Shown: positions 1-64,000 of the stretch, piece by piece
Layout of the letters: every line of letters begins with the position of its first letter
How positions within the stretch are numbered: the first letter of the stretch is position 1
Origin: a virus
IMG/VR virus record: IMGVR_UViG_3300005337_000001
Location: 32,001 to 96,000 of that record
Reading direction: 5' to 3' (one strand)
DNA: 64,000 nucleotides
The notes under the pieces: model-generated
Database searches by the model: none
Seen by the model: the letters and a program-made list of their open reading frames with translations, nothing else
What the model was told of the DNA's origin: nothing
Translations under genes and position numbers: made by a program

Positions 1-88
1 TCATGTAACTGAACAGCGCGAGGCACAGTCCCAGGATGATGCAGAAGATTCCCCAGAACTGCGAGCTCAGGTGGTCGTAGTTCTTCAT
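1..88 (-). CDS. partial small membrane protein (MKNYDHLSSQFWGIFCIILGLCLALFSYM...), runs off window
   Basis: ATGA overlap with stop of 85..537; hydrophobic helix. Confidence 0.6.
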   Translation of the reverse strand, partial: MKNYDHLSSQFWGIFCIILGLCLALFSYM

Positions 89-537
89 CGTCTTCCTTCC
101 CTTTGGTTGAGCGCAAGCTGCAGCACCGCGCTCAGCACCTTCAGCTCTGCAATAGTGGCGTCGCCGGCTTCTTTGTAGTCCTCGGCCAGGTCTTTCAGCT
201 TGGGCAGCACATCCTTTCGGAAGAACTCGAGGCGCGTCCACTCGTACGTGGTAAGCACATCGGCTTGCTTGCCCTCTGGGAGCAAGCACTTACGCGTCCT
301 CTTGCTGAAGACGTATTCATACCCGGCTGCGATGATGAAGAGGTCGTCTTCGTTGTGAACCTCTTTCACGAAGCCATCACGCACGTCCTCTTCAGACCCG
401 CGCTTGAACACGACGACGCAAGTATCGCCGAGACTCAGCGTAAAGCGCTTGTTCGCGACTTCGAGCGCAACCCGCCTGGCCTTCTCCTTCAACAGCTCTT
501 TACGTGGCTGCATAGATTCTGGAAGCCTCTTCGTCAC
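85..537 (-). CDS. hypothetical protein
   Basis: 150 aa ORF tiled with neighbours by 4-nt overlaps. Confidence 0.7.
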   Translation of the reverse strand: MTKRLPESMQPRKELLKEKARRVALEVANKRFTLSLGDTCVVVFKRGSEEDVRDGFVKEVHNEDDLFIIAAGYEYVFSKRTRKCLLPEGKQADVLTTYEWTRLEFFRKDVLPKLKDLAEDYKEAGDATIAELKVLSAVLQLALNQREGRR

Positions 538-1139
538 TGCTGCGCCGTTCCCAGCACCACGCCGACCAAAGCGTTGAGCTTGGTGTGGGCCTCACGCAAG
601 CGGCCACGACGCCTGACGCTCGGTATCTCTTGGTACCTGCCAGCGTCCTTCAGCGCCTCCTCGGCGTCGGAGCGTGCTTCCAAGTACTCCTGCGCCGCCA
701 ACGCTAGCTTCATGTGCTGTGTAACCCACGTATCGCTTATAGGCCCAAGTTCTTCAGCCGGGTTGGCTGCGTGCCGTGCCTTGATGCGCTTGATGCAAGC
801 TTCGAGGTCGTCGAGCTCGCGATAGAACGCAGTGCGGTTTGACTCGCCGCCCTTTACGATGTGGTTCGGGTCATCGTAGACGTTCTCGAGGCCGAAGCGG
901 AGGATCTTGCCGAAGTGCTTCAACACCTCGCCGGCCTCCTCGCAGATCTGACCCATCTCACCGAGCAAGTACTTGGGCTCGTAACCTGGTTTCATCACCG
1001 AATTCCTTTCAAATATTGGATGCAGCAACAGCGACCCGCACGATGGGCATACTCCAATAGCGGGCGCTGTTCCCTGCCATCCGCAGCCATCGACGATACC
1101 GCCATCGCCAAGCTTTCGTTTCTTGCATCTAACGATCAT
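534..1139 (-). CDS. MazG-like NTP pyrophosphohydrolase domain with N-terminal Cys-rich Zn finger
   Basis: EEAGEV..GK..RFG...NR..ELDDL motif; N-terminal C..C..CPSC; ATG 1139 overlaps upstream stop; internal SD and ATG at 995. Confidence 0.6.
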   Translation of the reverse strand: MIVRCKKRKLGDGGIVDGCGWQGTAPAIGVCPSCGSLLLHPIFERNSVMKPGYEPKYLLGEMGQICEEAGEVLKHFGKILRFGLENVYDDPNHIVKGGESNRTAFYRELDDLEACIKRIKARHAANPAEELGPISDTWVTQHMKLALAAQEYLEARSDAEEALKDAGRYQEIPSVRRRGRLREAHTKLNALVGVVLGTAQQ

Positions 1140-1291
1140 GCGCTGAGCTCCAACATCTCCGCATTGCGGTCGCGGGTGTACTCGAACTTGTAGATGCGGT
1201 AGTAGTGCAGCCAGATTGCGCCGCCGTACCCGCGCTCGTATTTGAGGCGCTCGAACCAACAGAACGAGCGCCAGCAGAGTTCGAAGTTCAC
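1136..1291 (-). CDS. small hypothetical protein
   Basis: GTGA overlap with upstream stop; aromatic-rich 51 aa. Confidence 0.5.
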   Translation of the reverse strand: MNFELCWRSFCWFERLKYERGYGGAIWLHYYRIYKFEYTRDRNAEMLELSA

Positions 1292-1838
1292 GATAGGTCT
1301 TCCACGCAGCACATGCGGCTCACGCGCAGCAGGCTCGCCATCGGCGTCTGCTCGAACTCGATGTTGAGCCCGCGGTTGAGCCACCACTCGTGCAATTTGG
1401 CCGGCGCGTCCGCTGTGTAGTCGCCGTTGGGAAGGCGCAGCTGATCGGTCTCGAACATCCGAGCCGCATGCAAGTGCTTCAGCAGCCGCTGCATGGACGG
1501 CCCTGGCTCGGCGGGCAGCTCAATCTCACCGTACAGTCTTAGTGAGTCTCCCCAGTTGATTCGAAAGATGGGTTGTCCTGGTCCAGCTCCATGTACGTCC
1601 GAACCCCATCCATCCACCACACGTACCACGTGCTTCCTTCGACCTTTGTTTTGTCCACGATGCTTTCCCATGACTCACCGTCCCAGAGCTGGCTGATAGC
1701 AGCCATGCTCACTTTGTCCTGGCTCTCGATCGTTTCGTTGATCCACGTGCTCAGCGAGAAGCTGTAGAACTCCTCGTCCGCACTTTCAAGACAGATGATA
1801 CTACCGTGCGGAAACTGCTCGCGCCTAGGTATGGTCAT
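1288..1838 (-). pseudogene. hypothetical protein split by a 1-nt frameshift near 1575 (possibly an assembly error)
   Basis: ORFs 1539..1838 and 1288..1671 join into one natural reading (...ELDQDNP-IFRINWGD...) if one C is added to a C run. Confidence 0.5.
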
Positions 1839-2149
1839 CGAAGATCCTTAGGCCCTACGTGCTCGTAGTAGCCCGGGCGTTTGTACTCGGGCAAGTACTT
1901 GAGCTTGAGCGCCAAGTTCACCCAGAAGGCGTTACCGCCCACCAGGATCACGCCACCTGCGAACGAGTACCACTGCCCGAGGCTCGGGTAGTAAGCCAGG
2001 TTCCAGAAACCCCACACCGTCATGAAAGCGATGAGCGGCCACCACACGCCCTTTAGCTCGAGGTCCTTACGCAGCTGAAAGTAGTTGCGCCACGTGAAGT
2101 ACGCGCCGCCGAGCTCGAAGAGCCCGTTGACGATGTCGTTCCACTTCAT
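1835..2149 (-). CDS. PQ-loop/SemiSWEET-like three-TM membrane protein
   Basis: DIVNGLFELGG...GVWWPLIAFMTVWGFWNLAYYPSLGQWYSF pattern; three hydrophobic helices. Confidence 0.55.
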   Translation of the reverse strand: MKWNDIVNGLFELGGAYFTWRNYFQLRKDLELKGVWWPLIAFMTVWGFWNLAYYPSLGQWYSFAGGVILVGGNAFWVNLALKLKYLPEYKRPGYYEHVGPKDLR

Positions 2150-2367
2150 GAGGTGCCCTTTCTGTAGAGAAGTAGGTGGAAGCAGAGCCACACTGCAGCG
2201 ATTGCTGTGAGGTAGCCCTGCCAAAAGACGCATTCGATGTTGTAGGTGTCGTAGCTGAAAGCGAACAGCCTGAGCTCGATGTCGAATGCGAAGTAGGTGA
2301 GAAAGAAGCTCGAGGCCAACCGCAGCATGAAGCGCTGGAAAGAGTCAGCCCATTCCTTCAGCTTCAC
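2146..2367 (-). CDS. small membrane protein
   Basis: hydrophobic segments; overlaps with neighbours. Confidence 0.55.
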   Translation of the reverse strand: MKLKEWADSFQRFMLRLASSFFLTYFAFDIELRLFAFSYDTYNIECVFWQGYLTAIAAVWLCFHLLLYRKGTS

Positions 2368-2834
2368 GGCTTCGGCTCGTCGCCAGCTGTGTCCTGCTCA
2401 GGGTTGTCGTCGTACTTCACCCAGGCGATAGATTCTGGCTTGACGCAGACGATCTTGTCGATGAAGAGCAACGGGTAATTGCCGTCTTCCCGACAGCGCG
2501 CGAAGAGCCGGTTGCGCTTCTGCTGCCGCAGCATCACAAGACGCTCTGCAGCTTCGTTACGCTCTGTTTCTCGCGCGAGAACCTCTGCGATTTTGTGCGC
2601 ATCGCGATCCTTTACATTCTGCCCCATGCGGAAGAGAGCAGTGGCTACAAACAGAGCCACGCAGAAGAAGGCCAGCAGCCAGGCCCACGGCGGTATCTTC
2701 CGGTCGGGCTTCCACAGCTTCGATGGTGGCAGTGGAGCACGCCCTGGCTTGAGCCCTGGCGGCTGCACCTGGTTCGCGTTCCCGCGCGTAGGCACAGACT
2801 GCGTCCTTCCGTGCTCGTCGACTTCGAATTTCAC
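2364..2834 (-). CDS. single-pass membrane protein
   Basis: TM WAWLLAFFCVALFVATALF followed by coiled coil. Confidence 0.7.
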   Translation of the reverse strand: MKFEVDEHGRTQSVPTRGNANQVQPPGLKPGRAPLPPSKLWKPDRKIPPWAWLLAFFCVALFVATALFRMGQNVKDRDAHKIAEVLARETERNEAAERLVMLRQQKRNRLFARCREDGNYPLLFIDKIVCVKPESIAWVKYDDNPEQDTAGDEPKP

Positions 2835-3139
2835 GACGGCGCCTTCGACAGGTCGGGGCCAGGTTCGTGTTTCAGTACACGTTCTGCAGCCTGCTCCAAG
2901 GACTGCGCAAGCCTATTGTCCGAGTCTGACAACAAACCAAGCTCGGCCGTGGCTTGGGCAGAAAGAGCACAGCGCTGCACGTCTGGGTCGAGCCGCTCGC
3001 GCAGGTCCATGGCCACGAGGAGTGCGAGTAGATCGACGGGACGCACCAACACCCCTGACTCGGCGGTGCCGTTCGCAATCTGGCGCTCGACATGCTCGCG
3101 CAGCTGTTCAGTCGTTATTCCGCTAGGTAGCTTCATCAA
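2831..3139 (-). CDS. hypothetical protein
   Basis: tiled ORF. Confidence 0.65.
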   Translation of the reverse strand: MMKLPSGITTEQLREHVERQIANGTAESGVLVRPVDLLALLVAMDLRERLDPDVQRCALSAQATAELGLLSDSDNRLAQSLEQAAERVLKHEPGPDLSKAPS

Positions 3140-3753
3140 ATCCTCACTGTCTTGTAGCTGTGAAAGAACGTGCGTAGCACAGCGTCTGCCCGCGCTTGCA
3201 AGCTACGAAGAGCTTCCTCCTCGGTAGCCTCCGAAACTTCGATCAACTTTGGCTCACCGCCGCGCAGGTCAGCCAGCACGGTGAACGCTGTGTAAAGACC
3301 GGTCTGCATGTCCTTGCCCACGATGGCCTGGAACTCGGCGGGCGCGTCCTCGGGTTGTTTCTTCTTGGGAGCCTCTCCCGGCATGGGTGGCACCTCGATG
3401 ATGCTGTAGTGCGTGACCTCGTGCTCGCTAAAGCGCTTGCTGAAGTTCTTGCCCTCGCCAGGCTCGAGAGGCCACCAATTACCAAGAGGCTTGCCTTCTG
3501 TACTTGGTGCCATTGGGTGCCACTCACGGATGTAGCGCTTCTTGTCGTGGATCACCCAAGCAACAGTACCGTGCGGCAGGCCAACGCCGTTACCTATGAC
3601 GAACTTCCCAAGCGCTTCTACTGCACCAAGCATGGCGTCGAGCTCGTCTGCGCAGCGGTAGTAAGCCTGCCGTACACGTTGGTGATTGACCAGGGTCGGT
3701 GAGTCGCCGGCGCTGCGCCAATCCTTGGTGAGCTTCTTCAGAAAATTGGTCAT
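3136..3753 (-). CDS. hypothetical protein
   Basis: 205 aa tiled ORF. Confidence 0.7.
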   Translation of the reverse strand: MTNFLKKLTKDWRSAGDSPTLVNHQRVRQAYYRCADELDAMLGAVEALGKFVIGNGVGLPHGTVAWVIHDKKRYIREWHPMAPSTEGKPLGNWWPLEPGEGKNFSKRFSEHEVTHYSIIEVPPMPGEAPKKKQPEDAPAEFQAIVGKDMQTGLYTAFTVLADLRGGEPKLIEVSEATEEEALRSLQARADAVLRTFFHSYKTVRI

Positions 3754-4046
3754 GGGTAGAGCCTCACCGAAGTGTCGTTGGGGTTGTAGTTGTCAGCTTG
3801 GAACTTCAACCAGATGCGGCTACGCAGCGTCTCGTCACGCTGACCCCATGGCAGCTTGAAACCACAGAACTCAGCTGGTTCGCGTGTGAGATTGAAGCTA
3901 CGTGCAGCTTTGTCCAACATCTTGCCGCTGGTGCGGTCGAGTGCTACGCCTACTATCCCTGGACGCATGCCTCGGCGGTTGAAGTAGACCAGCATCTCCT
4001 GCCGGTTCATACAACTAGTGACTGGTTCAAGTTCGGATGTGGACAT
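3750..4046 (-). CDS. hypothetical protein with LD..A..F.L.R...D.TLR.RI motif
   Basis: motif resembles a segment of baseplate wedge proteins; SD upstream of ATG 4046. Confidence 0.6.
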   Translation of the reverse strand: MSTSELEPVTSCMNRQEMLVYFNRRGMRPGIVGVALDRTSGKMLDKAARSFNLTREPAEFCGFKLPWGQRDETLRSRIWLKFQADNYNPNDTSVRLYP

Positions 4047-4318
4047 GGTGGCCTTTCGAAATGTCCGGGTCGGCAAATGAAGCAGCCGATGTCGTACGCG
4101 CCGTCGCAGGCGCAGCCGTTTTGTTCCACGAAGCAGGCGTCGCACCTGCCGCACTTCCCTCTATTGCTACGACTGGTACATGGACATGGTGACGTATGCA
4201 GGACGTCGAGCTCGCCTTTGTGCCAAACGTAGCCAGGTAGGTCTTCTACGCTGACGCTGGGCGTCAGAGCGCCGCCGCACAGCGCGCAGTTCTTAGTCAA
4301 GTCGAGCGCGTTCGCCAT
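4007..4318 (-). CDS. Cys-rich putative Zn-binding protein
   Basis: multiple CxxC pairs. Confidence 0.55.
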   Translation of the reverse strand: MANALDLTKNCALCGGALTPSVSVEDLPGYVWHKGELDVLHTSPCPCTSRSNRGKCGRCDACFVEQNGCACDGAYDIGCFICRPGHFERPPCPHPNLNQSLVV

Positions 4319-4547
4319 TGTCCAATTTCTCCACAGCCTCGAGCGTCTTCTTGGCTAGGTTTTGAAGCAGCCGCAAGGTGAACGGTGAGATGCCCGGTTG
4401 CGTGAGCGTTTCGTTCACCAACGTGCGCAGCACAACCTCGCAGGCAGCGCGTGTTCTACTGTGGTGCATGATCGGGTCACCGCGATGCTCGTAGGCCACA
4501 GCGAGATGCTCGTTGATCTCGGCCTTGGCCTTCTCGATGTGGCTCAT
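4293..4547 (-). CDS. hypothetical protein
   Basis: ATG 4547 overlaps upstream stop. Confidence 0.6.
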   Translation of the reverse strand: MSHIEKAKAEINEHLAVAYEHRGDPIMHHSRTRAACEVVLRTLVNETLTQPGISPFTLRLLQNLAKKTLEAVEKLDNGERARLD

Positions 4548-5266
4548 CGGTGCTCCGGCGGCGCACACTCCCAACAGCCAACACCGCCGCATTTGCAGCT
4601 AGCTTGCTTGAACGAGATACTCTCTTCGTGAATACCGTGCGTGTACGTGCGATCGACTTTAGGTGCTGGCCCAGCATCGTTGGGGTACTCCTTCTCGAGC
4701 TGCAGCATTGCCTTGGCTGCAGCTTCGACAGCGGCGTCGAGCTCCTTGCCATCTTGTGCAGCCAGCCAACCCGACATGGCTGAGCTGAGAGGATTGCCGT
4801 CACCCTCAGTGAAACGGCGAAGCTTCTGCACAGCGACCATGATGCCGCGCGTACCCTCGAGCGCCTTCACGGCGATGCTCAAGTGCCGACCGTATGTGAT
4901 GGTCTCCAACGCGGCGGAGTTCGCACGACGTGTCGCCTCAGCCAGTTGTCTCTCCAGAGATTGGACGTACGTGTCCCTCGCCCAGTCCATGGAGACCTTG
5001 GGGATGGCCACCGTCTCACGCCGGCCGCTGGGGCCTGACTGCCAGGTCACTTCGATCGACTCGCCACCATGGCGGCGCTGCCAATCGCGGATGAGTGGGA
5101 TGATCGAGCTCGGGCGCGCATCCTCAAAAAGCTGGTTGTGCTCCAGCAAGTCCATCGCCAGTGCGCCTGGCCCCCACGTGATGATCTCTTCGTAGCCGTT
5201 GGCTAAGGCCGCCGTGTCGAGTGCTTCGTCGATCTGTGCCTGCGTGAATTCGGGTTGGTTGCTCAT
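4544..5266 (-). CDS. hypothetical protein (coiled coil, C-terminal CxC..CxxC)
   Basis: 240 aa; SD GGAG; directly downstream of promoter motif. Confidence 0.75.
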   Translation of the reverse strand: MSNQPEFTQAQIDEALDTAALANGYEEIITWGPGALAMDLLEHNQLFEDARPSSIIPLIRDWQRRHGGESIEVTWQSGPSGRRETVAIPKVSMDWARDTYVQSLERQLAEATRRANSAALETITYGRHLSIAVKALEGTRGIMVAVQKLRRFTEGDGNPLSSAMSGWLAAQDGKELDAAVEAAAKAMLQLEKEYPNDAGPAPKVDRTYTHGIHEESISFKQASCKCGGVGCWECAPPEHR

Positions 5267-5275
5267 GGGAAGTCT

Positions 5276-5313
5276 CCTTCCCAGCTCTTATGCCCTAAAA
5301 AAAAGAGGTTTTG
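5276..5313 (-). promoter_or_regulatory. phage promoter motif CAAA-N18-ATAAGA-N5-GAAGG
   Basis: exact match to a motif found 7 times upstream of genes. Confidence 0.65.
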
Positions 5314-5324
5314 GAGGCGCAGCG

Positions 5325-6527
5325 TCAGGCGTACTTGCCGTGAATCACGATGCGGCCGGGTGAGCCCTTGCCGCCCTGAGCGCCAGCTGCACCAGGCAGC
5401 GCAGCGCCGACTGAACAGCCGCCGCCTCCGCCGCCTCCACCGCCTCCGCCGCCCTGACCATTGACGCCCGCGGCGCCGGGGCTGCCAGGCGTGAGGCCTG
5501 CGTTGGTGTCAGCCGCACCGCCGTGACCTGGCTGACCGCCTACACCGTCAGTCGCGGCCGTGGCGACGCCCTCGAGCTTGAGCATGTCGGCGATACCACC
5601 ATTACCGCCATCGCCGCCGGCTCCGCCACCACCACGGTTCGAGCCGTTGCCAGAGCCGCCGTTATTGCCCGTCGCACCATTGATTGAACCGGTCACGCCG
5701 TAGCGGTTGTAGATCAGGGAGCCCTTGTTTGCGGTGTTGCCGCCGCTCGTTCCGGTCGGGCCTCCGCCGGCGCCGCTCGCGCCTGGCGCGCCTGCCGCAC
5801 CGCTTGCCACGCTGCCTGTGCCGTTGGTTCCCGTACCGATCGCAGGCGACGCGCCGCCAGCACCAACTAGCCCAGTGAGACCAGCAGGGCCACCGCCACC
5901 GATGCCAGTGTTGGTTGAGGTAACGCCGCCGGGCCAAGCGTCGACAATCAGCCCGCTCACGCTGCCGACGATCGAAGTAGTGCCACCGAGCGAGCCAGGG
6001 CTGCCAGGCGCGCCGGCAGCACCGCCATTGCCTCCCGAGCCGCCGTCACCGATCGTAATCGTCAGCGTTTCGCCGGGTACGATTGAAATGGTGTTGGTGT
6101 AGTAAGAGATTTGCGGCCCGCCGCCGCCTCCACCTCGACCGCCGCTTCCGCCTCCACCTGCGGTAGCTGCATTGAAGCCTGGTCCACCGCCTCCACCTCC
6201 GCCGCCTCCCGAGCTCGCAGGGCGTACTTCAAGTGTGATGTAGGGCGACGCAGTGAGCGGCCATACGACAGTGTAGACGCCCGGTGTGTTGTAGACCTGT
6301 TGGATGGGCGTAGCCGAAGCGATGAGCGCCAGCAGTGCGAGCATGTCGTCGCTGAACAAGAACTTTTTGAAGTTCGCAAGGCTGCCCGAACCAAGCGCAA
6401 TCGGAAGATAGATCGTGCTGTCTACCCGGAAGCGGCGGCCTTGGTCGATGTCGTCTTGCGTAACCGTGTACAGAAGCAGTTCATCGATAGAAATGAACGA
6501 CGCAGTGAGCGCAAAGTATTCCTTCAT
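5325..6527 (-). CDS. glycine-rich tail fibre/virion surface protein
   Basis: GGGGGGG..GG.GG repeats and C-terminal GG.GSPGRIVI typical of phage tail glycine-rich domains. Confidence 0.7.
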   Translation of the reverse strand: MKEYFALTASFISIDELLLYTVTQDDIDQGRRFRVDSTIYLPIALGSGSLANFKKFLFSDDMLALLALIASATPIQQVYNTPGVYTVVWPLTASPYITLEVRPASSGGGGGGGGGPGFNAATAGGGGSGGRGGGGGGPQISYYTNTISIVPGETLTITIGDGGSGGNGGAAGAPGSPGSLGGTTSIVGSVSGLIVDAWPGGVTSTNTGIGGGGPAGLTGLVGAGGASPAIGTGTNGTGSVASGAAGAPGASGAGGGPTGTSGGNTANKGSLIYNRYGVTGSINGATGNNGGSGNGSNRGGGGAGGDGGNGGIADMLKLEGVATAATDGVGGQPGHGGAADTNAGLTPGSPGAAGVNGQGGGGGGGGGGGGCSVGAALPGAAGAQGGKGSPGRIVIHGKYA

Positions 6528-6566
6528 CGCGCAGCCTTCACAGTCATTGCGCAGGAAGTATAGCTT

Positions 6567-6914
6567 CTACTCGGGAGTAACCACAGGCTCGATCACGTCG
6601 GGGTTCTCGATGAGCATGTCGACAGCGCCGCTGCCGAACGGAGCCAGATACACGACGCGTGCGTAGCCATCTTCTGGTGGCTTCAAACAAGTACGGAAGA
6701 GCTCACCTTCCGTAACGCCGGCTACCTCCAAGTGCGCACGAATCGACGGCGAGTCGAAGGCGGTGTTGCCGTCTCCAGTCACGATCACAGCAGCTGGTGG
6801 CTTCATCCCACGCACCAACGTGTTCACGTCGTCGAGATTCTGCTGGAGGAAAGCGACGAGCTCCGGCGATACGGCGCCGTCGCTGTTGTTCTTGTAAGTG
6901 GCTGCGAGTTTCAT
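6567..6914 (-). CDS. hypothetical protein
   Basis: ATG 6914 overlaps upstream stop. Confidence 0.65.
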   Translation of the reverse strand: MKLAATYKNNSDGAVSPELVAFLQQNLDDVNTLVRGMKPPAAVIVTGDGNTAFDSPSIRAHLEVAGVTEGELFRTCLKPPEDGYARVVYLAPFGSGAVDMLIENPDVIEPVVTPE

Positions 6915-7402
6915 GGATCCTGCTCTCCTGTGGCTGGAGGCTCGATTGTACCGCAGACGGAGCCAGGCTGGCCAGGCTCGTTCGAGCCGGTGCATGCGAG
7001 CTCGTGGTCGCTGGCTTTTGGGCAGCGCTTGTTGCCGCAGGTAGGACACACCACGTAGATGGCGACGTTCTTGCCGGCCAAGCACTTCCAACAGATGCAC
7101 TCGCCGGGCTTGGGCGTGTACAGGTTCATCGCCGCGTTCAGCTCGTCGAGCTTACGTCGCTCCTCCAGCATGTCCTCATGCTCGAGCACAGCTGTGCCCA
7201 GCGCATGCGCGTCGAAGTAGTACGTGCGTGAGGTCTTGTCGACGTTGCGCATGGTGACCACGACCCCAGCACCGCTGAGGGTAGGCTCTACCACTATTTG
7301 TCTGCCGTCAGGAAGGTCAGCCGTAGCGCCGGCCATCCTGAAGTAGAGCTTGTGGTCGGAACGCTCGACGGTGATCTTAAGCTCAATCTTCTCGTCTTGC
7401 AC
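6911..7402 (-). CDS. hypothetical protein with C-terminal Cys cluster
   Basis: CICWKC..VVCPTCGNKRCPKASDHELAC motif. Confidence 0.7.
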   Translation of the reverse strand: MQDEKIELKITVERSDHKLYFRMAGATADLPDGRQIVVEPTLSGAGVVVTMRNVDKTSRTYYFDAHALGTAVLEHEDMLEERRKLDELNAAMNLYTPKPGECICWKCLAGKNVAIYVVCPTCGNKRCPKASDHELACTGSNEPGQPGSVCGTIEPPATGEQDP

Positions 7403-7898
7403 GAAGCACAGCTCCTTTCACAGGCAAGCCCCGCAGCTGTTCGCGCTGCTCTTTCGTGGGCACGCTGAAGCCTAGCAGCTTGCCCGACTCATCGTCGTAG
7501 CTGGCAACAACATAGCCCACACCGTCTTCTCCGACGCCGATGAGTCCGTTGATCACACCAAGCATGCCGATGATGTACGCTGGCGAGGCTGTCCACGGAA
7601 CCTCTTCGGTCTGCACCGTCGGATGCTCGGACAGCTCACAGTTGGCCGGCACGCGATAGTTCACGAGCGCGGAGATCGCTGTCTCATGGAGCTTGTGGAG
7701 CTCGTTCAAGTAGTCGACAGTCTCTTGAGCCAGCTGCAGCTTGGCCGCTTCGCTGCGCGCCAGGATGGTCTTGGCTGGCTGCGGCTCTTTGAGCTGCCTG
7801 GCTCGGTCAAGCATCGACGCCATGGTTGCGCACATGCACGGCGCCGAAGAACAAGCTTCACACAGGCCGTGGTTTCGGCCTCCATCTTCTCGACTCAT
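7383..7898 (-). CDS. hypothetical protein
   Basis: SD AAGGA; N-terminal CxxC..C.C. Confidence 0.65.
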   Translation of the reverse strand: MSREDGGRNHGLCEACSSAPCMCATMASMLDRARQLKEPQPAKTILARSEAAKLQLAQETVDYLNELHKLHETAISALVNYRVPANCELSEHPTVQTEEVPWTASPAYIIGMLGVINGLIGVGEDGVGYVVASYDDESGKLLGFSVPTKEQREQLRGLPVKGAVLRARRED

Positions 7899-8284
7899 GG
7901 TACTTTCCTTAGGTAGCGCTGCATCAGCCAATGCCATTGGTAGTAGGGACCGGTGAGCGGCGGATCGAGACGAGCCTGCCATTCGTCTTCGTTGTCTTCC
8001 ACAGTTTGTACTTCAGCCAGGCTGTGCTCGGTGCCGGTGTTCTTGAAGATGTAGCGGTCGCCCACCTTCGGCAGCTCTGGCACGTACCGCTCAGTGGCTT
8101 TCGCTATGCATTCAGGCAGGCGCTTGTACGCATGAACGCCTTCGCTGTCTGACCACTCGCGCTTCTCGTGAAAGATGCCGCAGTTCTCTTCGGGGTAATC
8201 ACCGGTGTTACCAGCGCAGCGGTGATGGCACAGCACCGGCGTGAGCACGGTGACGACCTCGAGCCGCAAGAACTTGAGCTTCAC
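7895..8284 (-). CDS. hypothetical protein
   Basis: tiled ORF. Confidence 0.6.
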   Translation of the reverse strand: MKLKFLRLEVVTVLTPVLCHHRCAGNTGDYPEENCGIFHEKREWSDSEGVHAYKRLPECIAKATERYVPELPKVGDRYIFKNTGTEHSLAEVQTVEDNEDEWQARLDPPLTGPYYQWHWLMQRYLRKVP

Positions 8285-8526
8285 AGCTCGATCTCCAAGT
8301 CCTCGATAGTCTTCGCTGTCTCTCGCTCGAAGTATCTGCGCACGTAGTCGCGCAGCGAGTCCAACGCCGCTTCTTTGCTAGCGCAGTGATTGCTGTAGAT
8401 CCTAGCCCCACCAGCTGGCGCCCAACTGGCACTGAAGCGGTTCGCAGGGTCTACCTTCCGGTACGGCGGACCCTTTGCGTTCCACTTGTCAACGTCGAGC
8501 TCGACGACCGTTACCATGATTTTCAT
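8281..8526 (-). CDS. hypothetical protein
   Basis: tiled ORF with SD. Confidence 0.6.
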   Translation of the reverse strand: MKIMVTVVELDVDKWNAKGPPYRKVDPANRFSASWAPAGGARIYSNHCASKEAALDSLRDYVRRYFERETAKTIEDLEIEL

Positions 8527-8538
8527 GTAGTAGCCTCT

Positions 8539-8799
8539 CTAGCGTGGAGCGCCAGCCATGCGCAGCTGGAACGCAAGCAGCTCTGGGAGCTCATCGGTCT
8601 GCCTCAAGTTAGTGGCACCACACTGCGGGCAGTCACCATGGATCCTGCCGTCTGGTGGACGAAGAATTCCAAGCCGCCAGCGCCCGATGAAGCCGCAGTT
8701 CCCGCACTTGGCCAGCACGCACTCGCTATTCATTTCGGCGGTGAAGCGCTCAGCCAACACAGAGGCAGGGTGAACGTCGAAGCGCAGATGACCTACCAT
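8539..8799 (-). CDS. Zn-ribbon protein
   Basis: CGNC...CPQC. Confidence 0.6.
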   Translation of the reverse strand: MVGHLRFDVHPASVLAERFTAEMNSECVLAKCGNCGFIGRWRLGILRPPDGRIHGDCPQCGATNLRQTDELPELLAFQLRMAGAPR

Positions 8800-8810
8800 A
8801 ACTAATCCTT

Positions 8811-9065
8811 TCAGATAGCGACCGGTTTGTAGCGCCCCTCGTCACCGACGTGGATGGGACAAGGTACTGGGTGTGGGCCAACGCACTGCGTGCAGAATAG
8901 ACGGCAAGGCACGACGCCGGTCTCATCCAAGAAGGTGGCGCGCGCTTCGTAGCGCTTTAGCTGTTCGTACTCCGTGCGGCTGAGGGTGACAGCCACTTCT
9001 TCGCAGCGAGGGCACAAGCAATCCTTGCCGTGACCTGTCAGCGGATGTCGATAATGCTCGGTCAT
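8811..9065 (-). CDS. Cys/His-rich hypothetical protein
   Basis: tiled ORF. Confidence 0.6.
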   Translation of the reverse strand: MTEHYRHPLTGHGKDCLCPRCEEVAVTLSRTEYEQLKRYEARATFLDETGVVPCRLFCTQCVGPHPVPCPIHVGDEGRYKPVAI

Positions 9066-9268
9066 TCTTTCTTCACGTGGACGGTGGGGTATTTGACTGC
9101 GCGTGCGCTCATGACGACAGGATGAACCACCCGCACCACACGGTACAGCGTGGGCTTGTGCCTATCCGTCGCTTGAATGGTGAGCAAATCGTCAGGGCGA
9201 GGCAGCGCCTCAGCGTCGAGAGCAACGTCACCCAGATTGAGGCCTTCGATGTTGAGCAGGAACTTCAT
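9062..9268 (-). CDS. hypothetical protein
   Basis: SD GGAG before ATG 9268. Confidence 0.6.
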   Translation of the reverse strand: MKFLLNIEGLNLGDVALDAEALPRPDDLLTIQATDRHKPTLYRVVRVVHPVVMSARAVKYPTVHVKKE

Positions 9269-9285
9269 AGGCTCTCCAAAAGCAG

Positions 9286-9316
9286 AGGACCTGGGTGCAA
9301 AGGCCGCCCAGGTCCT
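9286..9316. terminator. intergenic hairpin, possible terminator or processing site
   Basis: perfect 10-bp inverted repeat AGGACCTGGG/CCCAGGTCCT; short T run 4 nt downstream on the minus strand. Confidence 0.5.
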
Positions 9317-9334
9317 ACGTTCACACACGCGTCT

Positions 9335-9955
9335 TCAGATGTCGCCGCATTGATTGCTGACGAACTTTGCTTTCACGCTCTTCCACGTCGTCACGCCATT
9401 GACCGTGTTCCAGCCCTCGAACCAGAAGCTCGAGTCCGCGCCGGTGTTTTGGCGGATGCGCGAGACGCCGTCGCTGAAAGTGGCGGTGCTTTGCAGACCG
9501 GTGAGGGCGCCAAGGCCGTAGAGCTCCATGACCTTCAGACCGTTCACGGTCCAGCGCGAGATGGCCACTGATTGCAAACCTCCCGGAGTCGATTCCTGTA
9601 GGAACTGAGTGTCGATCCGCCAGGTCGTCAGGCGACCAGCTGGCCATGCGCTGCAAGACAGGCCGCCGATCGTGCAAGCAGTCCCAAGGCGAACGACAGC
9701 GCCGCTCTGAGCCGCCCAGCTCAGCTTCGCCGGGCCGCCGAAGTTGGTCATCACGGCGGTAGAGAAGGACTCGGCGGGAGGACCGCTCCACAGGTTGAAG
9801 GTCGTGATGTACTGCGGATTCGGAGCGGCTCCGGACATGGTACCAACGGTGCCGGTCGCGATGGGAGGGCCTGAGCACGTGTAGTAGGCCGCTGCTGGCA
9901 ATGTAAACACCGTGACGAGAGTGAGGACGAGTAACGAGAGTAGCTTCTTCTTCAT
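9335..9955 (-). CDS. secreted/exported protein with signal peptide
   Basis: MKKKLLSLLVLTLVTVFTLPAAA: basic N-region, hydrophobic core, AxA cleavage site; 4 Cys. Confidence 0.7.
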   Translation of the reverse strand: MKKKLLSLLVLTLVTVFTLPAAAYYTCSGPPIATGTVGTMSGAAPNPQYITTFNLWSGPPAESFSTAVMTNFGGPAKLSWAAQSGAVVRLGTACTIGGLSCSAWPAGRLTTWRIDTQFLQESTPGGLQSVAISRWTVNGLKVMELYGLGALTGLQSTATFSDGVSRIRQNTGADSSFWFEGWNTVNGVTTWKSVKAKFVSNQCGDI

Positions 9956-10377
9956 TTGGTTTCGGTTCCTTGTAGTGGCGAGGGAACATCCCCCTTTGGT
10001 TGAGAATCTTTCGTAGGCTTGGGCTCGTTGGCACACAAGTGCGGGTGCTTCTTGCAGCTTTCACAGAAGGCAATGCGCACGATGTGGCCGGTGGGTGTGC
10101 CAAGGAAGGGATCGCGCCGGCGGAACCAGCCCTCGTAGTCCGCGGGGTTCGGACAGCCAGGGAATTCGCAGGGTATGGCCGGCGGCTCTGGCGCGCGCTT
10201 GTTCCACTTCGCAGCTGCGTGCTCCTGCATCTGCTCGTCCGTCGTCTCGAGGTTATCGCCGACCTCCTTGTCCGGGTTGGGGCCGAAGCCGCCGCAGCTG
10301 TCGCAGATGATGCAGCTGGTGTCGGGATCGAAGGTCAGATCGGTGCTGCCGCAGAACGGGCAGGGCTTGAGCGACAT
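9952..10377 (-). CDS. Lar-family restriction alleviation-like Zn-finger protein
   Basis: LKPCPFCG...CDSCG..GP...A..KWNKR signature. Confidence 0.7.
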   Translation of the reverse strand: MSLKPCPFCGSTDLTFDPDTSCIICDSCGGFGPNPDKEVGDNLETTDEQMQEHAAAKWNKRAPEPPAIPCEFPGCPNPADYEGWFRRRDPFLGTPTGHIVRIAFCESCKKHPHLCANEPKPTKDSQPKGDVPSPLQGTETK

Positions 10378-10593
10378 CTAGTGCACCTTCCTGGGCTTGC
10401 GCTTCCTCGGCTCAGGCATCTCTTCCAAGATGTCCTTTGCCATCTGGCGCAGCATCTTCTTGTCGCGCAGTGCGAACTTCACCTCGCCGTCGACAGTTGT
10501 CGCTGTGACCAAGAGCCACGACGCCTTCTTATCCTCGCAGATGAGATGGATCGAGCACTTCTGCGTCACAACGTGATGGCTTGCTTTGCTCAT
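10378..10593 (-). CDS. hypothetical protein
   Basis: SD AAGGA; tiled. Confidence 0.6.
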   Translation of the reverse strand: MSKASHHVVTQKCSIHLICEDKKASWLLVTATTVDGEVKFALRDKKMLRQMAKDILEEMPEPRKRKPRKVH

Positions 10594-10600
10594 GTTGTCC

Positions 10601-10825
10601 TTATTCCGTAGGCCAGCGGTTCCTGAAGAGGCGCCATGGCTCTGTGCGCAGACGCTTGTCGTACTCTTGCCTGATGCGCTTGGCCAAAGACGGCCCGATG
10701 TTCCAGCGGCTGTGCTCGAGCAGCTGAGCCGCTAGAAGGATCGACTGCTTCTGGCCGAGGCTGTAAGCCCACTTCATCGAGCAGATCCAGGCAACCACGA
10801 TGGCAAGCCACTCGTCCCAGCTCAT
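10601..10825 (-). CDS. small membrane protein
   Basis: N-terminal hydrophobic helix. Confidence 0.55.
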   Translation of the reverse strand: MSWDEWLAIVVAWICSMKWAYSLGQKQSILLAAQLLEHSRWNIGPSLAKRIRQEYDKRLRTEPWRLFRNRWPTE

Positions 10826-11226
10826 AGCGACAGCTCCTGCCAGCGCTTGCGCATGTGGTCCATGATCACCTCGGGTACGTTGTGCGTCGAAGGCCAGGCG
10901 CCTTTAGCCTCGTGGAAGGCGGTCACGAAGCCAAGGTCTCGGTAGGGTTGCATATCCTCGAGCGTGACGAAGGTGTTCGACACCACGACGCGCTTGCCGA
11001 TGTGCAGCATGACGCGCGTCGTCTCCAAGCACCAACGATGCGCAGCCGACGCTTTGGCCGTGTCGTAGACGTACTCGCCCAGTTTCATGTGATACATGTC
11101 GGCTTCAAGATGCATGTCGTATTGGCCGCAGTGCAGCAGCGCCAGAGCGGCGGTGGTCTTCCCAGAGCCTGGCAGACCACGAATGAGCAGCAGCGGCGCT
11201 TTCATAAATTCGAGCGGGTCGGTCAT
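10822..11226 (-). CDS. small P-loop kinase/ATPase (AAA_33-like)
   Basis: Walker A GLPGSGKTT; EAD.Y; AHRWC; VVVSNTF; HNVP...M..RW. Confidence 0.75.
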   Translation of the reverse strand: MTDPLEFMKAPLLLIRGLPGSGKTTAALALLHCGQYDMHLEADMYHMKLGEYVYDTAKASAAHRWCLETTRVMLHIGKRVVVSNTFVTLEDMQPYRDLGFVTAFHEAKGAWPSTHNVPEVIMDHMRKRWQELSL

Positions 11227-11229
11227 TGG

Positions 11230-11565
11230 TTACCTCATGAAGAACAGGTCGACGCGCTTGTCGTTGTACGCCCAAACCTCGACATGCTTCGCATCGCTAG
11301 AGCCTTCACGCTCCCACGCAGCAGCAACCCTGGCCCTAGAAATGACGGGCCTCAAGCCAGCTATGGTCAGTTCAAGCCGAGCGGACTCTACGTCCACGCG
11401 GTTCGAGCTGTGCGGAAACAAGATCAGGTCGAGGTCGTTGGTTGAATGCCCTTCGATGAGCACGCTGCCCATCAGCGCTACGTGGAAACCAACCTGCGTG
11501 AGCTTTGGCTCTAGCATGCGTATGAGCGCCAGCGCTTCTTCGAGAGACCAAGGACTTCGGCTCAT
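11230..11565 (-). CDS. minimal nucleotidyltransferase-fold protein
   Basis: hGS motif (ALMGSV) followed by NDLDL; distal RVDL. Confidence 0.65.
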   Translation of the reverse strand: MSRSPWSLEEALALIRMLEPKLTQVGFHVALMGSVLIEGHSTNDLDLILFPHSSNRVDVESARLELTIAGLRPVISRARVAAAWEREGSSDAKHVEVWAYNDKRVDLFFMR

Positions 11566-11942
11566 GCGTGCCCTTTAAGCAGCAGCATCTTGGTGAGTGA
11601 AATTTGGGTGTTGTGCAGGAGACCACGCAGGTTGCGAATAGCGGCCGCCGAGCTCGCTGAGTGAAGATGCGGCGTGAACTCTATCCCGCCGATGACAGCG
11701 GTAGCACGCCACCCCTCCTCTTCCTTGGCAATAACCACCGTAGAACCATCACGAGCTCGGCCCAACCAGGTCGGGTTGCCTTCGTAAGTTGTTCGTGTGC
11801 ATTCACCACCGAATGCACGAATCACGGCGGGCAGTTCATCAGTCAAAGCTGCGTACTGCGGACAGCTTTGATAGTGCTCGTGTGCCGAAGCCTGCGCTGT
11901 CGCCGGGCAATTGCAGTTACCAGGTCCTTCTTGCTCGCTCAT
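11562..11942 (-). CDS. hypothetical protein
   Basis: ATGA overlap. Confidence 0.55.
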   Translation of the reverse strand: MSEQEGPGNCNCPATAQASAHEHYQSCPQYAALTDELPAVIRAFGGECTRTTYEGNPTWLGRARDGSTVVIAKEEEGWRATAVIGGIEFTPHLHSASSAAAIRNLRGLLHNTQISLTKMLLLKGHA

Positions 11943-12169
11943 TCTTTCTGGACTTTCTTGATTGCTCGACCGTTGGTGTGCCCACACGATTCGCACGGCG
12001 CAATGACAAAGCTCGGGTCGTTGACGATGATGTCGACGATCCCTAACACGTTCTCGCGGCAGAATGGAGCCAGGTCTTGGCCGCCTTCCTTAGCTACCGC
12101 TTTCTTGATGAGCTCGTACTCCGCATCCGTGACGCTGAACGTGATGTAGCGCCGTGCTTTACCTGCCAT
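11939..12169 (-). CDS. ribbon-helix-helix/MobC-like DNA-binding protein with C-terminal CxxC
   Basis: ITFSVTDAEYELIKKA strand-helix pattern. Confidence 0.55.
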   Translation of the reverse strand: MAGKARRYITFSVTDAEYELIKKAVAKEGGQDLAPFCRENVLGIVDIIVNDPSFVIAPCESCGHTNGRAIKKVQKE

Positions 12170-12260
12170 GAAGTCACCTCTGAAGAACACGACACTTCAG
12201 CGTCGAACGTACGTACAAGCTCGAGTGCCGACTCGAACGTCCACATGTCCGGAGGTCCGC

Positions 12261-12712
12261 TCACTCGGCCTCTTCGTCGAACTCGATCGACACCCACTTC
12301 TTAGTCTCAGGGCAGCACACCAGGCTGTCGAGCAGTCGGATGCTAGCAGGGCGCAGGCTCGATACAAGCCAGCCGAGAAGTCGATGTCGTCGCTTGAAGG
12401 CGCTGGATTACCGCTCGGGTGGTTGTGGCCCACAACGATGGCGCGCGCATTGATCGCCAGGGCGCTGCGTAGTACATCCCCGGTCGTGAGGATCATTCCC
12501 GTCTGTGAACCACGAGCCACAGCCTCGAAGCCGATGATGCTGTTGCTGCCGCTGAGAAACACGACGTGCATCTCCTCATGAGGCAACCCTTTCAAGCTCT
12601 TCATAAAGAAGGCAGACGCATCGTCTGCTCCACCGATGGTGCGGTGAGAGCTCACCAGCTGCCCATCGCGCACCATCTTGCACTTGTACTTCTGAATCTT
12701 GTAGCTGGCCAT
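12261..12712 (-). pseudogene. radC: RadC-like JAB/MPN domain protein with a 1-nt frameshift near 12343
   Basis: EE.H..FL, HNHPSG..PS..D; expected GI.LLD tail (IRLLDSLV) lies in the shifted frame. Confidence 0.75.
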
Positions 12713-12724
12713 CAGGGCCTCCAC

Positions 12725-12943
12725 TTACGACACACGGTCAACGAACACCGTAGGCATCATGGCGGCGTATGTATTACCAACGCCGCGTAGTGTGGGATGC
12801 AAGATCTTCACTACAACCAAGTGCTCAATCGGCGCGTCCTGCTTAGTCATGGAGATGTGCTCGCCAACGCGAGGTAAGATCTCGGCGTCTTGTATCAAAT
12901 GAGACTGCTGCTTATGGTCAGTAGGCTGCAGCAAATAGTTCAT
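12725..12943 (-). CDS. hypothetical protein
   Basis: TGATG overlap with 12943 gene. Confidence 0.55.
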   Translation of the reverse strand: MNYLLQPTDHKQQSHLIQDAEILPRVGEHISMTKQDAPIEHLVVVKILHPTLRGVGNTYAAMMPTVFVDRVS

Positions 12944-15900
12944 CAGAAGTTCTCTCCTGGGCTCGCCACATCGGGGCCTGTTGGGATGTCTGGCTGTCCT
13001 GGTGAATCAGCGTCGTCGGAGCTGAACTCGAAGTCCTTTTCATCCTGGCTCGAGCCGATGAGCTTCTCACCGCCAGCAGAGCGGCGGTTGAACTTGCGCA
13101 CCGGCAGGTCTTCACGCGCGAGATTGCGCAGGCCGCTCATCAGCGTTCCCGAGTAGCTCACGCCGTCAACGTCCAGGTTGAAGAAGGTGCTGAACTGCCC
13201 TTCGATGAGCAGGTCGATTGCTCTGTCAGCTCCCTTTTGCCTGAATGTCCCCAGCAATGTGTCGACCGGCTCTTGCGCAGGCGCCTTGTAATTTGCGAGG
13301 GCGAACTCCAATGTGTCTTGGCCCACCACCGTTGGTACATGTAACTGTCCAAAGAGGTCTGCTCCATCCGTCGTGAGAACGGCAAGGAGCTTCTTCAGGT
13401 GGTTGTTGGCATCGTTTACCATCGACACAGTCGGATTCGCATTGGTGACGATGGGGTTCAGGAACCTGGCAAGGTCTCGGAAGTAGCTGGTCTGCTGCTC
13501 TGGTTGGGCAAGCCATGCGTCGAGCTCCTCTTTGAATTGGGTGTAGTTGGCCACCTGCACCACACGAATGCGGCCGAACGGATTGGGCACGCCGAAGTCG
13601 AACGACATGACGAACGTGCTCTCGATGAGCTCGAAGAGAGCAACCACACCGAGGGCGGGCTCGAGCCCAGTGATCGTGAACGTACGGCTCACCTCGTTGT
13701 ACTGTGCTTCGTACAATTGCACGCTGTCGCCAACGACGGCTCCTGTGGGGAACGTATCGAAGTGTAGCCAGTTGGTGAAGCCGCGCACAGGCACGCCTAC
13801 GTCTATCGGATCGAGGAAGTAGTTGGCTCCCAGGCTTGCGCCGGCGTTGTCCACGATGACCTCAGAGGCCAGGGTCGTGTCCCGTGAGGCGAACGTCACA
13901 TCTTCGGCGCCGAGCGAAGCGTTGAAGAAGATGGGTAGGTCACCGTCTTTGAAGCTGGTGAGCCCGCGCTCGAGCACTAGCTCGAATGAAGCGGTCGTCT
14001 TCACGCCCTGGTCTTCGCCCACCACATAGCGACCAGCATTTGAGCCGTCGTTCACCACGAGGATGTCGCCGAAGCCGAAGCTGATGTTGGCTCCAATTTC
14101 GAAGGTCACGTCGCCAGCTGTGATGGTAGTTGGGAACGTCACGTCGATGGTCGTGTCAGTGGCTGCGATGATGAAACCCTCTTTGCCTGCGTCAAGACCG
14201 AACGTGCTGCTGCGAAGCACCACAGGATCGTTGATGTCGATGTCCACACGCTGATCTTCAGATGCGATGTTGATGGTGACGGTGGTGCCTCCCACTGTGA
14301 TGGTCCCTGTGCCTGTAACTTTGGTGAACACCACGCGCGTGGGGTCTGTCGGCTCCGAGCGCGCTACGCCCACGTACTCGAAATCGTGGAACACCAGCTT
14401 GGCGGCGAGCTTGGAGGTCGAGCCGTTGATGTTGTCGACCACGGTGGTGGCCGGCACCGGCCTAGACCTGGCCGAAGCGCCAGGGAAGAAGCCGAGCACC
14501 GAGGCTGCTACATCCTCTTCGCCGCCCGTGCGGATGAGCTGAACCGTGCGGCGTTGCGCCAGGCTGCCGGACTCGTCGGTATCGCGCAGTCTCAGCGCGC
14601 GCGCCGCTGGTCCCACCGAGATCATGGCGCCAGGCAAGGGTACCGGCACCACCGGAGCCACACCCAAGGCGTCGATGAACTGCCCACCGGGGTCGACGGC
14701 TGTTACCACCCAGGTCGTACCATCGTTGGCTCCTTCATCGACGTCCACTTCATCACCCACCACGATGCCTAAGCCCGTGAGGGAGCCGCCGAGGATAGTG
14801 AAGCGCGCGTTGTTGCCGCCCAGGCTCGTAATAACGACGGGCGAGTTGTAGCGCACAGGGAAAAAGACCTCCTCGCACACCAGCGCAGAGGCGCCGAGCG
14901 CTGCGTTGATCTCAGAGGCCACCTGCGCCGCCGTGCGCAGCCCGTTCGTGAGCGTCACGGGGAATTGAGGCAGCCCCGTGTCCACGCTTCCGAAGCCGAT
15001 GAGCAGCGCGTCACGGTCAGGGTCGATTTGAAACGGCTCGGCGAGCACGGCGGTGAGCTCGGCGATGAAGCTGAGCGGCAGCGGGTAGTCGAATGGGGCT
15101 CCGCCATCCATGGCGAAGCGGATGAATTGGTTGGCGGCCAGGATTGGGTAGGGCCCAGAGCTCGAGGAGGCGCGCTCGGCCGGCGTTGCCGGGTGCTGGG
15201 CGTCGGCGAAAGCCTGCGCCTGACCCGAAGTGGTGATGAATTCGCTCGGGGCCTGCGCCGCCCCGTACTTTGCGACCAGAGGCTGCTGGGTGATGAGGTC
15301 GAGCGCCACAGCTCGGAGGTTGTCGAGCCGGGCGTTCTCGTCCAGCGCGCTCAACTCAGTGAAATGCTGGTCCAGCACATCCCTGGCCCTCGAGATCACG
15401 CCTTGGGCTGCCACACGCGGCAGGTTCAAGCTCCCAAAGTCGGCGATGGCGTTGCTCAAGAGCCCAGCGCGCCGGATGAGCTCGCTGTGCGCCTCGGCCA
15501 TCTGCCGCACCAGCGCTGGGATCTTCGCCCTAGCCCCGGAGGGGGTGTCTACGATAGCTGACCCGCCGCTCGAAGACGAGGATGAGGAGGCTGACTGGGC
15601 CTGCTTGATGTTGGGGCCCACGGTACCGAGGAAGCCGTCGAGGTTCTGGACGTAGCGCCGGTAGGCGGGGACTTTGGTGATGTCGGAGAAGCCATCGGTG
15701 CGTGAGGAGACTGCGGCCTCGAGCTCTTCAAGTGCGCTGCGGGCGTTGGCCAGAGGTGAAAGGTCGGAGATGGGCGTTACAAGGCGGTCTGTGGCGAAGA
15801 CTGCGTCGATGAGGGATGTAACGGTAGAGGCCTGGGTTAGAGCCAGGTCTTGGAGCTTACGAGCGCCGAGGAGGATGGTGTAGAAGGGCGCGTTGAACCA

Positions 15901-16050
15901 GAGGATGTAGACGCCGGCGGCAGCCTCTTGGATGTCGGAGAAGGATACGGAAATCTTCCGGTCCCCGAGAATACCCGTAGGATGTCGAACCGTTGAACGC
16001 ACGATTTTCTCGACGGCTGCTTGTACTTCTTCGGCGGTGTAGTTGCTCAT
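12943..16050 (-). CDS. large virion structural protein (tail/baseplate-like)
   Basis: 1035 aa; helical N- and C-termini; beta-rich core with VGD.V...G.N.G..V repeats. Confidence 0.65.
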   Translation of the reverse strand: MSNYTAEEVQAAVEKIVRSTVRHPTGILGDRKISVSFSDIQEAAAGVYILWFNAPFYTILLGARKLQDLALTQASTVTSLIDAVFATDRLVTPISDLSPLANARSALEELEAAVSSRTDGFSDITKVPAYRRYVQNLDGFLGTVGPNIKQAQSASSSSSSSGGSAIVDTPSGARAKIPALVRQMAEAHSELIRRAGLLSNAIADFGSLNLPRVAAQGVISRARDVLDQHFTELSALDENARLDNLRAVALDLITQQPLVAKYGAAQAPSEFITTSGQAQAFADAQHPATPAERASSSSGPYPILAANQFIRFAMDGGAPFDYPLPLSFIAELTAVLAEPFQIDPDRDALLIGFGSVDTGLPQFPVTLTNGLRTAAQVASEINAALGASALVCEEVFFPVRYNSPVVITSLGGNNARFTILGGSLTGLGIVVGDEVDVDEGANDGTTWVVTAVDPGGQFIDALGVAPVVPVPLPGAMISVGPAARALRLRDTDESGSLAQRRTVQLIRTGGEEDVAASVLGFFPGASARSRPVPATTVVDNINGSTSKLAAKLVFHDFEYVGVARSEPTDPTRVVFTKVTGTGTITVGGTTVTINIASEDQRVDIDINDPVVLRSSTFGLDAGKEGFIIAATDTTIDVTFPTTITAGDVTFEIGANISFGFGDILVVNDGSNAGRYVVGEDQGVKTTASFELVLERGLTSFKDGDLPIFFNASLGAEDVTFASRDTTLASEVIVDNAGASLGANYFLDPIDVGVPVRGFTNWLHFDTFPTGAVVGDSVQLYEAQYNEVSRTFTITGLEPALGVVALFELIESTFVMSFDFGVPNPFGRIRVVQVANYTQFKEELDAWLAQPEQQTSYFRDLARFLNPIVTNANPTVSMVNDANNHLKKLLAVLTTDGADLFGQLHVPTVVGQDTLEFALANYKAPAQEPVDTLLGTFRQKGADRAIDLLIEGQFSTFFNLDVDGVSYSGTLMSGLRNLAREDLPVRKFNRRSAGGEKLIGSSQDEKDFEFSSDDADSPGQPDIPTGPDVASPGENF

Positions 16051-16211
16051 TTGCTGTGATCTTTCAAGGTGATGAAGCTGTAGTTCTGCAGGTCCCGCTC
16101 GAAGTACTCCCTGAGCAGTGCTTTCAGCAAAATGTGACGTAGGGCACGTGCTAGCGGTGACATCGAGGTGCCGGCTACAAGCTGGCGTTCGGCGGGGGTG
16201 TACTCGCTCAT
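16047..16211 (-). CDS. small hypothetical protein (54 aa; not in ORF track)
   Basis: MSEYTPAERQLV...; ATGA overlap with 16050 start. Confidence 0.55.
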   Translation of the reverse strand: MSEYTPAERQLVAGTSMSPLARALRHILLKALLREYFERDLQNYSFITLKDHSK

Positions 16212-16220
16212 GTAGTTCCC

Positions 16221-16613
16221 TCAGAAAGGTAGAATGCGGATGCCTTTACCTTGCCACTTGCCGTACTTGGCCAGCACTTCTTCTTCGGTTTCCATCCCAT
16301 CTAAGTACCACTTGAGCGCCAGATGTTCGAAGTACCGCCAGAGTTCGGGCGGTGTGCCACGCTCTCCCCTGAATTGAATCTGCACACCACAGGGGAGGCC
16401 CTTGGCGAAGTTGCCGCTCACCAGCTCTTCTGGGATTGCAAAAACTATTCTGCCGTTACTGGGACGACGCCAAACCCTGCCTTGCATACCAGCTGGCAGA
16501 GGCAACGTTCCGTGGGTGTTGCGCAGGGTATAGATGCTGCCTTTTCGCTTCACGAAGTGGCTCGCTAGCGCCTCCTCCATGCCTTGCGCAATGTCGTCAG
16601 GTGCTGCGTTCAT
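16221..16613 (-). CDS. hypothetical protein with AxxMExAL motif
   Basis: IAQGMEEAL at N-terminus. Confidence 0.7.
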   Translation of the reverse strand: MNAAPDDIAQGMEEALASHFVKRKGSIYTLRNTHGTLPLPAGMQGRVWRRPSNGRIVFAIPEELVSGNFAKGLPCGVQIQFRGERGTPPELWRYFEHLALKWYLDGMETEEEVLAKYGKWQGKGIRILPF

Positions 16614-16846
16614 GTACTGGACACCTTCATGGCCTTCTTGAAAGCCTTGGACTTCAAGCAGCGCTTGCAGTTCACCTTGGATGAGGCCTTACGCACAGAG
16701 AGTACGGGACCGGCTTGGATGCCACAAGCTGTGCAGCCACCAGGGCCGAGGTGCGGGCGAAAGTGGGTGGCTTTGCCAGGCAGGTTGGGTATGGGTATGA
16801 GCCCAGGGACGAAGCCGGCGTACTCCTCGTTGAAGTGCTTGGTCAT
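16610..16846 (-). CDS. small Zn-finger protein
   Basis: H...TACG...VNCKRC. Confidence 0.65.
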   Translation of the reverse strand: MTKHFNEEYAGFVPGLIPIPNLPGKATHFRPHLGPGGCTACGIQAGPVLSVRKASSKVNCKRCLKSKAFKKAMKVSST

Positions 16847-17238
16847 GTACCGGGCTCTTTCACCAAGGTCAGCTTGCGAGGCTCTTCAACCAACACATCC
16901 ATGGGATCAGCCGTGCGTGTGACCGTGCCAGCAAACATGGCCAATGCGAAGGCCTCTGGGCGCATGGTTACCGTGCCCGTGCCTTGGCGCAGCGTCTTGC
17001 CACACAAAGCGCAGGGATATTCGCCGGGCACTCCGACGGTTTTCTCTTCAGACTCCTCGTTGAAGTGACTACGGCAGACGAAAAGCCAGGTTCGGTTGGT
17101 GTAGGCAGCGGCGAGGCCCGGGCCTTTGGCAGTGGGGTCTGCCATCCTGCTCGAGCCCCTCATGAGCAGCTCGTAGGCTGCCAGCTCTTCGCCTGTGTCA
17201 GCTTCGATGGTGCCATCGGGTAGCTTGCGAATGGTCAC
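16843..17238 (-). CDS. hypothetical Zn-binding protein
   Basis: GTGA overlap; C..H...CxxC. Confidence 0.6.
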   Translation of the reverse strand: MTIRKLPDGTIEADTGEELAAYELLMRGSSRMADPTAKGPGLAAAYTNRTWLFVCRSHFNEESEEKTVGVPGEYPCALCGKTLRQGTGTVTMRPEAFALAMFAGTVTRTADPMDVLVEEPRKLTLVKEPGT

Positions 17239-17645
17239 GTCGGTTCCCAGCCTTTCGTTCCTTCGGCTTTCATGTGATCGTAGACGCGGAGAAAAGCTAC
17301 ATCGAGGTCGAGCAGCGGCCCTTGCCAGTTCCACTCGGGGTCGTCAGCGGTCCACCACACCATCACGATGATTGGTATCTCCGGTGTGCGGTCTAGCACC
17401 ACGCGGTAGTCAAGCGCCCAGCCCGTTGCGAGCGACAGCTCGAGGTGCTTGTTGCGCGCTTCGATGAGCCAGCTCGCAGCTACCTGCGGGTCGTCGAACG
17501 CCAGGCAGGTGAGCTCGAAGCGTGCAGCTTTCCAGGCACGGACGTCTCCCGTCTCTTCGAGCGTGTAGATGGTAGCGCCGAGCTTCATGTCATAGACCGA
17601 CCAGAAGTTGGCTCGGCGCGGTTGGATGAGCGCGTTCATAGACAC
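17235..17645 (-). CDS. hypothetical protein
   Basis: tiled ORF. Confidence 0.65.
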   Translation of the reverse strand: MSMNALIQPRRANFWSVYDMKLGATIYTLEETGDVRAWKAARFELTCLAFDDPQVAASWLIEARNKHLELSLATGWALDYRVVLDRTPEIPIIVMVWWTADDPEWNWQGPLLDLDVAFLRVYDHMKAEGTKGWEPT

Positions 17646-17947
17646 ATGGGTTCTTCCTCGTAGACGTACTCTGCCGGGCCACGACGCCGGCGACAGATAG
17701 GGCCATGGAGATTGCCGTAGCGCCGCTGCAAAAACAGGAATACAGCGTCGGGGAAAGCGTGGCCGCCACCATGCTCATGCTCGAGCTCGCAGCGTTCACC
17801 GCCGCTCTCGAAGTAGGTGCACTGTGGTAGCGACGGTACATGGAGCACAGCAAACACACGGCCCTGCTCACAAACAGGGACAGCAGTCGCTACGCTGTGG
17901 AGCCGCACCGGCGGCTCAATAGGCAAGAGGCGGTAGCCGTAGCTCAC
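17636..17947 (-). CDS. Cys/His-rich hypothetical protein
   Basis: tiled ORF. Confidence 0.6.
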   Translation of the reverse strand: MSYGYRLLPIEPPVRLHSVATAVPVCEQGRVFAVLHVPSLPQCTYFESGGERCELEHEHGGGHAFPDAVFLFLQRRYGNLHGPICRRRRGPAEYVYEEEPMCL

Positions 17948-18186
17948 GTGCTCTCCTCAACCGGCAACTTGGCCAAGCAGGCTGGGCAGGTCACCTTCGC
18001 ATCGTCGAAGGTGTAGAGCGGGGTCTTGTCGGAAATGGGCGTGCCGTCCGACCAATCAGCGCGGTGCACGTCCTCAGGCAAGCCAGGGGGCTGGTTGTAA
18101 ACGTAGTACTCTTCCTCGGTGCAAAGCAGCGTCACGTAGGGCTGCGAGGCGTACTGACAGGCGTGAATGGGATCGGTAATGCTCAT
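17944..18186 (-). CDS. small Zn-finger protein
   Basis: HAC...C...VTCPAC. Confidence 0.65.
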   Translation of the reverse strand: MSITDPIHACQYASQPYVTLLCTEEEYYVYNQPPGLPEDVHRADWSDGTPISDKTPLYTFDDAKVTCPACLAKLPVEEST

Positions 18187-18422
18187 GCGAACCTCGGTGC
18201 TGAAAACTCGTTCGGTTGGAGACCGTCGCTAGCTGCTAGCGCATCTTCCATGCCCTGGGCCAGGAAAGCCTCGGACGCTCGGCATGCAGGGCAGTCAACA
18301 CGCTCGCGGTGGACAGAACGGTTGTGCATGTACGCGAAGAGCCCGCAACCAGTCTTGGTATCGTTGTAAGCCTTGTCGGTGGTCACGTCCAAGAAGTGGG
18401 TGTAGGTCAAGGTCAGGCTCAT
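18183..18422 (-). CDS. small Zn-finger protein with AxxMExAL motif
   Basis: TGCG...VDCPAC then LAQGMEDAL. Confidence 0.7.
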   Translation of the reverse strand: MSLTLTYTHFLDVTTDKAYNDTKTGCGLFAYMHNRSVHRERVDCPACRASEAFLAQGMEDALAASDGLQPNEFSAPRFA

Positions 18423-18610
18423 TTGACAGGCCCCGGAAAGTGCATGGCCAGCGCGCCCGGATCAACAAGGTCACCGTCGAGGCTGAACGTGCTCTTGTAC
18501 TTGGTGAAGCCACGCAGCGTGGACATTTCGATGCGCACCATGCCGGTGTGCTTGGCCAATAGCCGCAGGTCGCTGACTACCAGGGTCCAACCTTGCTCGG
18601 GCTGGCTCAT
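18419..18610 (-). CDS. hypothetical protein
   Basis: ATGA overlaps. Confidence 0.55.
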   Translation of the reverse strand: MSQPEQGWTLVVSDLRLLAKHTGMVRIEMSTLRGFTKYKSTFSLDGDLVDPGALAMHFPGPVK

Positions 18611-18798
18611 GTACTTGCCTTCATCAGTGCAATTTCACGTGGTGTAAAGGGGCCATGCTCGCTGTGTTTAGCCACAACTTCAATAGCGCTTGCGAGAGTG
18701 GATTCGTCGCCGTGCTTGAATAAGGCTTTGGCTACACCCAAGGCATGCTTCAGCCTGGGTGGAAGCTCAGGTTTTGGTGCTGGGCGATGCGTGCTCAT
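18607..18798 (-). CDS. hypothetical protein
   Basis: ATGA overlaps. Confidence 0.55.
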   Translation of the reverse strand: MSTHRPAPKPELPPRLKHALGVAKALFKHGDESTLASAIEVVAKHSEHGPFTPREIALMKAST

Positions 18799-19042
18799 CG
18801 CCAGCCCTTGGGCATCTTCGTCGGCAGTGTAGCGCCCAGCGGTAGTTTGAGCATGGACGCCTTGATCTGCACCTCCATGCCGTCGATGGCGCGCTTGCAG
18901 GCCTGACGAGCGAGCTGGAGCTGCATACGCATGTCGGCGAAGACCTCGGTCTTGGAGGCGTCATCGACATGTCTCTTGGCTAGGTCGAGCGCGGTTTGTA
19001 TTTCGTCGAATCTCATTTGATGTAGTCCTTCTTGAAGCTCAT
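18795..19042 (-). CDS. helical hypothetical protein; start split by a probable 1-nt deletion at 19016-19018
   Basis: ATG 19042 (TAATG overlap) gives MSFKKDYIK, which continues as MRFDEIQTAL if one A is added. Confidence 0.55.
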
Positions 19043-19380
19043 TAACCTCTGAGGAGCTTCTGGATTTCGGCAGTGGCGTCGGTGACTCCATCGTCGAAGA
19101 CTTTGAACGAAGACTGCTTCATTGAGGCTAGAATGTCGGAGGGGTAGATAGTTTCGAAGAACGATGAGCCAGGAGCTTTAGGTAACCGGTCGCCGTTTCT
19201 ATTCGCTGGCGCCTGCAGCGCTTCCTCCATGCTTGCAGCCTGCGCGTCTTCGAACACAGGGGTGTCTTGGCAGTGCGGGCAGTCGGTGAGCTTGACGTCA
19301 CGGGTGAGCGATAGGTCGTAGCTGATGAAGACGTGACAGGCGGTGTACTTGTCGTCAGCTCGATAGAAGTGCACGGTCAT
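19042..19380 (-). CDS. small Zn-finger protein with AxxMExAL motif
   Basis: HFY..TAC...TDCPHC then QAASMEEAL. Confidence 0.7.
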   Translation of the reverse strand: MTVHFYRADDKYTACHVFISYDLSLTRDVKLTDCPHCQDTPVFEDAQAASMEEALQAPANRNGDRLPKAPGSSFFETIYPSDILASMKQSSFKVFDDGVTDATAEIQKLLRG

Positions 19381-19384
19381 GTGC

Positions 19385-19600
19385 TCACCGATCCCAGAAG
19401 ACGAAGCCTTGACTGTGCCTACCCTGGTGACCTGGCTTGAGCTTGCACGAAAAATTGGACCAGCGGTGGCCGCAGAACTCGGAGGTAGGGTACGGGCGTG
19501 TATTGAGCTCAGCACGTAATGTATCCAAGAGCCGTTCAGCCCAACCTACTGCAGCCACTAGCTCTTCGGTGGTCATGTCCGCGGGACGCTTGGTGTTCAT
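19385..19600 (-). CDS. hypothetical protein
   Basis: ATG 19600; C-terminal C..C....H.G.H. Confidence 0.55.
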   Translation of the reverse strand: MNTKRPADMTTEELVAAVGWAERLLDTLRAELNTRPYPTSEFCGHRWSNFSCKLKPGHQGRHSQGFVFWDR

Positions 19601-19974
19601 GTAACAGCTGCTCCAATGACATCGCGCGCAAGCATGTCGTTGAACATGCGGCGTACCGCAATGCACTGCCGATCGCCAGGGTTCAAGGCCTTCTTGCAGA
19701 TGTCGGGGCGCTTCTCATAGATGGAGCAGCTCACCTGCTTGCCGATGGAGCCTCGTAGGCTTACGCACCTGCAGTCCTCGGCGCCCTTGAGCGGACCCGT
19801 CTTGTTGAGAGTAGGCCTCGTGCGGATCTCGCTGTTGATGACGTTCAGCCGCACGTAGCGCCGGCCCAGTTTCTCTTCATCCTTGGGCGTCAGGTTCACG
19901 TAGGTGTCACTCCACGTAAGTGAGACACAACAGATGCCGCACTTGCGGCAGTCGGCTGATGTGAGCTTGGGCAT
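19597..19974 (-). CDS. YkgJ/CxxCxxCC-family Zn/Fe-chelating protein
   Basis: CRKCGICC...C..L....CSIYEKRPDICK. Confidence 0.8.
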   Translation of the reverse strand: MPKLTSADCRKCGICCVSLTWSDTYVNLTPKDEEKLGRRYVRLNVINSEIRTRPTLNKTGPLKGAEDCRCVSLRGSIGKQVSCSIYEKRPDICKKALNPGDRQCIAVRRMFNDMLARDVIGAAVT

Positions 19975-19976
19975 GC

Positions 19977-20324
19977 TCAAAGACCCAACTCGAACCTAGC
20001 CGCTTTGATTGCTGTGAGCGAGATGTGTGAAGGTATATGGTTTTGGAGAGCGTGGATGTCACGACAAAACTCCCGCCAGGTCTCGAGGAGAAGTCTTTCT
20101 GCAGCACGTTCCTCCAGGCTGAGCCAGACTGAGCCGTTGCGGCTGTCCGGATGTAGCGTCTCGATGTCGAAGCGCCCTTGAGAGTGTGAGAACCTTGAGT
20201 CAGGGTACTTGTACTCCGCCCACTTGCGCCCAATTTTGCTGATCTCGTACTCGGTTGGTTTGCCGCGGTCGAAGTCGTGCTCGACGAATACACGCTGGCC
20301 TACCTTCAATTTGTGCTTGTTCAT
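19977..20324 (-). CDS. beta-barrel hypothetical phage protein
   Basis: LKVGQRVFV..YEISKIGRKWA pattern. Confidence 0.65.
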   Translation of the reverse strand: MNKHKLKVGQRVFVEHDFDRGKPTEYEISKIGRKWAEYKYPDSRFSHSQGRFDIETLHPDSRNGSVWLSLEERAAERLLLETWREFCRDIHALQNHIPSHISLTAIKAARFELGL

Positions 20325-20326
20325 CT

Positions 20327-20863
20327 CTACTCCAGGTGATGCGGGCCTTCAGCACGGTATCGTTCGAGCTCCTGCGGCGTAGCGCCAGTGAGGCGCGTCT
20401 TCTTGCCCACACCATGCTCAAAATTGGCTTTGTGATGTCGAAACGCTTCAGCCTCGTACTCGAGCGCCACCATCTGCGTGGAGCCCCAGCCAGCTACCTC
20501 GATGGTCCACACGTGCGGCACCCACTTCTCGATTTTCTCGAAGGCCTTCTCCATGAAGCCAAAGCTGGGCTCGCCTTCGGTCTCTTGCTTCTCGATGAAG
20601 CCATGCTTGACTAGGCTTTCGAAGTCAGGGTGGAAGAAGGGGTTGGTAACCCACCAAGCAATGGGATTGGGCACAGGCTTGGCGGTGATCGCTTCTTGCA
20701 TGAGCTCGCCCATTCGCTTGAGCGAGATGAACTTCCACTCGTCCCCGTCTTTGGAAAGCGTCCAGATGAGTAGCGCCCCAGCGCATTCTTCTTCGCTGTG
20801 TCCAAAGGTGGCGGTGAGCGGCGGCATGTCGAGAATCACAGCACTCGGTTTGTAGATGGGCAT
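20327..20863 (-). CDS. hypothetical protein (contains MEKAF)
   Basis: ORF; start chosen at ATG 20863. Confidence 0.65.
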   Translation of the reverse strand: MPIYKPSAVILDMPPLTATFGHSEEECAGALLIWTLSKDGDEWKFISLKRMGELMQEAITAKPVPNPIAWWVTNPFFHPDFESLVKHGFIEKQETEGEPSFGFMEKAFEKIEKWVPHVWTIEVAGWGSTQMVALEYEAEAFRHHKANFEHGVGKKTRLTGATPQELERYRAEGPHHLE

Positions 20864-20865
20864 GT

Positions 20866-21102
20866 TCAATCCCTCATTGGAGCCAGAATCCAACGCCACT
20901 CGTCGGGCCAGCTGTCGTCTTCGTAGATAGGACGTATACCCTCACCAGGAGGGTTGCCAAGAAAGGTGATGGCCCGGTTGTTAACCTGAGCTATGTGCGC
21001 GTTCCAGAAAGTGATGCCAACCGGTGTGAGGATCACGATGTCCTGCCGACCCCGCACTGCTAAACGCGGGTCATCGTCACTCCAGTTCGGCTCACCCCGC
21101 AT
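20866..21102 (-). CDS. hypothetical protein
   Basis: tiled ORF. Confidence 0.5.
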   Translation of the reverse strand: MRGEPNWSDDDPRLAVRGRQDIVILTPVGITFWNAHIAQVNNRAITFLGNPPGEGIRPIYEDDSWPDEWRWILAPMRD

Positions 21103-21301
21103 CTTCGGGCTCGTCTTTCGTCGTGAACTCGTCACGCGCGGCGTAGTCTCGGATTTGGAAGCTGCCGGTGATGGGCAGCGAGTCGAGCTTCACGTTGATG
21201 GAGCCATCAGTATTCTCGAAGGCCACACCGATGCGTGTCCAGTACTTTTTGCCGTTGCGCTCGGTGATGTTGTAGCAAATTTTGTGCTTGCCGTTGCTCA
21301 T
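21092..21301 (-). CDS. small conserved protein (K.YW.RIG.AF.N.DGS.NV.LD.LP family)
   Basis: motif recalled from small myxobacterial and phage SSB-like proteins. Confidence 0.7.
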   Translation of the reverse strand: MSNGKHKICYNITERNGKKYWTRIGVAFENTDGSINVKLDSLPITGSFQIRDYAARDEFTTKDEPEDAG

Positions 21302-21510
21302 GTGTACCTCTGTCCTTTCAAGCAGCCTTCAGTTCGTTTGTAGCCGTCCACCTTGCGTCTCTTGTCCCACGTAAGCAGCTCATGAAAGAGCTTGCAGCTC
21401 ATGTTGCTGTTGGCCGTGCCCTCCATCCAATCGCAGTCGTTCGAACAGTGCCCGTTGGTGGAGGTGGTCACGTCAACGCCCACCACGACCGGCAGTATCT
21501 TGCGGTTCAC
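21298..21510 (-). CDS. Cys-rich hypothetical protein
   Basis: HCSNDC..C.LF....R...C. Confidence 0.6.
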   Translation of the reverse strand: MNRKILPVVVGVDVTTSTNGHCSNDCDWMEGTANSNMSCKLFHELLTWDKRRKVDGYKRTEGCLKGQRYT

Positions 21511-21866
21511 TTATCCCTCACAGGGCGAAACAAGGGGCGCTGGCCGCGTGCGAGCATGCGCTTGCGCATCTCGAGAGAGATTTGGTAGGCCGTGACGCTC
21601 TCGCGTTCCTTGAGCATCTCGTCTCTGATCTCGTCCCACTCCTTGCACTCGTTCGCCCACTGCTGAAGCTGCTCTTCAGTGAGGTCGCAGGACTTGAGCT
21701 CAGGCTCGCCCTCCACCATCTTGCTCTGGTCGATGCCACAGGAGCGGCAGCGTCCATGGAGACGTAGGCCAAGCTGCCCCATCTCTTCCACCTGACCGTT
21801 ACAAGCCAAGCAGATCCACGCATCGGTTTCTTCGGCCATCTCACAGTCCTTCCATACTTGCGGCAT
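21507..21866 (-). CDS. Zn-ribbon hypothetical protein
   Basis: CLAC...CRSC. Confidence 0.6.
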   Translation of the reverse strand: MPQVWKDCEMAEETDAWICLACNGQVEEMGQLGLRLHGRCRSCGIDQSKMVEGEPELKSCDLTEEQLQQWANECKEWDEIRDEMLKERESVTAYQISLEMRKRMLARGQRPLFRPVRDK

Positions 21867-22095
21867 TGGTAGGCCAATGCGTTCCAAGAAGAGACAAGCA
21901 CTCACCTCTATGCAGATTCTCCAGACAGCAAGATTCGCTTGTGATAGGCGAGACGGAGGGGCAACCCACCTTTTTGGAGCTACCGTTGAGGTTCTCGAGA
22001 GCGCGCTCAAAGCGATCGAGCGGCGCTTCGTACTTCATGTACTGCTGATGCCTGTGCCGCTTCTTACGCAGCGCACGCTTCTGCAGCTTGTTCAT
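21841..22095 (-). CDS. basic hypothetical protein (FERAL variant motif)
   Basis: ATGA overlap; K/R-rich N-terminus. Confidence 0.55.
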   Translation of the reverse strand: MNKLQKRALRKKRHRHQQYMKYEAPLDRFERALENLNGSSKKVGCPSVSPITSESCCLENLHRGECLSLLGTHWPTNAASMEGL

Positions 22096-22289
22096 CGCCG
22101 CCTGAGCCTTTCAAGCTCCGCTTTGTACTTCTCAGCCAGGGTGTAGGTGCCTGCTTTGTCGTACCTACGCATGCGTCTGCCGTCGATCTCGGCCTGACTG
22201 GGCCGGCTCAGCGCATCCTCCATGCTCTGTGCAAGCGCTTCGTCGAGCAGCATCTCACGCACATGCTCAGGTAGTTTTGCTTGTTTCAT
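22092..22289 (-). CDS. small protein with AxxMExAL motif
   Basis: LAQSMEDAL. Confidence 0.65.
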   Translation of the reverse strand: MKQAKLPEHVREMLLDEALAQSMEDALSRPSQAEIDGRRMRRYDKAGTYTLAEKYKAELERLRRR

Positions 22290-22654
22290 CAGATGAAGTT
22301 GGCAGCATCATCGAGCGCCACCCAGTATGCTGCGCGCCCCCTGATCCTAGATGGCCGTACTCGATACCCCGCTGTCAGCGGAAGCATCAACTGCGTCCAC
22401 GGTTTGGTGGAGCTCATCGCTCGAAAGCGCTCGAGGTCGTAATCGTCGATGAACTTGCGCTGCTTGTCTTCAGGTATGTCTCGCCACTGCCCCAACACCT
22501 CCTCGTAGTACGACTTACCAGCGGCGCGCAGCGGGTAGCCCATGTACTCGCTAGACCAAGACGTACCCCAATCGATGAAGCGGTACGGAGCCAAGAGGGC
22601 AAGCTCCATGTCGTCAGCCATGAGCTCATTGAAGGGCAGCACAAGTTGTCGCAT
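22289..22654 (-). CDS. hypothetical protein with AxxMExAL motif
   Basis: MADDMELAL. Confidence 0.65.
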   Translation of the reverse strand: MRQLVLPFNELMADDMELALLAPYRFIDWGTSWSSEYMGYPLRAAGKSYYEEVLGQWRDIPEDKQRKFIDDYDLERFRAMSSTKPWTQLMLPLTAGYRVRPSRIRGRAAYWVALDDAANFI

Positions 22655-22945
22655 TTACGTGGATGGGCCGACGTAGTTGAAGCGATACACAGGCGTCTCG
22701 ATGTGCGTGTTCTCTTCTAAAGTAGAGCGTAGGTAATCGTGGCGGATGAAGTCGCTCCACGAGTCCTTGCCTTCGGTGGCCCATTCACGCAGGCGCGTGC
22801 GCCCCGTCTCCCCGCACACGTACACCACAAAAAGCTCATCGGTGTCATGGTGCGATGTCAGGAACAGCGCGACGTACTTACCAGGACGCTTGTGGTGCGT
22901 GTAGATGCCGGGCTTGAAGTTCTTCGGGTCTTGGTATGGTTGCAT
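22655..22945 (-). CDS. DUF1653-like protein
   Basis: GIYTHHK..KY..L....H.DT.ELFVVY...R.R...W. Confidence 0.65.
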   Translation of the reverse strand: MQPYQDPKNFKPGIYTHHKRPGKYVALFLTSHHDTDELFVVYVCGETGRTRLREWATEGKDSWSDFIRHDYLRSTLEENTHIETPVYRFNYVGPST

Positions 22946-22951
22946 GGATCC

Positions 22952-23299
22952 TCAGTACGGTTTCAGGGGTTTGTCGTTGGGCTCGCGCACAGCACGTGCC
23001 TCTGCTTCGTCTTCTAGCCCATGGAAGAACCACTCGGTAGCTTCCGGGTAGAGGTGGGTCTCAAATTTATCACTGAAGTAGCGCAGCTCGAGCTCGGCCT
23101 TTGCTTGCCCTTCATGTCTGATGCGCACGTCACACTCCTCGCCAACACGCGGGCCTTGCCGGTGTGCGTTCTGCACGACGTACTTCATCCACGGCGTGTA
23201 GCCGTCGTGGAGCGCGCGCTCCATACGCTCGGCCATGATGTCTTCGACGTCGGCGACGATCTCTTCCAGCCCTTCCGGGCTTCTCACTTTCGCGTTCAA
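22952..23299 (-). CDS. hypothetical protein, paralogue of 23296 gene, AxxMExAL motif
   Basis: MAERMERAL; WFF.G.E.EA..R...PY end; TTG start overlaps upstream TGA. Confidence 0.6.
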   Translation of the reverse strand: MNAKVRSPEGLEEIVADVEDIMAERMERALHDGYTPWMKYVVQNAHRQGPRVGEECDVRIRHEGQAKAELELRYFSDKFETHLYPEATEWFFHGLEDEAEARAVREPNDKPLKPY

Positions 23300-23712
23300 T
23301 AGGGCCTCATCTTCACCTTGATAGCAGTAGGGCGCACGGTGTAGCCCTCGTATAGCTTGCGCACCTTCGCCTCGTTTTCGATGCCTTCGAAGAACCACAT
23401 ATGGCGCTTCGGTCGATGCAACCGTGACCACTCCAGCTGCGGGAAGTCGGTAGCCCCTATCCCATCAACCCACGGCTCTGGATGTGTAGTTGGTGCTTGG
23501 GTCAGCGCGTAGCGCAGCAGAATACCAGCACGACCTGAACTCTGGGTGTAGAAGCGTACTACGCAGAGCTGGTCCTTCTTGCCGTACTCGTTGTGGCTGC
23601 TGCGCGTGATGTAGTAGTACCAACCGTTGGTGAGCGCAGCTTCCATACGCGCGGCAGGATCTACAAGTTGTTCTTCAGCGCCGCCGCGGTGCACTTTTGT
23701 ATGAAGCCCCAA
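23296..23712 (-). CDS. hypothetical protein, paralogue of 22952 gene, AxxMExAL motif
   Basis: PAARMEAAL; WFFEGIENEAKVR...PY end. Confidence 0.6.
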   Translation of the reverse strand: MGLHTKVHRGGAEEQLVDPAARMEAALTNGWYYYITRSSHNEYGKKDQLCVVRFYTQSSGRAGILLRYALTQAPTTHPEPWVDGIGATDFPQLEWSRLHRPKRHMWFFEGIENEAKVRKLYEGYTVRPTAIKVKMRPY

Positions 23713-23947
23713 ACTTTCTCACTTTCTCCTCCAAGTCCTCCAGCAGGTCGTGCAGCTCGGAGCTGCTCCTGCGCGAGTCGACTAAGAGGGATGGTGCCGT
23801 ACCAGCGGGCCCGCCGAAGTTTGAGGGCTTCCCCCGCTCCGGCGGTGGTCCGGCAAGGGCTCGCTCCATACCTGCAGCAAGCTTGCCATTCTTCAAGTAC
23901 CAGCCTTGGTATTTCCTGGCATAGAGCTTTTTCTTTCGACGACTCAT
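23675..23947 (-). CDS. basic small protein with AxxMExAL motif
   Basis: SD GAGG and TGATG junction; LAAGMERAL. Confidence 0.65.
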   Translation of the reverse strand: MSRRKKKLYARKYQGWYLKNGKLAAGMERALAGPPPERGKPSNFGGPAGTAPSLLVDSRRSSSELHDLLEDLEEKVRKFGASYKSAPRRR

Positions 23948-24263
23948 CAGGCCTCTTCGAATACGTATCGGCCAGCGCGTAGGTGCGAGCCAATATGCGG
24001 CACTCGAGCGCCGCATAGTCGATCGTGCCGGTAACCAGCATCTCGTCGTGGATGAACGTCCCCGCAATCATCTTTTGGAGAGGGGTCTTTCGTATTCCCT
24101 GACCGCCGTAGACGGTTTCGAAGTCGAAGGGGATGAGCCCCGAAGGCTTAGGCTCACGAAATGCTTTCTCCATCCCGGCGGCGAGCTTGTCCTCGTAGGC
24201 CTTGAGCCTCAAGTACCGCCTGAGCTTGCGCTCTTTCTTGGAGCGTCGCCTAAGCCTTCGCAT
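23947..24263 (-). CDS. basic small protein with AxxMExAF motif and PolA motif-A-like peptide; probable 1-nt frameshift near 23986
   Basis: LAAGMEKAF; IDYAALECRILA; shifted frame ends HLRAGRYVFEEA* at the TGATG junction. Confidence 0.55.
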
Positions 24264-24567
24264 ATTGCGGGCACCCTTCGTAGTGATGCTCGCCCTTGCT
24301 GGCCTGCAGCGACAAACGTTGCTCTTCGGGGAAGCGGTGCGGATCACATCTGCAGGTAGCTGCCAGCACGTCCATAGTCTTCTTGATCACTGCAACTTGT
24401 ACTAGCTCTGTCACAGCACGACTCTTGGCTTGCTCGAAGGCTGCAACAGCATCTTCGTAGGAACCTCCAGTGGCGCGCACCCAGACGAGACGCAGCTGAT
24501 GCTCAGACTCCAAAATCCTTTCGAAACCGCTCGCTAGCTCTTCGTCGCTCTTCGTTTCGTTCGGCAT
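24250..24567 (-). CDS. hypothetical protein, paralogue of 24503 gene
   Basis: SDEELASGFERIL..H.L....G.SYEDA. Confidence 0.65.
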   Translation of the reverse strand: MPNETKSDEELASGFERILESEHQLRLVWVRATGGSYEDAVAAFEQAKSRAVTELVQVAVIKKTMDVLAATCRCDPHRFPEEQRLSLQASKGEHHYEGCPQYAKA

Positions 24568-24799
24568 CGGTCATCGCCTCCTCTCGCTTGCGACGTTCTG
24601 TGATGAACTCAACGGTGCCCTTCCACGCCTCCTCGTAGGTGTAACCCTTGACCACCTCCATGTACAGAAGCGTGTGCCTGTGGAAGAGCCGCCCGTCAGC
24701 TGAATCGACGAGCGCCTTCTCCATGCTCGCAGCTAGCTCTTCATCACTCAGCTCGTCTGAGGATTCCTTTTCGAGGTCTTGCGACTGGGGTTGTGTCAT
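24503..24799 (-). CDS. hypothetical protein with AxxMExAL motif
   Basis: SDEELAASMEKAL..H.H.L...GYTYEEA. Confidence 0.65.
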   Translation of the reverse strand: MTQPQSQDLEKESSDELSDEELAASMEKALVDSADGRLFHRHTLLYMEVVKGYTYEEAWKGTVEFITERRKREEAMTDAERNEERRRASERFRKDFGV

Positions 24800-25106
24800 C
24801 TTCCACCTTGCGCTGACCAAGGAAGGCCTTGGCCTGGAGCACGGTCTCCTGCGTGCCGTTCTTGATCTTGGCACCAAGAATACTCGTTTCCTCGGGCTGC
24901 AGCTCGATGATGTGCAGAAGCTCCTTGATGAGGGAGGGCGCTTCATCTAGGCGCCAGGTCTCCTCCCGCAGCGCTTTGACTGCGCGCACCAGCGCACGAC
25001 TGCCCTTGGTGTGGACAACGCTCGGGTGCGACTCGAGCTCGTCGACGCACTCGAAGGCCGCACGGAGCACGCGCTCCTTCAGCAGGTTCACAGAAGCAAT
25101 GCTCAT
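24744..25106 (-). CDS. helical hypothetical protein
   Basis: ATGA overlap. Confidence 0.6.
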   Translation of the reverse strand: MSIASVNLLKERVLRAAFECVDELESHPSVVHTKGSRALVRAVKALREETWRLDEAPSLIKELLHIIELQPEETSILGAKIKNGTQETVLQAKAFLGQRKVEDDTTPVARPRKGILRRAE

Positions 25107-25936
25107 CGGCGTATCTCCAAAGTTCGAATGACAGCTGGGCTGAGGTAGGGGTTTGCTTTGCAGGCGTTGACGATGAACTCTTCCATCGCCTTGTCGAAGT
25201 TGCCACCGTCGTCCCGACCACCAACGCCAATGCTAGTGGCCGCGCAGGGAATCAGATTCCTCTTCGTGTTCAACACAAGAGAACGCCCACTCGGCAGCCC
25301 CCAGCTAGCGCTGTGACCAGGGAAGTACATCAACTGCTGGATGTACATGCTGCCCACATCACGATCGACGATCTCGGCATTACGTTTGGCTTCGGCCACA
25401 TGCATAGCTCGAGCTGTCGACGTTCGGTGCAGGTCAGCTTCCCAAAGCCTGGCGATCTTGCGCGGCGAGAGCGGTGATACTTCCAGGAGCTGGGCGTCCC
25501 ATTCCTCATCGTGCTCGACGGTCTCCCACCCACTCTTATGTACATCAGGGGCACCCACCTCAATGCAGAAAAGCTGGCCAGGGGCTACGCCGTTCTCGAG
25601 CGCCCAATTGCGCCATGGCTGATGCCAGCTGCGGCCGTATTCCTCCACCGTACTGCCGCTCCAGTTGATGTTCAATGCCGTGTCTAAGTCGAAGTCGCTG
25701 AGCCACCAAGGCCACCATGCCGGCGGCTCGCTGTCTTCCACCTCGTTCCACATCGGCACCTGACCAGCCGCTTCTGGGGTCAGGTCGTAATCGAAGTTGC
25801 CCCAGTGCAGGCGGTACCAGAATTTGCACAGCTCTGGCCCGTGCACGTTTGCAGCTGAGATGTCAGTCGTCGGATACTTCGTCAGCTTCTTCAGTGTCCT
25901 CAGCGTCTTCTTCGTCTTCGTCGTCAGATACGTCAT
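25103..25936 (-). CDS. Trp-rich hypothetical protein
   Basis: SD AGGAG before ATG 25936; start uncertain. Confidence 0.65.
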   Translation of the reverse strand: MTYLTTKTKKTLRTLKKLTKYPTTDISAANVHGPELCKFWYRLHWGNFDYDLTPEAAGQVPMWNEVEDSEPPAWWPWWLSDFDLDTALNINWSGSTVEEYGRSWHQPWRNWALENGVAPGQLFCIEVGAPDVHKSGWETVEHDEEWDAQLLEVSPLSPRKIARLWEADLHRTSTARAMHVAEAKRNAEIVDRDVGSMYIQQLMYFPGHSASWGLPSGRSLVLNTKRNLIPCAATSIGVGGRDDGGNFDKAMEEFIVNACKANPYLSPAVIRTLEIRR

Positions 25937-26717
25937 CGCCAGTGCTCCTAGCGTCGGGTGATGAGTCGGCGAGCTCGTCTTTGTCCATAGGTTCCACGTT
26001 TTGGACGGTGACTTCCCACCCATCCTCTTCGAGCTGTTTTACAGCCTCGCTCACCTGATCGTCCACCGGCGTCGCCTCTTGACCATCGTCGATGACGCTC
26101 CAGTTGGGATCGCCCGACATCTTGCGCTCGACCAGCAGCTCCACGTTGTACACGGGCTCGTTGAACATCCTCGCCTGGTCGACAACCTCTTCCGAGCTCA
26201 GATTGGTCAAAAACTCGCTGATGCCAGGCTCTGTGCCGTTGAAGTCCTTACCCGTACATTCTTTGAAGAGCTGCTTGCGTTCTTCGGGCAGAAGCACGAT
26301 GACACGCATCTCGTCCATCACCCACCAGCGCTTGGTGTGATGCTTGAACCACCAATCCAGTAGGGACTGTAGCGACGGCGCATCGGCTACGGTGTAGCTG
26401 TCGGGCGCGTCCTGGTCCTCGTAGGCGTCGATGAGAAGCTGCTGCGCACTTGGCGCTTCCAACTGCACCGGCTTGCAAGGGATGAGCACGTAGGGGATGT
26501 TGATCTCGTCGATCTCAGGCTCGAAGTTCTTGCGCTCGAATGCGCCAGCCTCTTCGAGAGTCTGAAAGTAGCCCTCGTCTTCGTGAGCTTCCCACTGGAA
26601 GAAGCCCTCGGGGTGTTCGTCTTTGAACTGCTCGAGTGAGATGCGCTCCTCACCCGCATGCTCCTTGGCTACGTGCAGAGGCAATCGTCGAATAGCTTCA
26701 AGCAAAGGTGTCGTCAT
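25863..26717 (-). CDS. acidic hypothetical protein
   Basis: ATGA overlap; D/E-rich C-terminus. Confidence 0.75.
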   Translation of the reverse strand: MTTPLLEAIRRLPLHVAKEHAGEERISLEQFKDEHPEGFFQWEAHEDEGYFQTLEEAGAFERKNFEPEIDEINIPYVLIPCKPVQLEAPSAQQLLIDAYEDQDAPDSYTVADAPSLQSLLDWWFKHHTKRWWVMDEMRVIVLLPEERKQLFKECTGKDFNGTEPGISEFLTNLSSEEVVDQARMFNEPVYNVELLVERKMSGDPNWSVIDDGQEATPVDDQVSEAVKQLEEDGWEVTVQNVEPMDKDELADSSPDARSTGDDVSDDEDEEDAEDTEEADEVSDD

Positions 26718-27553
26718 TTGTCTTTGTCCTCGTTGAACTTCCTGGGATTGAATGCGATACCAGGCACTACATTGGGGTTGTTCTTGTCGTCTTCGTACAC
26801 GTAGCGCGTGGCCGCGCCCTTCTGCTCGATACGTTCGAAATTGCCGCACCGCCCGCATTCGAACAGTGTGGTCTTCGGCTCGCCCGAATCGTCTTCGAAC
26901 AGCTCCTCAAGTGAAACCTCTCGCACCACGGCAAGCTCTTCCGTCTTGGTCGCCGCCCAGCTATCGCAGCGTGGGCACTCGACACCAGGTACCTGCCAGT
27001 TCTGCGCCAGGAAGGCCTCGAGCTGAGTTAGGTCACTGGTGTCGTAGCGCCTCACGATCTCGGGCTTGGGCATGCGCCGCACCTGCTCAGCCGTGGTCTC
27101 GAAGCGCAGGTTCGCACGCACGTGCGCGTAGCGCTCTTCGTGCGCATTGAGCAGGAAGTCCACGACCTCGCCTTGCTCCAAGACCCAGGCCATGGCCGTC
27201 TCGATGCCACGCTCGACGTGCTCGTTGGCCATGCTCTTCAAGTTGATGAGCGCAGCTTCATCGTCGGTGAGCTCACTACCTATCGCCTGGGTCAACAGCC
27301 AGATGGGAGCCTCGCTGAAGCCCATGAACTTGGGGCTGCTGAGAAACTGCATGGCCTTGGAGTAAGCCACGCGCAGCAGGGTCGTATACGAGTCGACACC
27401 GTCATCGCCTCCCTTGGGTCGCGTCCCGATGCAGATAGGGAACCGACTGCAGCCGTAGAACTCGCCCTTCTTACCCACGCGCTCCATCATGGGCACGCCG
27501 CATTCCGGGCATCGCACATGCTGAAGCAGCGTTCTCTCACGCCATTTTTTCAA
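26714..27553 (-). CDS. protein with N-terminal topoisomerase-type C4 Zn finger and C-terminal Zn ribbon
   Basis: CPECG..M..R.GK.G.FYGCSRFP.C; CPRC...CGRC; SD AGGAGG before TTG 27553. Confidence 0.7.
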   Translation of the reverse strand: MKKWRERTLLQHVRCPECGVPMMERVGKKGEFYGCSRFPICIGTRPKGGDDGVDSYTTLLRVAYSKAMQFLSSPKFMGFSEAPIWLLTQAIGSELTDDEAALINLKSMANEHVERGIETAMAWVLEQGEVVDFLLNAHEERYAHVRANLRFETTAEQVRRMPKPEIVRRYDTSDLTQLEAFLAQNWQVPGVECPRCDSWAATKTEELAVVREVSLEELFEDDSGEPKTTLFECGRCGNFERIEQKGAATRYVYEDDKNNPNVVPGIAFNPRKFNEDKDK

Positions 27554-27561
27554 CTTGCCTC

Positions 27562-27972
27562 CTAGCAGTTTGCGTCGACGAGCACACCGCACTCATCACA
27601 GCAGCGATCGAGCGCTTCCTTGGCATCACTCCAAAGCGTTGTCATAAAGCCGCTCAGGTACGGCAGGTCAGGGTAGTTACTAGCGTTGGCTTGTACAACC
27701 AACGGTGCGTTGGTCTGCGCTGACAGCGCGATCTCCATACTACGTGCAGTGCAATGCTGGCGATGGCAACGCCAACACACGACGCAGCCGTTGCTGAACG
27801 TGTAGCCGATGAGCAGGTGCACAGCCTCTGACAGCACTCCGCCCCAACGAATCTCACCGCAGTAGGTACATTCCCAACCGCTGTGGAACCGAGGGGGCGG
27901 GTTCACTTCGACGCACTGCGCGTGCGTCTTGCAATTCTGACAGGGGCTGACGGGCTTGACCCGTCGAGTCAT
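27562..27972 (-). CDS. multi-CxxC Zn-binding protein
   Basis: several CxxC pairs. Confidence 0.6.
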   Translation of the reverse strand: MTRRVKPVSPCQNCKTHAQCVEVNPPPRFHSGWECTYCGEIRWGGVLSEAVHLLIGYTFSNGCVVCWRCHRQHCTARSMEIALSAQTNAPLVVQANASNYPDLPYLSGFMTTLWSDAKEALDRCCDECGVLVDANC

Positions 27973-28280
27973 GGACTGCAGCAGGGCGCTGGCATGTGCT
28001 CTTGCTCGAGCTCGATGGCGCGCTCTACGAGCTGAGTCGCCAAGCCTTCGGGCTGGTGAAACGCGTCGAGGGCATCGAGCAGCTGCACGTGCGGAAGAAG
28101 CTCTTGGTAGAGCTCCACGGCTTTGTCGTGTTCGCCACGAGCTTTCGCTTCTGTTGCGTCGTCCTGAAGCTTGATAGCTGTGGCCATCAAGTCGTCCAAG
28201 GCGATGAAGCCACCCCGGAAAGGAATGAGCCCTCGCCCAACAGCTCCAGCGTCATCGAGCATACGATCATCACCAGCCAT
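27969..28280 (-). CDS. helical hypothetical protein
   Basis: SD AGGTG; TPR-like helix pair. Confidence 0.6.
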   Translation of the reverse strand: MAGDDRMLDDAGAVGRGLIPFRGGFIALDDLMATAIKLQDDATEAKARGEHDKAVELYQELLPHVQLLDALDAFHQPEGLATQLVERAIELEQEHMPAPCCSP

Positions 28281-28372
28281 GCGACACCTATCACTATCTT
28301 TAGTGCGTTGTTCATACGAGCCTTTTCCTCCGCACCGTTGAAGAGAGGCTCGCCCTTTTCGGGAAACCTCAC
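28187..28372 (-). CDS. small membrane protein (3' end uncertain)
   Basis: ATGA overlap; TM segment; long overlap with next gene. Confidence 0.4.
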   Translation of the reverse strand: MRFPEKGEPLFNGAEEKARMNNALKIVIGVAWLVMIVCSMTLELLGEGSFLSGVASSPWTT

Positions 28373-28587
28373 TCCGACGAGTCGTCTTCAGGTGGCTGCT
28401 CTATCAGCAAATCAGCTGGTAGCGCAGGTGCCCGCAGTGCAGGCAAGCCGGAGATCTCCGGCGGTGGATTGGATGAAACGGGAGACAACGGCGGGACCGG
28501 CCATGTTGAATGATCTTCAGGCAGGTCCGGCATGGGCTGGCTCACCAGCGTCTTGTCGTTCTCCTCGTTAGCCTTTGGGATTGTCAT
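28369..28587 (-). CDS. Pro-rich small protein
   Basis: tiled ORF. Confidence 0.45.
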   Translation of the reverse strand: MTIPKANEENDKTLVSQPMPDLPEDHSTWPVPPLSPVSSNPPPEISGLPALRAPALPADLLIEQPPEDDSSE

Positions 28588-28858
28588 CGATCCCCTTGAT
28601 CTCGTACTGCTCGGACATCTCGGCGGCCTGCCTCATCAGCTCCTCGGCGTTCTTGTGGCCCATCACCTTGCGGTAGTTGCCAATGATGCCTTTGAGCACG
28701 AGCCTGATGGCGGTCAGCTGAACCATCGTGGAATCGACTTCCAGGTTCAGCACTTCCATGATTTTGTTCACGAGCAGAAGAACGCGGTCTTCGGGAACGT
28801 CCTCGGACGGTTTTTTTAGCTGCCACTGCTGTGGCTTCGGGTCGAGAACTTTGCCCAT
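28568..28858 (-). CDS. hypothetical protein, probably leaderless
   Basis: ATG 6 nt after ATAAGA box. Confidence 0.7.
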   Translation of the reverse strand: MGKVLDPKPQQWQLKKPSEDVPEDRVLLLVNKIMEVLNLEVDSTMVQLTAIRLVLKGIIGNYRKVMGHKNAEELMRQAAEMSEQYEIKGIDDNPKG

Positions 28859-28864
28859 CGTCGT

Positions 28865-28892
28865 TCTTATACCTCCGAACACGGAGCGTATT
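28865..28892 (-). promoter_or_regulatory. phage promoter motif (variant AATA-N18-ATAAGA)
   Basis: divergent partner of the 28989 copy. Confidence 0.5.
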
Positions 28893-28988
28893 ACGCCCGC
28901 CGCTCAGAGCAACGTGAAGGGATGTCCAGTGGTGCATCAAGCGCGAGGGATCAGTGTGCCTCCGCCAGCAAACGAAAGGGAAGCGCGG

Positions 28989-29026
28989 CAAACACTTGGC
29001 CAAATCGGGCATAAGAGTAGAGAAGG
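28989..29026 (+). promoter_or_regulatory. phage promoter motif CAAA-N18-ATAAGA-N5-GAAGG
   Basis: exact motif; GAAGGAGG doubles as SD of the 29039 gene. Confidence 0.65.
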
Positions 29027-29038
29027 AGGAACTACAAC

Positions 29039-29530
29039 ATGATCCAACTACGAGGAATGGACGACAACAAGGAAGTGGTCGAGGTGGCTGACGACACCGT
29101 GTGCCACCTCATCGACGGCTTGCACTACACGGACACCAAAGAAGTGCGCCGCATTGGAGCGAAGACGACGCTTCAAGAGCTGCGCGCGTTCGAGATTGTG
29201 GAAGTCGACACGGGCTTGGACGACGACGAGCAGCCCCGCATCATGGCCATCATGCCAAGAAGCAGGAGCGGGGTAGCAGCACTGGTCGCCTCACTGGCGC
29301 TGATGCTGCTCTCTGGCTGCGGTAGTGGAGCGACGTACCACTACAGCTACACTTGCTTCGGTAACGGATGTGCGACGCCGGTGCAAATGTTCGGAGCCAT
29401 GTACCCGCACGTGCTGCCTCAACAGGCGCGCGTCGTGTACGTGAACCGACCGGTTGAGCTGCGTGTGCACAATGATGGGGCTTCAGAGATTCAAAGAAGG
29501 GCGGCGATGCCGCGAAGGAGAGAGCGATGA
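29039..29530 (+). CDS. putative lipoprotein with N-terminal acidic cytoplasmic extension
   Basis: internal signal MPRSRSGVAALVASLALMLLSGC with lipobox LSGC. Confidence 0.65.
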   Translation: MIQLRGMDDNKEVVEVADDTVCHLIDGLHYTDTKEVRRIGAKTTLQELRAFEIVEVDTGLDDDEQPRIMAIMPRSRSGVAALVASLALMLLSGCGSGATYHYSYTCFGNGCATPVQMFGAMYPHVLPQQARVVYVNRPVELRVHNDGASEIQRRAAMPRRRER

Positions 29531-30279
29531 AAAACTACAAGATTCTGAGTATGTTTGTACTGACAATAGTGTTCGTGGCTTGTGGCGGCGCAGAGGTTTC
29601 ACTCGCGCCGTCTGCCAAGGCTGATGAGCCTGCCACCGCAGGTACTGCAGGCCAGGCAGCAAATGCCGGCGGCTCGAGTAGCAACAGCTGCGCGTGCCAG
29701 CCTGGCGCCAAGGGAGACCAAGGCGATCAGGGACCGGCTGGGCCGCAGGGATCCCCGGGTAAAGACGGCATTTCTGCGGTGTGCGTGAACGACTTGAACA
29801 GCTGCCCGCCCGGCGTCCCCGGCGCTAAGGGTGATGCCGGACCTGCAGGCCCCCAAGGCCCACGAGGCGAGGCTGGCCTAGACGGGCTCGACGGCAAGAA
29901 CGGTGCGGTTGGACCAGCGGGGCCGCAAGGCGCCGTGGGTCCTGCCGGTGCTCCGGGTGCAGCTGGTCAACAAGGACCAGCTGGGCCTGCTGGACCTGCG
30001 GGCGCCAAGGGCGCTGATGGTAAGGACGGCATCTCGCTTACCAAAGGCAACCTGTACGTGCGCAGCACCAATCTCACGGCCAGCGTCGCCATCGCGTACT
30101 GCGATGACGAGAACGACATCGCGCTCTCAGGCTCCTGCGGCGGGCAGGGGATCTTCTGGGGCTCGATCGGCGTGTACCAACCCACGGACGAGAACACCAA
30201 GTCCGGATGGGAATGCAGGAGCTCCAACATAGGCGGCAACCCCGTGACTGCCACGGTCGTCTGTGTGGGTGTTCCATGA
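29527..30279 (+). CDS. collagen-like lipoprotein
   Basis: signal peptide ending FVAC-GG; two G-X-Y triplet runs; Cys-rich C-terminal domain. Confidence 0.8.
   Translation: MKNYKILSMFVLTIVFVACGGAEVSLAPSAKADEPATAGTAGQAANAGGSSSNSCACQPGAKGDQGDQGPAGPQGSPGKDGISAVCVNDLNSCPPGVPGAKGDAGPAGPQGPRGEAGLDGLDGKNGAVGPAGPQGAVGPAGAPGAAGQQGPAGPAGPAGAKGADGKDGISLTKGNLYVRSTNLTASVAIAYCDDENDIALSGSCGGQGIFWGSIGVYQPTDENTKSGWECRSSNIGGNPVTATVVCVGVP
29700..30029 (+). repeat. collagen G-X-Y coding repeat
   Basis: GAKGDQGDQGPAGPQG... triplets. Confidence 0.85.
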
Positions 30280-30629
30280 CTGCCAAGAAAGCAGAGGAAG
30301 GAGAATTCTGGATCGAGTTTGCTCCACCGTTCACGAGCAAGCTCGACAAGCTGAAAGAGTTCGTAGATGAGCACGACCAACTCGGCGGGCTCGACAAGAA
30401 ATTCCTGCGTCAGGTGCTCGGAGAGATCGAAGCTAGCAACCTCCGAGTCACCCACTTCAAAGCTGGCATCAAGAAAGTGGACAACGAGAAGCACACGCAG
30501 GTGTGGACCACAGCGTTCGTCATCAACAATGTGAAGGAGTTCAAAGGCGAAGCCGTAGACTTCGCCGATGCGTTCCTGGCCATGGCCGAGAACTTCGAGA
30601 GCTTCATCGACCAAGCAAGCGCGAATTGA
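30276..30629 (+). CDS. hypothetical protein
   Basis: ATGA overlap with collagen gene stop. Confidence 0.7.
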   Translation: MTAKKAEEGEFWIEFAPPFTSKLDKLKEFVDEHDQLGGLDKKFLRQVLGEIEASNLRVTHFKAGIKKVDNEKHTQVWTTAFVINNVKEFKGEAVDFADAFLAMAENFESFIDQASAN

Positions 30630-30662
30630 GAAGGGTACGGGGTCAAGCCCCGGCCTTCTTTT
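30629..30662. terminator. probable bidirectional intrinsic terminator
   Basis: AGAAGG..CGGGG-TCAAG-CCCCG..CCTTCT then TTT, between convergent genes. Confidence 0.65.
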
Positions 30663-31425
30663 AGCCCTCTGCTGCGAACATCGGGTCGTATGATGTGATG
30701 CTGCTCACGTCGACGTCGAACACGTTCAAGTCGTCGCTGTGCATGACCTCGTCAGCGCTCGCTTTGTGCTTGCGCTTCTCTGCAGGTCGACCAGCTCCCA
30801 TGATGTCGCGCTCGGTGAGCGTGCGGATGCGCTTGCGCACTTGATTCACGTCGAGCTCGAGCGCATCGCAGATCGCAACGAAGCCGGTGAGCTCCTTGTC
30901 GTTGAACTCGCGCTGCTTCCACGCCGACGTGCCTTCCTCTTCCACGAAGAGCCAGTGGTACGCGTTGTCGGCCAGCATGCGATTGGCCAGCTTCGAGCTC
31001 GTACGGTAGAGCACCCAGTCGTAGCTGGCGCGCCTGATGATTTCCAGTAGGAGTGCACGGCAGGAGCTCGACTCGAGCAGAGGGTCCGAGTCCAAGCTGT
31101 ACGGCCGCTCGTCGGGGTCCCAGGCGCTGCGCAGGTCCAGGCCGTTGAGGTCTGGCGGCGCCGGCAGCTGCCCCGGCGCCAAGGCCTGGAGGGTGGGCTT
31201 GCGCGCCCGCCGACGCTTGCGTGGACGCCGCGCACGCTGCGGCTGAGGCTCGTCGCCGAGGAGCGACGAAAGCCGCTCGAGCGGGCCCGTTATGGTCTGG
31301 TAAATAAATTCCTCGGACACGTACACGTCCGACGACGCGTCAGACGCACGTCCGGCCTGGTACATCGCGGCGGCCCCCGCGGATACCTCCCGGAGGGCCA
31401 GCTGAAGCTGGCTGTTGTCGAGCAT
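30661..31425 (-). CDS. conserved phage protein, putative transcription regulator
   Basis: LL.EII.RA..D...AY.WLF...F..ICDAL.LD...VR pattern common in phage proteins. Confidence 0.6.
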   Translation of the reverse strand: MLDNSQLQLALREVSAGAAAMYQAGRASDASSDVYVSEEFIYQTITGPLERLSSLLGDEPQPQRARRPRKRRRARKPTLQALAPGQLPAPPDLNGLDLRSAWDPDERPYSLDSDPLLESSSCRALLLEIIRRASYDWVLYRTSSKLANRMLADNAYHWLFVEEEGTSAWKQREFNDKELTGFVAICDALELDVNQVRKRIRTLTERDIMGAGRPAEKRKHKASADEVMHSDDLNVFDVDVSSITSYDPMFAAEG

Positions 31426-31427
31426 GG

Positions 31428-32333
31428 CTAACCTACTGAGATGGCGGCTGGCACGTCCCCAAGTACCGGTGTGTTTGGGATGCGAATGATCGAGCGGTCG
31501 GCACGCAAGGCTTGGAGCTCGGCGGTGCCGACGCCAATGCCGCGCAGCACGAGCTTTGATGGCGTCACGTCGACAGCGGCGATGTTGGTGTCGCTGATGC
31601 GCCAGAGCACATCGACGAGCGCGGTGCCAGGCAGCTCTCGCCCCGACGACGCCCACACTGTAGGTATGATTTCGATTTCCGCCGAGGGGCCAAGGCCGAT
31701 GTTGTACGGGCCAGGCGGGTCCAGCGTGACGCGCTCGATAACCGGGAACAGCAGGTCCGGCAGATTGGAGCTCGGGTAGTCGGGGATGGTGATGCAACGC
31801 TGCTGATCTTCGAGACCTTCCACCGTCACGTCGTACTGACCAAAGCGCACGAGGTCGACTTCGAAGTAGCCGCGCTCGTCGGTGCGCCCATGCACACGCT
31901 CTTTGAGCATGGCGTCACCTTCGAACAGTAGCGGGTCGAACCGCGCAATGAAGTGGATGTCGTGGTTCGGAGCTACAGCGCCGTTGGGGTACAGGAAGAA
32001 GCCAGAGCAGCGGCATAGCCGCGGGTGCACAGCCTCTGGCGGCTTGTACACGTGCCCGGTGATGGGAAACTCGTTGGTCAGCGGAGCGACAGGGGCTTCG
32101 AGCACGCTGAAGTTCTGCACGGGGTAAAGCGAAAACTTTGTCTTGAAGAAACGCGCTTGGTAGCTCACTGGTGCTAGCAGGTTGAACAGCACCTTGCCGT
32201 CCGCATCGCTAGTGCCCTGCATGAGAAACGTGACGCCCGTGCTGTCGAAGACTCGAACCACCACACCGGGCACCGGCGTCTTAGCTGGATCGTCGTCGGT
32301 GCAGATGATGGTGACGAGCTCGAAAGACGACAT
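31428..32333 (-). CDS. virion structural protein with prealbumin/Ig-like folds
   Basis: PVPGVVVRVF..GTSDADG.V.F; RTDERGYFEVDL; C-terminal Ig-like (Big-2-like) segment. Confidence 0.6.
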   Translation of the reverse strand: MSSFELVTIICTDDDPAKTPVPGVVVRVFDSTGVTFLMQGTSDADGKVLFNLLAPVSYQARFFKTKFSLYPVQNFSVLEAPVAPLTNEFPITGHVYKPPEAVHPRLCRCSGFFLYPNGAVAPNHDIHFIARFDPLLFEGDAMLKERVHGRTDERGYFEVDLVRFGQYDVTVEGLEDQQRCITIPDYPSSNLPDLLFPVIERVTLDPPGPYNIGLGPSAEIEIIPTVWASSGRELPGTALVDVLWRISDTNIAAVDVTPSKLVLRGIGVGTAELQALRADRSIIRIPNTPVLGDVPAAISVG

Positions 32334-32764
32334 CAGGAATTCCTCCACTCCATAAGCGGGACCATCGGTGGAACCATATTGAGCGTGTCGCCAGCTGCCG
32401 GTACGTACGACATCTGCACGCGCTTCAAGCCATTGATGTTCAGAGCCAGGCGCATGCGCGCGCCGATGAGCCCGGCCTCGCGTAGGTACTGCTTTAGAGC
32501 CACGCCCGTGCGGTGCGGGACTCGAATCGTACGCAGCTGGCGCGCGACCATGAGCCGAATGATTAGGGTGGGGGGCGTCTCCGAGTCGTTCTGATCTTCG
32601 GCGTCCGAATTACCCATCGGCGCCGCTTGGACCTGCAAAGGGATGAACGTAACGCCGCTTGCCAGCGGAGTTGGTCGACCAACGCCTTTGGCCTCGAATT
32701 CGTCTCGAGAGACTTGTTCAGGCCACATCCCACCGGTTCTCGGAGAGCCCCCCATAGGTTGCAT
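32333..32764 (-). CDS. protein with C-terminal ThiS/MoaD-like beta-grasp domain
   Basis: ...ALKQYL..AGL...LALNING......V.AAGDTLNMVPP; no terminal GG. Confidence 0.5.
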   Translation of the reverse strand: MQPMGGSPRTGGMWPEQVSRDEFEAKGVGRPTPLASGVTFIPLQVQAAPMGNSDAEDQNDSETPPTLIIRLMVARQLRTIRVPHRTGVALKQYLREAGLIGARMRLALNINGLKRVQMSYVPAAGDTLNMVPPMVPLMEWRNS

Positions 32765-33798
32765 CAGAAACTCCTGCGCTCCATGGTCGGGATCTGGGGG
32801 ACGCGAGCGCGGAAGTAATCGTCTTGCGTAGCGAACTTGGCGTCGACTAGCAAGAAAGAAGTGACGGTCTGGTCTGTCGGGGTAACGATCTCCTTGGCGA
32901 GGTTGGTGCCAGCAATGGCCAGCGTGTACGTTTGCCCACGCACCAGCGTGAATTCAACGTGGCCGTTGACATCCGTCTTCCTCATCAAGTCCTGGCCAGC
33001 CACGAGCTTGCCGGAGATGAGCTGCCCAACGAAAGGCGAACGCAGTGAAACTTCGATGCCAATCACCGGTGTGCCGTCGAGCGCAATCAGGTCGAGGTAG
33101 CCGAGCACTACGCTGGTCGAGTCGATACCGACCGCCAAGCTGGCGCTGTAGGTCTGGCTGAACGCGCTGGCGGTGTTGGTGAAGCGATTGCGGAAGCGTG
33201 TCTTGTAGAAGAAGGTACTGGCGCCCGCTTTGTCGTTGAAGGTGTAGCGGTTGACGCCTACCAAAAGAGGGATGCGAGCTTCGGTACCGAACGCGAAGTC
33301 GTCGGGCGCTGTCGTAGGCAGGCCTAGAAAAGAAGCTGCGTCGCTGGCGATCACGCGGAGCGTGGCTCCAGTGCCAGGCTCCGCTGTCTCCACAACCAGC
33401 TTCACGTTTTCGTCCACCCAGGAGCGCAGAAGGCCGAGGCTCTGCGCTGCGATTTGAACAGCGGCTTGCGCCAAGGTGAGCGGGTCCGAGCCGGTGAACG
33501 TGATGGACACCGGAGTCTTCTCGTTGAGCAAGAACTCGAGTGTCAGCCCAACCACGTTCACGTCGGGCCCCGTTTCCGGTGAAGCCGGAGGATCGAGGCC
33601 CACTCGTGGTAGGCGCGCGCCGCGCCACACGTCGCCGGTCAGCTCTTCGTACGGTCCACTCTCCGTGCCCCGCGACCGCCACACTTCGATGGTGTCGAAG
33701 CGTCCGACGAAATCGCCGTCGAGGGCGGTGATGTTCAGCGTCACCACCTCGAAGGCTGTGGAGCTCAGCGGACCTGGAGGGCTGACCGTGAAAAACAT
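32764..33798 (-). CDS. virion structural protein
   Basis: beta-rich; AASFLGL and TDVNGHVEFTLVRG motifs. Confidence 0.6.
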   Translation of the reverse strand: MFFTVSPPGPLSSTAFEVVTLNITALDGDFVGRFDTIEVWRSRGTESGPYEELTGDVWRGARLPRVGLDPPASPETGPDVNVVGLTLEFLLNEKTPVSITFTGSDPLTLAQAAVQIAAQSLGLLRSWVDENVKLVVETAEPGTGATLRVIASDAASFLGLPTTAPDDFAFGTEARIPLLVGVNRYTFNDKAGASTFFYKTRFRNRFTNTASAFSQTYSASLAVGIDSTSVVLGYLDLIALDGTPVIGIEVSLRSPFVGQLISGKLVAGQDLMRKTDVNGHVEFTLVRGQTYTLAIAGTNLAKEIVTPTDQTVTSFLLVDAKFATQDDYFRARVPQIPTMERRSF

Positions 33799-33801
33799 GA
33801 A

Positions 33802-34197
33802 CTATCTTCGCACGAGAGGAACGCGTGGCACCAAGTAGCCGTCGTCGGTGACTTTGTTGGCGCGCATGTCGACCCCGTACTTCGCCCCGAGCTTAGTGAG
33901 AAGCTCGCTGGCTTCGAAGCCAATCTGGTTTGCCTCACCCTGCGATCGTTGAAGCTCCCTGGTGTACATGGTGACCTGGAGCTCCGCGTAACTGGCGCGA
34001 GACCCCAGCAGTTTGTACTCCAGAAGATCTTCCCTGTCGATCTTGATGGGCGCCGACGGCTCGGTGGGCGTGGACGCCTCTTGTGCGCCAAAAGCTGCTT
34101 CGGCCTGCTGTACGACGCGGTCGAGTTGATCCTCCATTCCCTGCGCCACTTCGGGACTCGGCGGCCCTCCACCCAATCTATTTTCTGAGCTTTCCAT
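33802..34197 (-). CDS. coiled-coil hypothetical protein
   Basis: tiled; VAQGMEDQL variant motif. Confidence 0.65.
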   Translation of the reverse strand: MESSENRLGGGPPSPEVAQGMEDQLDRVVQQAEAAFGAQEASTPTEPSAPIKIDREDLLEYKLLGSRASYAELQVTMYTRELQRSQGEANQIGFEASELLTKLGAKYGVDMRANKVTDDGYLVPRVPLVRR

Positions 34198-34199
34198 GG

Positions 34200-34415
34200 T
34201 TATCCTGTCAAGAATTCATCGATTTTGCCAACGACCAGACCCACTGACTGCTGCACCGAAGCTTGGGCCAGGCGGTCTGAACCCGTACGTCCGCGCAGAA
34301 TCTGTTTGTTTTGGTCAACCCTGTGGGTGAGCGTCTTACGTTGTGCGGCAGCGTACTGCTTTACAGCTTTCTCGAGCTCGTCGAGACGCGCATTCCTCTC
34401 GGCGGTTGTCGCCAT
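34200..34415 (-). CDS. small helical protein
   Basis: 71 aa; TAAGAT 6 nt upstream of ATG. Confidence 0.65.
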   Translation of the reverse strand: MATTAERNARLDELEKAVKQYAAAQRKTLTHRVDQNKQILRGRTGSDRLAQASVQQSVGLVVGKIDEFLTG

Positions 34416-35119
34416 CCCAAGATCTTACCCGGCTGGGTCTTGGTTTGCGACGGTTTTGATGAAGCGGTGCCGTTCATCCCGAACTTCGCAGCCACTTCTT
34501 GAACGTTTCGGTAGCTGAACCGATGAATCGGGCAGGGCCCCCACCGCTGTAGGCCCGCCATGTGCTGGTCGGTGCCGTAGCCCACGTTGGTGTGGAAGCC
34601 GTAGTTTTTGTACTCATCGGCTGCCAAGATCATGAGCTCGTCGCGGTCGGCCTTTGCCAGGATGCTCGCTGCGCTCACGGCTTTCACCAGGTTGTCGGCC
34701 TTGGGCATGCAGATGACGTTCTGCACGTCGGACGGCAATGAGCTGCCGTCCATGACTGCCAAAGCGTCTGGGTAGAGCACACGGCAAGCTTCAATCGTTT
34801 TACGAACAAGGTCGTCGCGCGCGCGGATCACCCCTATGTAATCGATGACCATGCTGCTGTGGTTCATGATGACGTGGAACGGAACCGCCGGCGGCAAGAG
34901 CACCTCTTTCACCAGACGTACGTGCTGCGGACGCTCGAGCTTCTTCGAGTCCATCACCTGCGGGTGGTTCCAATCTGCGTAGGCCACGGCCGCACACACA
35001 GTCACAGGACCTGCGATGCAGCCGTAACCCACTTCGTCGACGCCGATGATGAGCTGGTGCCCACGCTTTCGAATCTCAGCAAGCCCTCGCTCTTGTAGCT
35101 GCCGCGTTGTTGGTTGCAT
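34361..35119 (-). CDS. rnhB: ribonuclease HII
   Basis: GVDEVGYG..AGP, DSKKL, KAD, AASILAK..RD, GYGT..H, IHR.SY. Confidence 0.95.
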   Translation of the reverse strand: MQPTTRQLQERGLAEIRKRGHQLIIGVDEVGYGCIAGPVTVCAAVAYADWNHPQVMDSKKLERPQHVRLVKEVLLPPAVPFHVIMNHSSMVIDYIGVIRARDDLVRKTIEACRVLYPDALAVMDGSSLPSDVQNVICMPKADNLVKAVSAASILAKADRDELMILAADEYKNYGFHTNVGYGTDQHMAGLQRWGPCPIHRFSYRNVQEVAAKFGMNGTASSKPSQTKTQPGKILGWRQPPRGMRVSTSSRKL

Positions 35120-35136
35120 GAGCCTCCAGCTCGTCT

Positions 35137-36162
35137 CTACTCTTTCTTCTTAACCACGGGTACGTACTTTGCAGCCTCGTTGGCGAAGTACTGCGCCGTC
35201 TTGGCCTTGCTCAAGTCGAGCTCGAATGCTTCCGGCTCCCAGCTGACAGCTGGGTCGAAGGCCGCCAACAAGTCTTCCCATTCACGCTTGGATAGACCGG
35301 CTTCCGTAGCTTCCGTCTCGAAGAGCTGTTGATTGCCTGAAACCAACCGAACAATACCCTCAGCTGGTGTGCACTTCGAGATGAAGTAGTTGTTCAGCAG
35401 CTTCATCTCCATGCGGCTGAACGTACGTGATTGGTACTTGTAGTCGACCCAGGCTTCGAAGGCCATTGGCGCCAGGATCTTGGCAATGGCGGCCTTGATG
35501 CGAGCCGTCTCTTGAATCTCCCACTGCGCGTGCTTGTCGACACGTAGCTTCAAGAAGTCGAGGCAGTTCTTCAGGTCGATCTTCCAGTACCACTCGGTGT
35601 AAAGCGAGAGCGGCAGGTGCATGCGCGCCAGCTCACGCGCTAGGTCCACTTCTTCCGCAATCATTGCCTCATACAGCTCAGCGGACTCACGCTGCAGACG
35701 CCGCGTGTTCAAGTCGAACACCTTCTGCGCCATCGCGCTGATGGGCTCGCCACGCCCCTGCTTGTTCTTCTTGCTCTGCGATCCCAGGTTCTCGGGCAGC
35801 GGGTTGTAGAACTGCATCGGTGCCAACGAGTACCTCATTGAGTACTCGTTCACGCTGGCGGTCCGGTGACGAATTAGCTGCCGCGCTACGAATATGGGTA
35901 GCTTCACGTGGAACTTCAGCTCCACCATCTCAAAAGGCGTGGTGTGGTTGTGGCGCATGAGGTAGCGCAGCACGCCCCGCGTCTCGCTGATCTTGCGCGT
36001 GCCGGCGCCATAGCTCACGCGCGCGGCCTGCTCGATGGCAAGGTCGTCGCCCATCGAATCCACCAAGGCAACGAAGCCGTGATCAAGCACGGGGAAATAC
36101 ATCCCCTTCAAACGGTCACGCAGCGGCAGCTGCTCTTCCATAGCTTCATTTAGGTCCGACAT
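35137..36162 (-). CDS. thyX: FAD-dependent thymidylate synthase
   Basis: AARVSY, H.TPFE, ARQLIRHR.AS.NEYS.RY, ARELAR..LP, L.LR...HAQWEI. Confidence 0.95.
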   Translation of the reverse strand: MSDLNEAMEEQLPLRDRLKGMYFPVLDHGFVALVDSMGDDLAIEQAARVSYGAGTRKISETRGVLRYLMRHNHTTPFEMVELKFHVKLPIFVARQLIRHRTASVNEYSMRYSLAPMQFYNPLPENLGSQSKKNKQGRGEPISAMAQKVFDLNTRRLQRESAELYEAMIAEEVDLARELARMHLPLSLYTEWYWKIDLKNCLDFLKLRVDKHAQWEIQETARIKAAIAKILAPMAFEAWVDYKYQSRTFSRMEMKLLNNYFISKCTPAEGIVRLVSGNQQLFETEATEAGLSKREWEDLLAAFDPAVSWEPEAFELDLSKAKTAQYFANEAAKYVPVVKKKE

Positions 36163-36514
36163 AGTCTTCGTTCTCCACTGGGTTGCCTGTGAAATAGATC
36201 TCGGTTGTGTTCCACTGCGATTCGAGAGAGCGCCACACTATTACGTAGCGCACCTTACCGTCGGGTCCGGGTGTGCCCTTCTCCGATACCATGACGAGCT
36301 TGCCTTCTTTTCTAGCTGGAGAGTGGGCCTGCTCGTCGCTGAGCGCCTCTTCCATCTCTTCGAGCAAGGCGCACTCGAGCGGAGCTCGTTGGTACGCCTC
36401 AGGCGGAGAGCCGCAAGTGCGGTCAGGGGTTGGTGACGTCCGACCGCACATCCTGCACACGAAGAGCGTCTTGCCACTCGGTGAAGTGGCGTAGAGCTCA
36501 ATCCAACGGCTCAT
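36146..36514 (-). CDS. Zn-finger hypothetical protein
   Basis: CRMCG...C...C; EEMEEAL. Confidence 0.65.
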   Translation of the reverse strand: MSRWIELYATSPSGKTLFVCRMCGRTSPTPDRTCGSPPEAYQRAPLECALLEEMEEALSDEQAHSPARKEGKLVMVSEKGTPGPDGKVRYVIVWRSLESQWNTTEIYFTGNPVENEDYVGPK

Positions 36515-36801
36515 GCGCCGGGTACGGGACCCGGCGCGGGGGCTTGCGTCGCTGTCATTTGAGCCATGACAGCGTCCGTGAACGCTTTGGACGCGCGCTC
36601 ACCGAGCAGCATGGGGTTGAACAGAACGACGTCGTAGAAGACGGCAACACGCGGGCCGGCAGGCTCATCATACTTACGCTTAAACTGGTCGATGCGATAA
36701 GCCTGCATGCCCTCATCGACGTGTGCGTTGAGCACGTCTTCGAGCTTCTCGGCTTCCACGCCGAGCAAGACCTTCCAAACCTTCTTCGTTTCTTCAGCCA
36801 T
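36511..36801 (-). CDS. hypothetical protein
   Basis: SD AGGA; tiled. Confidence 0.7.
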   Translation of the reverse strand: MAEETKKVWKVLLGVEAEKLEDVLNAHVDEGMQAYRIDQFKRKYDEPAGPRVAVFYDVVLFNPMLLGERASKAFTDAVMAQMTATQAPAPGPVPGA

Positions 36802-36809
36802 GTGCTTCC

Positions 36810-38015
36810 TTACTTCGACTTCTCTTCGATTTTCAAGAAGGTTCCTGCAGCCTGCTTCAACTGCATGCTTTCCGTAGCATCAGCCGTCTTCTCCGATAGG
36901 TGCGCCAGGATGGAAGCCGCCCACCACTTGGTAAGCAGGGGCTCGCCGTCGCTGCCAACGCCGGCCGAGGGGAGCTCTTGGATACGCTCCTTCATCATAT
37001 TTTCCACCGTGCCCATGTCCTTCTTGGACAAGAACTTGCTGAGGTGCTGCTTCATGTCGACCCAAGGCACCTTCTCGTCATGCGCAGCAGCTATGGCGTC
37101 AAGCACCTTCTTCACCTGCTCGGGCTTCATGACCTCGCGCACCGCGCTGATCGTGGCGGCAGCCACAGCCTCGAGCTCCTTCTTTGCCACCAGCTCGTCG
37201 AGCACTAGGTCCGTGTCTTCGACAACGGAGCCAAGATGCATGCGGCTGAAAGCGTCGTCGGTGACGAGGTTGCCCATGCCGTTCAGGCGCAGCACCGTGT
37301 GGCTGATCTTGAGCTTGCCCTGACCGAAGTCGCTATTGCTCCACGCTGTGCCAAGCGCCACGAATTCACCGGGGATGGGCTCGAAGGCGTAGGGCATGTA
37401 GCACTGCAGGTGCACCCGCATGTCTGTGATGGTGGCCTTGGCCGGCTCCACACCCACCGACTTGATGGCGGCCAGGAACGGCTGGAGCATGACATTGCTC
37501 AAGAGGTGGCGGTTGTAGCTCTGCGTGAGCACGGCGCGCAGCTCATCGTTCACGATGCGGTGCAGGAACTCAGCCGGCTTCTTCAACCGATTGATAAACT
37601 TCTGGTGCGAGAAGAGCTCGTTCAGGTTCTCCGCCAGGAGGCTGCGCTTCCACGCACCTTCGCTAGCTTCATCCAACTTACCGGCGTACTGACGAGGCAT
37701 CCCACCGTAGTCACAAAGCTGGCCTAGGGCGTGCCTGTGGATGCGGAGCGCTTCATGCCGACCTCCTCCCAAGTCGTAGTCGATGACGAGGGGACCGTTC
37801 TTCACCTCTTCGGTGGTGTTCATCTTGTCGGTGAACGGCGTGTCGAAGTGCATCTTACTGGGCGGTACGTACCGATCGCGCGGGATGTTCTTCGCACAGT
37901 ATTCGATGAGGCGCGTCTGCTCGTTCGCCCCCACTCGGATGTAAGCAAGCACACGGTCACGTGCTGCTTTGGATGCAGCAGTGTCCTTCAAATCGTAGTC
38001 GGCGGCTGTGGGCAC
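36810..38015 (-). CDS. DUF932-like protein
   Basis: HALGQLC...P..YA..L...LA.NLN...RAVL...Y; NSD.G.G.L; SD AAAGGAG before GTG. Confidence 0.6.
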   Translation of the reverse strand: MPTAADYDLKDTAASKAARDRVLAYIRVGANEQTRLIEYCAKNIPRDRYVPPSKMHFDTPFTDKMNTTEEVKNGPLVIDYDLGGGRHEALRIHRHALGQLCDYGGMPRQYAGKLDEASEGAWKRSLLAENLNELFSHQKFINRLKKPAEFLHRIVNDELRAVLTQSYNRHLLSNVMLQPFLAAIKSVGVEPAKATITDMRVHLQCYMPYAFEPIPGEFVALGTAWSNSDFGQGKLKISHTVLRLNGMGNLVTDDAFSRMHLGSVVEDTDLVLDELVAKKELEAVAAATISAVREVMKPEQVKKVLDAIAAAHDEKVPWVDMKQHLSKFLSKKDMGTVENMMKERIQELPSAGVGSDGEPLLTKWWAASILAHLSEKTADATESMQLKQAAGTFLKIEEKSK

Positions 38016-38030
38016 AGTCGCTCCTTTCTA

Positions 38031-38057
38031 ACGTAGGTCACCGCTTGCGCGGCTACG
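38031..38057 (-). terminator. GNRA-capped hairpin after sigma gene
   Basis: CGTAG-CCGC-GCAA-GCGG-TGAC-CTACG directly after the stop codon. Confidence 0.45.
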
Positions 38058-38819
38058 TCACATGTGTTTCTTGATTTTGGCTGCGATGGACGTCTTGAGC
38101 CGAGAGATCTTCGGCTGCGAATGTCCCAGCTGCGTAGCGAGTGTCGTCGTATCGGTGATGCGCTTCACCCCGTTGCCGTAAATGTGGTTGAACACCTGCG
38201 CCTCGTCGGGCGTCAGGTAGTCGTGTGGCGTGCGCTGCATGAGTCGGATGACGTCCGCCTCACGTGAAGTACCGAAGGCGCCTGGGTCCGTCTCGAACTT
38301 GCTGGACGGCACGTCGTTGCGCATCGCCTTCATCAAGCTCGTGACCTTGGCCGTAGGCATGTCCAGGCGCTCGCCGAGCTCGGCGTGCGTCGGGGCGCGC
38401 CCGAACTCCTCGGTCAGCTGGTTCTGCGCCTGCTGCAGCGGGCCAATGTTCTTGGCTTGTCCCTCGGGGATGTAGCCAACGTTCTGGTGCTTGGCGTTGA
38501 ATCGCTTGGCCTTTTGGATGCGGTTCTGCACGTGCGTGTTGAAAGCCACGCCGCGCTCGGGGTCGAATGTCTGCGCTGCACCGATAAAATGCTTCGTGAG
38601 CTCGGCCTTGAACGCAGCCGGTGCCACCGCCGGCGCGCGCCACTCCCGCTCCTTGCGGTTGATGAGCGGCTGATAGCGCTGCATCAATGGTTGCAGCAGC
38701 TCCGGCGTACGCCCGCCCTGATCCCAGGCATGCCAAAGCCGGAGGTCGCCTTCTGCCTTGTCGGCGGCAACCTTCGTCTTCAAGCTGAGGAAATCCTCAG
38801 CTGGATTCGTCTTGGGCAC
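38058..38819 (-). CDS. phage sigma70-family (FliA/WhiG/SigF-like) sigma factor
   Basis: region 2 FDPERGVAF.T; region 3 EFGRAPTHAELGERL; region 4 LA..LG.SQPKISRL. Confidence 0.85.
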   Translation of the reverse strand: MPKTNPAEDFLSLKTKVAADKAEGDLRLWHAWDQGGRTPELLQPLMQRYQPLINRKEREWRAPAVAPAAFKAELTKHFIGAAQTFDPERGVAFNTHVQNRIQKAKRFNAKHQNVGYIPEGQAKNIGPLQQAQNQLTEEFGRAPTHAELGERLDMPTAKVTSLMKAMRNDVPSSKFETDPGAFGTSREADVIRLMQRTPHDYLTPDEAQVFNHIYGNGVKRITDTTTLATQLGHSQPKISRLKTSIAAKIKKHM

Positions 38820-38824
38820 GGCGT

Positions 38825-39301
38825 TCAGAAGCGACCAGTGGCGCGACGCACGCGGTCGGCCAGCGTCGGGGCTGGGGCAGCTGCTTCCTTGGCTTTGCCT
38901 AGAAGCAGAGCGGAGTGAGTAGTGAAGCGCCCGGTCTTGGCGTGGTCGAAGAGCGCGTTCACAGCAGCGCCGTCTTGCCGCTCGGCGGCTGGCATCTTGG
39001 CGAACGCCTTGCCCAGCGCTCCCGTGCGATCCTTCTGGCTCTCGGCGTAGGTGGCATCGTTGTGGTGGTTGAGCTCACCCTTGGTCTCCACGCCCCAGCG
39101 CGAGTCTAGGTTCTGACCATCCTTGCGGTCCGGTGGGTCAGCGTACAAGTCCACTGCCGGTTTCTTCGGCGTGGCCTCGTTGTCATCCGGCTTGATACCA
39201 CCCTCCGCTTCTTTTTGAAGCCAAGCACCAAGCTCGCTCTGGTGAGCGGGACGGTAGTTGGCAGCCAAAATCTCGATGGGCTTATCGTCGGTTAGGGCCA
39301 T
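38825..39301 (-). CDS. putative virion head-associated protein (K-x-A motifs)
   Basis: WLQKEA, AKEAA. Confidence 0.65.
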   Translation of the reverse strand: MALTDDKPIEILAANYRPAHQSELGAWLQKEAEGGIKPDDNEATPKKPAVDLYADPPDRKDGQNLDSRWGVETKGELNHHNDATYAESQKDRTGALGKAFAKMPAAERQDGAAVNALFDHAKTGRFTTHSALLLGKAKEAAAPAPTLADRVRRATGRF

Positions 39302-39339
39302 TGATTCCTCACTGTGAATGATACACCACCTTTTCGTAG

Positions 39340-39750
39340 TTACCCACCTGCCTTGCGCCTACGCTTATACTGCTCACGTTCGAGCGCATTATCTTCGAGG
39401 TCGTCTTCGATACTTTGTAGTAGCCCACGAAGCCGCGCGTTCTCTGTTTCTTTCTCGGCGTTGAGTGCTTCCAGCTGGGTGCAGCGGCGCTGCGCCTGCT
39501 GGAGCGTCTCCATGGTCCTGTCGAGCTCGGCGCCGATGGCGTCCACTATTTCCTCGGCGAGCTCCCCGAAGATCTTGAAGCCGTCGAGCTTCTTGACCGC
39601 TTCATCCCACATGCGTGGGTCGGTGAACTCGCAGCGCAGCTTGATGATGCCGTGCTGCGTACCAGCGACTGTTTTACCAGCCTTGGTGGCGTCTTCCACC
39701 CGCAGCTGCAGGCCCGGCATTTCCTTCTTTACGTCGGCAGTGGTTCCCAT
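39340..39750 (-). CDS. coiled-coil hypothetical protein
   Basis: tiled ORF. Confidence 0.7.
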   Translation of the reverse strand: MGTTADVKKEMPGLQLRVEDATKAGKTVAGTQHGIIKLRCEFTDPRMWDEAVKKLDGFKIFGELAEEIVDAIGAELDRTMETLQQAQRRCTQLEALNAEKETENARLRGLLQSIEDDLEDNALEREQYKRRRKAGG

Positions 39751-40319
39751 GCGCGTCGACCCATTCCTTCATTTTGTGCCAGCAGCTCCTCGGCGAAGCG
39801 CAGCATGTCTTCGATATGAAACTTCGAGACGTGCGCAGCAAGCGCCAATCGCTTGCCGACACGAGTCAAAGTCACCTCGGGATTTTTCAGAGACTGACGC
39901 AAGATGACGCACGCCTCACAGACCAGCTTGAAGAGCTCAGCGTTCTGATGATTTGTATCGTGCTTGATTTGCTCAACACCACGAGGACGTGACGCCAGGT
40001 AGTAGTACTCGGTCACCTCCGCCAGTAAGTCATCGCGCACCTCGTTGGCCTGCTCGAGCACATAGTTCAAGCCCTCGCGTGAGCGCTCCCAGGAAAGCCA
40101 CTTCAAAGTTTGCGGATCTTTCACGAAGCGCCACACCATGAGCTCGATGCTATAGAAAGCGCGTAGGTGCTGAACGCTACGAGAGCTGCCACCGTGAGCA
40201 GCACGCTCTCCCATCTCTTCAAGCGGCTCGAGCCACAGCTCGTTCTGCACCAACGTCAAATCGTAGAGGTTCCGCACGGTGTTGAGATACGCGCGCGTCA
40301 CCGGGCATGTAGTGTCCAT
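39729..40319 (-). CDS. helical hypothetical protein
   Basis: SD GGAGG; downstream of promoter motif. Confidence 0.7.
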   Translation of the reverse strand: MDTTCPVTRAYLNTVRNLYDLTLVQNELWLEPLEEMGERAAHGGSSRSVQHLRAFYSIELMVWRFVKDPQTLKWLSWERSREGLNYVLEQANEVRDDLLAEVTEYYYLASRPRGVEQIKHDTNHQNAELFKLVCEACVILRQSLKNPEVTLTRVGKRLALAAHVSKFHIEDMLRFAEELLAQNEGMGRRAWEPLPT

Positions 40320-40325
40320 GCATCA

Positions 40326-40363
40326 CCTCCATGGGTCTTATCCCGGGGGTAGTGCAGGAGTTG
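40326..40363 (-). promoter_or_regulatory. phage promoter motif (CAAC-N18-ATAAGA-N5-GGAGG)
   Basis: near-exact motif at the 3' end of the 40338 gene. Confidence 0.55.
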
Positions 40364-41486
40364 CCAGCGGTGCGACGTGGTCGATCATGCGCTCGAGCCC
40401 GCGCTTCATCCCGTGGTACGCAAGCGAGGCCCCAGGCACGGGGATCGCGTTGCTAGCCAGGGTGCCGATAGGGTCCTGCGCTACGAGCTTGGCGCCGCTG
40501 GTAGCTACGTTCTTGAGCTTGCCTTCCGGCAGCTTGCTCAAGCCCTTGTTCGCCACGTTCATCACGGGCTGCGTCACCTTCTTACCCCACCAGCTCTCGA
40601 CGCCGTGCTGCAAACCTGCAAGCTCTTGCGGAGAGCGCCGCTTCATCAGCAGCCGCGGCGTCTGCGGAATGTCGGTGGCACCTAGGCGCACAAGCCTTTC
40701 CAGAAGCGCCTCCTTGGCAAGGCCAGCGACCTTCATCCCGTGCCCGAGCGACTGCCCAAGCAGACCTGGTACCGCGGCCATCGGGATCTGCGAGGCGTAC
40801 GAACCGTAAGCGCGCAGCAGTTGCGACTTGGCGCGGGCCACCTGTTCTTCGGTAGCCCCGTTGTCGCGCATGTGTTGGATTGCTTTGTAACTGGCAACAA
40901 TCTCAGGGATGTTGCTGATAGCATTCACGAGCATGGGGGCTGCGATCGAGGCCATGCTCAGGGCCTTTCCTCCATGACCGGCGCCAGCGAACATCCCAGC
41001 TGCGACTCCACCGACATTGGCGAGGGATGAAGCGTCGTCGCCATGCCGTTGCAGCAGCCTACCGATGGTGCTCTTGTCGAAGTCGCCGTGCCCTATCTCG
41101 TGCGCCAGCACGCCGGGCACATTGGCCTTCGGGTTCATGATGATGCTCGTTTTGTCGGCGCTTGGTTTGAACCCGAACTCTTTCTCAACGGCCTCGAGCA
41201 CCTCAGGCGGCGCACCTGGCAGCAAAGCCGCGCCGTGCTCCATCTTCGGCGTCTTGTGCACCTTGTACTCGGAGTTATCGACGATACGCTCCGTAAGCAA
41301 GCGGTCGTCTTTGCTGCGTCGACTCTTGCTGATGTGCTTGTCCATCGAGTTGATGGCCATGCTGTTCAACCCCAAGCTTGCACCACCAACGCCGAGGCCG
41401 ACCAGCAGCTTCAGAACCTGCGCCTTGGTGTCCGCGGGCATCTCCGCCAACGTCGCGCGCATGGAGTTTAACGCGCGTGACTCCAT
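40338..41486 (-). CDS. membrane-associated zincin metallopeptidase-like protein with K-x-A-delimited C-terminal module
   Basis: VLAHEIGH, distal E..AS; hydrophobic G/A-rich helices; MKVAGLAKEA. Confidence 0.7.
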   Translation of the reverse strand: MESRALNSMRATLAEMPADTKAQVLKLLVGLGVGGASLGLNSMAINSMDKHISKSRRSKDDRLLTERIVDNSEYKVHKTPKMEHGAALLPGAPPEVLEAVEKEFGFKPSADKTSIIMNPKANVPGVLAHEIGHGDFDKSTIGRLLQRHGDDASSLANVGGVAAGMFAGAGHGGKALSMASIAAPMLVNAISNIPEIVASYKAIQHMRDNGATEEQVARAKSQLLRAYGSYASQIPMAAVPGLLGQSLGHGMKVAGLAKEALLERLVRLGATDIPQTPRLLMKRRSPQELAGLQHGVESWWGKKVTQPVMNVANKGLSKLPEGKLKNVATSGAKLVAQDPIGTLASNAIPVPGASLAYHGMKRGLERMIDHVAPLATPALPPG

Positions 41487-42529
41487 CAGATCTGGTTCTT
41501 CTGCGCTCCGGGCATCGGCGTGCCGAAGCCCTTGGGTTTCGCCACATCGGCGATGCTAGGCCCAGAAAAGCCAGTGGTCTTCGGTCCTGCCACACGCTGT
41601 GTAGCGTTGAGACTCGCTGCCGGCGACATGGCACCCGTAGCCGCAGTCGATGAAGCTTCCTTGCCGAAGAGCCGCACGAGCGCACGCGCCGCCGACTCCT
41701 TGTTCTGGCCGGTCATGTAACCGGGGGCGTCGAGCGATTCATCGTGCCTTGTAGCCGACGTGCGCCTGAAGGGCGGGATGCCGCTCGTCATCTTGAACGC
41801 GCCGTACGAAAGTGGGCCCGAGTACTGCGACGTCGACATACCAGCACCGACGCCTACGCCAGCTGCTTTCACTGCCAGCGGTGGTCTCGTGAACGCAGGC
41901 AGCTGGCTGTGAGACTTCATCCCCGGTCCGTTCTGCGCCACGTTACCTGCGTAAGCTGAATTGGCGAACGCGTGCTTGATTCTGGCTAGTGCAGGGCCGG
42001 CCAGCATGCCGAGGCCGCCCACTTCAAGAGCAGCGTGCCCACCTTCGCCCATGAGCTGCCGCTTCTCCACGGCGTGCTCTGAGCGATCACCAGCGATACG
42101 AGCTCGAGCCAAGGCCTGCATCTTGTCGATCGAAGGCACAGCCAGGACGCCGAGGCCACCAATCTCATTCAGGTGCTCCAAGTGCGGTGTGGCGCCGGTC
42201 ATGAGGTTCTTCGCTGCGCCGGGCAGCGCCTTCATCGCCGTCGGCGCTTGACGCGCCACGTCCATGAGCCCGGCCTGCTTCACGATGAGCACGAGGGCCG
42301 ACGCGAGCTTGGGGCTATCGAGCCCACCAGGGTTGGCGCGCTGCTCGTCGTTCTTCGGCGTGTCGAACTTCGCCTTCGCAGTCGCCTTGCCTTCAGCCGT
42401 ACCAAAACTTTTGGGCGTGTGCCCCGTAGCGTGAGCCTGCTGTGTGGCAATGGCGAACGCCATGCCCTTCGGCATCGAAGGGTTCTTTGCGAGGATGTGC
42501 TCGGCTCGATTGTGGACCCACTCAGGCAT
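41486..42529 (-). CDS. putative virion protein, multiple K-x-A motifs
   Basis: KLA, KQA, KHA, KAA, KEA separating short modules. Confidence 0.65.
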   Translation of the reverse strand: MPEWVHNRAEHILAKNPSMPKGMAFAIATQQAHATGHTPKSFGTAEGKATAKAKFDTPKNDEQRANPGGLDSPKLASALVLIVKQAGLMDVARQAPTAMKALPGAAKNLMTGATPHLEHLNEIGGLGVLAVPSIDKMQALARARIAGDRSEHAVEKRQLMGEGGHAALEVGGLGMLAGPALARIKHAFANSAYAGNVAQNGPGMKSHSQLPAFTRPPLAVKAAGVGVGAGMSTSQYSGPLSYGAFKMTSGIPPFRRTSATRHDESLDAPGYMTGQNKESAARALVRLFGKEASSTAATGAMSPAASLNATQRVAGPKTTGFSGPSIADVAKPKGFGTPMPGAQKNQI

Positions 42530-43082
42530 TGGGACTCTCCTGCATGAACTTCCGCAGCGTACCCATCTCAGCGTGGCGGTCGCTGTGCGAGCGCAGCAGC
42601 GGCAGCGCGCCGCCGCCAATGGCGCCCTTCGCCGCAGCGGACACCAGGTTCAACGCCTTGGCTTTGGGCGTCGCCCCTTTGAGCGCGGTGCCGTGCTCAA
42701 TGGCGTTGCCGAGAGCACCAGCAGCGGCGCCGCCGAGCGCACCGATCCCGCCGTAGCGAGCGACCTGCCCCACGTTGGGCTTGTTCCGCTCGAGCGTGTC
42801 GAGCCGGTCGAGGCTGCGGCGCGCGGCGTCGGGGGAGACAGCGGCCGATTTCGCGAGCGCCAGAGCCTGGTCGGCCGTGACCGCGTTCAGGCGCAGGAGC
42901 TCGCGCGCGCAGGCGACCTTAACGGCCGGGTCGATTGCAGGCGCGCTGGACTTTTTCTTCTCCCACGGGAACGGCTCGTCGTGCGACGGCCGCTTGAACA
43001 TGAACATGTCGGCCAGCTTGCGCATCGACGTGCTGTACGCGCGCCCCAGCCCCTCCAGCTCATTCGGCTCGAGCAGATCCAT
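42522..43082 (-). CDS. putative virion protein with G/A-rich hydrophobic helices
   Basis: VKVA; GGIGALGGAAAGALG. Confidence 0.65.
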   Translation of the reverse strand: MDLLEPNELEGLGRAYSTSMRKLADMFMFKRPSHDEPFPWEKKKSSAPAIDPAVKVACARELLRLNAVTADQALALAKSAAVSPDAARRSLDRLDTLERNKPNVGQVARYGGIGALGGAAAGALGNAIEHGTALKGATPKAKALNLVSAAAKGAIGGGALPLLRSHSDRHAEMGTLRKFMQESPNA

Positions 43083-43858
43083 CAGTGGGCTCCCGCCGCC
43101 ATTGGGGGCGGCATCACGCTGTAGCCGGTGACGGGTTTGGCTACCGCCTTCGGTGCAAAGCCTGCAATGCGCCGTACCCTGTCAGCGACGTTGTGGGTGG
43201 CGTTGCCGACGACGTCGTGCGCCGCGTGCGCGGCGACGTGCCCGGCGCTGTGCAGGGCCTCGCCGACGGCAGGAGCCGCAGCAGAGGCGGCGCCCATGAC
43301 CTTGCCGCCGACGGCGCCGGCGAGCGACAGCGGCGCGTGCACGGCGCTGCCCAGGCCCGCGAGCCCAGCTACCTCGCCGGCCATCCCCATCGGCTTGGCA
43401 GCGCGCTGCAGGCCTTTACCGGCAGACTGCATAGCGCCGCCCAGGCCGCCGCCGACGTTGCCGCCGGCGCCGTGAAGCTCCTTACCCGCGCTGCGCGTCA
43501 GGCCCTCGGAGATACCACCGAGCGCGCCGCCGAGCGGGTTCATGAGGTTGCCGAGTGTGCTCTTGTGCGCGTAATGGTTACCAGCGGACTGCGCCACCTC
43601 ACTGGCGACGCGTGAGCCGATACCCGCCGGCGTGAACTTACCGACGCCAGTGAGCTTCTTGCTGCCGAGCATGGCTCCGCCGGCCATCAGGTCCTGGCCG
43701 AAGCGTTGGAACACGCCGGGCCCGCCCTTGAAGGGATTTGCGGCGCCGCCGGCTCCGAACAGCGCCACCTTCTCGAGCCCCGGCAACACACCGCCGTGCG
43801 CCGCTGCGATTTTCTGGAGCTCGTCGAGAAACGCTTGGTGAATGATCGATTCCATCAC
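43082..43858 (-). CDS. putative virion protein, G/A-rich
   Basis: AFLDELQKIA; LEKVA. Confidence 0.7.
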   Translation of the reverse strand: MMESIIHQAFLDELQKIAAAHGGVLPGLEKVALFGAGGAANPFKGGPGVFQRFGQDLMAGGAMLGSKKLTGVGKFTPAGIGSRVASEVAQSAGNHYAHKSTLGNLMNPLGGALGGISEGLTRSAGKELHGAGGNVGGGLGGAMQSAGKGLQRAAKPMGMAGEVAGLAGLGSAVHAPLSLAGAVGGKVMGAASAAAPAVGEALHSAGHVAAHAAHDVVGNATHNVADRVRRIAGFAPKAVAKPVTGYSVMPPPMAAGAH

Positions 43859-44874
43859 AGCCTCGTTGTGGCCCCAGTACCAGACGACGCCTGTGCCCCG
43901 TTGGTGGGTAGTGTAGTGGCACTGCCGCGCCCGTCTTCAGTTTTCTCGGAGCCAACGGTACCAGGATTAGTGCCGTCCATCGAAGGTACATCACCGCGCT
44001 TGCCAGGCTCTGGTTGTGCGTCACGGTCCACATACGGAGAAATCAGCGACGCCGTCGCGAGCTTCGTATGCTTGCGCTTCTCCTCGAGTTTGCGTTTGAG
44101 CTCGTCGACGGTGATGGTCGAGATGGGCCCGAGCAGCTTCGGCCCCACCTTGTTGTAGTGGTCGAGGTAGGCCCCACGCGCATCGTCCTTCGAATCGAAG
44201 CCGAGCATGACCTTATCCTCGTCGTGGCCACGCCCGTCGAGGTTGCGCTGGTGCACGACGAAAGCATGCGGCGCGCTCTTGTTCGGGCCGACGTAGGCGT
44301 CGATCTCCTCGCCGTCTTTGCCCTCAGTGTTCTTGATGTAGCCGTACGGGTGCTTGAAAATTGTGCGCCACTTCTTGCCGTCTTTGTCGATGCCCTTACG
44401 CACCGAGCCTCGATCGTTCTCGATGGCGAGCGACAAGCCCTGGTGCACTACATGCCCGTGTAGCTTGTGCTCCGTCTTCAGAGCGCCGTGCTCTTTAGCC
44501 GCACCTTTGTACAGGTCGCCGAAGCCAAGTCGCTTGAGCTCATCGCCACCAATGCTGGTCACACCATTCATCGTGCGCGTGCCGCTCACAGTTCGCAGCG
44601 GCGCCTTCTTCGCAATGCGCGCAGCGCCCTGCAACCCCTGCTTGCCGGTGTTGACCACCCAATCCTTGGTGCCAGGGATAGGCGTCTTCAACAGATCCAT
44701 GAGGCCTGCGTGCTTCTTGAAGAGCGTGCCTTCTTTGTCCTTCTTGAGCAGTGTCGACACGCTTAGTGAACGACGCCCGCTGCGCGCCTTAGAGATGGAG
44801 AGCCTACCCTTGGAGGCTGCAATCTTTTGCAACTCATCCAAGAAACTCTCGAGGAGAGCGAGGTCTGTGGCCAT
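43855..44874 (-). CDS. InPase (inorganic pyrophosphatase-like) domain virion protein
   Basis: I.IEN..GS.R.G.D..G..W......YGYI..T.G.DG...D.YVGP...FVVHQ...DEDKVMLGF; N-terminal FLDELQKIA. Confidence 0.8.
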   Translation of the reverse strand: MATDLALLESFLDELQKIAASKGRLSISKARSGRRSLSVSTLLKKDKEGTLFKKHAGLMDLLKTPIPGTKDWVVNTGKQGLQGAARIAKKAPLRTVSGTRTMNGVTSIGGDELKRLGFGDLYKGAAKEHGALKTEHKLHGHVVHQGLSLAIENDRGSVRKGIDKDGKKWRTIFKHPYGYIKNTEGKDGEEIDAYVGPNKSAPHAFVVHQRNLDGRGHDEDKVMLGFDSKDDARGAYLDHYNKVGPKLLGPISTITVDELKRKLEEKRKHTKLATASLISPYVDRDAQPEPGKRGDVPSMDGTNPGTVGSEKTEDGRGSATTLPTNGAQASSGTGATTRL

Positions 44875-45155
44875 TACGCAGCTACGGAGCCAAGGCCGGG
44901 TGCCGAGCGAGGCATGGAGAGCGTGGCACGGCTCTCTGCCGGGCCCTTCAAGAAGCCGCGCACGCTGTTGGCTATTTCAGCGGCACGTCCACGGTTGCCA
45001 GCAGCGGCGATGTTGCCGACCTGCTTGATGCCTGGCACCTGCGCAGGGTTCACGCCCTTGCGCGTTGCCAGCGAGGTAAGGAGCTGCCCGATGTCACGCC
45101 CTGCCGCGATCTTCGAGAGCTCATCCTGAAACGCACGGAACATCAGGTCGTCCAT
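44874..45155 (-). CDS. small putative virion protein
   Basis: AFQDELSKIA. Confidence 0.65.
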   Translation of the reverse strand: MDDLMFRAFQDELSKIAAGRDIGQLLTSLATRKGVNPAQVPGIKQVGNIAAAGNRGRAAEIANSVRGFLKGPAESRATLSMPRSAPGLGSVAA

Positions 45156-45192
45156 GCCACTATTTGTACCATTACGGCACGGCTGAACGGAA

Positions 45193-48100
45193 TCAACCGA
45201 TGATTGCGCGGCCAATTCCTAGGCCTGCGAGGAAGTCCTTCACCGCATCCTGCTTCACCTTGCGGGTGTCACCCTTCTGCGCTGCGGTGGTTCCGCGCTT
45301 CAGCCCAACCACATCTTCGATCTCGGGGGTGACCAGACCGAAGAGGTTGTTGTACTGACCGAACGCGCGTGAGTGAAACCCTTCGATGCCCTGCACGACG
45401 AAGTTACCGTCGGGGCTTAGCTGCAGGTCGCGCGTGCCGAAGATGTCGACCATCGTGGCGATGGGCCGCCAGGTGTAGGCGCGGATGAACTCTTCGACGT
45501 CGAGCCCGGCGAGCTTGATGTGGCTGTACGTAGCCTGCAGAAACGCAGAAGCCTGCTCGATAGAAGCGCCGGCCAAAAGCTGATAGGCGACGGGCGCGTC
45601 CTTGCGCGCGTCGTTCGGATCGTCAGTCTCTGCAGCGGAGTTCAGCGCGTCCTGCGCTTGGTCGTTCGACCTGAAGACGTTGTGCGGGTCGGTGATAGCA
45701 CCGGTTGCGAAGAACAGATCGTAAGCCTCGCCAATCTTGGACGGGTGCCAGATGTCGCCGTACCAGCCTGGCCGGATGTACTCCTCGGCGGGCAGGTCCA
45801 CTACATCTTGCCTGAATCGTGGCACCTCTTCCTCGATGCGGAAGACACGGATGGTGACAAGGTGTGACTGCGCGTAGAAGTTGGTGGTCTTCCCCGTATA
45901 ACTAGGCTTGGTGGCCACACCAGTCTGGCGCGGCTGGTCCGGGGTGATTCCGAGCTCGGCGATGACGTTCTTGTCGAGCAGGCGCGCGTCGACTTCAATA
46001 CCCACCGGCACTCGAGCGCGCACACGCTGTGAAGCAGGGCGCGGCTTTTGTCCCGGTACAGAGTTGCTGAAGAGTAGGAGCGGCTTCGAGCTCGTCGAGT
46101 TCTCGATAGTCTTCGTCTCGCCGGCGGCGCGGTAAAGCTGGGTCACTTCCTGCACGCGCGTGATGCGACCAAGGTTTGGGCCGAGCGACTGCACCCGCGG
46201 CTGGTCAATAGAAGCCACATCGGTAGAGCGTGTCGCGTCGTCATCAAAGCGTTTGCTGACACTGACTTCGTCGATGTCCGTAGCGCCCAAGAACTCCACG
46301 CTCTCGTCAGGCTGGCGTGGGTAGCTGAGTACGACCTCGGTTGAACCGGACTGCTGGTTCACCGAGATCGTGACCTGCGTCGCATTACCGAGGAACGCGG
46401 TGCCTAGCAGCTTGTTGACGTCACGCGTCGGCTGTCCGATCTTCTGCAGCAGCTCGTTGTGCAGCGCCAGGATGTTGGCGTCGACGTACTTGTCGATAAC
46501 CAGCGTGGGGAAGCCGAGCGCTAGATACGGGTTGAACCGACCGCTCACCACCATCTGACGCGAGGCGAAGCGGTACTTGAAGTAGAGAAAGTTGGCCGAG
46601 CGCTGAGCCAAGCCCACCTGCGGGACACGGTCCTTCACCACACCGCCGCGTGCGGCGAAGATGTTGAGCTCGCCCATCTTCTCGAACACCGGCAAGATGC
46701 CCGTGAAAAGCTCGTGTTCGAGCAGGTCGTTGGTGAGTAGTGCCTGCAGGTTAACCTGGCTCTTCTTCAAGCTCTTGGTCTTCGGCGCAAAGTAGAAGCG
46801 GTCGAAGAGCTCATCCTCTCCAAAGAACTCGTCGTTGGTCTTGAGCAGCAAGCGCGTCGGCTCTTCCATGAAAGCGCGACGGTAGTTGAGCCTGTTGTAA
46901 TGCTCGGGGAAAATGACGTTGCAGCGCGGCGGCGCGCTGAACCACACGTCGGGACGCAGGATCTGTTGTACCAGCCGCGCCGGCGTGCGGTTCTTGCGTG
47001 AGTTCGTGACTACGCTGAGGTTCGCCACGCGTCGTAGCTTGTCGATGGCGTCGTCGATTGGGGTGATGCAAGCGGCAATGGACTTGTCGTTGTTAGGACT
47101 CCAGCGCGCCGTCAATGTAGCGGCCGTACCGATGCGCTGCTGCGCCGTGTTCAAGAGCGAGCTCGCCGACGGCACGGCTGGCTTCACCTTGCTCAGCTGC
47201 ATGATCGTGCTCTTCAAAAACGTCTGCTGCTTCTTGAGGCGGGTGATGATTTGATCGCGCAGGTTCTTCTGCACACTGGTGCTGTTGGCGAACAGTGCCA
47301 CATCACCACGGTTGGACGCCACATTCAGCTGCAGCTTGATGTCGGCGAGAGCATCGGCGACGCCTGTGGCGTTACGCACAATGAAGACCGTGTTCGGAGA
47401 CTGGTCGAGGCGCTTGCGCACTTGGCCGCTCACCGTTCCCTCGGTACCAGGAATGTACTTGGGGCACGGCTGGGCGTAGGTTTCGTGGAAGATGATGCCC
47501 TGCAGCGCCGTGATGCTCTGCCGAATCGAGGTCTGCCCGCCCATACCACCGAGCAGGCGGTTCAAGAGCCCGCCGTAGCCTTGCAGCGCGAGCAGCCGCG
47601 ACGCCGTCGGGTCGTCTTCTACCGCCACAATCATCTGGTTGATGTGCAGGCGGAGCTCGGCGAGCGTGAAGAAGATGTTCTGCCCGGCAATCTTCTTGTC
47701 GTAGTAGTAGCTGCCGCCAATCGACTCGAGCAGGTGAATGATGCCGCCGCCCAGGCCCTTCAGGTTGGGGAAGCTGATGCTCGGCGTACGCAGGACATTG
47801 GTGATGACCTCAGCCGAGCTCGACAAGAAGTCGGTGAAGAGGTTCGTCGAACCGCCGCTGAACAGCGCCTTGATGCCAGGGCCGAAGAGCCCAGTGTTGG
47901 TCCACTGGTAGGCGTAGTCCCAGTAGTTCGAAAGGTCAGCACACTGCAGCACCAGCGCGCGCTGGCTCGAGTCCTTGGTCCACTCGAACCCCAAGATCTC
48001 CCCCATGAAGAGAACCTTGTAGCGGGTGAGGTCCTCCTCCATGCTTTGCGTATCCCCGCCACTCTCGGTGTCAGTGGCGTTGCGTGTGTTGAGCACGTTC

Positions 48101-48366
48101 TGGTAGGCGGTCGGGTCACGCTGATCGGTGGCTGCAGTGCTTGCACGTTGAGCTGCCAGAAAGGGGCTCTCTTCCTCGTAGCCGTCGAGGAAGAAGACGT
48201 GCACCAACGTGCGCGGCAGCAAGCGCGTGCCTTCTGGCACGGGCGGTACTTGAATCGCGCCTAGCAGCGGGGCGTTCGGCAGGCCCTGGATTTGGATGCC
48301 GACGATGGGGACTTCAACCCCTTCAAGAAACATCCGAAGGCGAAGACGTTGGGCTCTGGCCGACAT
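45193..48366 (-). CDS. baseplate hub-like protein
   Basis: 1057 aa; LRMFLEGVEVP..RTLVHVFF..LFMGEI.G; RFASRQMVVSGRFNPY..GFP hub-like segments; position after tape measure. Confidence 0.6.
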   Translation of the reverse strand: MSARAQRLRLRMFLEGVEVPIVGIQIQGLPNAPLLGAIQVPPVPEGTRLLPRTLVHVFFLDGYEEESPFLAAQRASTAATDQRDPTAYQNVLNTRNATDTESGGDTQSMEEDLTRYKVLFMGEILGFEWTKDSSQRALVLQCADLSNYWDYAYQWTNTGLFGPGIKALFSGGSTNLFTDFLSSSAEVITNVLRTPSISFPNLKGLGGGIIHLLESIGGSYYYDKKIAGQNIFFTLAELRLHINQMIVAVEDDPTASRLLALQGYGGLLNRLLGGMGGQTSIRQSITALQGIIFHETYAQPCPKYIPGTEGTVSGQVRKRLDQSPNTVFIVRNATGVADALADIKLQLNVASNRGDVALFANSTSVQKNLRDQIITRLKKQQTFLKSTIMQLSKVKPAVPSASSLLNTAQQRIGTAATLTARWSPNNDKSIAACITPIDDAIDKLRRVANLSVVTNSRKNRTPARLVQQILRPDVWFSAPPRCNVIFPEHYNRLNYRRAFMEEPTRLLLKTNDEFFGEDELFDRFYFAPKTKSLKKSQVNLQALLTNDLLEHELFTGILPVFEKMGELNIFAARGGVVKDRVPQVGLAQRSANFLYFKYRFASRQMVVSGRFNPYLALGFPTLVIDKYVDANILALHNELLQKIGQPTRDVNKLLGTAFLGNATQVTISVNQQSGSTEVVLSYPRQPDESVEFLGATDIDEVSVSKRFDDDATRSTDVASIDQPRVQSLGPNLGRITRVQEVTQLYRAAGETKTIENSTSSKPLLLFSNSVPGQKPRPASQRVRARVPVGIEVDARLLDKNVIAELGITPDQPRQTGVATKPSYTGKTTNFYAQSHLVTIRVFRIEEEVPRFRQDVVDLPAEEYIRPGWYGDIWHPSKIGEAYDLFFATGAITDPHNVFRSNDQAQDALNSAAETDDPNDARKDAPVAYQLLAGASIEQASAFLQATYSHIKLAGLDVEEFIRAYTWRPIATMVDIFGTRDLQLSPDGNFVVQGIEGFHSRAFGQYNNLFGLVTPEIEDVVGLKRGTTAAQKGDTRKVKQDAVKDFLAGLGIGRAIIG

Positions 48367-48367
48367 G

Positions 48368-50338
48368 TCACAGCAAGCTCAACAGGTTTATTGCGCCGCG
48401 GGTAGTGTCTAGGCACGGTACATTGAACGGATTGGTGTTTGTGCGGCCAATTCGACGTCCTGTTGCTGTGAGCGCGTTGCCGTCCGGGTTGATTGTCCCC
48501 GGAGCTGCAAGCATGGAGAAGGCGGTGATGGAGCCGCCGACGAACACGGACGCACCCGCGCCAGCGCCAGCAAAGCTGTCGGCAGCACCCACGCCGCCAA
48601 AGCCAGAGCCGAAGCCGGGCGACGGCTTGAGCAGACGCTCGAGGTCACTACGCTGGTCTTCCGCGCCAGCGAACGTGAAGTCGGAGGGCGGAAGGTAGCC
48701 AGGATCGCCGGTGACGCCGAGGCTCGAGCCAAAACCCAGACCGCCGTAGTCGCCGTACCCAGCTTTGCCGAAGCCCGGCCCGCCGTAGGGACTGTCGTAG
48801 CCGTAGGTAGGGTCGCCGAAGCCTGTGTCGAATGGGTTCTGCTGCGCGAGGTTCGAAGAGCGTGAGCCTGCGCCTGCGCTGAAGAGAACGCCGGCGCCGG
48901 CGTCTACACCAAGCTGCCCAGGTGTGAACGCGTTCGATGGAGGGGCCACGGCCGGCGCGAAGCCGTTGGCCGTGCGGCCTGCCTGCGATCCGTTGGAGCC
49001 GAAGGTGCCAGGGCCGGCGAACACACCGCTGGTAAAACCCGATCCGGCGCCGGCGCCCCAGCCAAAGCCGGCCCCGGCGCTGCCGCCAAAGCCGACGCCC
49101 GCGCGTGCGACAGCACCAAAGGTGGCCCCAGCTCCAATGCCTGACCCCATGCCTACGCCATTGCCGATACCTACGCCCGCACCGGCGCCGAAGCTAACGC
49201 CCATACCGAGCCCAGCGATTGCCGTGTAGTTGTTGATGTCGGCGCCGAAGCACGCCATCCAGCTGATGGCCTCCTTGAACAGGTCTTCGACTTCCAGAGC
49301 GCCGCGTACGCGCGGATCGAACACCTCGGGAAGCGTGCCATGCAAGTAGTCAGTGGTGATGTTGCCGTTTCCTGTGAACTCATCCTGGTTGTCGGCGATG
49401 AGCGAACGCAGTGGCTTGGAATGCAAGCGGTCGAAGACATCGAGGGCAGGAATGTCTTGTTGGTTCGACGTACGCAAGTAGTCGATGTACGCCTGCACTG
49501 AGCCAGGGAAGGCGATGGAGCGCGTGCCGCGCGTCAAAGTGTCCGCGAGCCTGCCACGCGAACCGAATTGAGCCGGGTTTGCGTTGCGGTTCACTTCATC
49601 GTCCCAGGCTGCGTACTGGCCCTGCACGTCCGACGCTGACCTGAAAGCCTGGGTGAGCTCTCCGTAGGCGTCGGCGTCGGTGAGCGTGACGTCGGGCGGC
49701 AGCTCCACCGAAGCATGCACTGGGAAGTTCGGGTCGCCGACGAACGAGACGTTGCGCGTGCTCGACACGAACATGCGCCAGGTGAGCATGATTTGAAACG
49801 GCTCGGTGCTCACCTTCACGGCTTGCGCCATGAGCATGTACCCCTCGACCACGTTGTCGTCGTAGAAAAGGTACGTGCGCGCGCCCTGCTCCACGCTCTT
49901 CGAACCGCGCAGCGTGTTCTCCCAGTTCGCCCACCACTCCGCTTCCCAGTTGAAGTCGTGGCTGTTGATGAGCACCGCCTGAATGTCCAAGAAGCGCGGC
50001 GCCTCACCGAAGAAGTAGATGAACGGCTCGCCGAACGTCTCGATGATCTGGTGCTTCTCCATGCGCGCTTCCTGCACGCTCTGAAGAATGAAGTTCGAGT
50101 AGGCACGCGACTCACCGGTGGCCGAGCTCGAGTCGATGAACGGGACCTCGCTGCCGTCGGCACGAATCACCTTGAGCGAAGCGTAGGTGTCTTCTTTGAT
50201 CTCAAGGCCACGCAGTGGACGGCGCACGTTCGTCAAACCAGCGCGTCCGGGGCGCGACAGCGACGGGTCGTTGCGATCCTTCAAGCGCTTGTAGTTTGCT
50301 TCGAAGGGGTCGGTGGTGAGCTCAATGAAGACGGCCAT
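48368..50338 (-). CDS. baseplate/tail-tube-initiator-like protein with Gly-rich insert
   Basis: start is ATG 50338 (TAATG overlap); FILQSVQE...EK.QI.ETFGE..IYFFGE.PR motif; synteny. Confidence 0.6.
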   Translation of the reverse strand: MAVFIELTTDPFEANYKRLKDRNDPSLSRPGRAGLTNVRRPLRGLEIKEDTYASLKVIRADGSEVPFIDSSSATGESRAYSNFILQSVQEARMEKHQIIETFGEPFIYFFGEAPRFLDIQAVLINSHDFNWEAEWWANWENTLRGSKSVEQGARTYLFYDDNVVEGYMLMAQAVKVSTEPFQIMLTWRMFVSSTRNVSFVGDPNFPVHASVELPPDVTLTDADAYGELTQAFRSASDVQGQYAAWDDEVNRNANPAQFGSRGRLADTLTRGTRSIAFPGSVQAYIDYLRTSNQQDIPALDVFDRLHSKPLRSLIADNQDEFTGNGNITTDYLHGTLPEVFDPRVRGALEVEDLFKEAISWMACFGADINNYTAIAGLGMGVSFGAGAGVGIGNGVGMGSGIGAGATFGAVARAGVGFGGSAGAGFGWGAGAGSGFTSGVFAGPGTFGSNGSQAGRTANGFAPAVAPPSNAFTPGQLGVDAGAGVLFSAGAGSRSSNLAQQNPFDTGFGDPTYGYDSPYGGPGFGKAGYGDYGGLGFGSSLGVTGDPGYLPPSDFTFAGAEDQRSDLERLLKPSPGFGSGFGGVGAADSFAGAGAGASVFVGGSITAFSMLAAPGTINPDGNALTATGRRIGRTNTNPFNVPCLDTTRGAINLLSLL

Positions 50339-50607
50339 TAAATCACCGTGTCCGTCTTGATGAGGAAGTCCTTCACGCTGCGCGGCGGCGGGGTGCCGGC
50401 GTAGGGCTCGCCCTGACTGATGGCAAAGGCGGTGGCCTTCACCATGATAGAGAGCAAGTCTTCCGGTACGATTTTGTCGCGCAGCATGAAGCGGTAGATG
50501 CGCCCATTCTTGCGCAGAGAAATCGGCACTTCGATGCGCTCGCCGAGCGCGCAGCCCGGCGGGATGCGGAGCTCGGTCACGTCTTGGAACAGCAGAGACT
50601 TGGCCAT
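50338..50607 (-). CDS. small tail-module protein
   Basis: between tape measure and baseplate genes; TGATG/TAATG coupling. Confidence 0.65.
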   Translation of the reverse strand: MAKSLLFQDVTELRIPPGCALGERIEVPISLRKNGRIYRFMLRDKIVPEDLLSIMVKATAFAISQGEPYAGTPPPRSVKDFLIKTDTVI

Positions 50608-53600
50608 CAGGGTGTCTTTTCGGGGTCTGTCTTGCCGGTGTTGCCGGCGATCTCGGCGAGCTTGGCGCGCGCGGCCTCGTTGGACTTGACCATGGCTTCC
50701 AAATATCGGTTGCTCTCGCCGATCTTGTCGATGATCTTTTCCTCGGGGGACTGGTTGCTTTTCGCCTGCTCCTCGAGCTTCTTCTTTGTCTCGTCGGTAG
50801 CACCAGCCATGGCCCGCGACAGGATGGCGCCGCCCTGAATACCGCCGCCCTTCTTGCTGGCTGCTGCGATGGATTCTTCGAGGCTCTTGACGAAGTTCTC
50901 GTCGCCGCCCACGCCGAGTCGTGCGGCCAGAGCTGCGGCAGCGCCGGCAGCGTCCTTGCCCTTGAGGCCCTTGAGCTCGTCGGCCCCGAACTGCAGGCCC
51001 AGCTGCGACGCAATAGCTCCCGCCGCACCCATCTTTCGCTTCGAGCCCTCGATGGCCTGGCCGCGCATGATCATCTCAGATGCCTGACCTCCGACCTCCG
51101 TACCGGCCATCTGCGAGCCAAGCGCGCGCAAGCTCTTCACGTCCATGCCGGACATCTGGTTGTACAGGTCTCCGCCCTTAGCGGTCATCTTCTCGTAGAT
51201 CGCCGCCTTCTCTTCCGGCGTCGACGCCTTGCTCATCTCCATGCCCAACGACTGCACTTCGAGCGCCATCTGCGCTGCCTGTACCGCACCCTGGCCGCCC
51301 TGCTTGGCCAGTTTCATCTTGGCGTCGTCAGTGAGCATGAGCGTGTCGACGACGGTGCCGCCGGCGCCACGACCGTCGCTGCCTGTGCGCACGCCCACGA
51401 GCTTGGCGATGCCGCCAGCACGCAGCGCCTGCATTTCTTGACGCGCGCTCTTACCAACCTGGCTTGCCAGCTGGTTGATGATCTCTTTGCGCTGCTCAGA
51501 AGCTGCGCCTTGCACCCCCTGCGCCTGGGCCAAGATGCTCTCCTTGGTGACAGCGTCGGGGTCGCCGCCCATCTCAGACACGGTCTTCTTGCGACGAGCG
51601 ATGAGCTTGCCCCAGTCCGCGTTCGACATCTTGTCGACGCCACCCTTGGCGTTGGCGGTCTTCATGAGGTCGGCAGTCAGTCGTACCGACTCGAGCGCGC
51701 CGAGTCGGCCCTGCTCATCCTCGCTCAGCTTGTCGATACCACCACGCTCGGCGCCGGCGCCACGGATGTTCGAGATAGCGCTGAGCAGGCTTTCTTCAGA
51801 ACCAGCGGCGCCCGAGAGCGCGTCGAACGCAACGCGGCGCATCTCAGGGTCGTCGAGCGCAGCGCCGGCGGCACGGGCGCGCTTGGCGTTGCCGTTCCAC
51901 TCTTCGAGCATTTGGCCACCCAAACCGCCAAGCTTTTTACCCAGGAAACCACCAGCGGCCATGCCGGCTGCGCCGCCTAGAAAACCACCAGCAGCGCCGA
52001 GCGCGCTGCCGATCGCACCGGAAGCGCGGGCCATCCCGCTCTTACCAAGGCCGAGCATCGAACGACCCATCACCTCTTGGCGTTGAGCTTCCGTACGCAA
52101 GCTGCCGCCGCCCACCATGTCCGACAGACCAGGGACCTGGAAGGTCTCGCTCAAACGTCCGGACTTGATACCAATCTCGCCTTCCATCTGCTGCATGAAC
52201 TCGGCCTGCTCACGCTGGTCCATGCCGCGGAACTTCTTCCCCATCGCCGTGTCTTTGCCAAAGTGGCGCTTGAATGCAGCCATGCGGTCCTCGCCGCCCA
52301 GACCGCTGAGCTCGTCAGCGTACGCGCGCTTGAGCTCGAGCGAGTTGCCCTTCACCAAGCCGGCCATCTCGTCGCTCATGCTGCCAGCGGTGCCAAGGCG
52401 TGCGGAGAACTGCAGGTCCTCCACGTGCTCTTTGTAACGAGATTGGCTGAAGTTCTCGCGGGGGCCACCCATCCCGGTCATGGCACCACCGCCCAGGTTG
52501 CGGATGAAGCCATTGCTGCCGGTCAGGCTGCCGCGCGCTGCCGCGCCTTCACGCCCGCCCATCATAGCCACGCGGTGCGCCTCGCGCACACCGGTGATGA
52601 TGTGCTCCTCGTAGGTACCGGCGATGCGGTTGCCCCACTCAGAAATCTTGTCGGTGGCCACGTTCAAGATGTCCTGCCCGGCCTTGTTCATCTCGTTGTT
52701 GACCTTGTCGCGCGCAGCCTCGAGCTTGCGCTTCACACCTTCGATGCCCGAGTTCTGAGCGCGAAGACCATGCTCGCGCACCATCGAGTCGTCCTGCTGC
52801 GCCTCGCGCCGGTGCTGCATCATCTCCGGCATCTTCCGGACCATCTTCATCATCGAGTCCATCTCGTCGCGCCCCATGCCGAGCTGCCGCTGCATGAACA
52901 GCATTTCGCGGTCGCCCATCGAGTGAACGTCGATCCCCTTGCCCTGCGCCCAGCCCATCATCGCCATGGCCGGAGCCATGCCACCGAACTCTTCCATCAC
53001 AGCACCACGCAGGCGCCCTTCGTTACGGATGAAGTTGGCGCGGCCCACACCAGCCAGGTTCTTGTGCGCGGCGTTGCGTGTGTCGTTCACGCTCATGCCG
53101 CCCGTGAGAAAGTCGTTGACTGAGCCTTGGTTGAGCTTCCCGTCCTTGCCGGCGAGCGAAGCCAGAAGCCAGCGGCCTTTGCTGGACTTCAAAAAGCTAC
53201 CCGTCTGCATCATGTTCTGCTGCGCCATGGCAGCACGGCCTTCAGCCCCGGTTTGGCCCGTGGCTTGGAAGATGTCCTCTTCGCTCAGCGCGCCGACCTG
53301 CTGCGCGATGCCGACTTGCTCGATGGCTTTGATGCCGCCCATCGCGCCCTGTCTGCCGGTACCGCCGAACATGCGGCTGATCTGCGAGCCGGCGTTCATC
53401 ATGCCGGTGACTTCGGTCGTAGCCAGACCGCCGCTCACTGACGCAGCACGGATCGCTCCGCTCACACCAGCCTGGTTACGGAAGACGCCCGACCCTTTCA
53501 TGGAGGCCATCGTCTTTTGCGCCTCCTCGAGCGTCGTACCCATGTCCTCGGCGATGGCCTTCACCGACTTCATCATCTCGCGAAACTTCTCGGTGAACTC

Positions 53601-54209
53601 CTTGGAGTTGCGCACGCCGTCGGCGAGACCCATACGACCCATGTTCGACGCGAGACGACCGAGCTCGTTGAAGCTAGGCCCTAGCTCGGTGAGGCCACCC
53701 TCACCTGCCATGCTGCGCATGTTGCCGCCGATGGATCGAATATCACCTTCGGAGAAGCCACGACCGTGGCTAGCGCCAGGATTGAAGAACGAGTAGCCGT
53801 TGCGCATCGACTGGTTGAATTGCTGGCCCTGCTGCATGCCCTGCATGACCTGGTTGCCCATGTAGCTGATGGCGCCGATGCCAAGAGCCATACCGCCGCC
53901 TACTGCAGCACCAGTCAACGCAGCTCCACCAAACCCAGCACCTGCCCCCATCGCTCCGGCGCCGGCGCGCACGCCTATTGACATCGGGTCGAGCCCCATC
54001 ATGCCAAGGCCGAGCATTGCCGCGGGAGCGCCGATAGCACTCGACGTGTTGAGCGCGCTGGCGGCCATACCTTCGCTCTGTCCACGCGTGTTCATCCCGC
54101 CGAAGTTGTAGCCGTTCGGTTGAATCATCCCCGCGTACTGCATCTGCTGCATGTGCTGCTGGGTGAAGGACCCATTCAGCTGGGCGATTTGTGCGGAGGA
54201 AAGCGGCAT
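50607..54209 (-). CDS. tape-measure-like protein
   Basis: 1200 aa, A/G/M/Q-rich helical protein with hydrophobic G-rich segments, upstream of baseplate genes. Confidence 0.7.
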   Translation of the reverse strand: MPLSSAQIAQLNGSFTQQHMQQMQYAGMIQPNGYNFGGMNTRGQSEGMAASALNTSSAIGAPAAMLGLGMMGLDPMSIGVRAGAGAMGAGAGFGGAALTGAAVGGGMALGIGAISYMGNQVMQGMQQGQQFNQSMRNGYSFFNPGASHGRGFSEGDIRSIGGNMRSMAGEGGLTELGPSFNELGRLASNMGRMGLADGVRNSKEFTEKFREMMKSVKAIAEDMGTTLEEAQKTMASMKGSGVFRNQAGVSGAIRAASVSGGLATTEVTGMMNAGSQISRMFGGTGRQGAMGGIKAIEQVGIAQQVGALSEEDIFQATGQTGAEGRAAMAQQNMMQTGSFLKSSKGRWLLASLAGKDGKLNQGSVNDFLTGGMSVNDTRNAAHKNLAGVGRANFIRNEGRLRGAVMEEFGGMAPAMAMMGWAQGKGIDVHSMGDREMLFMQRQLGMGRDEMDSMMKMVRKMPEMMQHRREAQQDDSMVREHGLRAQNSGIEGVKRKLEAARDKVNNEMNKAGQDILNVATDKISEWGNRIAGTYEEHIITGVREAHRVAMMGGREGAAARGSLTGSNGFIRNLGGGAMTGMGGPRENFSQSRYKEHVEDLQFSARLGTAGSMSDEMAGLVKGNSLELKRAYADELSGLGGEDRMAAFKRHFGKDTAMGKKFRGMDQREQAEFMQQMEGEIGIKSGRLSETFQVPGLSDMVGGGSLRTEAQRQEVMGRSMLGLGKSGMARASGAIGSALGAAGGFLGGAAGMAAGGFLGKKLGGLGGQMLEEWNGNAKRARAAGAALDDPEMRRVAFDALSGAAGSEESLLSAISNIRGAGAERGGIDKLSEDEQGRLGALESVRLTADLMKTANAKGGVDKMSNADWGKLIARRKKTVSEMGGDPDAVTKESILAQAQGVQGAASEQRKEIINQLASQVGKSARQEMQALRAGGIAKLVGVRTGSDGRGAGGTVVDTLMLTDDAKMKLAKQGGQGAVQAAQMALEVQSLGMEMSKASTPEEKAAIYEKMTAKGGDLYNQMSGMDVKSLRALGSQMAGTEVGGQASEMIMRGQAIEGSKRKMGAAGAIASQLGLQFGADELKGLKGKDAAGAAAALAARLGVGGDENFVKSLEESIAAASKKGGGIQGGAILSRAMAGATDETKKKLEEQAKSNQSPEEKIIDKIGESNRYLEAMVKSNEAARAKLAEIAGNTGKTDPEKTP

Positions 54210-54242
54210 CTACTTCCCAAGATCCTAACACGTGGCACCAAG

Positions 54243-54280
54243 CAAAAAGCTCGGGGCATCGGAGATAAGAATGATGAAGG
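54243..54280 (+). promoter_or_regulatory. phage promoter motif CAAA-N18-ATAAGA-N5-GAAGG
   Basis: exact motif; divergent from the tape-measure gene. Confidence 0.65.
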
Positions 54281-54423
54281 CGCTGGAAGCCCTCTCTTCG
54301 GAGAACCTCCTGCGAGATTGCTCCTCCTTCTTGGGCCAGCGCCTCGGCGTGCCCTTCGGCAAGGCACGTCATCGTGTCCCCCACACCCCCACCAGCAGGA
54401 CTCGTCATCCTGTTGGTGGGGTG
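54279..54423 (+). ncRNA. candidate structured ncRNA or long 5' leader
   Basis: closing stem 54279-85/54337-43; two C(UUCG)G loops; 14-bp hairpin 54387-54421. Confidence 0.5.
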
Positions 54424-54462
54424 CCGCTTGCTGTGAAAGTCGACCAAGCTTCAAAACTAGCC

Positions 54463-54900
54463 ATGCATCGAAACCAAACATCCATCATCTTCACGCCGGA
54501 CCAGCTGCTACGAGCCGTCAAAGGCTGGTGCTGGGACTGCGGCGAGAGAGTGCCTGACTACATCGTGCAGAAAGAGGTTTGGAATGCAGCCTGGCCCGGC
54601 GACGATCGAATGGGTACTAAACGTCTCAAGCGTCTGAAGCAAGCAGCGACCAGGGTCTTTCCTGAACGCGCTCGCTCCATCGACAGCAACCTCGTGCACG
54701 TTCACGTCCACCTGTGCTTCCCCTGCTTGGAGAAGAGGCTGGGCAGGAAACTAGTCATCACCGACTTCACCACCAAGACCAGAGCGGGGAAGATCGTCAA
54801 GGAGAACGCTGGGATCTTCCTCGGCTTCATGTTGGGGCAGAAGGTAGAGCGTGCGAAAAAAGGCGAGGAAACCGGGGATAAGAAAGATGAAGGAGGATAG
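54463..54900 (+). CDS. conserved phage Zn-binding protein
   Basis: CWDCG..DYIV...VW...HLCFPCLEKRLGR.L...DF. Confidence 0.7.
   Translation: MHRNQTSIIFTPDQLLRAVKGWCWDCGERVPDYIVQKEVWNAAWPGDDRMGTKRLKRLKQAATRVFPERARSIDSNLVHVHVHLCFPCLEKRLGRKLVITDFTTKTRAGKIVKENAGIFLGFMLGQKVERAKKGEETGDKKDEGG
54856..54893 (+). promoter_or_regulatory. phage promoter motif (AAAA-N18-ATAAGA-N5-GAAGG)
   Basis: motif within the 3' end of the 54463 gene; GAAGGAGG is SD of ATG 54903. Confidence 0.55.
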
Positions 54901-54902
54901 CA

Positions 54903-55045
54903 ATGTCCCAACAATCAGGTGAGCTGGCGCCGTGCTGAGCGTAGCCAGCCTCATCGCCGCCGAGTGGTTAGTTGAATTCGCCATCGGCTGGCACAACGGT
55001 TTCATGCGGAAGTACCGCCAAGCGCAAAAGGAAGGACGACTCTGA
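54903..55045 (+). pseudogene. small membrane protein with a probable 1-nt frameshift near 54930
   Basis: strong SD; MSQQSGELA continues as VLSVASLIAAEWLVEF..GRL* (TGATG coupled) if one base is added. Confidence 0.45.
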
Positions 55046-55365
55046 TGCTGACCCCCGTACGTGAGATGGCTGAGCCGGAGCGTCGCCGCCACCAACAGAA
55101 CCTAGGCCTGGTCATTGTGACCCGGCGTTCCGATCCACCACTAACCGAGAAGAGAAAAAGAATGGACGAGACGGCACGACCCCAAACCCCTCGCGCTGGC
55201 ATGAGCCGCGCTGCCCAGACCCTCGAGCGAATGACGGAGACGCCGACCTTCAAAGAGGTCGCGCTCCACGAGCTCCAGCGCGCGTCGGTCTACGTGCCGA
55301 TGCTGTTTTCAGCAGGAATTGGGCTGCTTTGGCTCAACAAGCGCTTCTTCCTGAAGGTCATCTGA
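55045..55365 (+). CDS. protein with C-terminal TM helix
   Basis: TGATG coupling; VYVPMLFSAGIGLLWL. Confidence 0.6.
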   Translation: MLTPVREMAEPERRRHQQNLGLVIVTRRSDPPLTEKRKRMDETARPQTPRAGMSRAAQTLERMTETPTFKEVALHELQRASVYVPMLFSAGIGLLWLNKRFFLKVI

Positions 55366-55559
55366 CCGACGCCAGGCAGAGGCGGAGAAGGCACAAGACC
55401 AATCGGTCACGTGCCTTTTCGTAGCCCTGTGGCGGACATGTGGCGCCTCAATTGTGGTGATGAGCTGCCCACACCCCAAGATGAATTCCCTTGAACTTCG
55501 CTGAGAATTCCCCAAACTACGGACCAGGCAATCAAGCCTATCCGAAATGCAGGTGCACC

Positions 55560-55853
55560 ATGGCCAAGCAGACCTTCTTCCAGATGGGTATGAACCCGCT
55601 CGGAAATGCCGAGGTGATGCTGGACGTGTGCCGTAAAGAGTATGAGAAAGCTGGTCGCGCTGCGGATGTCGAGGAGCTCAAGAGCATCTCGGTCCGTAAC
55701 GCAGACGGCGCTCGTCTCGCGCTGCTCACCGTCTGGCACCTCCCGGAAGACATTCACGTCACCGACATCAAGCGCTACACCGTCGTAGCAATGCGCTTGG
55801 CGGTACGTGCGACCGATCGCCAGCGTGGTTCGCAGCTTCAGCTAGCCAGCTGA
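55560..55853 (+). CDS. hypothetical protein
   Basis: SD AGGTG before ATG 55560. Confidence 0.7.
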   Translation: MAKQTFFQMGMNPLGNAEVMLDVCRKEYEKAGRAADVEELKSISVRNADGARLALLTVWHLPEDIHVTDIKRYTVVAMRLAVRATDRQRGSQLQLAS

Positions 55854-55862
55854 CAGCAGCTG

Positions 55863-55900
55863 CAAAACACCTCCTTCGCACGGAATAAGAGAAGTGAAGG
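55863..55900 (+). promoter_or_regulatory. phage promoter motif CAAA-N18-ATAAGA-N5-GAAGG
   Basis: exact motif. Confidence 0.65.
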
Positions 55901-55929
55901 CACAGACGTGGGGTCTGTGCGAAGGAGGT
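55869..55929 (+). promoter_or_regulatory. RBS-occluding stem (anti-SD/SD)
   Basis: ACCTCCTTCGCAC 55869-81 is the perfect reverse complement of GTGCGAAGGAGGT 55917-29. Confidence 0.65.
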
Positions 55930-55934
55930 TCCAC

Positions 55935-56546
55935 ATGTTGCTGTTCGAAGTACACGAAAGCGTGCGCCCAGGTTTCAACTTAGTCTTGGACGATGGTGAA
56001 GCAGGCGTGCCAATGGGCTACGACGACAAGGTCGGCGGTAAAACTTGGTTGCCGCTCGGCAACTCCGTCGAGCGGTGGCTGACTCATCCCGAAGATCAAC
56101 GGGAAGAGTTCAAGCTGCTGCACGCGCATCTCGAAGAGAAGAACATCGGCTTCTGCCTGACGGGGCAGACCGCCGAAGAAGCAGCGCTAGAAAAAAGAGC
56201 GCTGGTGTTGATCGACGGCTGTACCGATCCCGAGGTAGGCGTCACCATCATCGCAGAGGCTTTCGGAAAGACCATGCCGGAGCTGGTGACGCACACACAC
56301 GGCGATGGACATTCGAGGCAGCTCTACATCTTCAATCACGGCGACGCGCTGTTCATCAGCTGGTCTGCTGCGTCGTTGGAGGCGAGCCGCCCCAAACGTT
56401 TCATCGTTACCTGGGACGCGGAGAAGAAGCAGTTGTTGGAGACGTCCGTTGGCCGCCCGCGCCGGAACTCGAGGCCGACGAAGAAGCAGGAGAAGAAGCG
56501 CCAACAGCAGGCACCTGCGGTGGGTCAGGAGTTACGACCGGAATGA
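55935..56546 (+). CDS. hypothetical protein
   Basis: SD AAGGAGGT before ATG 55935. Confidence 0.75.
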   Translation: MLLFEVHESVRPGFNLVLDDGEAGVPMGYDDKVGGKTWLPLGNSVERWLTHPEDQREEFKLLHAHLEEKNIGFCLTGQTAEEAALEKRALVLIDGCTDPEVGVTIIAEAFGKTMPELVTHTHGDGHSRQLYIFNHGDALFISWSAASLEASRPKRFIVTWDAEKKQLLETSVGRPRRNSRPTKKQEKKRQQQAPAVGQELRPE

Positions 56547-56820
56547 CAGGCGGGTCGGTGGACGAGGGCTTTCCCTTGTCTGCCGATTCCTCTTTTTTCT
56601 TAGCCCTGGGCGCGCGTGGCTTGGTGAAGTCCTTGGCGATCGACTTCAGCAGACTGGTCACGGTCTTGGTACACCCGTCACACAGGCAGCCGTACTTGGC
56701 TTCGAACTTTTCGCCTGCGAGCTCGGCCACCAACTCGAGCTTCACCTCGACTGCTTTGTCGGTATACCAAACGCGCGTACAGCGCTCACACGCGTTCTGA
56801 ACTACTGTCTTGCTCGGCAT
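56407..56820 (-). CDS. CxxC-containing protein, possibly Lsr2-like N-terminal fold
   Basis: KTVVQ..CERC...VKLEL...G.K.E....CDGC...V..LL; basic/Pro-rich tail. Confidence 0.5.
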   Translation of the reverse strand: MPSKTVVQNACERCTRVWYTDKAVEVKLELVAELAGEKFEAKYGCLCDGCTKTVTSLLKSIAKDFTKPRAPRAKKKEESADKGKPSSTDPPVIPVVTPDPPQVPAVGASSPASSSASSSGAGGQRTSPTTASSPRPR

Positions 56821-57049
56821 CGTGCTTCTCCGGATGGGTTTTCCACCAAAGGTAGGTCTTGAGAATCGCCTTCTCAGACTTGCTGAGTGGTTCATCGTTC
56901 TTGAGCTCCCGCTGGAAGTACTCGCCGAAGGCTGCGATGTCGGCGTCGACTACGGCTGCGATGAAGTCACCTTCCGTCGTAGTGAAAGAGCGATGGGCGT
57001 CGTCCTCTAAGTAAACGACGACTTTGTAATTCTCAGGTGTACCAGCCAT
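56786..57049 (-). CDS. hypothetical protein
   Basis: tiled ORF. Confidence 0.65.
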   Translation of the reverse strand: MAGTPENYKVVVYLEDDAHRSFTTTEGDFIAAVVDADIAAFGEYFQRELKNDEPLSKSEKAILKTYLWWKTHPEKHDAEQDSSSERV

Positions 57050-57057
57050 AGACCCTG

Positions 57058-57501
57058 ATGTACCATGCCTTCATGCGTACTGTCACGGTGGACGACGCTG
57101 ATGAACTTGCCGAGCTGGACAAGCAGCTCTTCCCGAACAACTGCCTCAACGAGTTTACGTTGGCCAGGGAGATTGCCTTGGGCTCCGGCTGGTGCTTCGT
57201 CGAAGCCGGTGACATCGTCGCGTACATACTGTGCCGCGGAGACAGCTACCTCACCGACATTATGCGGCTCGGCGTGCTACCTGCGTACGAGGGGCGCGGC
57301 CTTGGTCGCTCGCTACTGCTGCGCGGCATGATGACGACGCCGCACACCATGCTCACGGTCGCCACTGACAACACCCGCGCCCTACGTCTCTACCACCACT
57401 TGGGCTTTGAGATCGTAGGGCGACTTCTCGGCGACAGCGCTTGGGTAATGGGCAAGGCCCAGCAGAACATGACCCGCTACTTCATCGGCTTGGACCGGTA
57501 G
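57058..57501 (+). CDS. GNAT acetyltransferase, RimI-like
   Basis: IMRLGVLP.YEGRGLGRSLL (motif A); LTV.TDNTRALRLY..LGF (motif B). Confidence 0.9.
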   Translation: MYHAFMRTVTVDDADELAELDKQLFPNNCLNEFTLAREIALGSGWCFVEAGDIVAYILCRGDSYLTDIMRLGVLPAYEGRGLGRSLLLRGMMTTPHTMLTVATDNTRALRLYHHLGFEIVGRLLGDSAWVMGKAQQNMTRYFIGLDR

Positions 57502-57677
57502 GTCCTGCCGTCGGGCGACTTCAAAACGGTCGATCCGTCACGAGCCCTGGTCTCTACCGCCAGCTGGTGCCCCGGCGTGCGAATCTTTCGCATACCACCG
57601 GGGGCCGACTCGTGGATGATGACCTTGCCGCCTTCAACCCGTCGAGCTTGCCTCGAGTCCGGTACTAGTCTCGCCAT
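57477..57677 (-). CDS. small basic protein
   Basis: tiled ORF. Confidence 0.5.
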   Translation of the reverse strand: MARLVPDSRQARRVEGGKVIIHESAPGGMRKIRTPGHQLAVETRARDGSTVLKSPDGRTYRSKPMK

Positions 57678-58230
57678 TGCTACTGTCCTTTCCGCCGAAC
57701 ACGACGTCGTCGTCGGCTGATTCTGTTTCGCCCTCGGGCGTGATGAGTGGATCGAAGGGCTCCGTCTGCGGCGCCGCCGAAGCGTGCTTCGCCTTCAGCT
57801 CCTCGAGCTCTTCGTTCACCTGCGTCAAGTACATCTTGATGTACCCAGGCCAGTGTACTCCACCAACCGAACGGTGCTGAAGGCTCGGCGCTTCGAGAGC
57901 GCTCAGCTTGGAAATGTTGTCGACGCCACCACGCACGAGGTCGTCGAGGATCAAGGAGATGGCACCGACGCGTGAGTCGAGGTGCTGGATCGAGTTGCCG
58001 AAGCCCTGCCAATTTGCGTTGTAGGCTTCGACGAGCTCGTTATGACCTTTGACCACCAGCTGCAGCTGCTGGTTGAGCTGCTGGATGTGCGGGTTTTTGT
58101 CCCCCGCGTCCAGGTCCTGCAGCCTTTTGATGTGGGTGGCTACCTTTGCCCTTTCCTTTTCCTGCTGACGGGCTAGAGCCTTTTTGACTTGGCTGGGGCG
58201 CGGGCGGTTCCTCTGTCCATTCCTGCTCAT
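57634..58230 (-). CDS. coiled-coil hypothetical protein
   Basis: SD GGAG; heptad pattern. Confidence 0.7.
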   Translation of the reverse strand: MSRNGQRNRPRPSQVKKALARQQEKERAKVATHIKRLQDLDAGDKNPHIQQLNQQLQLVVKGHNELVEAYNANWQGFGNSIQHLDSRVGAISLILDDLVRGGVDNISKLSALEAPSLQHRSVGGVHWPGYIKMYLTQVNEELEELKAKHASAAPQTEPFDPLITPEGETESADDDVVFGGKDSSNGETSTGLEASSTG

Positions 58231-58486
58231 CGTTTCTCTCCGCTAGTACGTGGTTGAACTTCGACATCTCGAGCTCGCGGTTCTTCGCAAGCCTCTGAAG
58301 CTTCATCACCACGTCGATGATGACGTCTTCAGGTACGGTACTCTCATTCCGCGTAAGCTCCTCACATTCGAGGCGCCGCTGCGGGTCTTCTTCGCCCTCA
58401 GGCGGCAGCAGGTACTCGTGCGCCAATCCGATCAGCGCGAGGATTGCGGTCCGTTCGTAGGCGAGCTTTCTGTATTCGGAGTTCAT
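58040..58486 (-). CDS. hypothetical protein (3' end uncertain)
   Basis: ATG 58486 overlaps upstream; long overlap downstream. Confidence 0.55.
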   Translation of the reverse strand: MNSEYRKLAYERTAILALIGLAHEYLLPPEGEEDPQRRLECEELTRNESTVPEDVIIDVVMKLQRLAKNRELEMSKFNHVLAERNDEQEWTEEPPAPQPSQKGSSPSAGKGKGKGSHPHQKAAGPGRGGQKPAHPAAQPAAAAGGQRS

Positions 58487-59151
58487 GCGACTAGGAAGGC
58501 GTAGAACCTGGACAGGAGGTCGGCACCGGCCGAGGTATCCTTGATTATGTTCCGAAGGGGGTAGATGTGTCGAGCCCGCCGGGCCCGGGTCCGCTCCAGA
58601 GCCTGGCTGCCCTTCCACGTCGCTTTGTCCACTTGAGCCAAGGAAATCGAGCGGATGTCCTCCTTGGCGTGCTTCAGGTAGATGTCGGCGTTGTAGTCGC
58701 AGAGCCGGTAGTACCGGTAGATTACCTCCGCCCACTTGCGCATAGGCAGGTTGAAGAACAGCTCCCCGATGACATCCTCGTGCCTCCACATCGTGCCACA
58801 GGCGGGGCACACGATCCCCTGCGAGTTGTTGTACTGGTCGAGCAGCAGCGCCTGGCACTGGTTCTTGCCAAGGCGTGAGCCCGGGCACAGGTAGAGCTTG
58901 TCGTCGCCACCACCATGCAGCTTGGCGCCACTTCCCCAGAAGCTCATCACCCCGGGCGTTGGGTTCGACGTCGACCGCTGCTTGCCGAACAGGATTTCGA
59001 TCTTGAACTTGGCCTTGACCTCTTTGTCCGCCAGCAGCTTGGCGAGCACGGTCGCCTGCTTGGCAAAGCGTTCAGCCTCCTCGTTCGTGAGGATGATCTC
59101 GCCGTCACGCACGTCGTCGTAACGAATCGCTCCTTCATGCTGCTCGGTCAT
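58483..59151 (-). CDS. conserved hypothetical protein with Zn ribbon
   Basis: LYLCPG...C...CPACG. Confidence 0.75.
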   Translation of the reverse strand: MTEQHEGAIRYDDVRDGEIILTNEEAERFAKQATVLAKLLADKEVKAKFKIEILFGKQRSTSNPTPGVMSFWGSGAKLHGGGDDKLYLCPGSRLGKNQCQALLLDQYNNSQGIVCPACGTMWRHEDVIGELFFNLPMRKWAEVIYRYYRLCDYNADIYLKHAKEDIRSISLAQVDKATWKGSQALERTRARRARHIYPLRNIIKDTSAGADLLSRFYAFLVA

Positions 59152-59615
59152 CCGCGTTGCCTTGTCTGTGCCATGACGGGCGAGCCAGCTGACTGCGAGC
59201 CCTTGCCCCTGGCGTTCACACCACCACGCACGTCACCTTCCTTGTAGCCAGGTAGCAACTGCCGGGTGAGCTCGACGCGCGCGGGCTGCGACGACGACAT
59301 GATGGTGGCCACGATGTTCTGGTACTGCGCGGCCAGGTCTGGGCTCTGGAAGATGAGTCGCCAGACGTAGCGAATTTTGTCGCCGTGGATGATGTACTTC
59401 TTGGAGATGTCCAGCGTCCACGGGTTACCGGGCTTCTCCGACGTGGTGAGCAGCTGGTAGATGACCGGAGCGAAGAACGCCCAGCGGTCCTGGTGGCTAC
59501 GCCCGGAGATGCGCAGCTGCTTGGCCCCCTCCAGCTCCTCGAGAACCTCGAAGCCACACTTCTGCATGAGCGCAGCGTAAACGTTAGCCTTGGTGATCGG
59601 TGCTGCGTTTGGCAT
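59148..59615 (-). CDS. hypothetical protein
   Basis: SD AAGG before ATG 59615. Confidence 0.7.
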   Translation of the reverse strand: MPNAAPITKANVYAALMQKCGFEVLEELEGAKQLRISGRSHQDRWAFFAPVIYQLLTTSEKPGNPWTLDISKKYIIHGDKIRYVWRLIFQSPDLAAQYQNIVATIMSSSQPARVELTRQLLPGYKEGDVRGGVNARGKGSQSAGSPVMAQTRQRG

Positions 59616-60093
59616 TGCCTTCTCGAATGGGGGTGCAGATGATGAACGCTTTGGTGTCTTCGAAGTAGAGGTCCAGCACGGACGAGAAGAAAACCTTCTT
59701 TTTATCGTCGAGCAAGTACGACTCACCGTTGGTGAGCATCGCCTCGATAGAATCGTTGTTCCATGGGATGATGTAGTCGATGTAGTTGCGCCGGTTGATG
59801 GTGCCGAAAGTAACGTTCAGCGTACCGCTCGAGCCGTTCTCAGTGACGAGATGAAGCTTCCCAGACTTGCGGGTCTGCAAAAAGTTCTTGAGGATGTCCA
59901 AGTCGGTGACGCGCACCTCAACCTGGTTGGCGCTGGTCATCGCTTCTTCGATGGCTTCGATCGCTTCCTCCGGCGACTTGAACCCATCACCCTCAGGTAC
60001 CACCACGCCTGGCAGCTTCCACTTCTTGAGCTCCTGCAGCATGGTCTCGTCGAGAGCTCCAGACTGCGTGACAGCGCGCGCTAGTTCACTCAT
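59584..60093 (-). CDS. hypothetical protein
   Basis: ATG 60093 overlaps upstream stop. Confidence 0.7.
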   Translation of the reverse strand: MSELARAVTQSGALDETMLQELKKWKLPGVVVPEGDGFKSPEEAIEAIEEAMTSANQVEVRVTDLDILKNFLQTRKSGKLHLVTENGSSGTLNVTFGTINRRNYIDYIIPWNNDSIEAMLTNGESYLLDDKKKVFFSSVLDLYFEDTKAFIICTPIREGNAKRSTDHQG

Positions 60094-60641
60094 GATTTTG
60101 GTCTTTCCTTCAGGAAGGGGATGGTGATCTTGTAGGAGCGCACCGTATCCGGCAAGGCGGCGCGCCGGCCGTACCCAGCGCACAGGAACAATGCCTCGTC
60201 CGGAAGCTCGGGATCGGCCAAGAACGACAGGCCGTAGCACTCCTCCTTGGCCAGCACTACGTTCGTCGTCCGCGCGTGCCAGGGGAAGAAGAGAGAGTTC
60301 GGCCCGCCGGCGAACGCGATGGGGTTCATCCCATCCATATGCGCCTTGGCGAAGAGCTGGCCCACAGCCGCCGCCGCGTTGGTCTCTGTGAGAAGCCGAA
60401 GCTCTTCCAGCTGCGAGTTACGGATCACAGCGAACGGCATCAGCGTGGCCAGGTCTATCTCGAGCTCGGTCTCCGCTTCATCATCACGACGGAAGCGACG
60501 GTACGTGATCTTGTCCTTGCTCAGAACAATCTCCTGCACCCGCGGGCGCTCGAGGATGCCGGCTACGACCTTCAAGAAACCAGGAACGCCGGTAGCCGGC
60601 GGTACGGGGATCTCTTTCGTCTCTTCGATGTAAGCTGGCAT
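60090..60641 (-). CDS. hypothetical protein
   Basis: TGATG coupling. Confidence 0.75.
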   Translation of the reverse strand: MPAYIEETKEIPVPPATGVPGFLKVVAGILERPRVQEIVLSKDKITYRRFRRDDEAETELEIDLATLMPFAVIRNSQLEELRLLTETNAAAAVGQLFAKAHMDGMNPIAFAGGPNSLFFPWHARTTNVVLAKEECYGLSFLADPELPDEALFLCAGYGRRAALPDTVRSYKITIPFLKERPKS

Positions 60642-60835
60642 CAGACTTGCTCCGCGTCGTACTTGACCTGTTCCTCGGCGGCTAGTAGCTGCTCAAAGAG
60701 CTGCGTTGCCACAGCGGACAGGCTAGTGCTGTGCCGCTCCACGTAGTCGTGCATCTTCTGCTCGAGCGCTTCAGACACTCTAAGGTGAATCCGCCCGGCC
60801 TTCTTCTTGGCGCGGACCTTCTTGGGTTTTGACAT
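60641..60835 (-). CDS. ribbon-helix-helix DNA-binding protein
   Basis: RIHLRVSEALEQKMHDYVERHSTSLSAV. Confidence 0.7.
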   Translation of the reverse strand: MSKPKKVRAKKKAGRIHLRVSEALEQKMHDYVERHSTSLSAVATQLFEQLLAAEEQVKYDAEQV

Positions 60836-61088
60836 CGGTCTCCACGTACTTTAGGCCATCGAGGTACTCGAAGATGCCCTTGATGTTGGGGAACTTACCG
60901 GACAAGTACTGCACCACCGCGTCGCCAGCGCGGTCGAGTATCTCATCGGTGAGCGGCTGCCCTACGAAGATAGGCGAGATGTGCTCACCGATTTCCTTGA
61001 TGAGCTGCCCGTTCATGCCAATCCACGTGGGCAGCCACATGTAGTTGAGGCTGACCTCACCGGGACCTGTGCGTTGAACGAGCTTCAC
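60780..61088 (-). CDS. hypothetical protein
   Basis: GTGA overlap. Confidence 0.7.
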   Translation of the reverse strand: MKLVQRTGPGEVSLNYMWLPTWIGMNGQLIKEIGEHISPIFVGQPLTDEILDRAGDAVVQYLSGKFPNIKGIFEYLDGLKYVETDVKTQEGPRQEEGRADSP

Positions 61089-61423
61089 AACGTGACCTCG
61101 ACCTCTCCCTCTTCGAGAATGAAGAGCACGTCGCTGGCGCGGATCATGACCTCGTTGTCTTCGAGCAGCATGGCAAAGGCGTGGCCCTGCTTGGTTTCGC
61201 TCGCGCCCTTGAAGAACGGGAAGCGGTCACCCGGCTTCACCTCGGACGGCACGAGGTACTCGCGCTTGAGCTTCTTGCTGTAGAAGCGACGGCCAGGCCC
61301 CACCTCTTTGCATACGGCAAAGCGAATGGGGTCAGGCCCTACTTTGATGATGCCGCCTTTCGTAGTCTTCGGCGCAGGCTCGACTACGGCCACCATCCAA
61401 TCGCTCCAGAGCTCGATCTTCAT
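61085..61423 (-). CDS. groES: GroES-like co-chaperonin
   Basis: D..V......TKGGII...V..VGPG.....EVKPGD....IRASDVL. Confidence 0.8.
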   Translation of the reverse strand: MKIELWSDWMVAVVEPAPKTTKGGIIKVGPDPIRFAVCKEVGPGRRFYSKKLKREYLVPSEVKPGDRFPFFKGASETKQGHAFAMLLEDNEVMIRASDVLFILEEGEVEVTL

Positions 61424-61776
61424 AGCGAAGGTGCAGCTCCGCCGAGGACGTCGACCGTGTCGTCCTTCGGGATGTTCACCGGCGCGCTGTCCTTCTGGAA
61501 CTCGGCGACGCCAGCGGCGAGCCAGTCGGTCATGGGCTTGAGCGTGGAGCACCAGGCGACGGTGTCGCTCGGCGCGTAGTGTTGGCCGCCGACCTCGAAG
61601 AACATGGCCACCGTGGGGCGGCCTTGCTCGTCGTTGTAGTTGACGAAGATCACCTTGCCCTCCACGACGTGCATGACCTTCTGCGAAGGCCCAACGGATG
61701 CGCCGGTGGCGTCGCGCGCCGTGCGTACACCTTGCATACGAGCCGCGAGTGGATTGTTCTGATTACCTAGAGACAT
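61420..61776 (-). CDS. hypothetical protein
   Basis: ATG 61776; tiled. Confidence 0.65.
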   Translation of the reverse strand: MSLGNQNNPLAARMQGVRTARDATGASVGPSQKVMHVVEGKVIFVNYNDEQGRPTVAMFFEVGGQHYAPSDTVAWCSTLKPMTDWLAAGVAEFQKDSAPVNIPKDDTVDVLGGAAPSL

Positions 61777-62464
61777 TTGCTTTGTCCTTCCTGAATTTCT
61801 CGATCTTCGCTTGCAGCTGTTCCTTGGTGATCCAGCTGCCAAATTCGTTCCACTCGCGGGGGTAGTAGAACCGCTCCGCGTGGGTCTTGAGCAAGAGCTC
61901 CACCTTGATGAGGAGCCAACCGCCGGTATCACTCGACGGTCGTACTTCCGTATCGTGAGAACTGAGCCAGTGCTCGATGGTCTGTAAGTCCGACCAGCGC
62001 CCAGTGGCTGGGTGCTCGTAGCGCCAATAACCACCGGCCATGGGCTTGGCTTTGGCGTAGAGCACTTCGCCGAATGCATCGGCCAGGGTGTCGAGACCGT
62101 GGCGCAAGCCCACGCTCTTCGGCACTACATGATCATCGCTCTCGGCGAGTTTGCTCTTGCGTGTGGAGTCACGCAGGTCCAGCACACGGTCGGGCACCGA
62201 GTTGGCCTTGATGTAAGCCACCGGGTCCGTGCGCAGTAGATGCAGCAGCTGTGGCTCAAGCCGCGCTGGTAGCAGGCCCTTACGATCCGTTCGCTTGATG
62301 ACCAAACCTACATGGGGGTCGACTAGCTGAAGACGAAGCGACGCTTCCGTCATCATTTTGGCGAAGCTCCAGTCGCTGAACGCCACAGTAATACTGCTGG
62401 CGGTGATCTCACCTTCGTAATGCTCACCCACGCGCTTGTACGTGAGCTCCACGTCATTCGACAT
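61763..62464 (-). CDS. hypothetical protein
   Basis: SD AAGG before ATG 62464. Confidence 0.7.
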   Translation of the reverse strand: MSNDVELTYKRVGEHYEGEITASSITVAFSDWSFAKMMTEASLRLQLVDPHVGLVIKRTDRKGLLPARLEPQLLHLLRTDPVAYIKANSVPDRVLDLRDSTRKSKLAESDDHVVPKSVGLRHGLDTLADAFGEVLYAKAKPMAGGYWRYEHPATGRWSDLQTIEHWLSSHDTEVRPSSDTGGWLLIKVELLLKTHAERFYYPREWNEFGSWITKEQLQAKIEKFRKDKANVSR

Positions 62465-62918
62465 CGTTTGCCTTTCGATAGCTGTGCGGCTTGGTGATGC
62501 GATAGATGGCCGCACCCTGTGGACTCGCACCAAAGTGAAACTTGGTTCCGTCTGGCAGCTCGAGCTCGTCCAAGAAGTAGCGCGTCATGCCCCGATACTC
62601 CTTGCCCTTCACCTTCAGGCCGAGCGCCGTCAGCATAGGAACGATGACGTCGGCACAGCACACACGCTCCTCAGGGATGCCAAGACCGTTCAACGCAGCG
62701 AATGCCTCCTGCACCGTCACATCGTAGATGTCGAGCTCGCCGAGCGCTGCTGCACTGATCTGCGGTGTAAGAAAACCTGTGGCTACGCCACCACACGAGA
62801 AGCACGTGTACTTGTTGGGCCAGTACTCGCTGCGCTGACCAACGAGCTGGTCCACTTCGGACATCTCGCCGACTACGTTCAGCGCCTTCTTGCAGTCAGT
62901 GCAGACAATCGAGATCAT
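62454..62918 (-). CDS. Zn-ribbon hypothetical protein
   Basis: CTDC...CFSC. Confidence 0.7.
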   Translation of the reverse strand: MISIVCTDCKKALNVVGEMSEVDQLVGQRSEYWPNKYTCFSCGGVATGFLTPQISAAALGELDIYDVTVQEAFAALNGLGIPEERVCCADVIVPMLTALGLKVKGKEYRGMTRYFLDELELPDGTKFHFGASPQGAAIYRITKPHSYRKANDVE

Positions 62919-63607
62919 ATTTGACCGGCGTCTTCTTCACCTTCGGTGTTGCCACCCACGAGGCTGCGTGGGTCCACCAGGCCCGCGCCTTTGATGACAG
63001 GGTTGCCGAAACTGTCGGCCTCGACATGCGGAGCCGTCTTGAGCGGTGAGCGCGCCATGATGTTCGGCACAGGCATGGCCGGCCCCGAGTTGGTGATGCG
63101 AGACACCACCTGGCGAAGCTCTGCCGGACTCGCGGTGGTAGTGTCGCCGATGGCGCTAGCCAACTTGCTTTCGGCTTGAGCCAGCTGTTGTTCGATAGCA
63201 TGCAGCTGAGCTTGATCTTCTCCGGTGTAGTCCCCTCCGAATGGCACGACGTCATCGCCGCCACCACCATCAGAGAAGTCCACCGGCGAGAACGATCGCT
63301 TCTGCAATCCTTCTGACTGAGCGCGCTCCATCTGGCTGAACGCCCCGTCCTCTGGCTCCGACTGCGCCTGAATTGAGGGTGGGGGAGAGGGTGCCCCATC
63401 CACCGAAGCCTGCACGCGCGCGGTCGCTGCCTGAGCTGCAGGGCTGCCACTGTTCATGAAGACGGCGGTCAGCTCAGCGATGACGTCGTCAGCCACAGTG
63501 GCGCGTACCTCCTTGCCCGTAGGTAGCAAAAGCGTGAGGTAGCTGTACGTCTCACCCGTTTGGAACGAGAGAGCTTGGGCAATGCCCACGATTTGAACGA
63601 GCATCAA
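62915..63607 (-). CDS. hypothetical protein
   Basis: tiled; low-complexity middle. Confidence 0.7.
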   Translation of the reverse strand: MMLVQIVGIAQALSFQTGETYSYLTLLLPTGKEVRATVADDVIAELTAVFMNSGSPAAQAATARVQASVDGAPSPPPSIQAQSEPEDGAFSQMERAQSEGLQKRSFSPVDFSDGGGGDDVVPFGGDYTGEDQAQLHAIEQQLAQAESKLASAIGDTTTASPAELRQVVSRITNSGPAMPVPNIMARSPLKTAPHVEADSFGNPVIKGAGLVDPRSLVGGNTEGEEDAGQI

Positions 63608-63906
63608 CCAACTCCCGGCGGCGTCTTCTGCCGTACTGCTTCAGCCTCAGCTTTGCGCTGAACGCTAACGAGCTTCGAACCGACGTCAGCCAGCACCACC
63701 AGGTGGCGGCCTTGCCGATCCATGTTCACGAGCACGTGGCAGTGAGCCCACTGCTCGCCGATGTATGCCTTGCCTTCCGGCTTCTGCGGTAGATACGCCA
63801 TGCAGTCTGGCCCGCAGATGCGCGCCTGGTCGCGGTAGCAGCTAGCGCCTTTTATAGGTCCGTCGCTACCTTCCAGAGCTACTTCTTCAGCTTGCTGCAC
63901 CATCAC
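63604..63906 (-). CDS. Cys-cluster hypothetical protein
   Basis: CYRD..R.CGPDC.AY....C. Confidence 0.7.
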   Translation of the reverse strand: MMVQQAEEVALEGSDGPIKGASCYRDQARICGPDCMAYLPQKPEGKAYIGEQWAHCHVLVNMDRQGRHLVVLADVGSKLVSVQRKAEAEAVRQKTPPGVG

Positions 63907-64000
63907 TCTTCTCCTTGGTTTGTAAAGCCTTGCCCTCGCTCTGCTTCGTGCGCTCGAGAATCACGGCCGTGAGGATGGAATGGCCGATGACTGCGAGGTA

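Follow-up and report, generated by a model that had tools for sequence, protein, structure and literature searches.

A recurrent A-x-x-M-E-x-A-L helix on neighboring small proteins of an uncultured phage: a possible portable docking module

An uncultured phage encodes, side by side, about a dozen small proteins that share a short A-x-x-M-E-x-A-L motif; their genes belong to a single co-directional block that lies downstream of a strand switch. The motif is strongly enriched in this block, is under selection as a peptide, sits at different places on largely unrelated protein bodies, and changes in concert across families within individual genomes. We infer that it forms a helix that would bind in trans to a single partner, and we give about an even chance to its being a modular, portable docking helix for one common partner.

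Concentration of the motif in a block of small genes

Six-frame translation of the window, i.e. the whole stretch of 64,000 nucleotides analyzed here, yielded 13 matches to ME.A[LF], every one on the minus strand, with M codons at 16580, 18251, 19230, 20554, 22223, 22609, 23224, 23646, 23869, 24173, 24724, 27738 and 36355. All ten strict minus-strand copies reported by a first-pass annotation of this DNA were recovered at their positions, as were the variants that it had listed. In the complete phage genome (195,580 bp) 12 of the 23 six-frame matches to the pattern [MF]E.A[LF] fall within the 8.5-kb stretch of the first-pass annotation. In 5000 residue shuffles of the 31 genes (3609 aa) of the block, ME.A[LF] had a mean of 0.10 copies (maximum 3) versus 11 observed, and A..ME.A[LF] 0.010 versus 10 observed. 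An unsupervised scan of gapped four-residue patterns ranked A..ME.A (10 proteins) and ME.AL (9 proteins) at the top, against a shuffle maximum of 4, and a motif HMM run over all six frames of the 195.6-kb genome found nothing above 7.5 bits outside the block, the structural genes included. The enrichment is real, and stronger than first stated. The genes concerned, together with one non-carrier neighbor, are as follows:

16221..16613, minus strand: g16613, 130 aa, WFF superfamily, IAQGMEEAL at residues 8-16 (M codon 16580)
18183..18422, minus strand: g18422, 79 aa, H-C-C-C zinc-ribbon, then LAQGMEDAL (M codon 18251)
19042..19380, minus strand: g19380, 112 aa, zinc-ribbon family of g18422, QAASMEEAL mid-protein (M codon 19230)
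20327..20899, minus strand: g20899, 190 aa, uncertain carrier, weak variant FGFMEKAF at residues 123-130 (M codon 20554)
21841..22095, minus strand: g22095, 84 aa, K/R-rich leader, then variant LDRFERAL (F codon 22011)
22092..22289, minus strand: g22289, 65 aa, 'YTLAEKY' family, LAQSMEDAL (M codon 22223)
22289..22654, minus strand: g22654, 121 aa, N-terminus MRQLVLPF, then MADDMELAL (M codon 22609)
22952..23431, minus strand: g23431 (WFF-a), MAERMERAL (M codon 23224), true start probably downstream of 23431
23296..23712, minus strand: g23712 (WFF-b), 138 aa, PAARMEAAL (M codon 23646)
23675..23947, minus strand: g23947, 90 aa, conserved K/R leader MSRRKKKLYARKYQ, LAAGMERAL (M codon 23869), Pro/Gly-rich linker
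23661..24266, minus strand: g24266, K/R leader, LAAGMEKAF (M codon 24173), then FDFET, FIHDE and IDYAALECRILA
24250..24567, minus strand: g24567, 105 aa, acidic leader, variant LASGFERIL (F codon about 24525)
24503..24802, minus strand: g24802, about 99 aa, acidic leader, LAASMEKAL (M codon 24724)
24744..25106, minus strand: g25106, 120 aa, non-carrier given for context
27562..27972, minus strand: 136-aa multi-Cys protein beyond the span of the first-pass annotation, CHRQHCTARSMEIAL (M codon 27738)
33802..34197, minus strand: 131-aa ORF, peripheral variant VAQGMEDQL near the N-terminus (M codon 34137), weak HMM score of 3.6 bits
36146..36514, minus strand: 122-aa ORF, CxxC zinc finger, then variant LLEEMEEAL (M codon 36355), HMM score of 6.5 bits

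The membership of g20899 is uncertain because Ala is missing at position 0, and no orthologue of it was found in the relatives. In g24266 conservation stops near 23850 (alignment A5, with L003, L004, L012, L005 and L008) and the frame remains open through g23947; the carrier gene at 23675-23947 shares sequence, in another frame, with the carrier ORF that ends at 23661.

Anatomy of the motif

Regular-expression scans collected 66 copies from seven genomes (the window, L003, L004, L005, L012, L013 and L014), all 66 of them in coding orientation within the syntenic block, which lies upstream of a gene for a 1035-aa protein. They define the consensus D-[DE]-x-L-A-x-x-M-E-x-A-L, which, with 9-12 residues and few fixed positions, has the dimensions of a short linear motif (SLiM; 3-12 residues). 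Met is present in 59 of the 66 copies, Ala at +6 in 51 and Leu at +7 in 53, while Ala at 0 and Glu at +4 are set by the search pattern and hence are not independent counts. Asp or Glu account for 62-73% of residues at -4 and -3, and Pro or Gly for 20-40% at +9 to +13; half of the copies have Ser, Gly or Ala two residues before the invariant Glu. The fixed positions draw on every one of the four Ala codons, on both for Glu and on five for Leu. Since codons differ in this way among copies, the constraint acts on the peptide and not on the DNA, as had been proposed; the nucleotide identity, wobble positions included, that is expected of a DNA-level repeat was not seen, synonymous codons varying freely.

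By arithmetic, a helix brings the fixed positions -1, 0, 3, 4, 6 and 7 into an arc of some 160 degrees, in agreement with the earlier placement of A, M, A and L on one helical face, with the variable positions 1, 2 and 5 facing the other way. AF2 places the motif within a helix in both families modeled; in g18422 (pLDDT 81) it lies inside helix 51-66. Its place in the protein varies: it is N-terminal in most families, internal after a zinc knuckle in others and, in L013 and L014, a C-terminal tail that the stop codon follows after 1-7 residues. As to accessibility, some copies are terminal tails and Pro or Gly come just after the motif, yet the helix beside the zinc-ribbon has an AF2 pLDDT above 90.

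Relatedness of the carrier bodies

The ten strict carriers represent about seven families, such that the original description as ten mostly unrelated carriers was overstated. With the motif masked, hhalign joined only three families, F1, F2 and F3 (g16613, g23431 and g23712), at 95%, 86% and 61%, with g16613 linked to g23431 at 86% and to g23712 at 61%; g23712 is a paralogue of g23431 (E 4e-6). All remaining family pairs stayed below 10% and ten further family profiles are unrelated, although the profiles are shallow (2-6 sequences each) and a very remote shared ancestry of further bodies could lie below their reach. The description of the bodies as mostly unrelated therefore stands for these profiles, as is typical of a SLiM, and fails for the WFF trio and for g18422 and g19380, which are paralogous zinc-ribbons. 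In an alignment of the latter family (A2, 16 members) H9, C26, C44, C47, A55 and E59 are invariant. Within the WFF superfamily, to which further g16613 paralogues belong (two or three in L004, one each in L012 and L013), the helix is found in all 28 known clusters; there it is constitutive, and thus inherited and not added. BLAST and motif-masked hhalign gave no sign of bodies alignable outside the motif across all carriers, i.e. of the single diverged paralogue family that would have undone the first-pass reading, and no carrier matched any family in Pfam or PHROGs.

Conservation in relatives and genome-specific dialects

The syntenic block was taken from relatives whose kinship was gauged by the identity of the 1035-aa neighbor gene. 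Six relatives with 58-77% identity in this gene have 3-13 motif copies each, whereas five with 30-52% identity have no copy and one at 45% has weak forms only. Among the relatives' loci all 35 strict matches lie in the block and none in the equally gene-dense 10 kb downstream. The motif is thus limited to a narrow sub-clade of uncultured phages with genomes of about 200 kb, and its absence at 52% identity or less means that it is no essential, ancient trait of these phages.

Where it occurs, the motif is kept in orthologues and is usually their best-conserved segment; in 10 of 11 families its conservation exceeds that of the remaining protein (e.g. 0.58 versus 0.16), as SLiMs are relative to their flanks; the proteins themselves are only 36-77% identical across genomes that conserve it and the locus is hypervariable. 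Good conservation among g22654 orthologues is limited to the N-terminal 25 residues (identity 0.56 in the motif versus 0.20 in the rest). A..[MV]E is retained in g22289 orthologues from L004, L005, L012, L013 and L014, and A..ME in those of the 136-aa multi-Cys protein from L004, L012 and L013. The variants have counterparts too, namely LDKLETSI (L004), LDSLEQAL (L012) and LDRLEMAL (L014) for g22095, and ARDFERIL (L004) and AQRFEEIL (L012) for g24567; g23947 has orthologues in L003, L004 and L012.

Two genomes show dialects of their own. In L005 Ala at +6 is found in none of 8 copies versus 51 of 58 elsewhere (Fisher p 1e-6), and in L014 Ile or Val replaces Met in 4 of 7 copies versus 3 of 59 elsewhere (p 0.0015), these statistics counting copies as independent when some are recent paralogues. 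Both shifts span different families and the codons differ among copies. Such genome-wide dialects argue for one shared partner, and are the pattern that co-evolution with a single trans-acting partner would predict.

A proposed docking helix and its alternatives

We propose an amphipathic helix of about 12 residues, usually ending at Pro or Gly and composed of an acidic N-cap (D-D/E) and a core phi-A-x-x-M-E-x-A-L. Its hydrophobic face (L-1, A0, M3, A6 and L7, bordered by Glu4) would fit into a groove of the common partner. Evolution would have retained this tag on, or transferred it among, no fewer than eight unrelated types of small accessory protein: H-C-C-C zinc-ribbons, K/R-leader proteins, the 'WFF' beta-domain superfamily, the 'YTLAEKY' family, a QLxLPF-leader family, acidic-leader proteins, the multi-Cys protein and, in one relative, repeat-domain proteins. 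These differing bodies, several of them resembling nucleic-acid binders, would thereby be brought to the same hub. The first-pass idea of docking to one partner gains from the dialects shared by different families, but the partners then named (RNA polymerase, a protease or adaptor, a compartment, the capsid) are guesses. Our own first guess, an unlikely one at best, is the transcription machinery, because the phage encodes its own fused beta-beta' RNA polymerase and a sigma factor. Another candidate partner is g25106, the best-conserved small gene (54-79% identity among close relatives, alignment A4), which lies directly upstream of the first carrier in 7 of 7 motif-bearing genomes; the link is weakened because the motif-free L006 has it too.

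The carriers might instead bind each other, their helices packing as homo- or hetero-oligomers so that the carrier set itself is the 'common partner' and the product a mixed complex of small nucleic-acid-binding modules. Enrichment, unrelated bodies, conservation and helical periodicity apply equally here, dialects are equally expected of helices that co-evolve mutually, and the small Ala at 0 and +6 would permit close helix-helix packing. However, at roughly one and a half heptads the conserved stretch is short for a stable coiled coil, and we consider such a zipper, also raised in the first-pass annotation, rather improbable.

Of comparably low probability is a structural helix retained by descent, without any common partner, whereby one or a few ancestral small proteins would have spread by tandem duplication and domain shuffling, each descendant retaining the helix as a stabilizer of its own fold. 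The genes do form tandem arrays and the profiles merge three carrier families into one superfamily with the helix in every member. In the WFF and zinc-ribbon families the helix could pack on its own domain, given its presence in all WFF clusters and the high AF2 confidence directly after the zinc knuckle. Against this, the ten further profiles are unrelated, N-terminal, internal and C-terminal placements all occur, the g23947 helix adjoins a Pro/Gly-rich linker with no domain to pack on, and identical substitutions appear across different families within one genome.

Less probable again is a tag for capsid targeting and/or for the prohead protease, comparable to the CTS of T4 internal proteins, by which diverse small proteins would be loaded into the prohead, possibly cut after the invariant Glu, and injected with the DNA. 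The T4 CTS is strictly N-terminal and the prohead protease removes it after a Glu. The phage locus is likewise hypervariable, Glu is present in 66 of 66 copies (the search pattern fixing this position), and the Ser, Gly or Ala two residues before it in half of the copies resembles the S/A/G-x-E sites of giant-phage proteases. However, not every carrier has the motif at its very start: in the zinc-ribbons some 16 copies lie inside the protein or at its end, after residue 50 or as a C-terminal tail. Its helical i, i+3/4, i+7 spacing reaches the prime side (A6, L7), unlike the extended P4-P1 recognition typical of proteases, and in K/R-leader proteins the part to be cut off would be the most conserved one. 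Nor did the HMM find a copy in any large structural gene, as a cleavage motif of major head, scaffold or portal proteins would require, and Pfam searches of the genome gave no match at E<=1 to the prohead proteases S77 (T4-type) or S78 (HK97-type), though a divergent protease could escape them. Chance recurrence or a translated DNA-level repeat (a regulatory site or recombination scar) found no supporting point and is refuted by 11 copies versus 0.1 expected, scrambled wobble positions, the in-frame, coding-strand location of all copies and conservation among genomes whose proteins are 36-77% identical.

Parallels with known systems

The docking helix that we favor shares with the T4 CTS the setting of a short conserved peptide on diverse, fast-evolving small phage proteins at a hypervariable locus; the CTS is the sole common feature of the T-even internal proteins IPI, IPII, IPIII and Alt (PMC3012670). 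The CTS acts through the scaffolding core, to which all of its bearers bind. The phage helix differs in being also internal and C-terminal, in its helical periodicity, in its absence from head genes and in a genome where Pfam searches detect no T4-type protease gene. In the degradosome, short conserved segments within poorly conserved, probably disordered sequence of the RNase E scaffold recruit proteins (PMC11964227); there one scaffold bears many different motifs for many partners, whereas here many proteins bear one motif.

The K/R-rich leaders T-[KR]-R-E-R-[KR] of g23947, g24266, g22095 and their relatives, which precede a short helix, are in our view reminiscent of the arginine-rich-motif leaders of lambdoid N proteins. 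Pfam detected no homology of these carriers to the N antiterminator, and, unlike N, most carriers have acidic rather than basic leaders.

Varied placement on unrelated proteins is also a trait of hub-binding SLiMs found in the replication proteins of bacteria, the beta-clamp-binding hexapeptide (e.g. Hda QLSLPL) among them; these peptides of 5-12 residues, N-terminal, C-terminal or internal, recruit all their bearers to one hub (PMC3836487). The consensus does not match the clamp-binding patterns QL[SD]LF or QLxLx[LF], A-x-x-M-E-x-A-L being helical and acidic, and a search of the phage genome for a clamp of its own found none. The g22654 family has a QLxLP[FI] N-terminus besides the motif, and carriers in one relative bear repeat domains that look Tudor/SH3-like by eye.

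Concentration of the motif in one block of small genes

The first-pass annotation of this phage had reported an A-x-x-M-E-x-A-[LF] helix shared by ten neighboring, mostly unrelated small proteins between 16221 and 24799, and had placed the constraint on the peptide and not on the DNA. A scan for ME.A[LF], which did not demand the preceding alanine, recovered 13 matches in the window, all on the minus strand, with the ten reported copies at the positions given in that annotation; 12 of the 13 carry an alanine three residues before the methionine. Within the 31-gene set of the block ME.A[LF] is observed 11 times against 0.10 expected from residue shuffling, and A..ME.A[LF] 10 times against 0.010, while an unsupervised count of gapped four-residue patterns ranks A..ME.A and ME.AL at the top. 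The concentration also holds genome-wide: 12 of the 23 matches to a relaxed pattern searched in six frames lie inside the 8.5 kb of the block, and a profile HMM of the motif gave no match above 7.5 bits elsewhere in the genome, structural genes included. A motif profile had no meaningful match among PDB sequences. The copies differ at synonymous sites, and hence are not a DNA repeat, in agreement with the proposed peptide-level constraint; chance and a DNA element are thereby excluded by the shuffle expectation and the synonymous differences, respectively. Use of the invariant ATG as an internal translation start was likewise rejected, since orthologs keep the residues preceding it at the protein level and the methionine is replaced by isoleucine, valine or leucine in some copies.

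Genomic context and distribution in related phages

The source genome is a complete 195,580-bp IMG/VR phage with direct terminal repeats and 60% G+C, of which the window covers bases 32001-96000. Comparison of its DNA and of the large neighboring protein found no cultured relatives among GenBank phages, and the best GenBank phage match of its large terminase (TerL) is 28% identical. Single-protein scans of IMG/VR with one motif carrier, a 306-aa gene and the 1035-aa gene gave no match, and that with TerL a sole 4.6-kb contig. The motif block, which lies downstream of a strand switch near 28 kb, comprises about 30 short, tightly packed and often overlapping minus-strand genes between two boundaries:

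26714-27592, 292-aa protein with a topoisomerase-type zinc ribbon
12943-16050, minus strand, conserved 1035-aa protein with no assigned function

Genes for ThyX, RNase HII and, at 38058-38819, a sigma factor are found further along the minus strand. A promoter and terminator scan of the block did no better than on shuffles, and gene starts could not be fixed from a GC3 frame plot, which was too flat. The 1035-aa protein belongs to no Pfam or PHROGs family. Its 58 homologs, at 31-77% identity, in many cases lie on contigs 186-203 kb long and mark out a sizeable clade of large phages that are uncultured. The protein begins with MSNYT, a start common to several of the small neighboring genes (M-x-x-Y-T...Q-L-P).

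The relatives were sampled through the 10-kb flanks on both sides of ten of these homologs, together with two further loci from MAG collections. The block is syntenic in them, with a zinc-ribbon Top1-like gene, an ortholog of g25106 (a 120-aa protein lacking the motif), small genes and the 1035-aa gene.

Motif copies in syntenic loci of relatives, with the identity of the 1035-aa neighbor gene
L003, 77%: 7 strict copies
L004, 70%: about 11 copies (6 strict plus variants)
L012, 70%: 13 copies
L013, 67%: 7 copies
L014, 63%: 3 strict copies and 4 with Ile/Val for Met
L005, 58%: 8 copies of the variant form A-A-x-M-E-x-x-[IL]
L008, 45%: weak A..[ML]E..phi forms only
L006, L007, L009, L016 and L017, 30-52%: no copies

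All 35 strict matches in these loci are on the coding strand within the upstream block; the small-gene blocks on the downstream side of the 1035-aa gene, though just as dense, contain none. L016 and L017 (1035-aa gene 30-32% identical) come from MAGs that bear the names Rhodoferax and Anaerolineales; they are probably phage sequences caught up in the binning, and the MAG names give no firm host.

The 66 copies collected in total yield the consensus [DE](62%)-[DE](73%)-x-[LIV](67%)-A-x-x-M(59/66)-E-x-A(51/66)-L(53/66), in which the core alanine (position 0) and the glutamate (+4) were imposed by the collecting pattern, so that their invariance is no independent count. Proline or glycine follows three to seven residues beyond the motif at frequencies of 20-40%.

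Families that carry the motif

Orthologs were aligned for 13 families and their profiles compared after masking the motif. Three small genes, g23431, g23712 and g16613, still join (probabilities of 95%, 86% and 61%) as a superfamily (WFF) marked by the element W-F-F-x-G-x-E-[DN]-E at the C-terminus, and every other pair stays below 10%. The carriers thus do not belong to one family, but the families are fewer than ten. g18422 and g19380 are members of an expanded H-C-C-C zinc-ribbon family (16 members aligned, with four invariant metal ligands), g23947, g24266 and g22095 have K/R-rich leaders in common, and g24802 and g24567 look like paralogs by eye. The motif therefore sits on at least eight bodies between which the available profiles detect no relation.

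Neither Pfam nor PHROGs, searched with all carriers and neighboring genes, offered a family for any carrier, and none of the carriers tested has a cultured-phage relative. When the WFF superfamily profile was run by HMMER against the full set of 1.84 billion cluster representatives, it retrieved 28 clusters only, in all of which the N-terminal helix is present. A word-based search with g16613 found only itself, g16613 and g23712 had no usable match in the ESM Atlas, and the AF2 model of the superfamily (pLDDT 61) is of too low quality to be used. The zinc-ribbon genes of the window are:

18183-18422, minus strand, H-C-C-C ribbon protein (g18422)
19042-19380, minus strand, H-C-C-C ribbon protein (g19380)

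These ribbons span about 50 residues and occur in 2-4 copies per genome. Their model had no structural match above Z 2.2 in Foldseek PDB and VIA-align wide searches, and might possibly represent a new small zinc-binding fold.

Conservation, helix geometry and lineage-specific variants

In 10 of 11 ortholog families the nine motif residues are better conserved than the remainder of the protein, and in the g22654 family conservation is almost limited to the N-terminal 25 residues. The placement of the motif varies: it may be N-terminal, after acidic, K/R-rich or QLxLP leaders; internal, eight residues beyond the second zinc knuckle; or C-terminal, as in several L013 and L014 proteins (MEEALARD*, MENALKVAGL*, MEELLK*, MEKILEQRRAT*). 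On a helical wheel the fixed positions -1, 0, 3, 4, 6 and 7 fall within an arc of about 160 degrees and the variable positions 1, 2 and 5 on the opposite side, consistent with the single helical face envisaged earlier. Such spacing suggests a helix face as the recognized element, in contrast to the extended strand of a protease site. The AF2 models place the motif within helix 51-66 in the zinc-ribbon family (pLDDT 81) and, at low confidence, within helix 5-21 in the WFF family.

Two of the relatives have dialects of their own. Alanine at +6 is found in none of the 8 L005 copies as against 51 of 58 elsewhere (p 1e-6), and Ile/Val replaces Met in 4 of 7 L014 copies as against 3 of 59 elsewhere (p 0.0015), p values to be read with the copies being not fully independent. 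Each shift extends over different families, with codons that vary between the copies. The same substitution in unrelated proteins of one genome fits a single co-evolving partner.

Possible functions of the motif

To our knowledge, hardly any of the small early genes in large uncultured phages has a known function. The reading best supported here, to which we give about an even chance, is that of a portable amphipathic docking helix that would bring a varying group of small accessory proteins to a single putative partner. A more specific and somewhat less probable proposal is a peptide address code private to this uncultured clade of ~200-kb phages, with the 12-residue helix directing a changing repertoire of some ten small takeover proteins in each genome to one hub. 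Candidate hubs would be the beta-beta' RNA polymerase or the sigma factor encoded by the phage itself, a hub of the host or a receptor for packaging, and the dialects would arise because the code co-evolves with its hub.

The dialects are equally compatible with mutual association of the helices, the carriers binding one another, which we regard as unlikely. Comparably improbable is a structural helix that was inherited without any shared partner: the helix is constitutive in the WFF superfamily and is modeled with high confidence adjoining the zinc ribbon, but the dialects are hard to explain if each helix packed on its own body only. The T4 internal proteins, a diverse set with only a capsid-targeting sequence (CTS) in common (PMC3012670), are a real precedent for a short peptide common to otherwise unrelated phage proteins, yet a T4-like capsid-targeting or cleavage tag is quite improbable here, given the C-terminal and internal copies, the helical spacing of the conserved positions, a genome-wide HMM search that gave no copy in head genes, and the failure to detect any S77 or S78 protease.

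As far as our searches of Pfam, PHROGs, PDB and the literature reach, the motif, its carriers and the phage clade have not been described previously. A shared, selected tag ties about ten ORFan proteins per genome into one functional group and predicts their convergence on one partner, thereby reducing unrelated ORFans to the question of what binds the helix. Hub-binding motifs are exemplified in bacteria by clamp-binding peptides (PMC3836487). Should the docking helix bind a hub of the host or of the phage, its motif would rank among the few family-wide short linear motif codes in bacterial viruses, and new clients could be recognized in metagenomes from sequence alone; were the address code true, it would offer a handle for finding the hub together with all its clients.

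Individual carriers and neighboring genes

The g22654 family has an M-x-Q-L-x-L-P-[FI] N-terminus in all four genomes, with the A..ME.AL helix four residues further on:

22289-22654, minus strand, window gene g22654
L003 5300-5656, L004 5863-6330 and L012 6067-6528, orthologs

This N-terminus shares the form of the N-terminal beta-clamp-binding hexapeptide of Hda, QLSLPL (PMC3836487), a likeness by which g22654 might link the sliding clamp of the host to the putative partner of the motif. No clamp gene was found in the phage genome.

In the conserved mini-protein family of g24266 a K/R leader and the motif are followed by the elements FD[IF]ET, HVHDE and [AI]DYA[SA]xExR[IV][LM]A, which look like the family A DNA polymerase motifs Exo I, C and A, but arranged in the wrong order:

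about 23850-24266, minus strand, window gene g24266
L003 3872-4330, L004 3943-4446 and L012 4499-5005, family members
L005 5221-5643 and L008 3906-4160, further members

The likeness has no statistical support: Pfam gave nothing, and a profile search of the PDB listed Pol I no better than E 0.93, amid unrelated matches. The PolA of the phage itself is intact, with normal motifs. At 23661-24067 (minus strand) and at L003 4146-4579 the polymerase-motif-like frame remains open for about 95 codons through g23947, which is read in another frame, and in L004 and L012 this gene and the K/R-leader gene orthologous to g23947 are separate; the open frame is either chance in G+C-rich DNA or a real overlap.

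Many of the carriers begin with R/K-rich leaders such as T-[KR]-R-E-R-[KR], at:

23675-23947, 23661-24266 and 21841-22095, minus strand, window
L005 6424-6621, relative
L008 3906-4160, 4992-5198 and 8471-8749, relative

We take these leaders to be reminiscent of the RNA-binding arginine-rich motifs of lambdoid N proteins, with which they have no detectable homology.

The non-carrier g25106 (24744-25106, minus strand) is the best-conserved small gene of the block, with 54-79% identity in close relatives, and its product is probably helical with a basic tail. It is always directly upstream of the first motif carrier and is a candidate partner for the motif, but its presence in the motif-free L006 counts against this.

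At L005 8815-9997 the motif precedes a repeated beta-rich module (...DRVRAY...C..GTV...) that looks Tudor/SH3-like by eye. Two L005 proteins each have two such helix-plus-module units, which indicates that the helix duplicates together with the domain.

Follow-up and report, generated by a model that had tools for sequence, protein, structure and literature searches.

The put sites of phage HK022 and the nut sites of lambda are promoter-proximal stem-loop RNAs, and to our knowledge few structured RNAs have been described from large uncultivated phages. On comparative sequence evidence, nucleotides 54276-54430 on the plus strand of the window considered here (the 64,000-nt stretch from position 32,001 to position 96,000 of IMG/VR record IMGVR_UViG_3300005337_000001) specify a non-coding RNA from a family not catalogued before, ~150-190 nt in length, made up of a P1 domain, helices P2 and P3 and a probable loop-to-tail pseudoknot. 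Like put and nut, it follows directly on a phage promoter motif, as the first element of an operon, and combines conserved stem-loops with conserved unpaired bases; by analogy, a cis action on the transcription complex may be possible. Unlike them, it is a single-copy element in each genome, has roughly double the size of put and lacks a BoxA/BoxB consensus, and its anti-Shine-Dalgarno (anti-SD)-like tract has no counterpart in either.

A different comparison is with RsaE/RoxS, whose unpaired C-rich motifs are reported to pair with G-rich SD regions (PMC6158497, PMC5419742). Here, as in RsaE/RoxS and the actinobacterial 6C-type sRNAs, a stable stem-loop scaffold carries several unpaired pyrimidine-rich motifs (CCUCCUU, UCCCCAC and extra CCUCC), and the likeness to RsaE/RoxS extends to the complementarity of the motifs to G-rich ribosome-binding sites, the action proposed by analogy being SD occlusion. 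However, the present RNA is phage-encoded and larger, shows several branches in its P1 domain together with a probable pseudoknot, lacks sequence or Rfam similarity to these sRNAs, places its main motif in a junction, not in a hairpin loop, and, in the window, has no terminator to itself and probably runs on into mRNA. Leaders with a sequestering anti-SD (translational riboswitch platforms, and type I toxin mRNAs, e.g. hok and aapA) are also pertinent, as an upstream CCUCC could pair with a downstream GGAGG; were the tract and the SD at 54886-94 such partners, only transcripts from the inner promoter would be translated. Against this analogy, the distance to the partner SD is 560 nt in the window and ~150-200 nt in the distant clade, the phage element goes far beyond a simple anti-SD arm in complexity, the pairing is without covariation support, and the RNA is retained whether or not the intervening gene is there. 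The E. coli rpsA leader, with no sequence relation, also has three successive hairpins before an SD-less start codon (here that at 54463). Driving translation from 54463 cannot be the conserved function, since the RNA is retained in relatives without the SD-less gene.

The 148-nt stretch folds with an MFE of -72.8 kcal/mol compared with -52.6 +/- 3.7 for 200 dinucleotide shuffles (z = -5.53), none of which folded as well as the native sequence. Among 13 close homologues 97.5% of cells are paired and 12 of 31 pairs show compensatory change, and with the distant clade included (18 sequences) the corresponding values are 96.7% and 21 of 31; in each set none of 500 shuffles equaled the native result, and slid registers gave 35-48% and 39-46%, respectively. 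Compensatory changes were likewise found at 12 of 31 pairs in a separate MAFFT alignment. The 24 G-U cells favor the plus strand (pairing of 97.5% versus 93.5% on the complement), and an RNA from the minus strand, also considered, is disfavored by them. P1, P2 and P3 are all present where the initial annotation, made from the letters of the window, had placed them, and its suggestion of a structured RNA is borne out by fold, compensatory change and G-U strand bias alike. Family assignment, for which it had suggested an Rfam search, gave nothing: an Rfam 15 scan of window 53000-56000 at E <= 10 yielded no match overlapping the element, six homologous loci scanned at E <= 1 yielded zero matches, and a description of such an RNA was not found in a literature search. 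The comparative support is unusually clean, as 21 pairs covary across the 18 sequences and there is a candidate pseudoknot.

Table 1. Features of the RNA and its surroundings (window coordinates)
Feature	Position	Strand	Remark
Class-I phage promoter motif	54242..54270	+	GCAAAA 54242-47, 17-nt spacer ending GGAG, ATAAGA 54265-70; recurrent motif
P1 closing helix	54278-85 with 54337-44, plus GCCC 54289-92 with GGGC 54333-36	+	P1 domain 54278..54344
P1a hairpin	54293-54304	+	UCUC-UUCG-GAGA; enclosed by P1
P1b variable hairpin region	54305-54319	+	holds ACCUCCU; length and sequence vary among homologues
Anti-SD-like tract	54320..54332	+	GCUCCUCCUUCUU; most conserved unpaired element
P2 hairpin	54349-53 with 54363-67	+	GUGCC/GGCAC; 4/5 pairs compensatory
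P2 9-nt loop	54354-62	+	CUUCGGCAA; nearly invariant
Linker motif	54377..54384	+	UCCCCCAC; CCCCAC part invariant, predicted single-stranded
P3 14-bp hairpin	54387-54400 with 54408-21	+	10/14 pairs compensatory across 18 sequences
3' tail	54422..54429	+	UGCCGCUU; GCC part invariant
Candidate pseudoknot	54423-26 with 54357-60	+	tail GCCG with P2-loop CGGC; one covarying pair
Conserved spacer end	54450..54462	+	UUCAAAACUAGCC; UAGCC at 54458-62; YUAGCY in 18/18 homologues
Zinc-finger-like gene	54463..54900	+	145 aa (CWDCG ... CFPCLE); true start ATG 54463
Second class-I promoter	54855..54906	+	inside gene 3' end; GCGAAAAAA ... GGGGATAAGAAAGATGAAGGAGGA, then TAG, next ATG 54904

Compensatory change affects four of the eight pairs of the P1 outer helix across the 18 sequences, and P1a is predicted in every homologue despite its changed sequence (CUC/GAG, GCUCU/AGAGC, CCCA/UGGG, CUCC/GGAG). 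The sole variable position of the P2 loop is C or U and covaries with the 3' tail, the pair being C-G in 14 sequences and U-A in four with no exceptions, though this covariation probably represents one evolutionary event. CCCCAC of the linker is found in all 18 sequences, with a predicted unpaired probability of 0.7-0.99 in most. Pairing of the linker with the 3' arm of P3 was rejected as it is lost in the relative L146, where CCCCAC is unchanged although the P3 arms became CCUCACC/GGUGAGG. The P3 loop, CUCGUCA (54401-07), is invariant in the close clade and altered in the distant clade, e.g. to CCCUCCCCCUC in L142. The invariant loops and the CCCCAC linker, with the pseudoknot, are suggestive of compact tertiary folding.

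Two unpaired pyrimidine tracts had been proposed at the outset, and they fare differently. That at 54320-32 is conserved in place with its core predicted to be unpaired, whereas ACCUCCU at 54305-11 is lineage-specific, being conserved in the four closest sequences only, and is paired in the window's own MFE structure. In the close clade the retained tract (54320-32) is identical in 12 of 13 sequences with a single C-to-U change in the remaining homologue, GCUCCUCCUUCU (54320-31) being invariant, and the distant-clade versions (CCUCCUUCU, CUCCUUCU or CCUCCUCU) all keep CCUCCUU, the anti-SD core of 16S rRNA. The predicted unpaired probability of its 3' seven bases is ~1.0 in most homologues; in the window clade the MFE structure often pairs its first five bases, GCUCC, with an internal GGAG, UCCUUCU staying free. 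A second element of the CCUCC type is present in the P1 domain of 12 of the 18 homologues, at non-homologous positions, and in total the P1 domains hold 75 CCUCC/CUCCU pentamers versus 7.7 +/- 3.1 in shuffles, a ~10-fold enrichment.

Besides the window, the RNA is present, once per genome, in 17 related contigs from a group of uncultivated phages of ~186-196 kb, and the set of 18 sequences is made up of 13 close loci and five distant relatives. No copy was found in a more distant phage (L147), a collection of isolate phages yielded neither a DNA nor a protein relative, and a strict 22-nt pattern had no match in IMG/VR. A degenerate tract pattern located at least 120 loci in bacterial and archaeal genomes, none of which fits the RNA model, and so no prophage copy and no clue to the host emerged. 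The RNA and the zinc-finger gene are associated in 13 of 13 close loci, but the five distant homologues keep the RNA without the gene beside it, and the gene was not found in one of them, G001 (187,857 bp, 99% complete), when searched whole at E <= 1. The RNA is accordingly not merely a leader of the 54463 gene, and the initial proposal of a regulatory leader for it is weakened. Nucleotide identity is higher in the RNA than in the CDS in 11 of 12 comparisons; with L007, for instance, identity is 92% in the RNA compared with 61% in the CDS and 42% in the protein. Judged by these identities the RNA is under stronger constraint than the adjoining gene and therefore probably contacts something that the phages cannot change, e.g. 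host translation or transcription machinery.

That an open reading frame traverses the element in the window is relevant, since the ORF track has the 54463 gene begin at 54232 or 54271 and run to 54900, which would make the region an N-terminal protein extension. The frame is indeed open in the window, and two database homologues are called longer (205 and 175 aa) with extensions of weakly similar look; this peptide similarity follows from conservation of the helices at the nucleotide level. However, the distance from promoter motif to ATG ranges from 191 to 221 nt among loci, covering phases 0, 1 and 2, 7 of the 13 close loci have an in-frame stop within the element, three have ACG where the upstream ATG should be, and the compensatory changes and G-U pairs fit RNA. 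The initial annotation had regarded the extension as non-protein-like, and rightly so, the frame not being preserved in homologues. The coding interpretation is refuted by this reading-frame analysis and scarcely any credence attaches to it, and the annotated ORF is, by comparison with its relatives, over-extended; 10 of 12 database homologues of the zinc-finger protein are 140-148 aa, starting at the equivalent of 54463.

The 54463 ATG is without an SD, the duplex of its upstream region with the anti-SD having an energy of +0.3 kcal/mol; no conserved uORF was found across loci, and inspection of the spacer by eye for a leaderless promoter gave no convincing -10/-35. Termination-reinitiation at the conserved UAG preceding the ATG was considered and rejected: this is not the end of any conserved ORF, and the window's frame ending at this UAG measures 21 nt from stop to stop, with no start. 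As to the protein, its AlphaFold2 model has a pLDDT of 73 and no PDB match with Foldseek at E <= 0.001, its only family match is phrog_6053, itself without assigned function, DUF7561 was reached in Pfam below threshold only, and zinc-finger family searches of genome-contig and viral-contig collections gave no match.

The RNA had also been described as promoter-driven, and what stands is that it begins at the expected start of a conserved, recurrent motif, the support coming from the motif only. The class-I motif, GCAA-N17-GGGnATAAGA, is directly upstream of the RNA in 18 of 18 homologues, and the transcription start predicted from it is at ~54275-54277. There are ~15 copies in the 195.6-kb genome, usually followed at once by GAAGGAG and a start codon, and the pattern GATAAGAANNATGAAGG has three matches in the window compared with 0.03 expected. 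A tandem class-I promoter is downstream of the RNA in every case, ~600 nt away in the window. The RNA is located between divergently transcribed units. Approximately 11 phage terminators have the form of a hairpin, a U-run and UAGCCC. In the window there is no canonical U-tract terminator after P3, and the only strong phage-style terminator downstream of the RNA, at 55422, closes the cassette; L143 is the only homologue with a phage-style terminator (hairpin, U-run and AGCUC) right after the RNA.

The reading tentatively preferred, with a probability of roughly 0.4 on the sequence comparisons, is of a new regulatory RNA of the phage that base-pairs with ribosome-binding sites of the GGAGG type; an sRNA pairing with strong SDs had been among the proposals of the initial annotation. 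The RNA would be made as the 5' module of a class-I promoter transcript that in the window clade probably runs on into the SD-less 54463 gene, and that in some relatives may end as a discrete RNA of ~190 nt. Its rigid scaffold would present the invariant pyrimidine strand CCUCCUUCU, with its identity to the 16S anti-SD core, and often, for pairing also, a second CCUCC element and the linker UCCCCAC. Pairing of these strands with GGAGG-type SDs of phage mRNAs would keep ribosomes off, the likeliest targets being SDs at the 5' ends of the class-I transcripts made by the phage itself. For the adjacent SD at 54886-94, pairing could take place either in trans or, within read-through transcripts, in cis, and the RNA would then be an RNA-based translational repressor or timer of class-I genes. 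Conservation of the tract, its predicted unpaired state and the enrichment of CCUCC in the P1 domain count for SD pairing. Counting against it, a compact fold is more usual among RNAs that bind a protein, a ligand or polymerase than among simple antisense regulators, a sponge for SDs would face competition from abundant ribosomes, the MFE structure of the window clade occupies half of the tract, and a canonical terminator is lacking after P3. If the RNA does pair with ribosome-binding sites, or imitates the 16S tail, it would be a case of a phage steering translation by RNA alone, and a compact natural scaffold for SD-targeting regulators would be at hand.

Candidate targets include units with GAAGGAGG leaders, e.g. 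those at 54878 and 29011. The complementarity of TCCTCCTTC to the GAAGGAGGA SDs at 29022 and 54889, pointed out in the initial annotation, agrees with a check of the sequence: the tract complements the SD at 54886-94 perfectly over 9 nt and, at 29021-32, in 11 of 12 nt. Such complementarity to strong SDs is, however, automatic for any CCUCC sequence. The predicted duplex with the leader at 54886-94, of -17.8 kcal/mol, is the best among class-I leaders, and duplexes of -14 kcal/mol or below are formed with five of ~15 class-I leaders compared with 1.8% of background windows, though other sites in the genome pair with the tract equally well or better (-18 to -19.6 kcal/mol). Covariation between tract and target is of little help: the tract is almost constant, and where it differs in the distant clade the SDs downstream do not follow in a convincing way; L142, in which two of three altered positions are compensated, is anecdotal.

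The alternative to be taken most seriously, though on balance doubtful, is a cis-acting leader that functions other than by SD pairing, as a promoter-proximal RNA acting on polymerase or mRNA. It could be a signal for processive antitermination in the manner of HK022 put or lambda nut, with host Nus factors recognizing the CU tract much as they would BoxA, or a 5' stabilizer, and transcripts from the upstream promoter would behave unlike those of the second promoter ~600 nt downstream. The RNA starting at the expected transcription start with its 5' end paired in P1, the lack of a terminator between it and the downstream genes in the window clade, the two transcript isoforms expected from the tandem promoters, the closure of the cassette by the terminator at 55422, and invariant loops and a pseudoknot that would fit recognition by a conserved host machine are all consistent with this. 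Yet there is one copy per genome, compared with once per early operon for put/nut, similarity to antitermination RNAs is absent in sequence and in Rfam, the tract is only loosely like BoxA (GCUCUUUA), the enrichment of extra CCUCC elements is left unexplained, and in L143 a terminator is directly 3' of the RNA. A riboswitch-like leader, sensing a ligand or protein and controlling downstream genes, would account for the multi-helix fold with its invariant junction and loop nucleotides and pseudoknot, for the 5' position, and for the alternative pairing open to GGAG (with the P1a arm or with the tract). It is nevertheless very unlikely, given that no expression platform is evident (there is neither a sequestered SD or start codon beside the element nor a terminator/antiterminator pair), that the downstream gene differs between clades and that there is no Rfam riboswitch match.

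Other possibilities involve the resemblance to rRNA itself. That the RNA presents a copy of the ribosome's anti-SD tail, whether to soak up the SDs of a class of mRNAs or as a decoy for a factor acting at the 16S 3' end, is rather improbable. Were the soaking up real, it would resemble T4 RegA in shutting off or timing translation, with RNA as the sole agent, and soak-up or decoy would make this a new kind of phage 'ribosome-mimic' RNA. For the decoy as such, which the initial annotation had also raised, CCUCCUU would be offered to a protein that recognizes or attacks the 16S 3' end (a host defense or toxin ribonuclease, bS1, bS21, IF3 or a maturation factor) and that would be titrated during infection. 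The identity of the core to the anti-SD in both clades (L146 reads CACCUCCUU), a compact pseudoknotted scaffold suited to a stable decoy, and the conservation of the RNA above that of the neighboring phage protein, as expected with a conserved host partner, all speak for it; with identity over only 7-9 nt to go on, and with the tract inside a junction instead of at a free 3' end, the decoy is distinctly improbable. An element acting at the DNA level (operator, replication origin or packaging site) would suit the divergent intergenic position, inverted repeats being able to bind proteins, but merits very little weight: the 24 G-U cells are tolerated on the plus strand only, the helices stay paired while their sequences change freely, and the unpaired tracts are strand-specific pyrimidine runs.

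For this phage group there are by-products for annotation, with correction of an over-extended gene call and definition of a grammar of promoters and terminators. The DNA of the second promoter is nearly invariant at synonymous sites in the 13 loci, and the protein tail encoded over it is disordered in the model, with a pLDDT < 50. At the other end of the gene, the YUAGCY of the spacer persists also in homologues without the downstream gene, and UAGCC at 54458-62 may, from its resemblance, be a remnant of the UAGCCC motif associated with the terminators of the phage.

The element at window ~54276-54430 is established as a conserved, compact, non-coding RNA that is promoter-proximal, occurs once per genome and holds out a strand resembling the anti-Shine-Dalgarno (anti-SD) sequence. 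As RNA, the 148 nt fold to -72.8 kcal/mol versus a mean of -52.6 +/- 3.7 for 200 dinucleotide shuffles, none of which was equally good (z = -5.5). The stem put forward in the initial annotation, GGCGCTG 54279-85 with CAGCGCC 54337-43, reads back as described, the helix (P1) also including 54278/54344, and the pairing of GCCC 54289-92 with GGGC 54333-36 and the UCUC-UUCG-GAGA hairpin (54293-54304) are likewise present. RNAalifold, applied to a MAFFT alignment of 13 distinct loci, recovers P1, P2 and P3 with 31 pairs. Covariation, proposed earlier as a check, is found in this alignment: 97.5% of cells are paired, 12 pairs have changes on both sides, none of 500 shuffles reaches the observed pairing values, and sliding the partners by 1-3 columns leaves pairing at only 35-48%. 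With 18 sequences, in an alignment fitted to the covariance model and with which the independent MAFFT alignment agrees in direction, compensatory changes are seen in 21 of the 31 pairs, with 96.7% of cells paired and slid controls at 39-46%. The inner hairpin P1a is present in all sequences though built from differing letters (CUC/GAG, GCUCU/AGAGC, CCCA/UGGG, CUCC/GGAG). Since 24 cells are G-U, which the opposite strand would read as C-A, and pairing is 97.5% on the plus strand versus 93.5% for the complement, the RNA is on the plus strand, the promoter motif serving to infer its 5' end. The loop of P2, CUU(C/U)GGCAA, hardly varies and is able to pair with an invariant GCC(G/A) immediately 3' of P3 to form a candidate pseudoknot; the loop's one variable base is C opposite G in 14 sequences and U opposite A in four, without exception, a covariation that probably reflects one evolutionary event.

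Coordinates of features of the RNA and its surroundings (window positions)
Feature	Position	Strand	Remark
P2	54349-53 with 54363-67	+	sequence re-read, as initially annotated
P3, 14-bp hairpin	54387-54400 with 54408-21	+	sequence re-read, as initially annotated
Candidate pseudoknot	54357-60 with 54423-26	+	P2 loop with tail
Second class-I promoter, GCGAAAAAA ... GGGGATAAGAA, then SD GAAGGAGGA, TAG and next ATG	54855-54906	+	within last ~45 nt of zinc-finger gene
Zinc-finger gene	54463-54900	+	145 aa
Extended -10-like box TGnTAGGAT, TGTTAGGAT	54222-54230	-	conserved; 12 nt before start codon at 54209
Virion protein gene, Gly/Ala/Met-rich	50607-54209	-	1200 aa

An open frame does run through the element, from 54232 (or ATG 54271) to 54900, and its extension before 54463 had been judged non-protein-like, a judgement borne out by the unconserved frame and start codon and by in-frame stops. 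Ten of the 12 database homologues of its protein are 140-148 aa and start at the ATG equivalent to 54463; the weak peptide similarity within the two called longer comes from nucleotide conservation. Among the 13 loci, which comprise the DNA of all the protein homologues plus four contigs found by an invariant DNA pattern, the ATAAGA promoter motif and the family ATG lie 191-221 nt apart with all three phases occurring, seven have an in-frame stop inside the element, in three the ATG at 54274 is replaced by ACG, and a search for a conserved small ORF ending at the invariant UAG before the start codon found none. The extension is thus a frame that merely happens to be open in GC-rich DNA, and a protein-coding reading is essentially excluded, as is a DNA-level one.

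Searching with R1, the covariance model of the RNA, detects the RNA once in the 195,580-bp genome of this phage and once per related locus, with no match in 120 unrelated bacterial or archaeal loci (from at least 120 that share a degenerate form of the tract). Five further phages of 186-190 kb carry diverged copies in the same place (39-65 bits); they were reached by matching a pattern of loop plus linker and by querying with the large virion protein encoded alongside. In 11 of 12 comparisons conservation of the RNA exceeds that of the neighbouring gene, e.g. with L007, a close-clade locus, 92% identity versus 61% for the CDS and 42% for the protein. The linker CCCCAC is invariant in 18/18, unchanged even in the distant homologue L146 despite altered P3 arms. 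Rfam 15, against which a search had been advised, gives no match to the element even at E <= 10, nor do its models match the homologues; no carrier was found among cultured phages and no description of such an RNA in the literature. On these grounds it is classed as a new, presumably riboregulatory phage RNA outside all known systems compared. Functionally nearest, though it is a member of none, are anti-SD leaders, phage promoter-proximal antitermination RNAs and RsaE/RoxS, described in PMC6158497 and PMC5419742 as C-rich-motif sRNAs that occlude SDs.

Upstream of the RNA, GCAAAA-N17-ATAAGA with a preceding GG(A/G) is conserved in all homologues. The genome, whose record is complete and carries direct terminal repeats, has 22 copies of the hexamer, ~15 of them extended to (C)GGGnATAAGA and accompanied by GCAA/CAAA ~17-18 nt upstream (class-I promoters), and most extended-form copies lead directly to (R)TGAAGGAG and a start codon. 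Only at 54265 does a structured RNA follow the motif, and there its 5' GAAGG is paired in P1. The end of the zinc-finger gene, over the second promoter, is almost invariant at synonymous sites (13 phages; corresponding place in L001-L016) and encodes a protein tail that is disordered in the AlphaFold model, so the conserved AKK..GDKKDEGG* is probably a by-product of DNA signals, i.e. the promoter and the next gene's SD.

Of the 13 close loci, 12 share the same anti-SD-like strand, GCUCCUCCUUCU (54320-31), and the remaining one differs by a single C-to-U change; in the distant clade CCUCCUUCU, CUCCUUCU or CCUCCUCU occupies the same position just 5' of the P1 closing strand. For most sequences partition-function folding leaves the strand's 3' seven bases unpaired with a probability close to 1; the window clade has an alternative for the first five bases, which are able to pair with the GGAG after UUCG. 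Of the two unpaired tracts initially annotated this is the one that stands, ACCUCCU at 54305-11 being confined to the four closest sequences and paired in the window's minimum free energy fold. A second CCUCC-type element is nevertheless present in 12 of 18 sequences, in non-homologous places (P1a or P1b loops and arms), and CCUCC/CUCCU pentamers in the P1 domain number 75 versus 7.7 +/- 3.1 in shuffles, about ten-fold, the sequences being related and the count therefore not independent. In L142:2305-2449(-), one of the distant homologues (same as L141:1954-2098), the P3 loop is CCCUCCCCCUC in place of CUCGUCA, a further C-rich, anti-SD-like display elsewhere in the scaffold.

The tract would act by pairing with GGAGG-type ribosome-binding sites, perhaps joined by CCCCAC and the extra CCUCC elements. 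The complementarity to SDs noted initially is perfect over 9 nt at 54886-94 and 11/12 at 29021-32, both 5'-proximal in class-I units, and duplexes of -14 kcal/mol or better form with 5 of ~15 class-I leaders versus 1.8% of random windows. This reading is held tentatively, at a probability of about 0.4, because a match to strong SDs comes with any CCUCC, duplex energies at other genome sites are as good as those of class-I leaders, a search for target covariation with the tract found none, and the invariant loops and pseudoknot equally suit a protein- or polymerase-binding RNA. The main rival, a cis-acting leader that alters the fate of upstream-promoter transcripts relative to inner-promoter ones, e.g. 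by antitermination of the put/nut kind, is less likely. A decoy role for the strand, in imitation of the 3' tail of 16S rRNA, is distinctly improbable, and a ligand-sensing leader more so.

Whatever its action, the RNA is independent of the zinc-finger gene. Present in the window's clade, that gene is not found at this site in any of the five distant homologues (L142-L146), where the RNA is followed by ~60-110 nt and then the second promoter, and a search of one distant record in its entirety (99% complete) gave no match to it at E <= 1; with RNA and promoter kept, it looks as though the gene had been inserted or lost exactly between the UAGCC box in the RNA's 3' region and the promoter that follows. 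The gene's product has two CxxC pairs (CWDC ... CFPC) and matches only the family phrog_6053, of unknown function; no Pfam family reaches threshold, and no fold in the PDB was matched. The gene is without an SD; about a third of the genome's AAGGAG sites precede starts, so the host is able to use SDs. The UAGCC conserved just before ATG 54463, for which the distant clade has YUUAGCYCC, resembles part of the phage terminator form, a GC-rich hairpin, U-run and UAGCCC with ~11 copies genome-wide (including window 55422 and 56601), whose box could be a termination signal for a phage polymerase or a processing site; in the distant homologue L143 a full hairpin, U-run and AGCUC come immediately after the RNA.

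On the other side, the position of the extended -10-like box implies that the virion protein's late transcript would be nearly leaderless, without the complement of the RNA. One relative, whose contig is 99 kb, has an additional gene of 105 aa (L001:3448-3765) inserted so as to separate the gene for the large virion protein from the RNA promoter, with promoter and RNA intact. Downstream, relatives have a 37-aa gene, or one of 61-97 aa, directly after the SD; in the window the strong SD at 54886-94 is followed only by an 11-codon ORF (54904-54939) overlapping a GTG-started 37-aa ORF (54932-55045), which may be a frameshift or local rearrangement in this phage.
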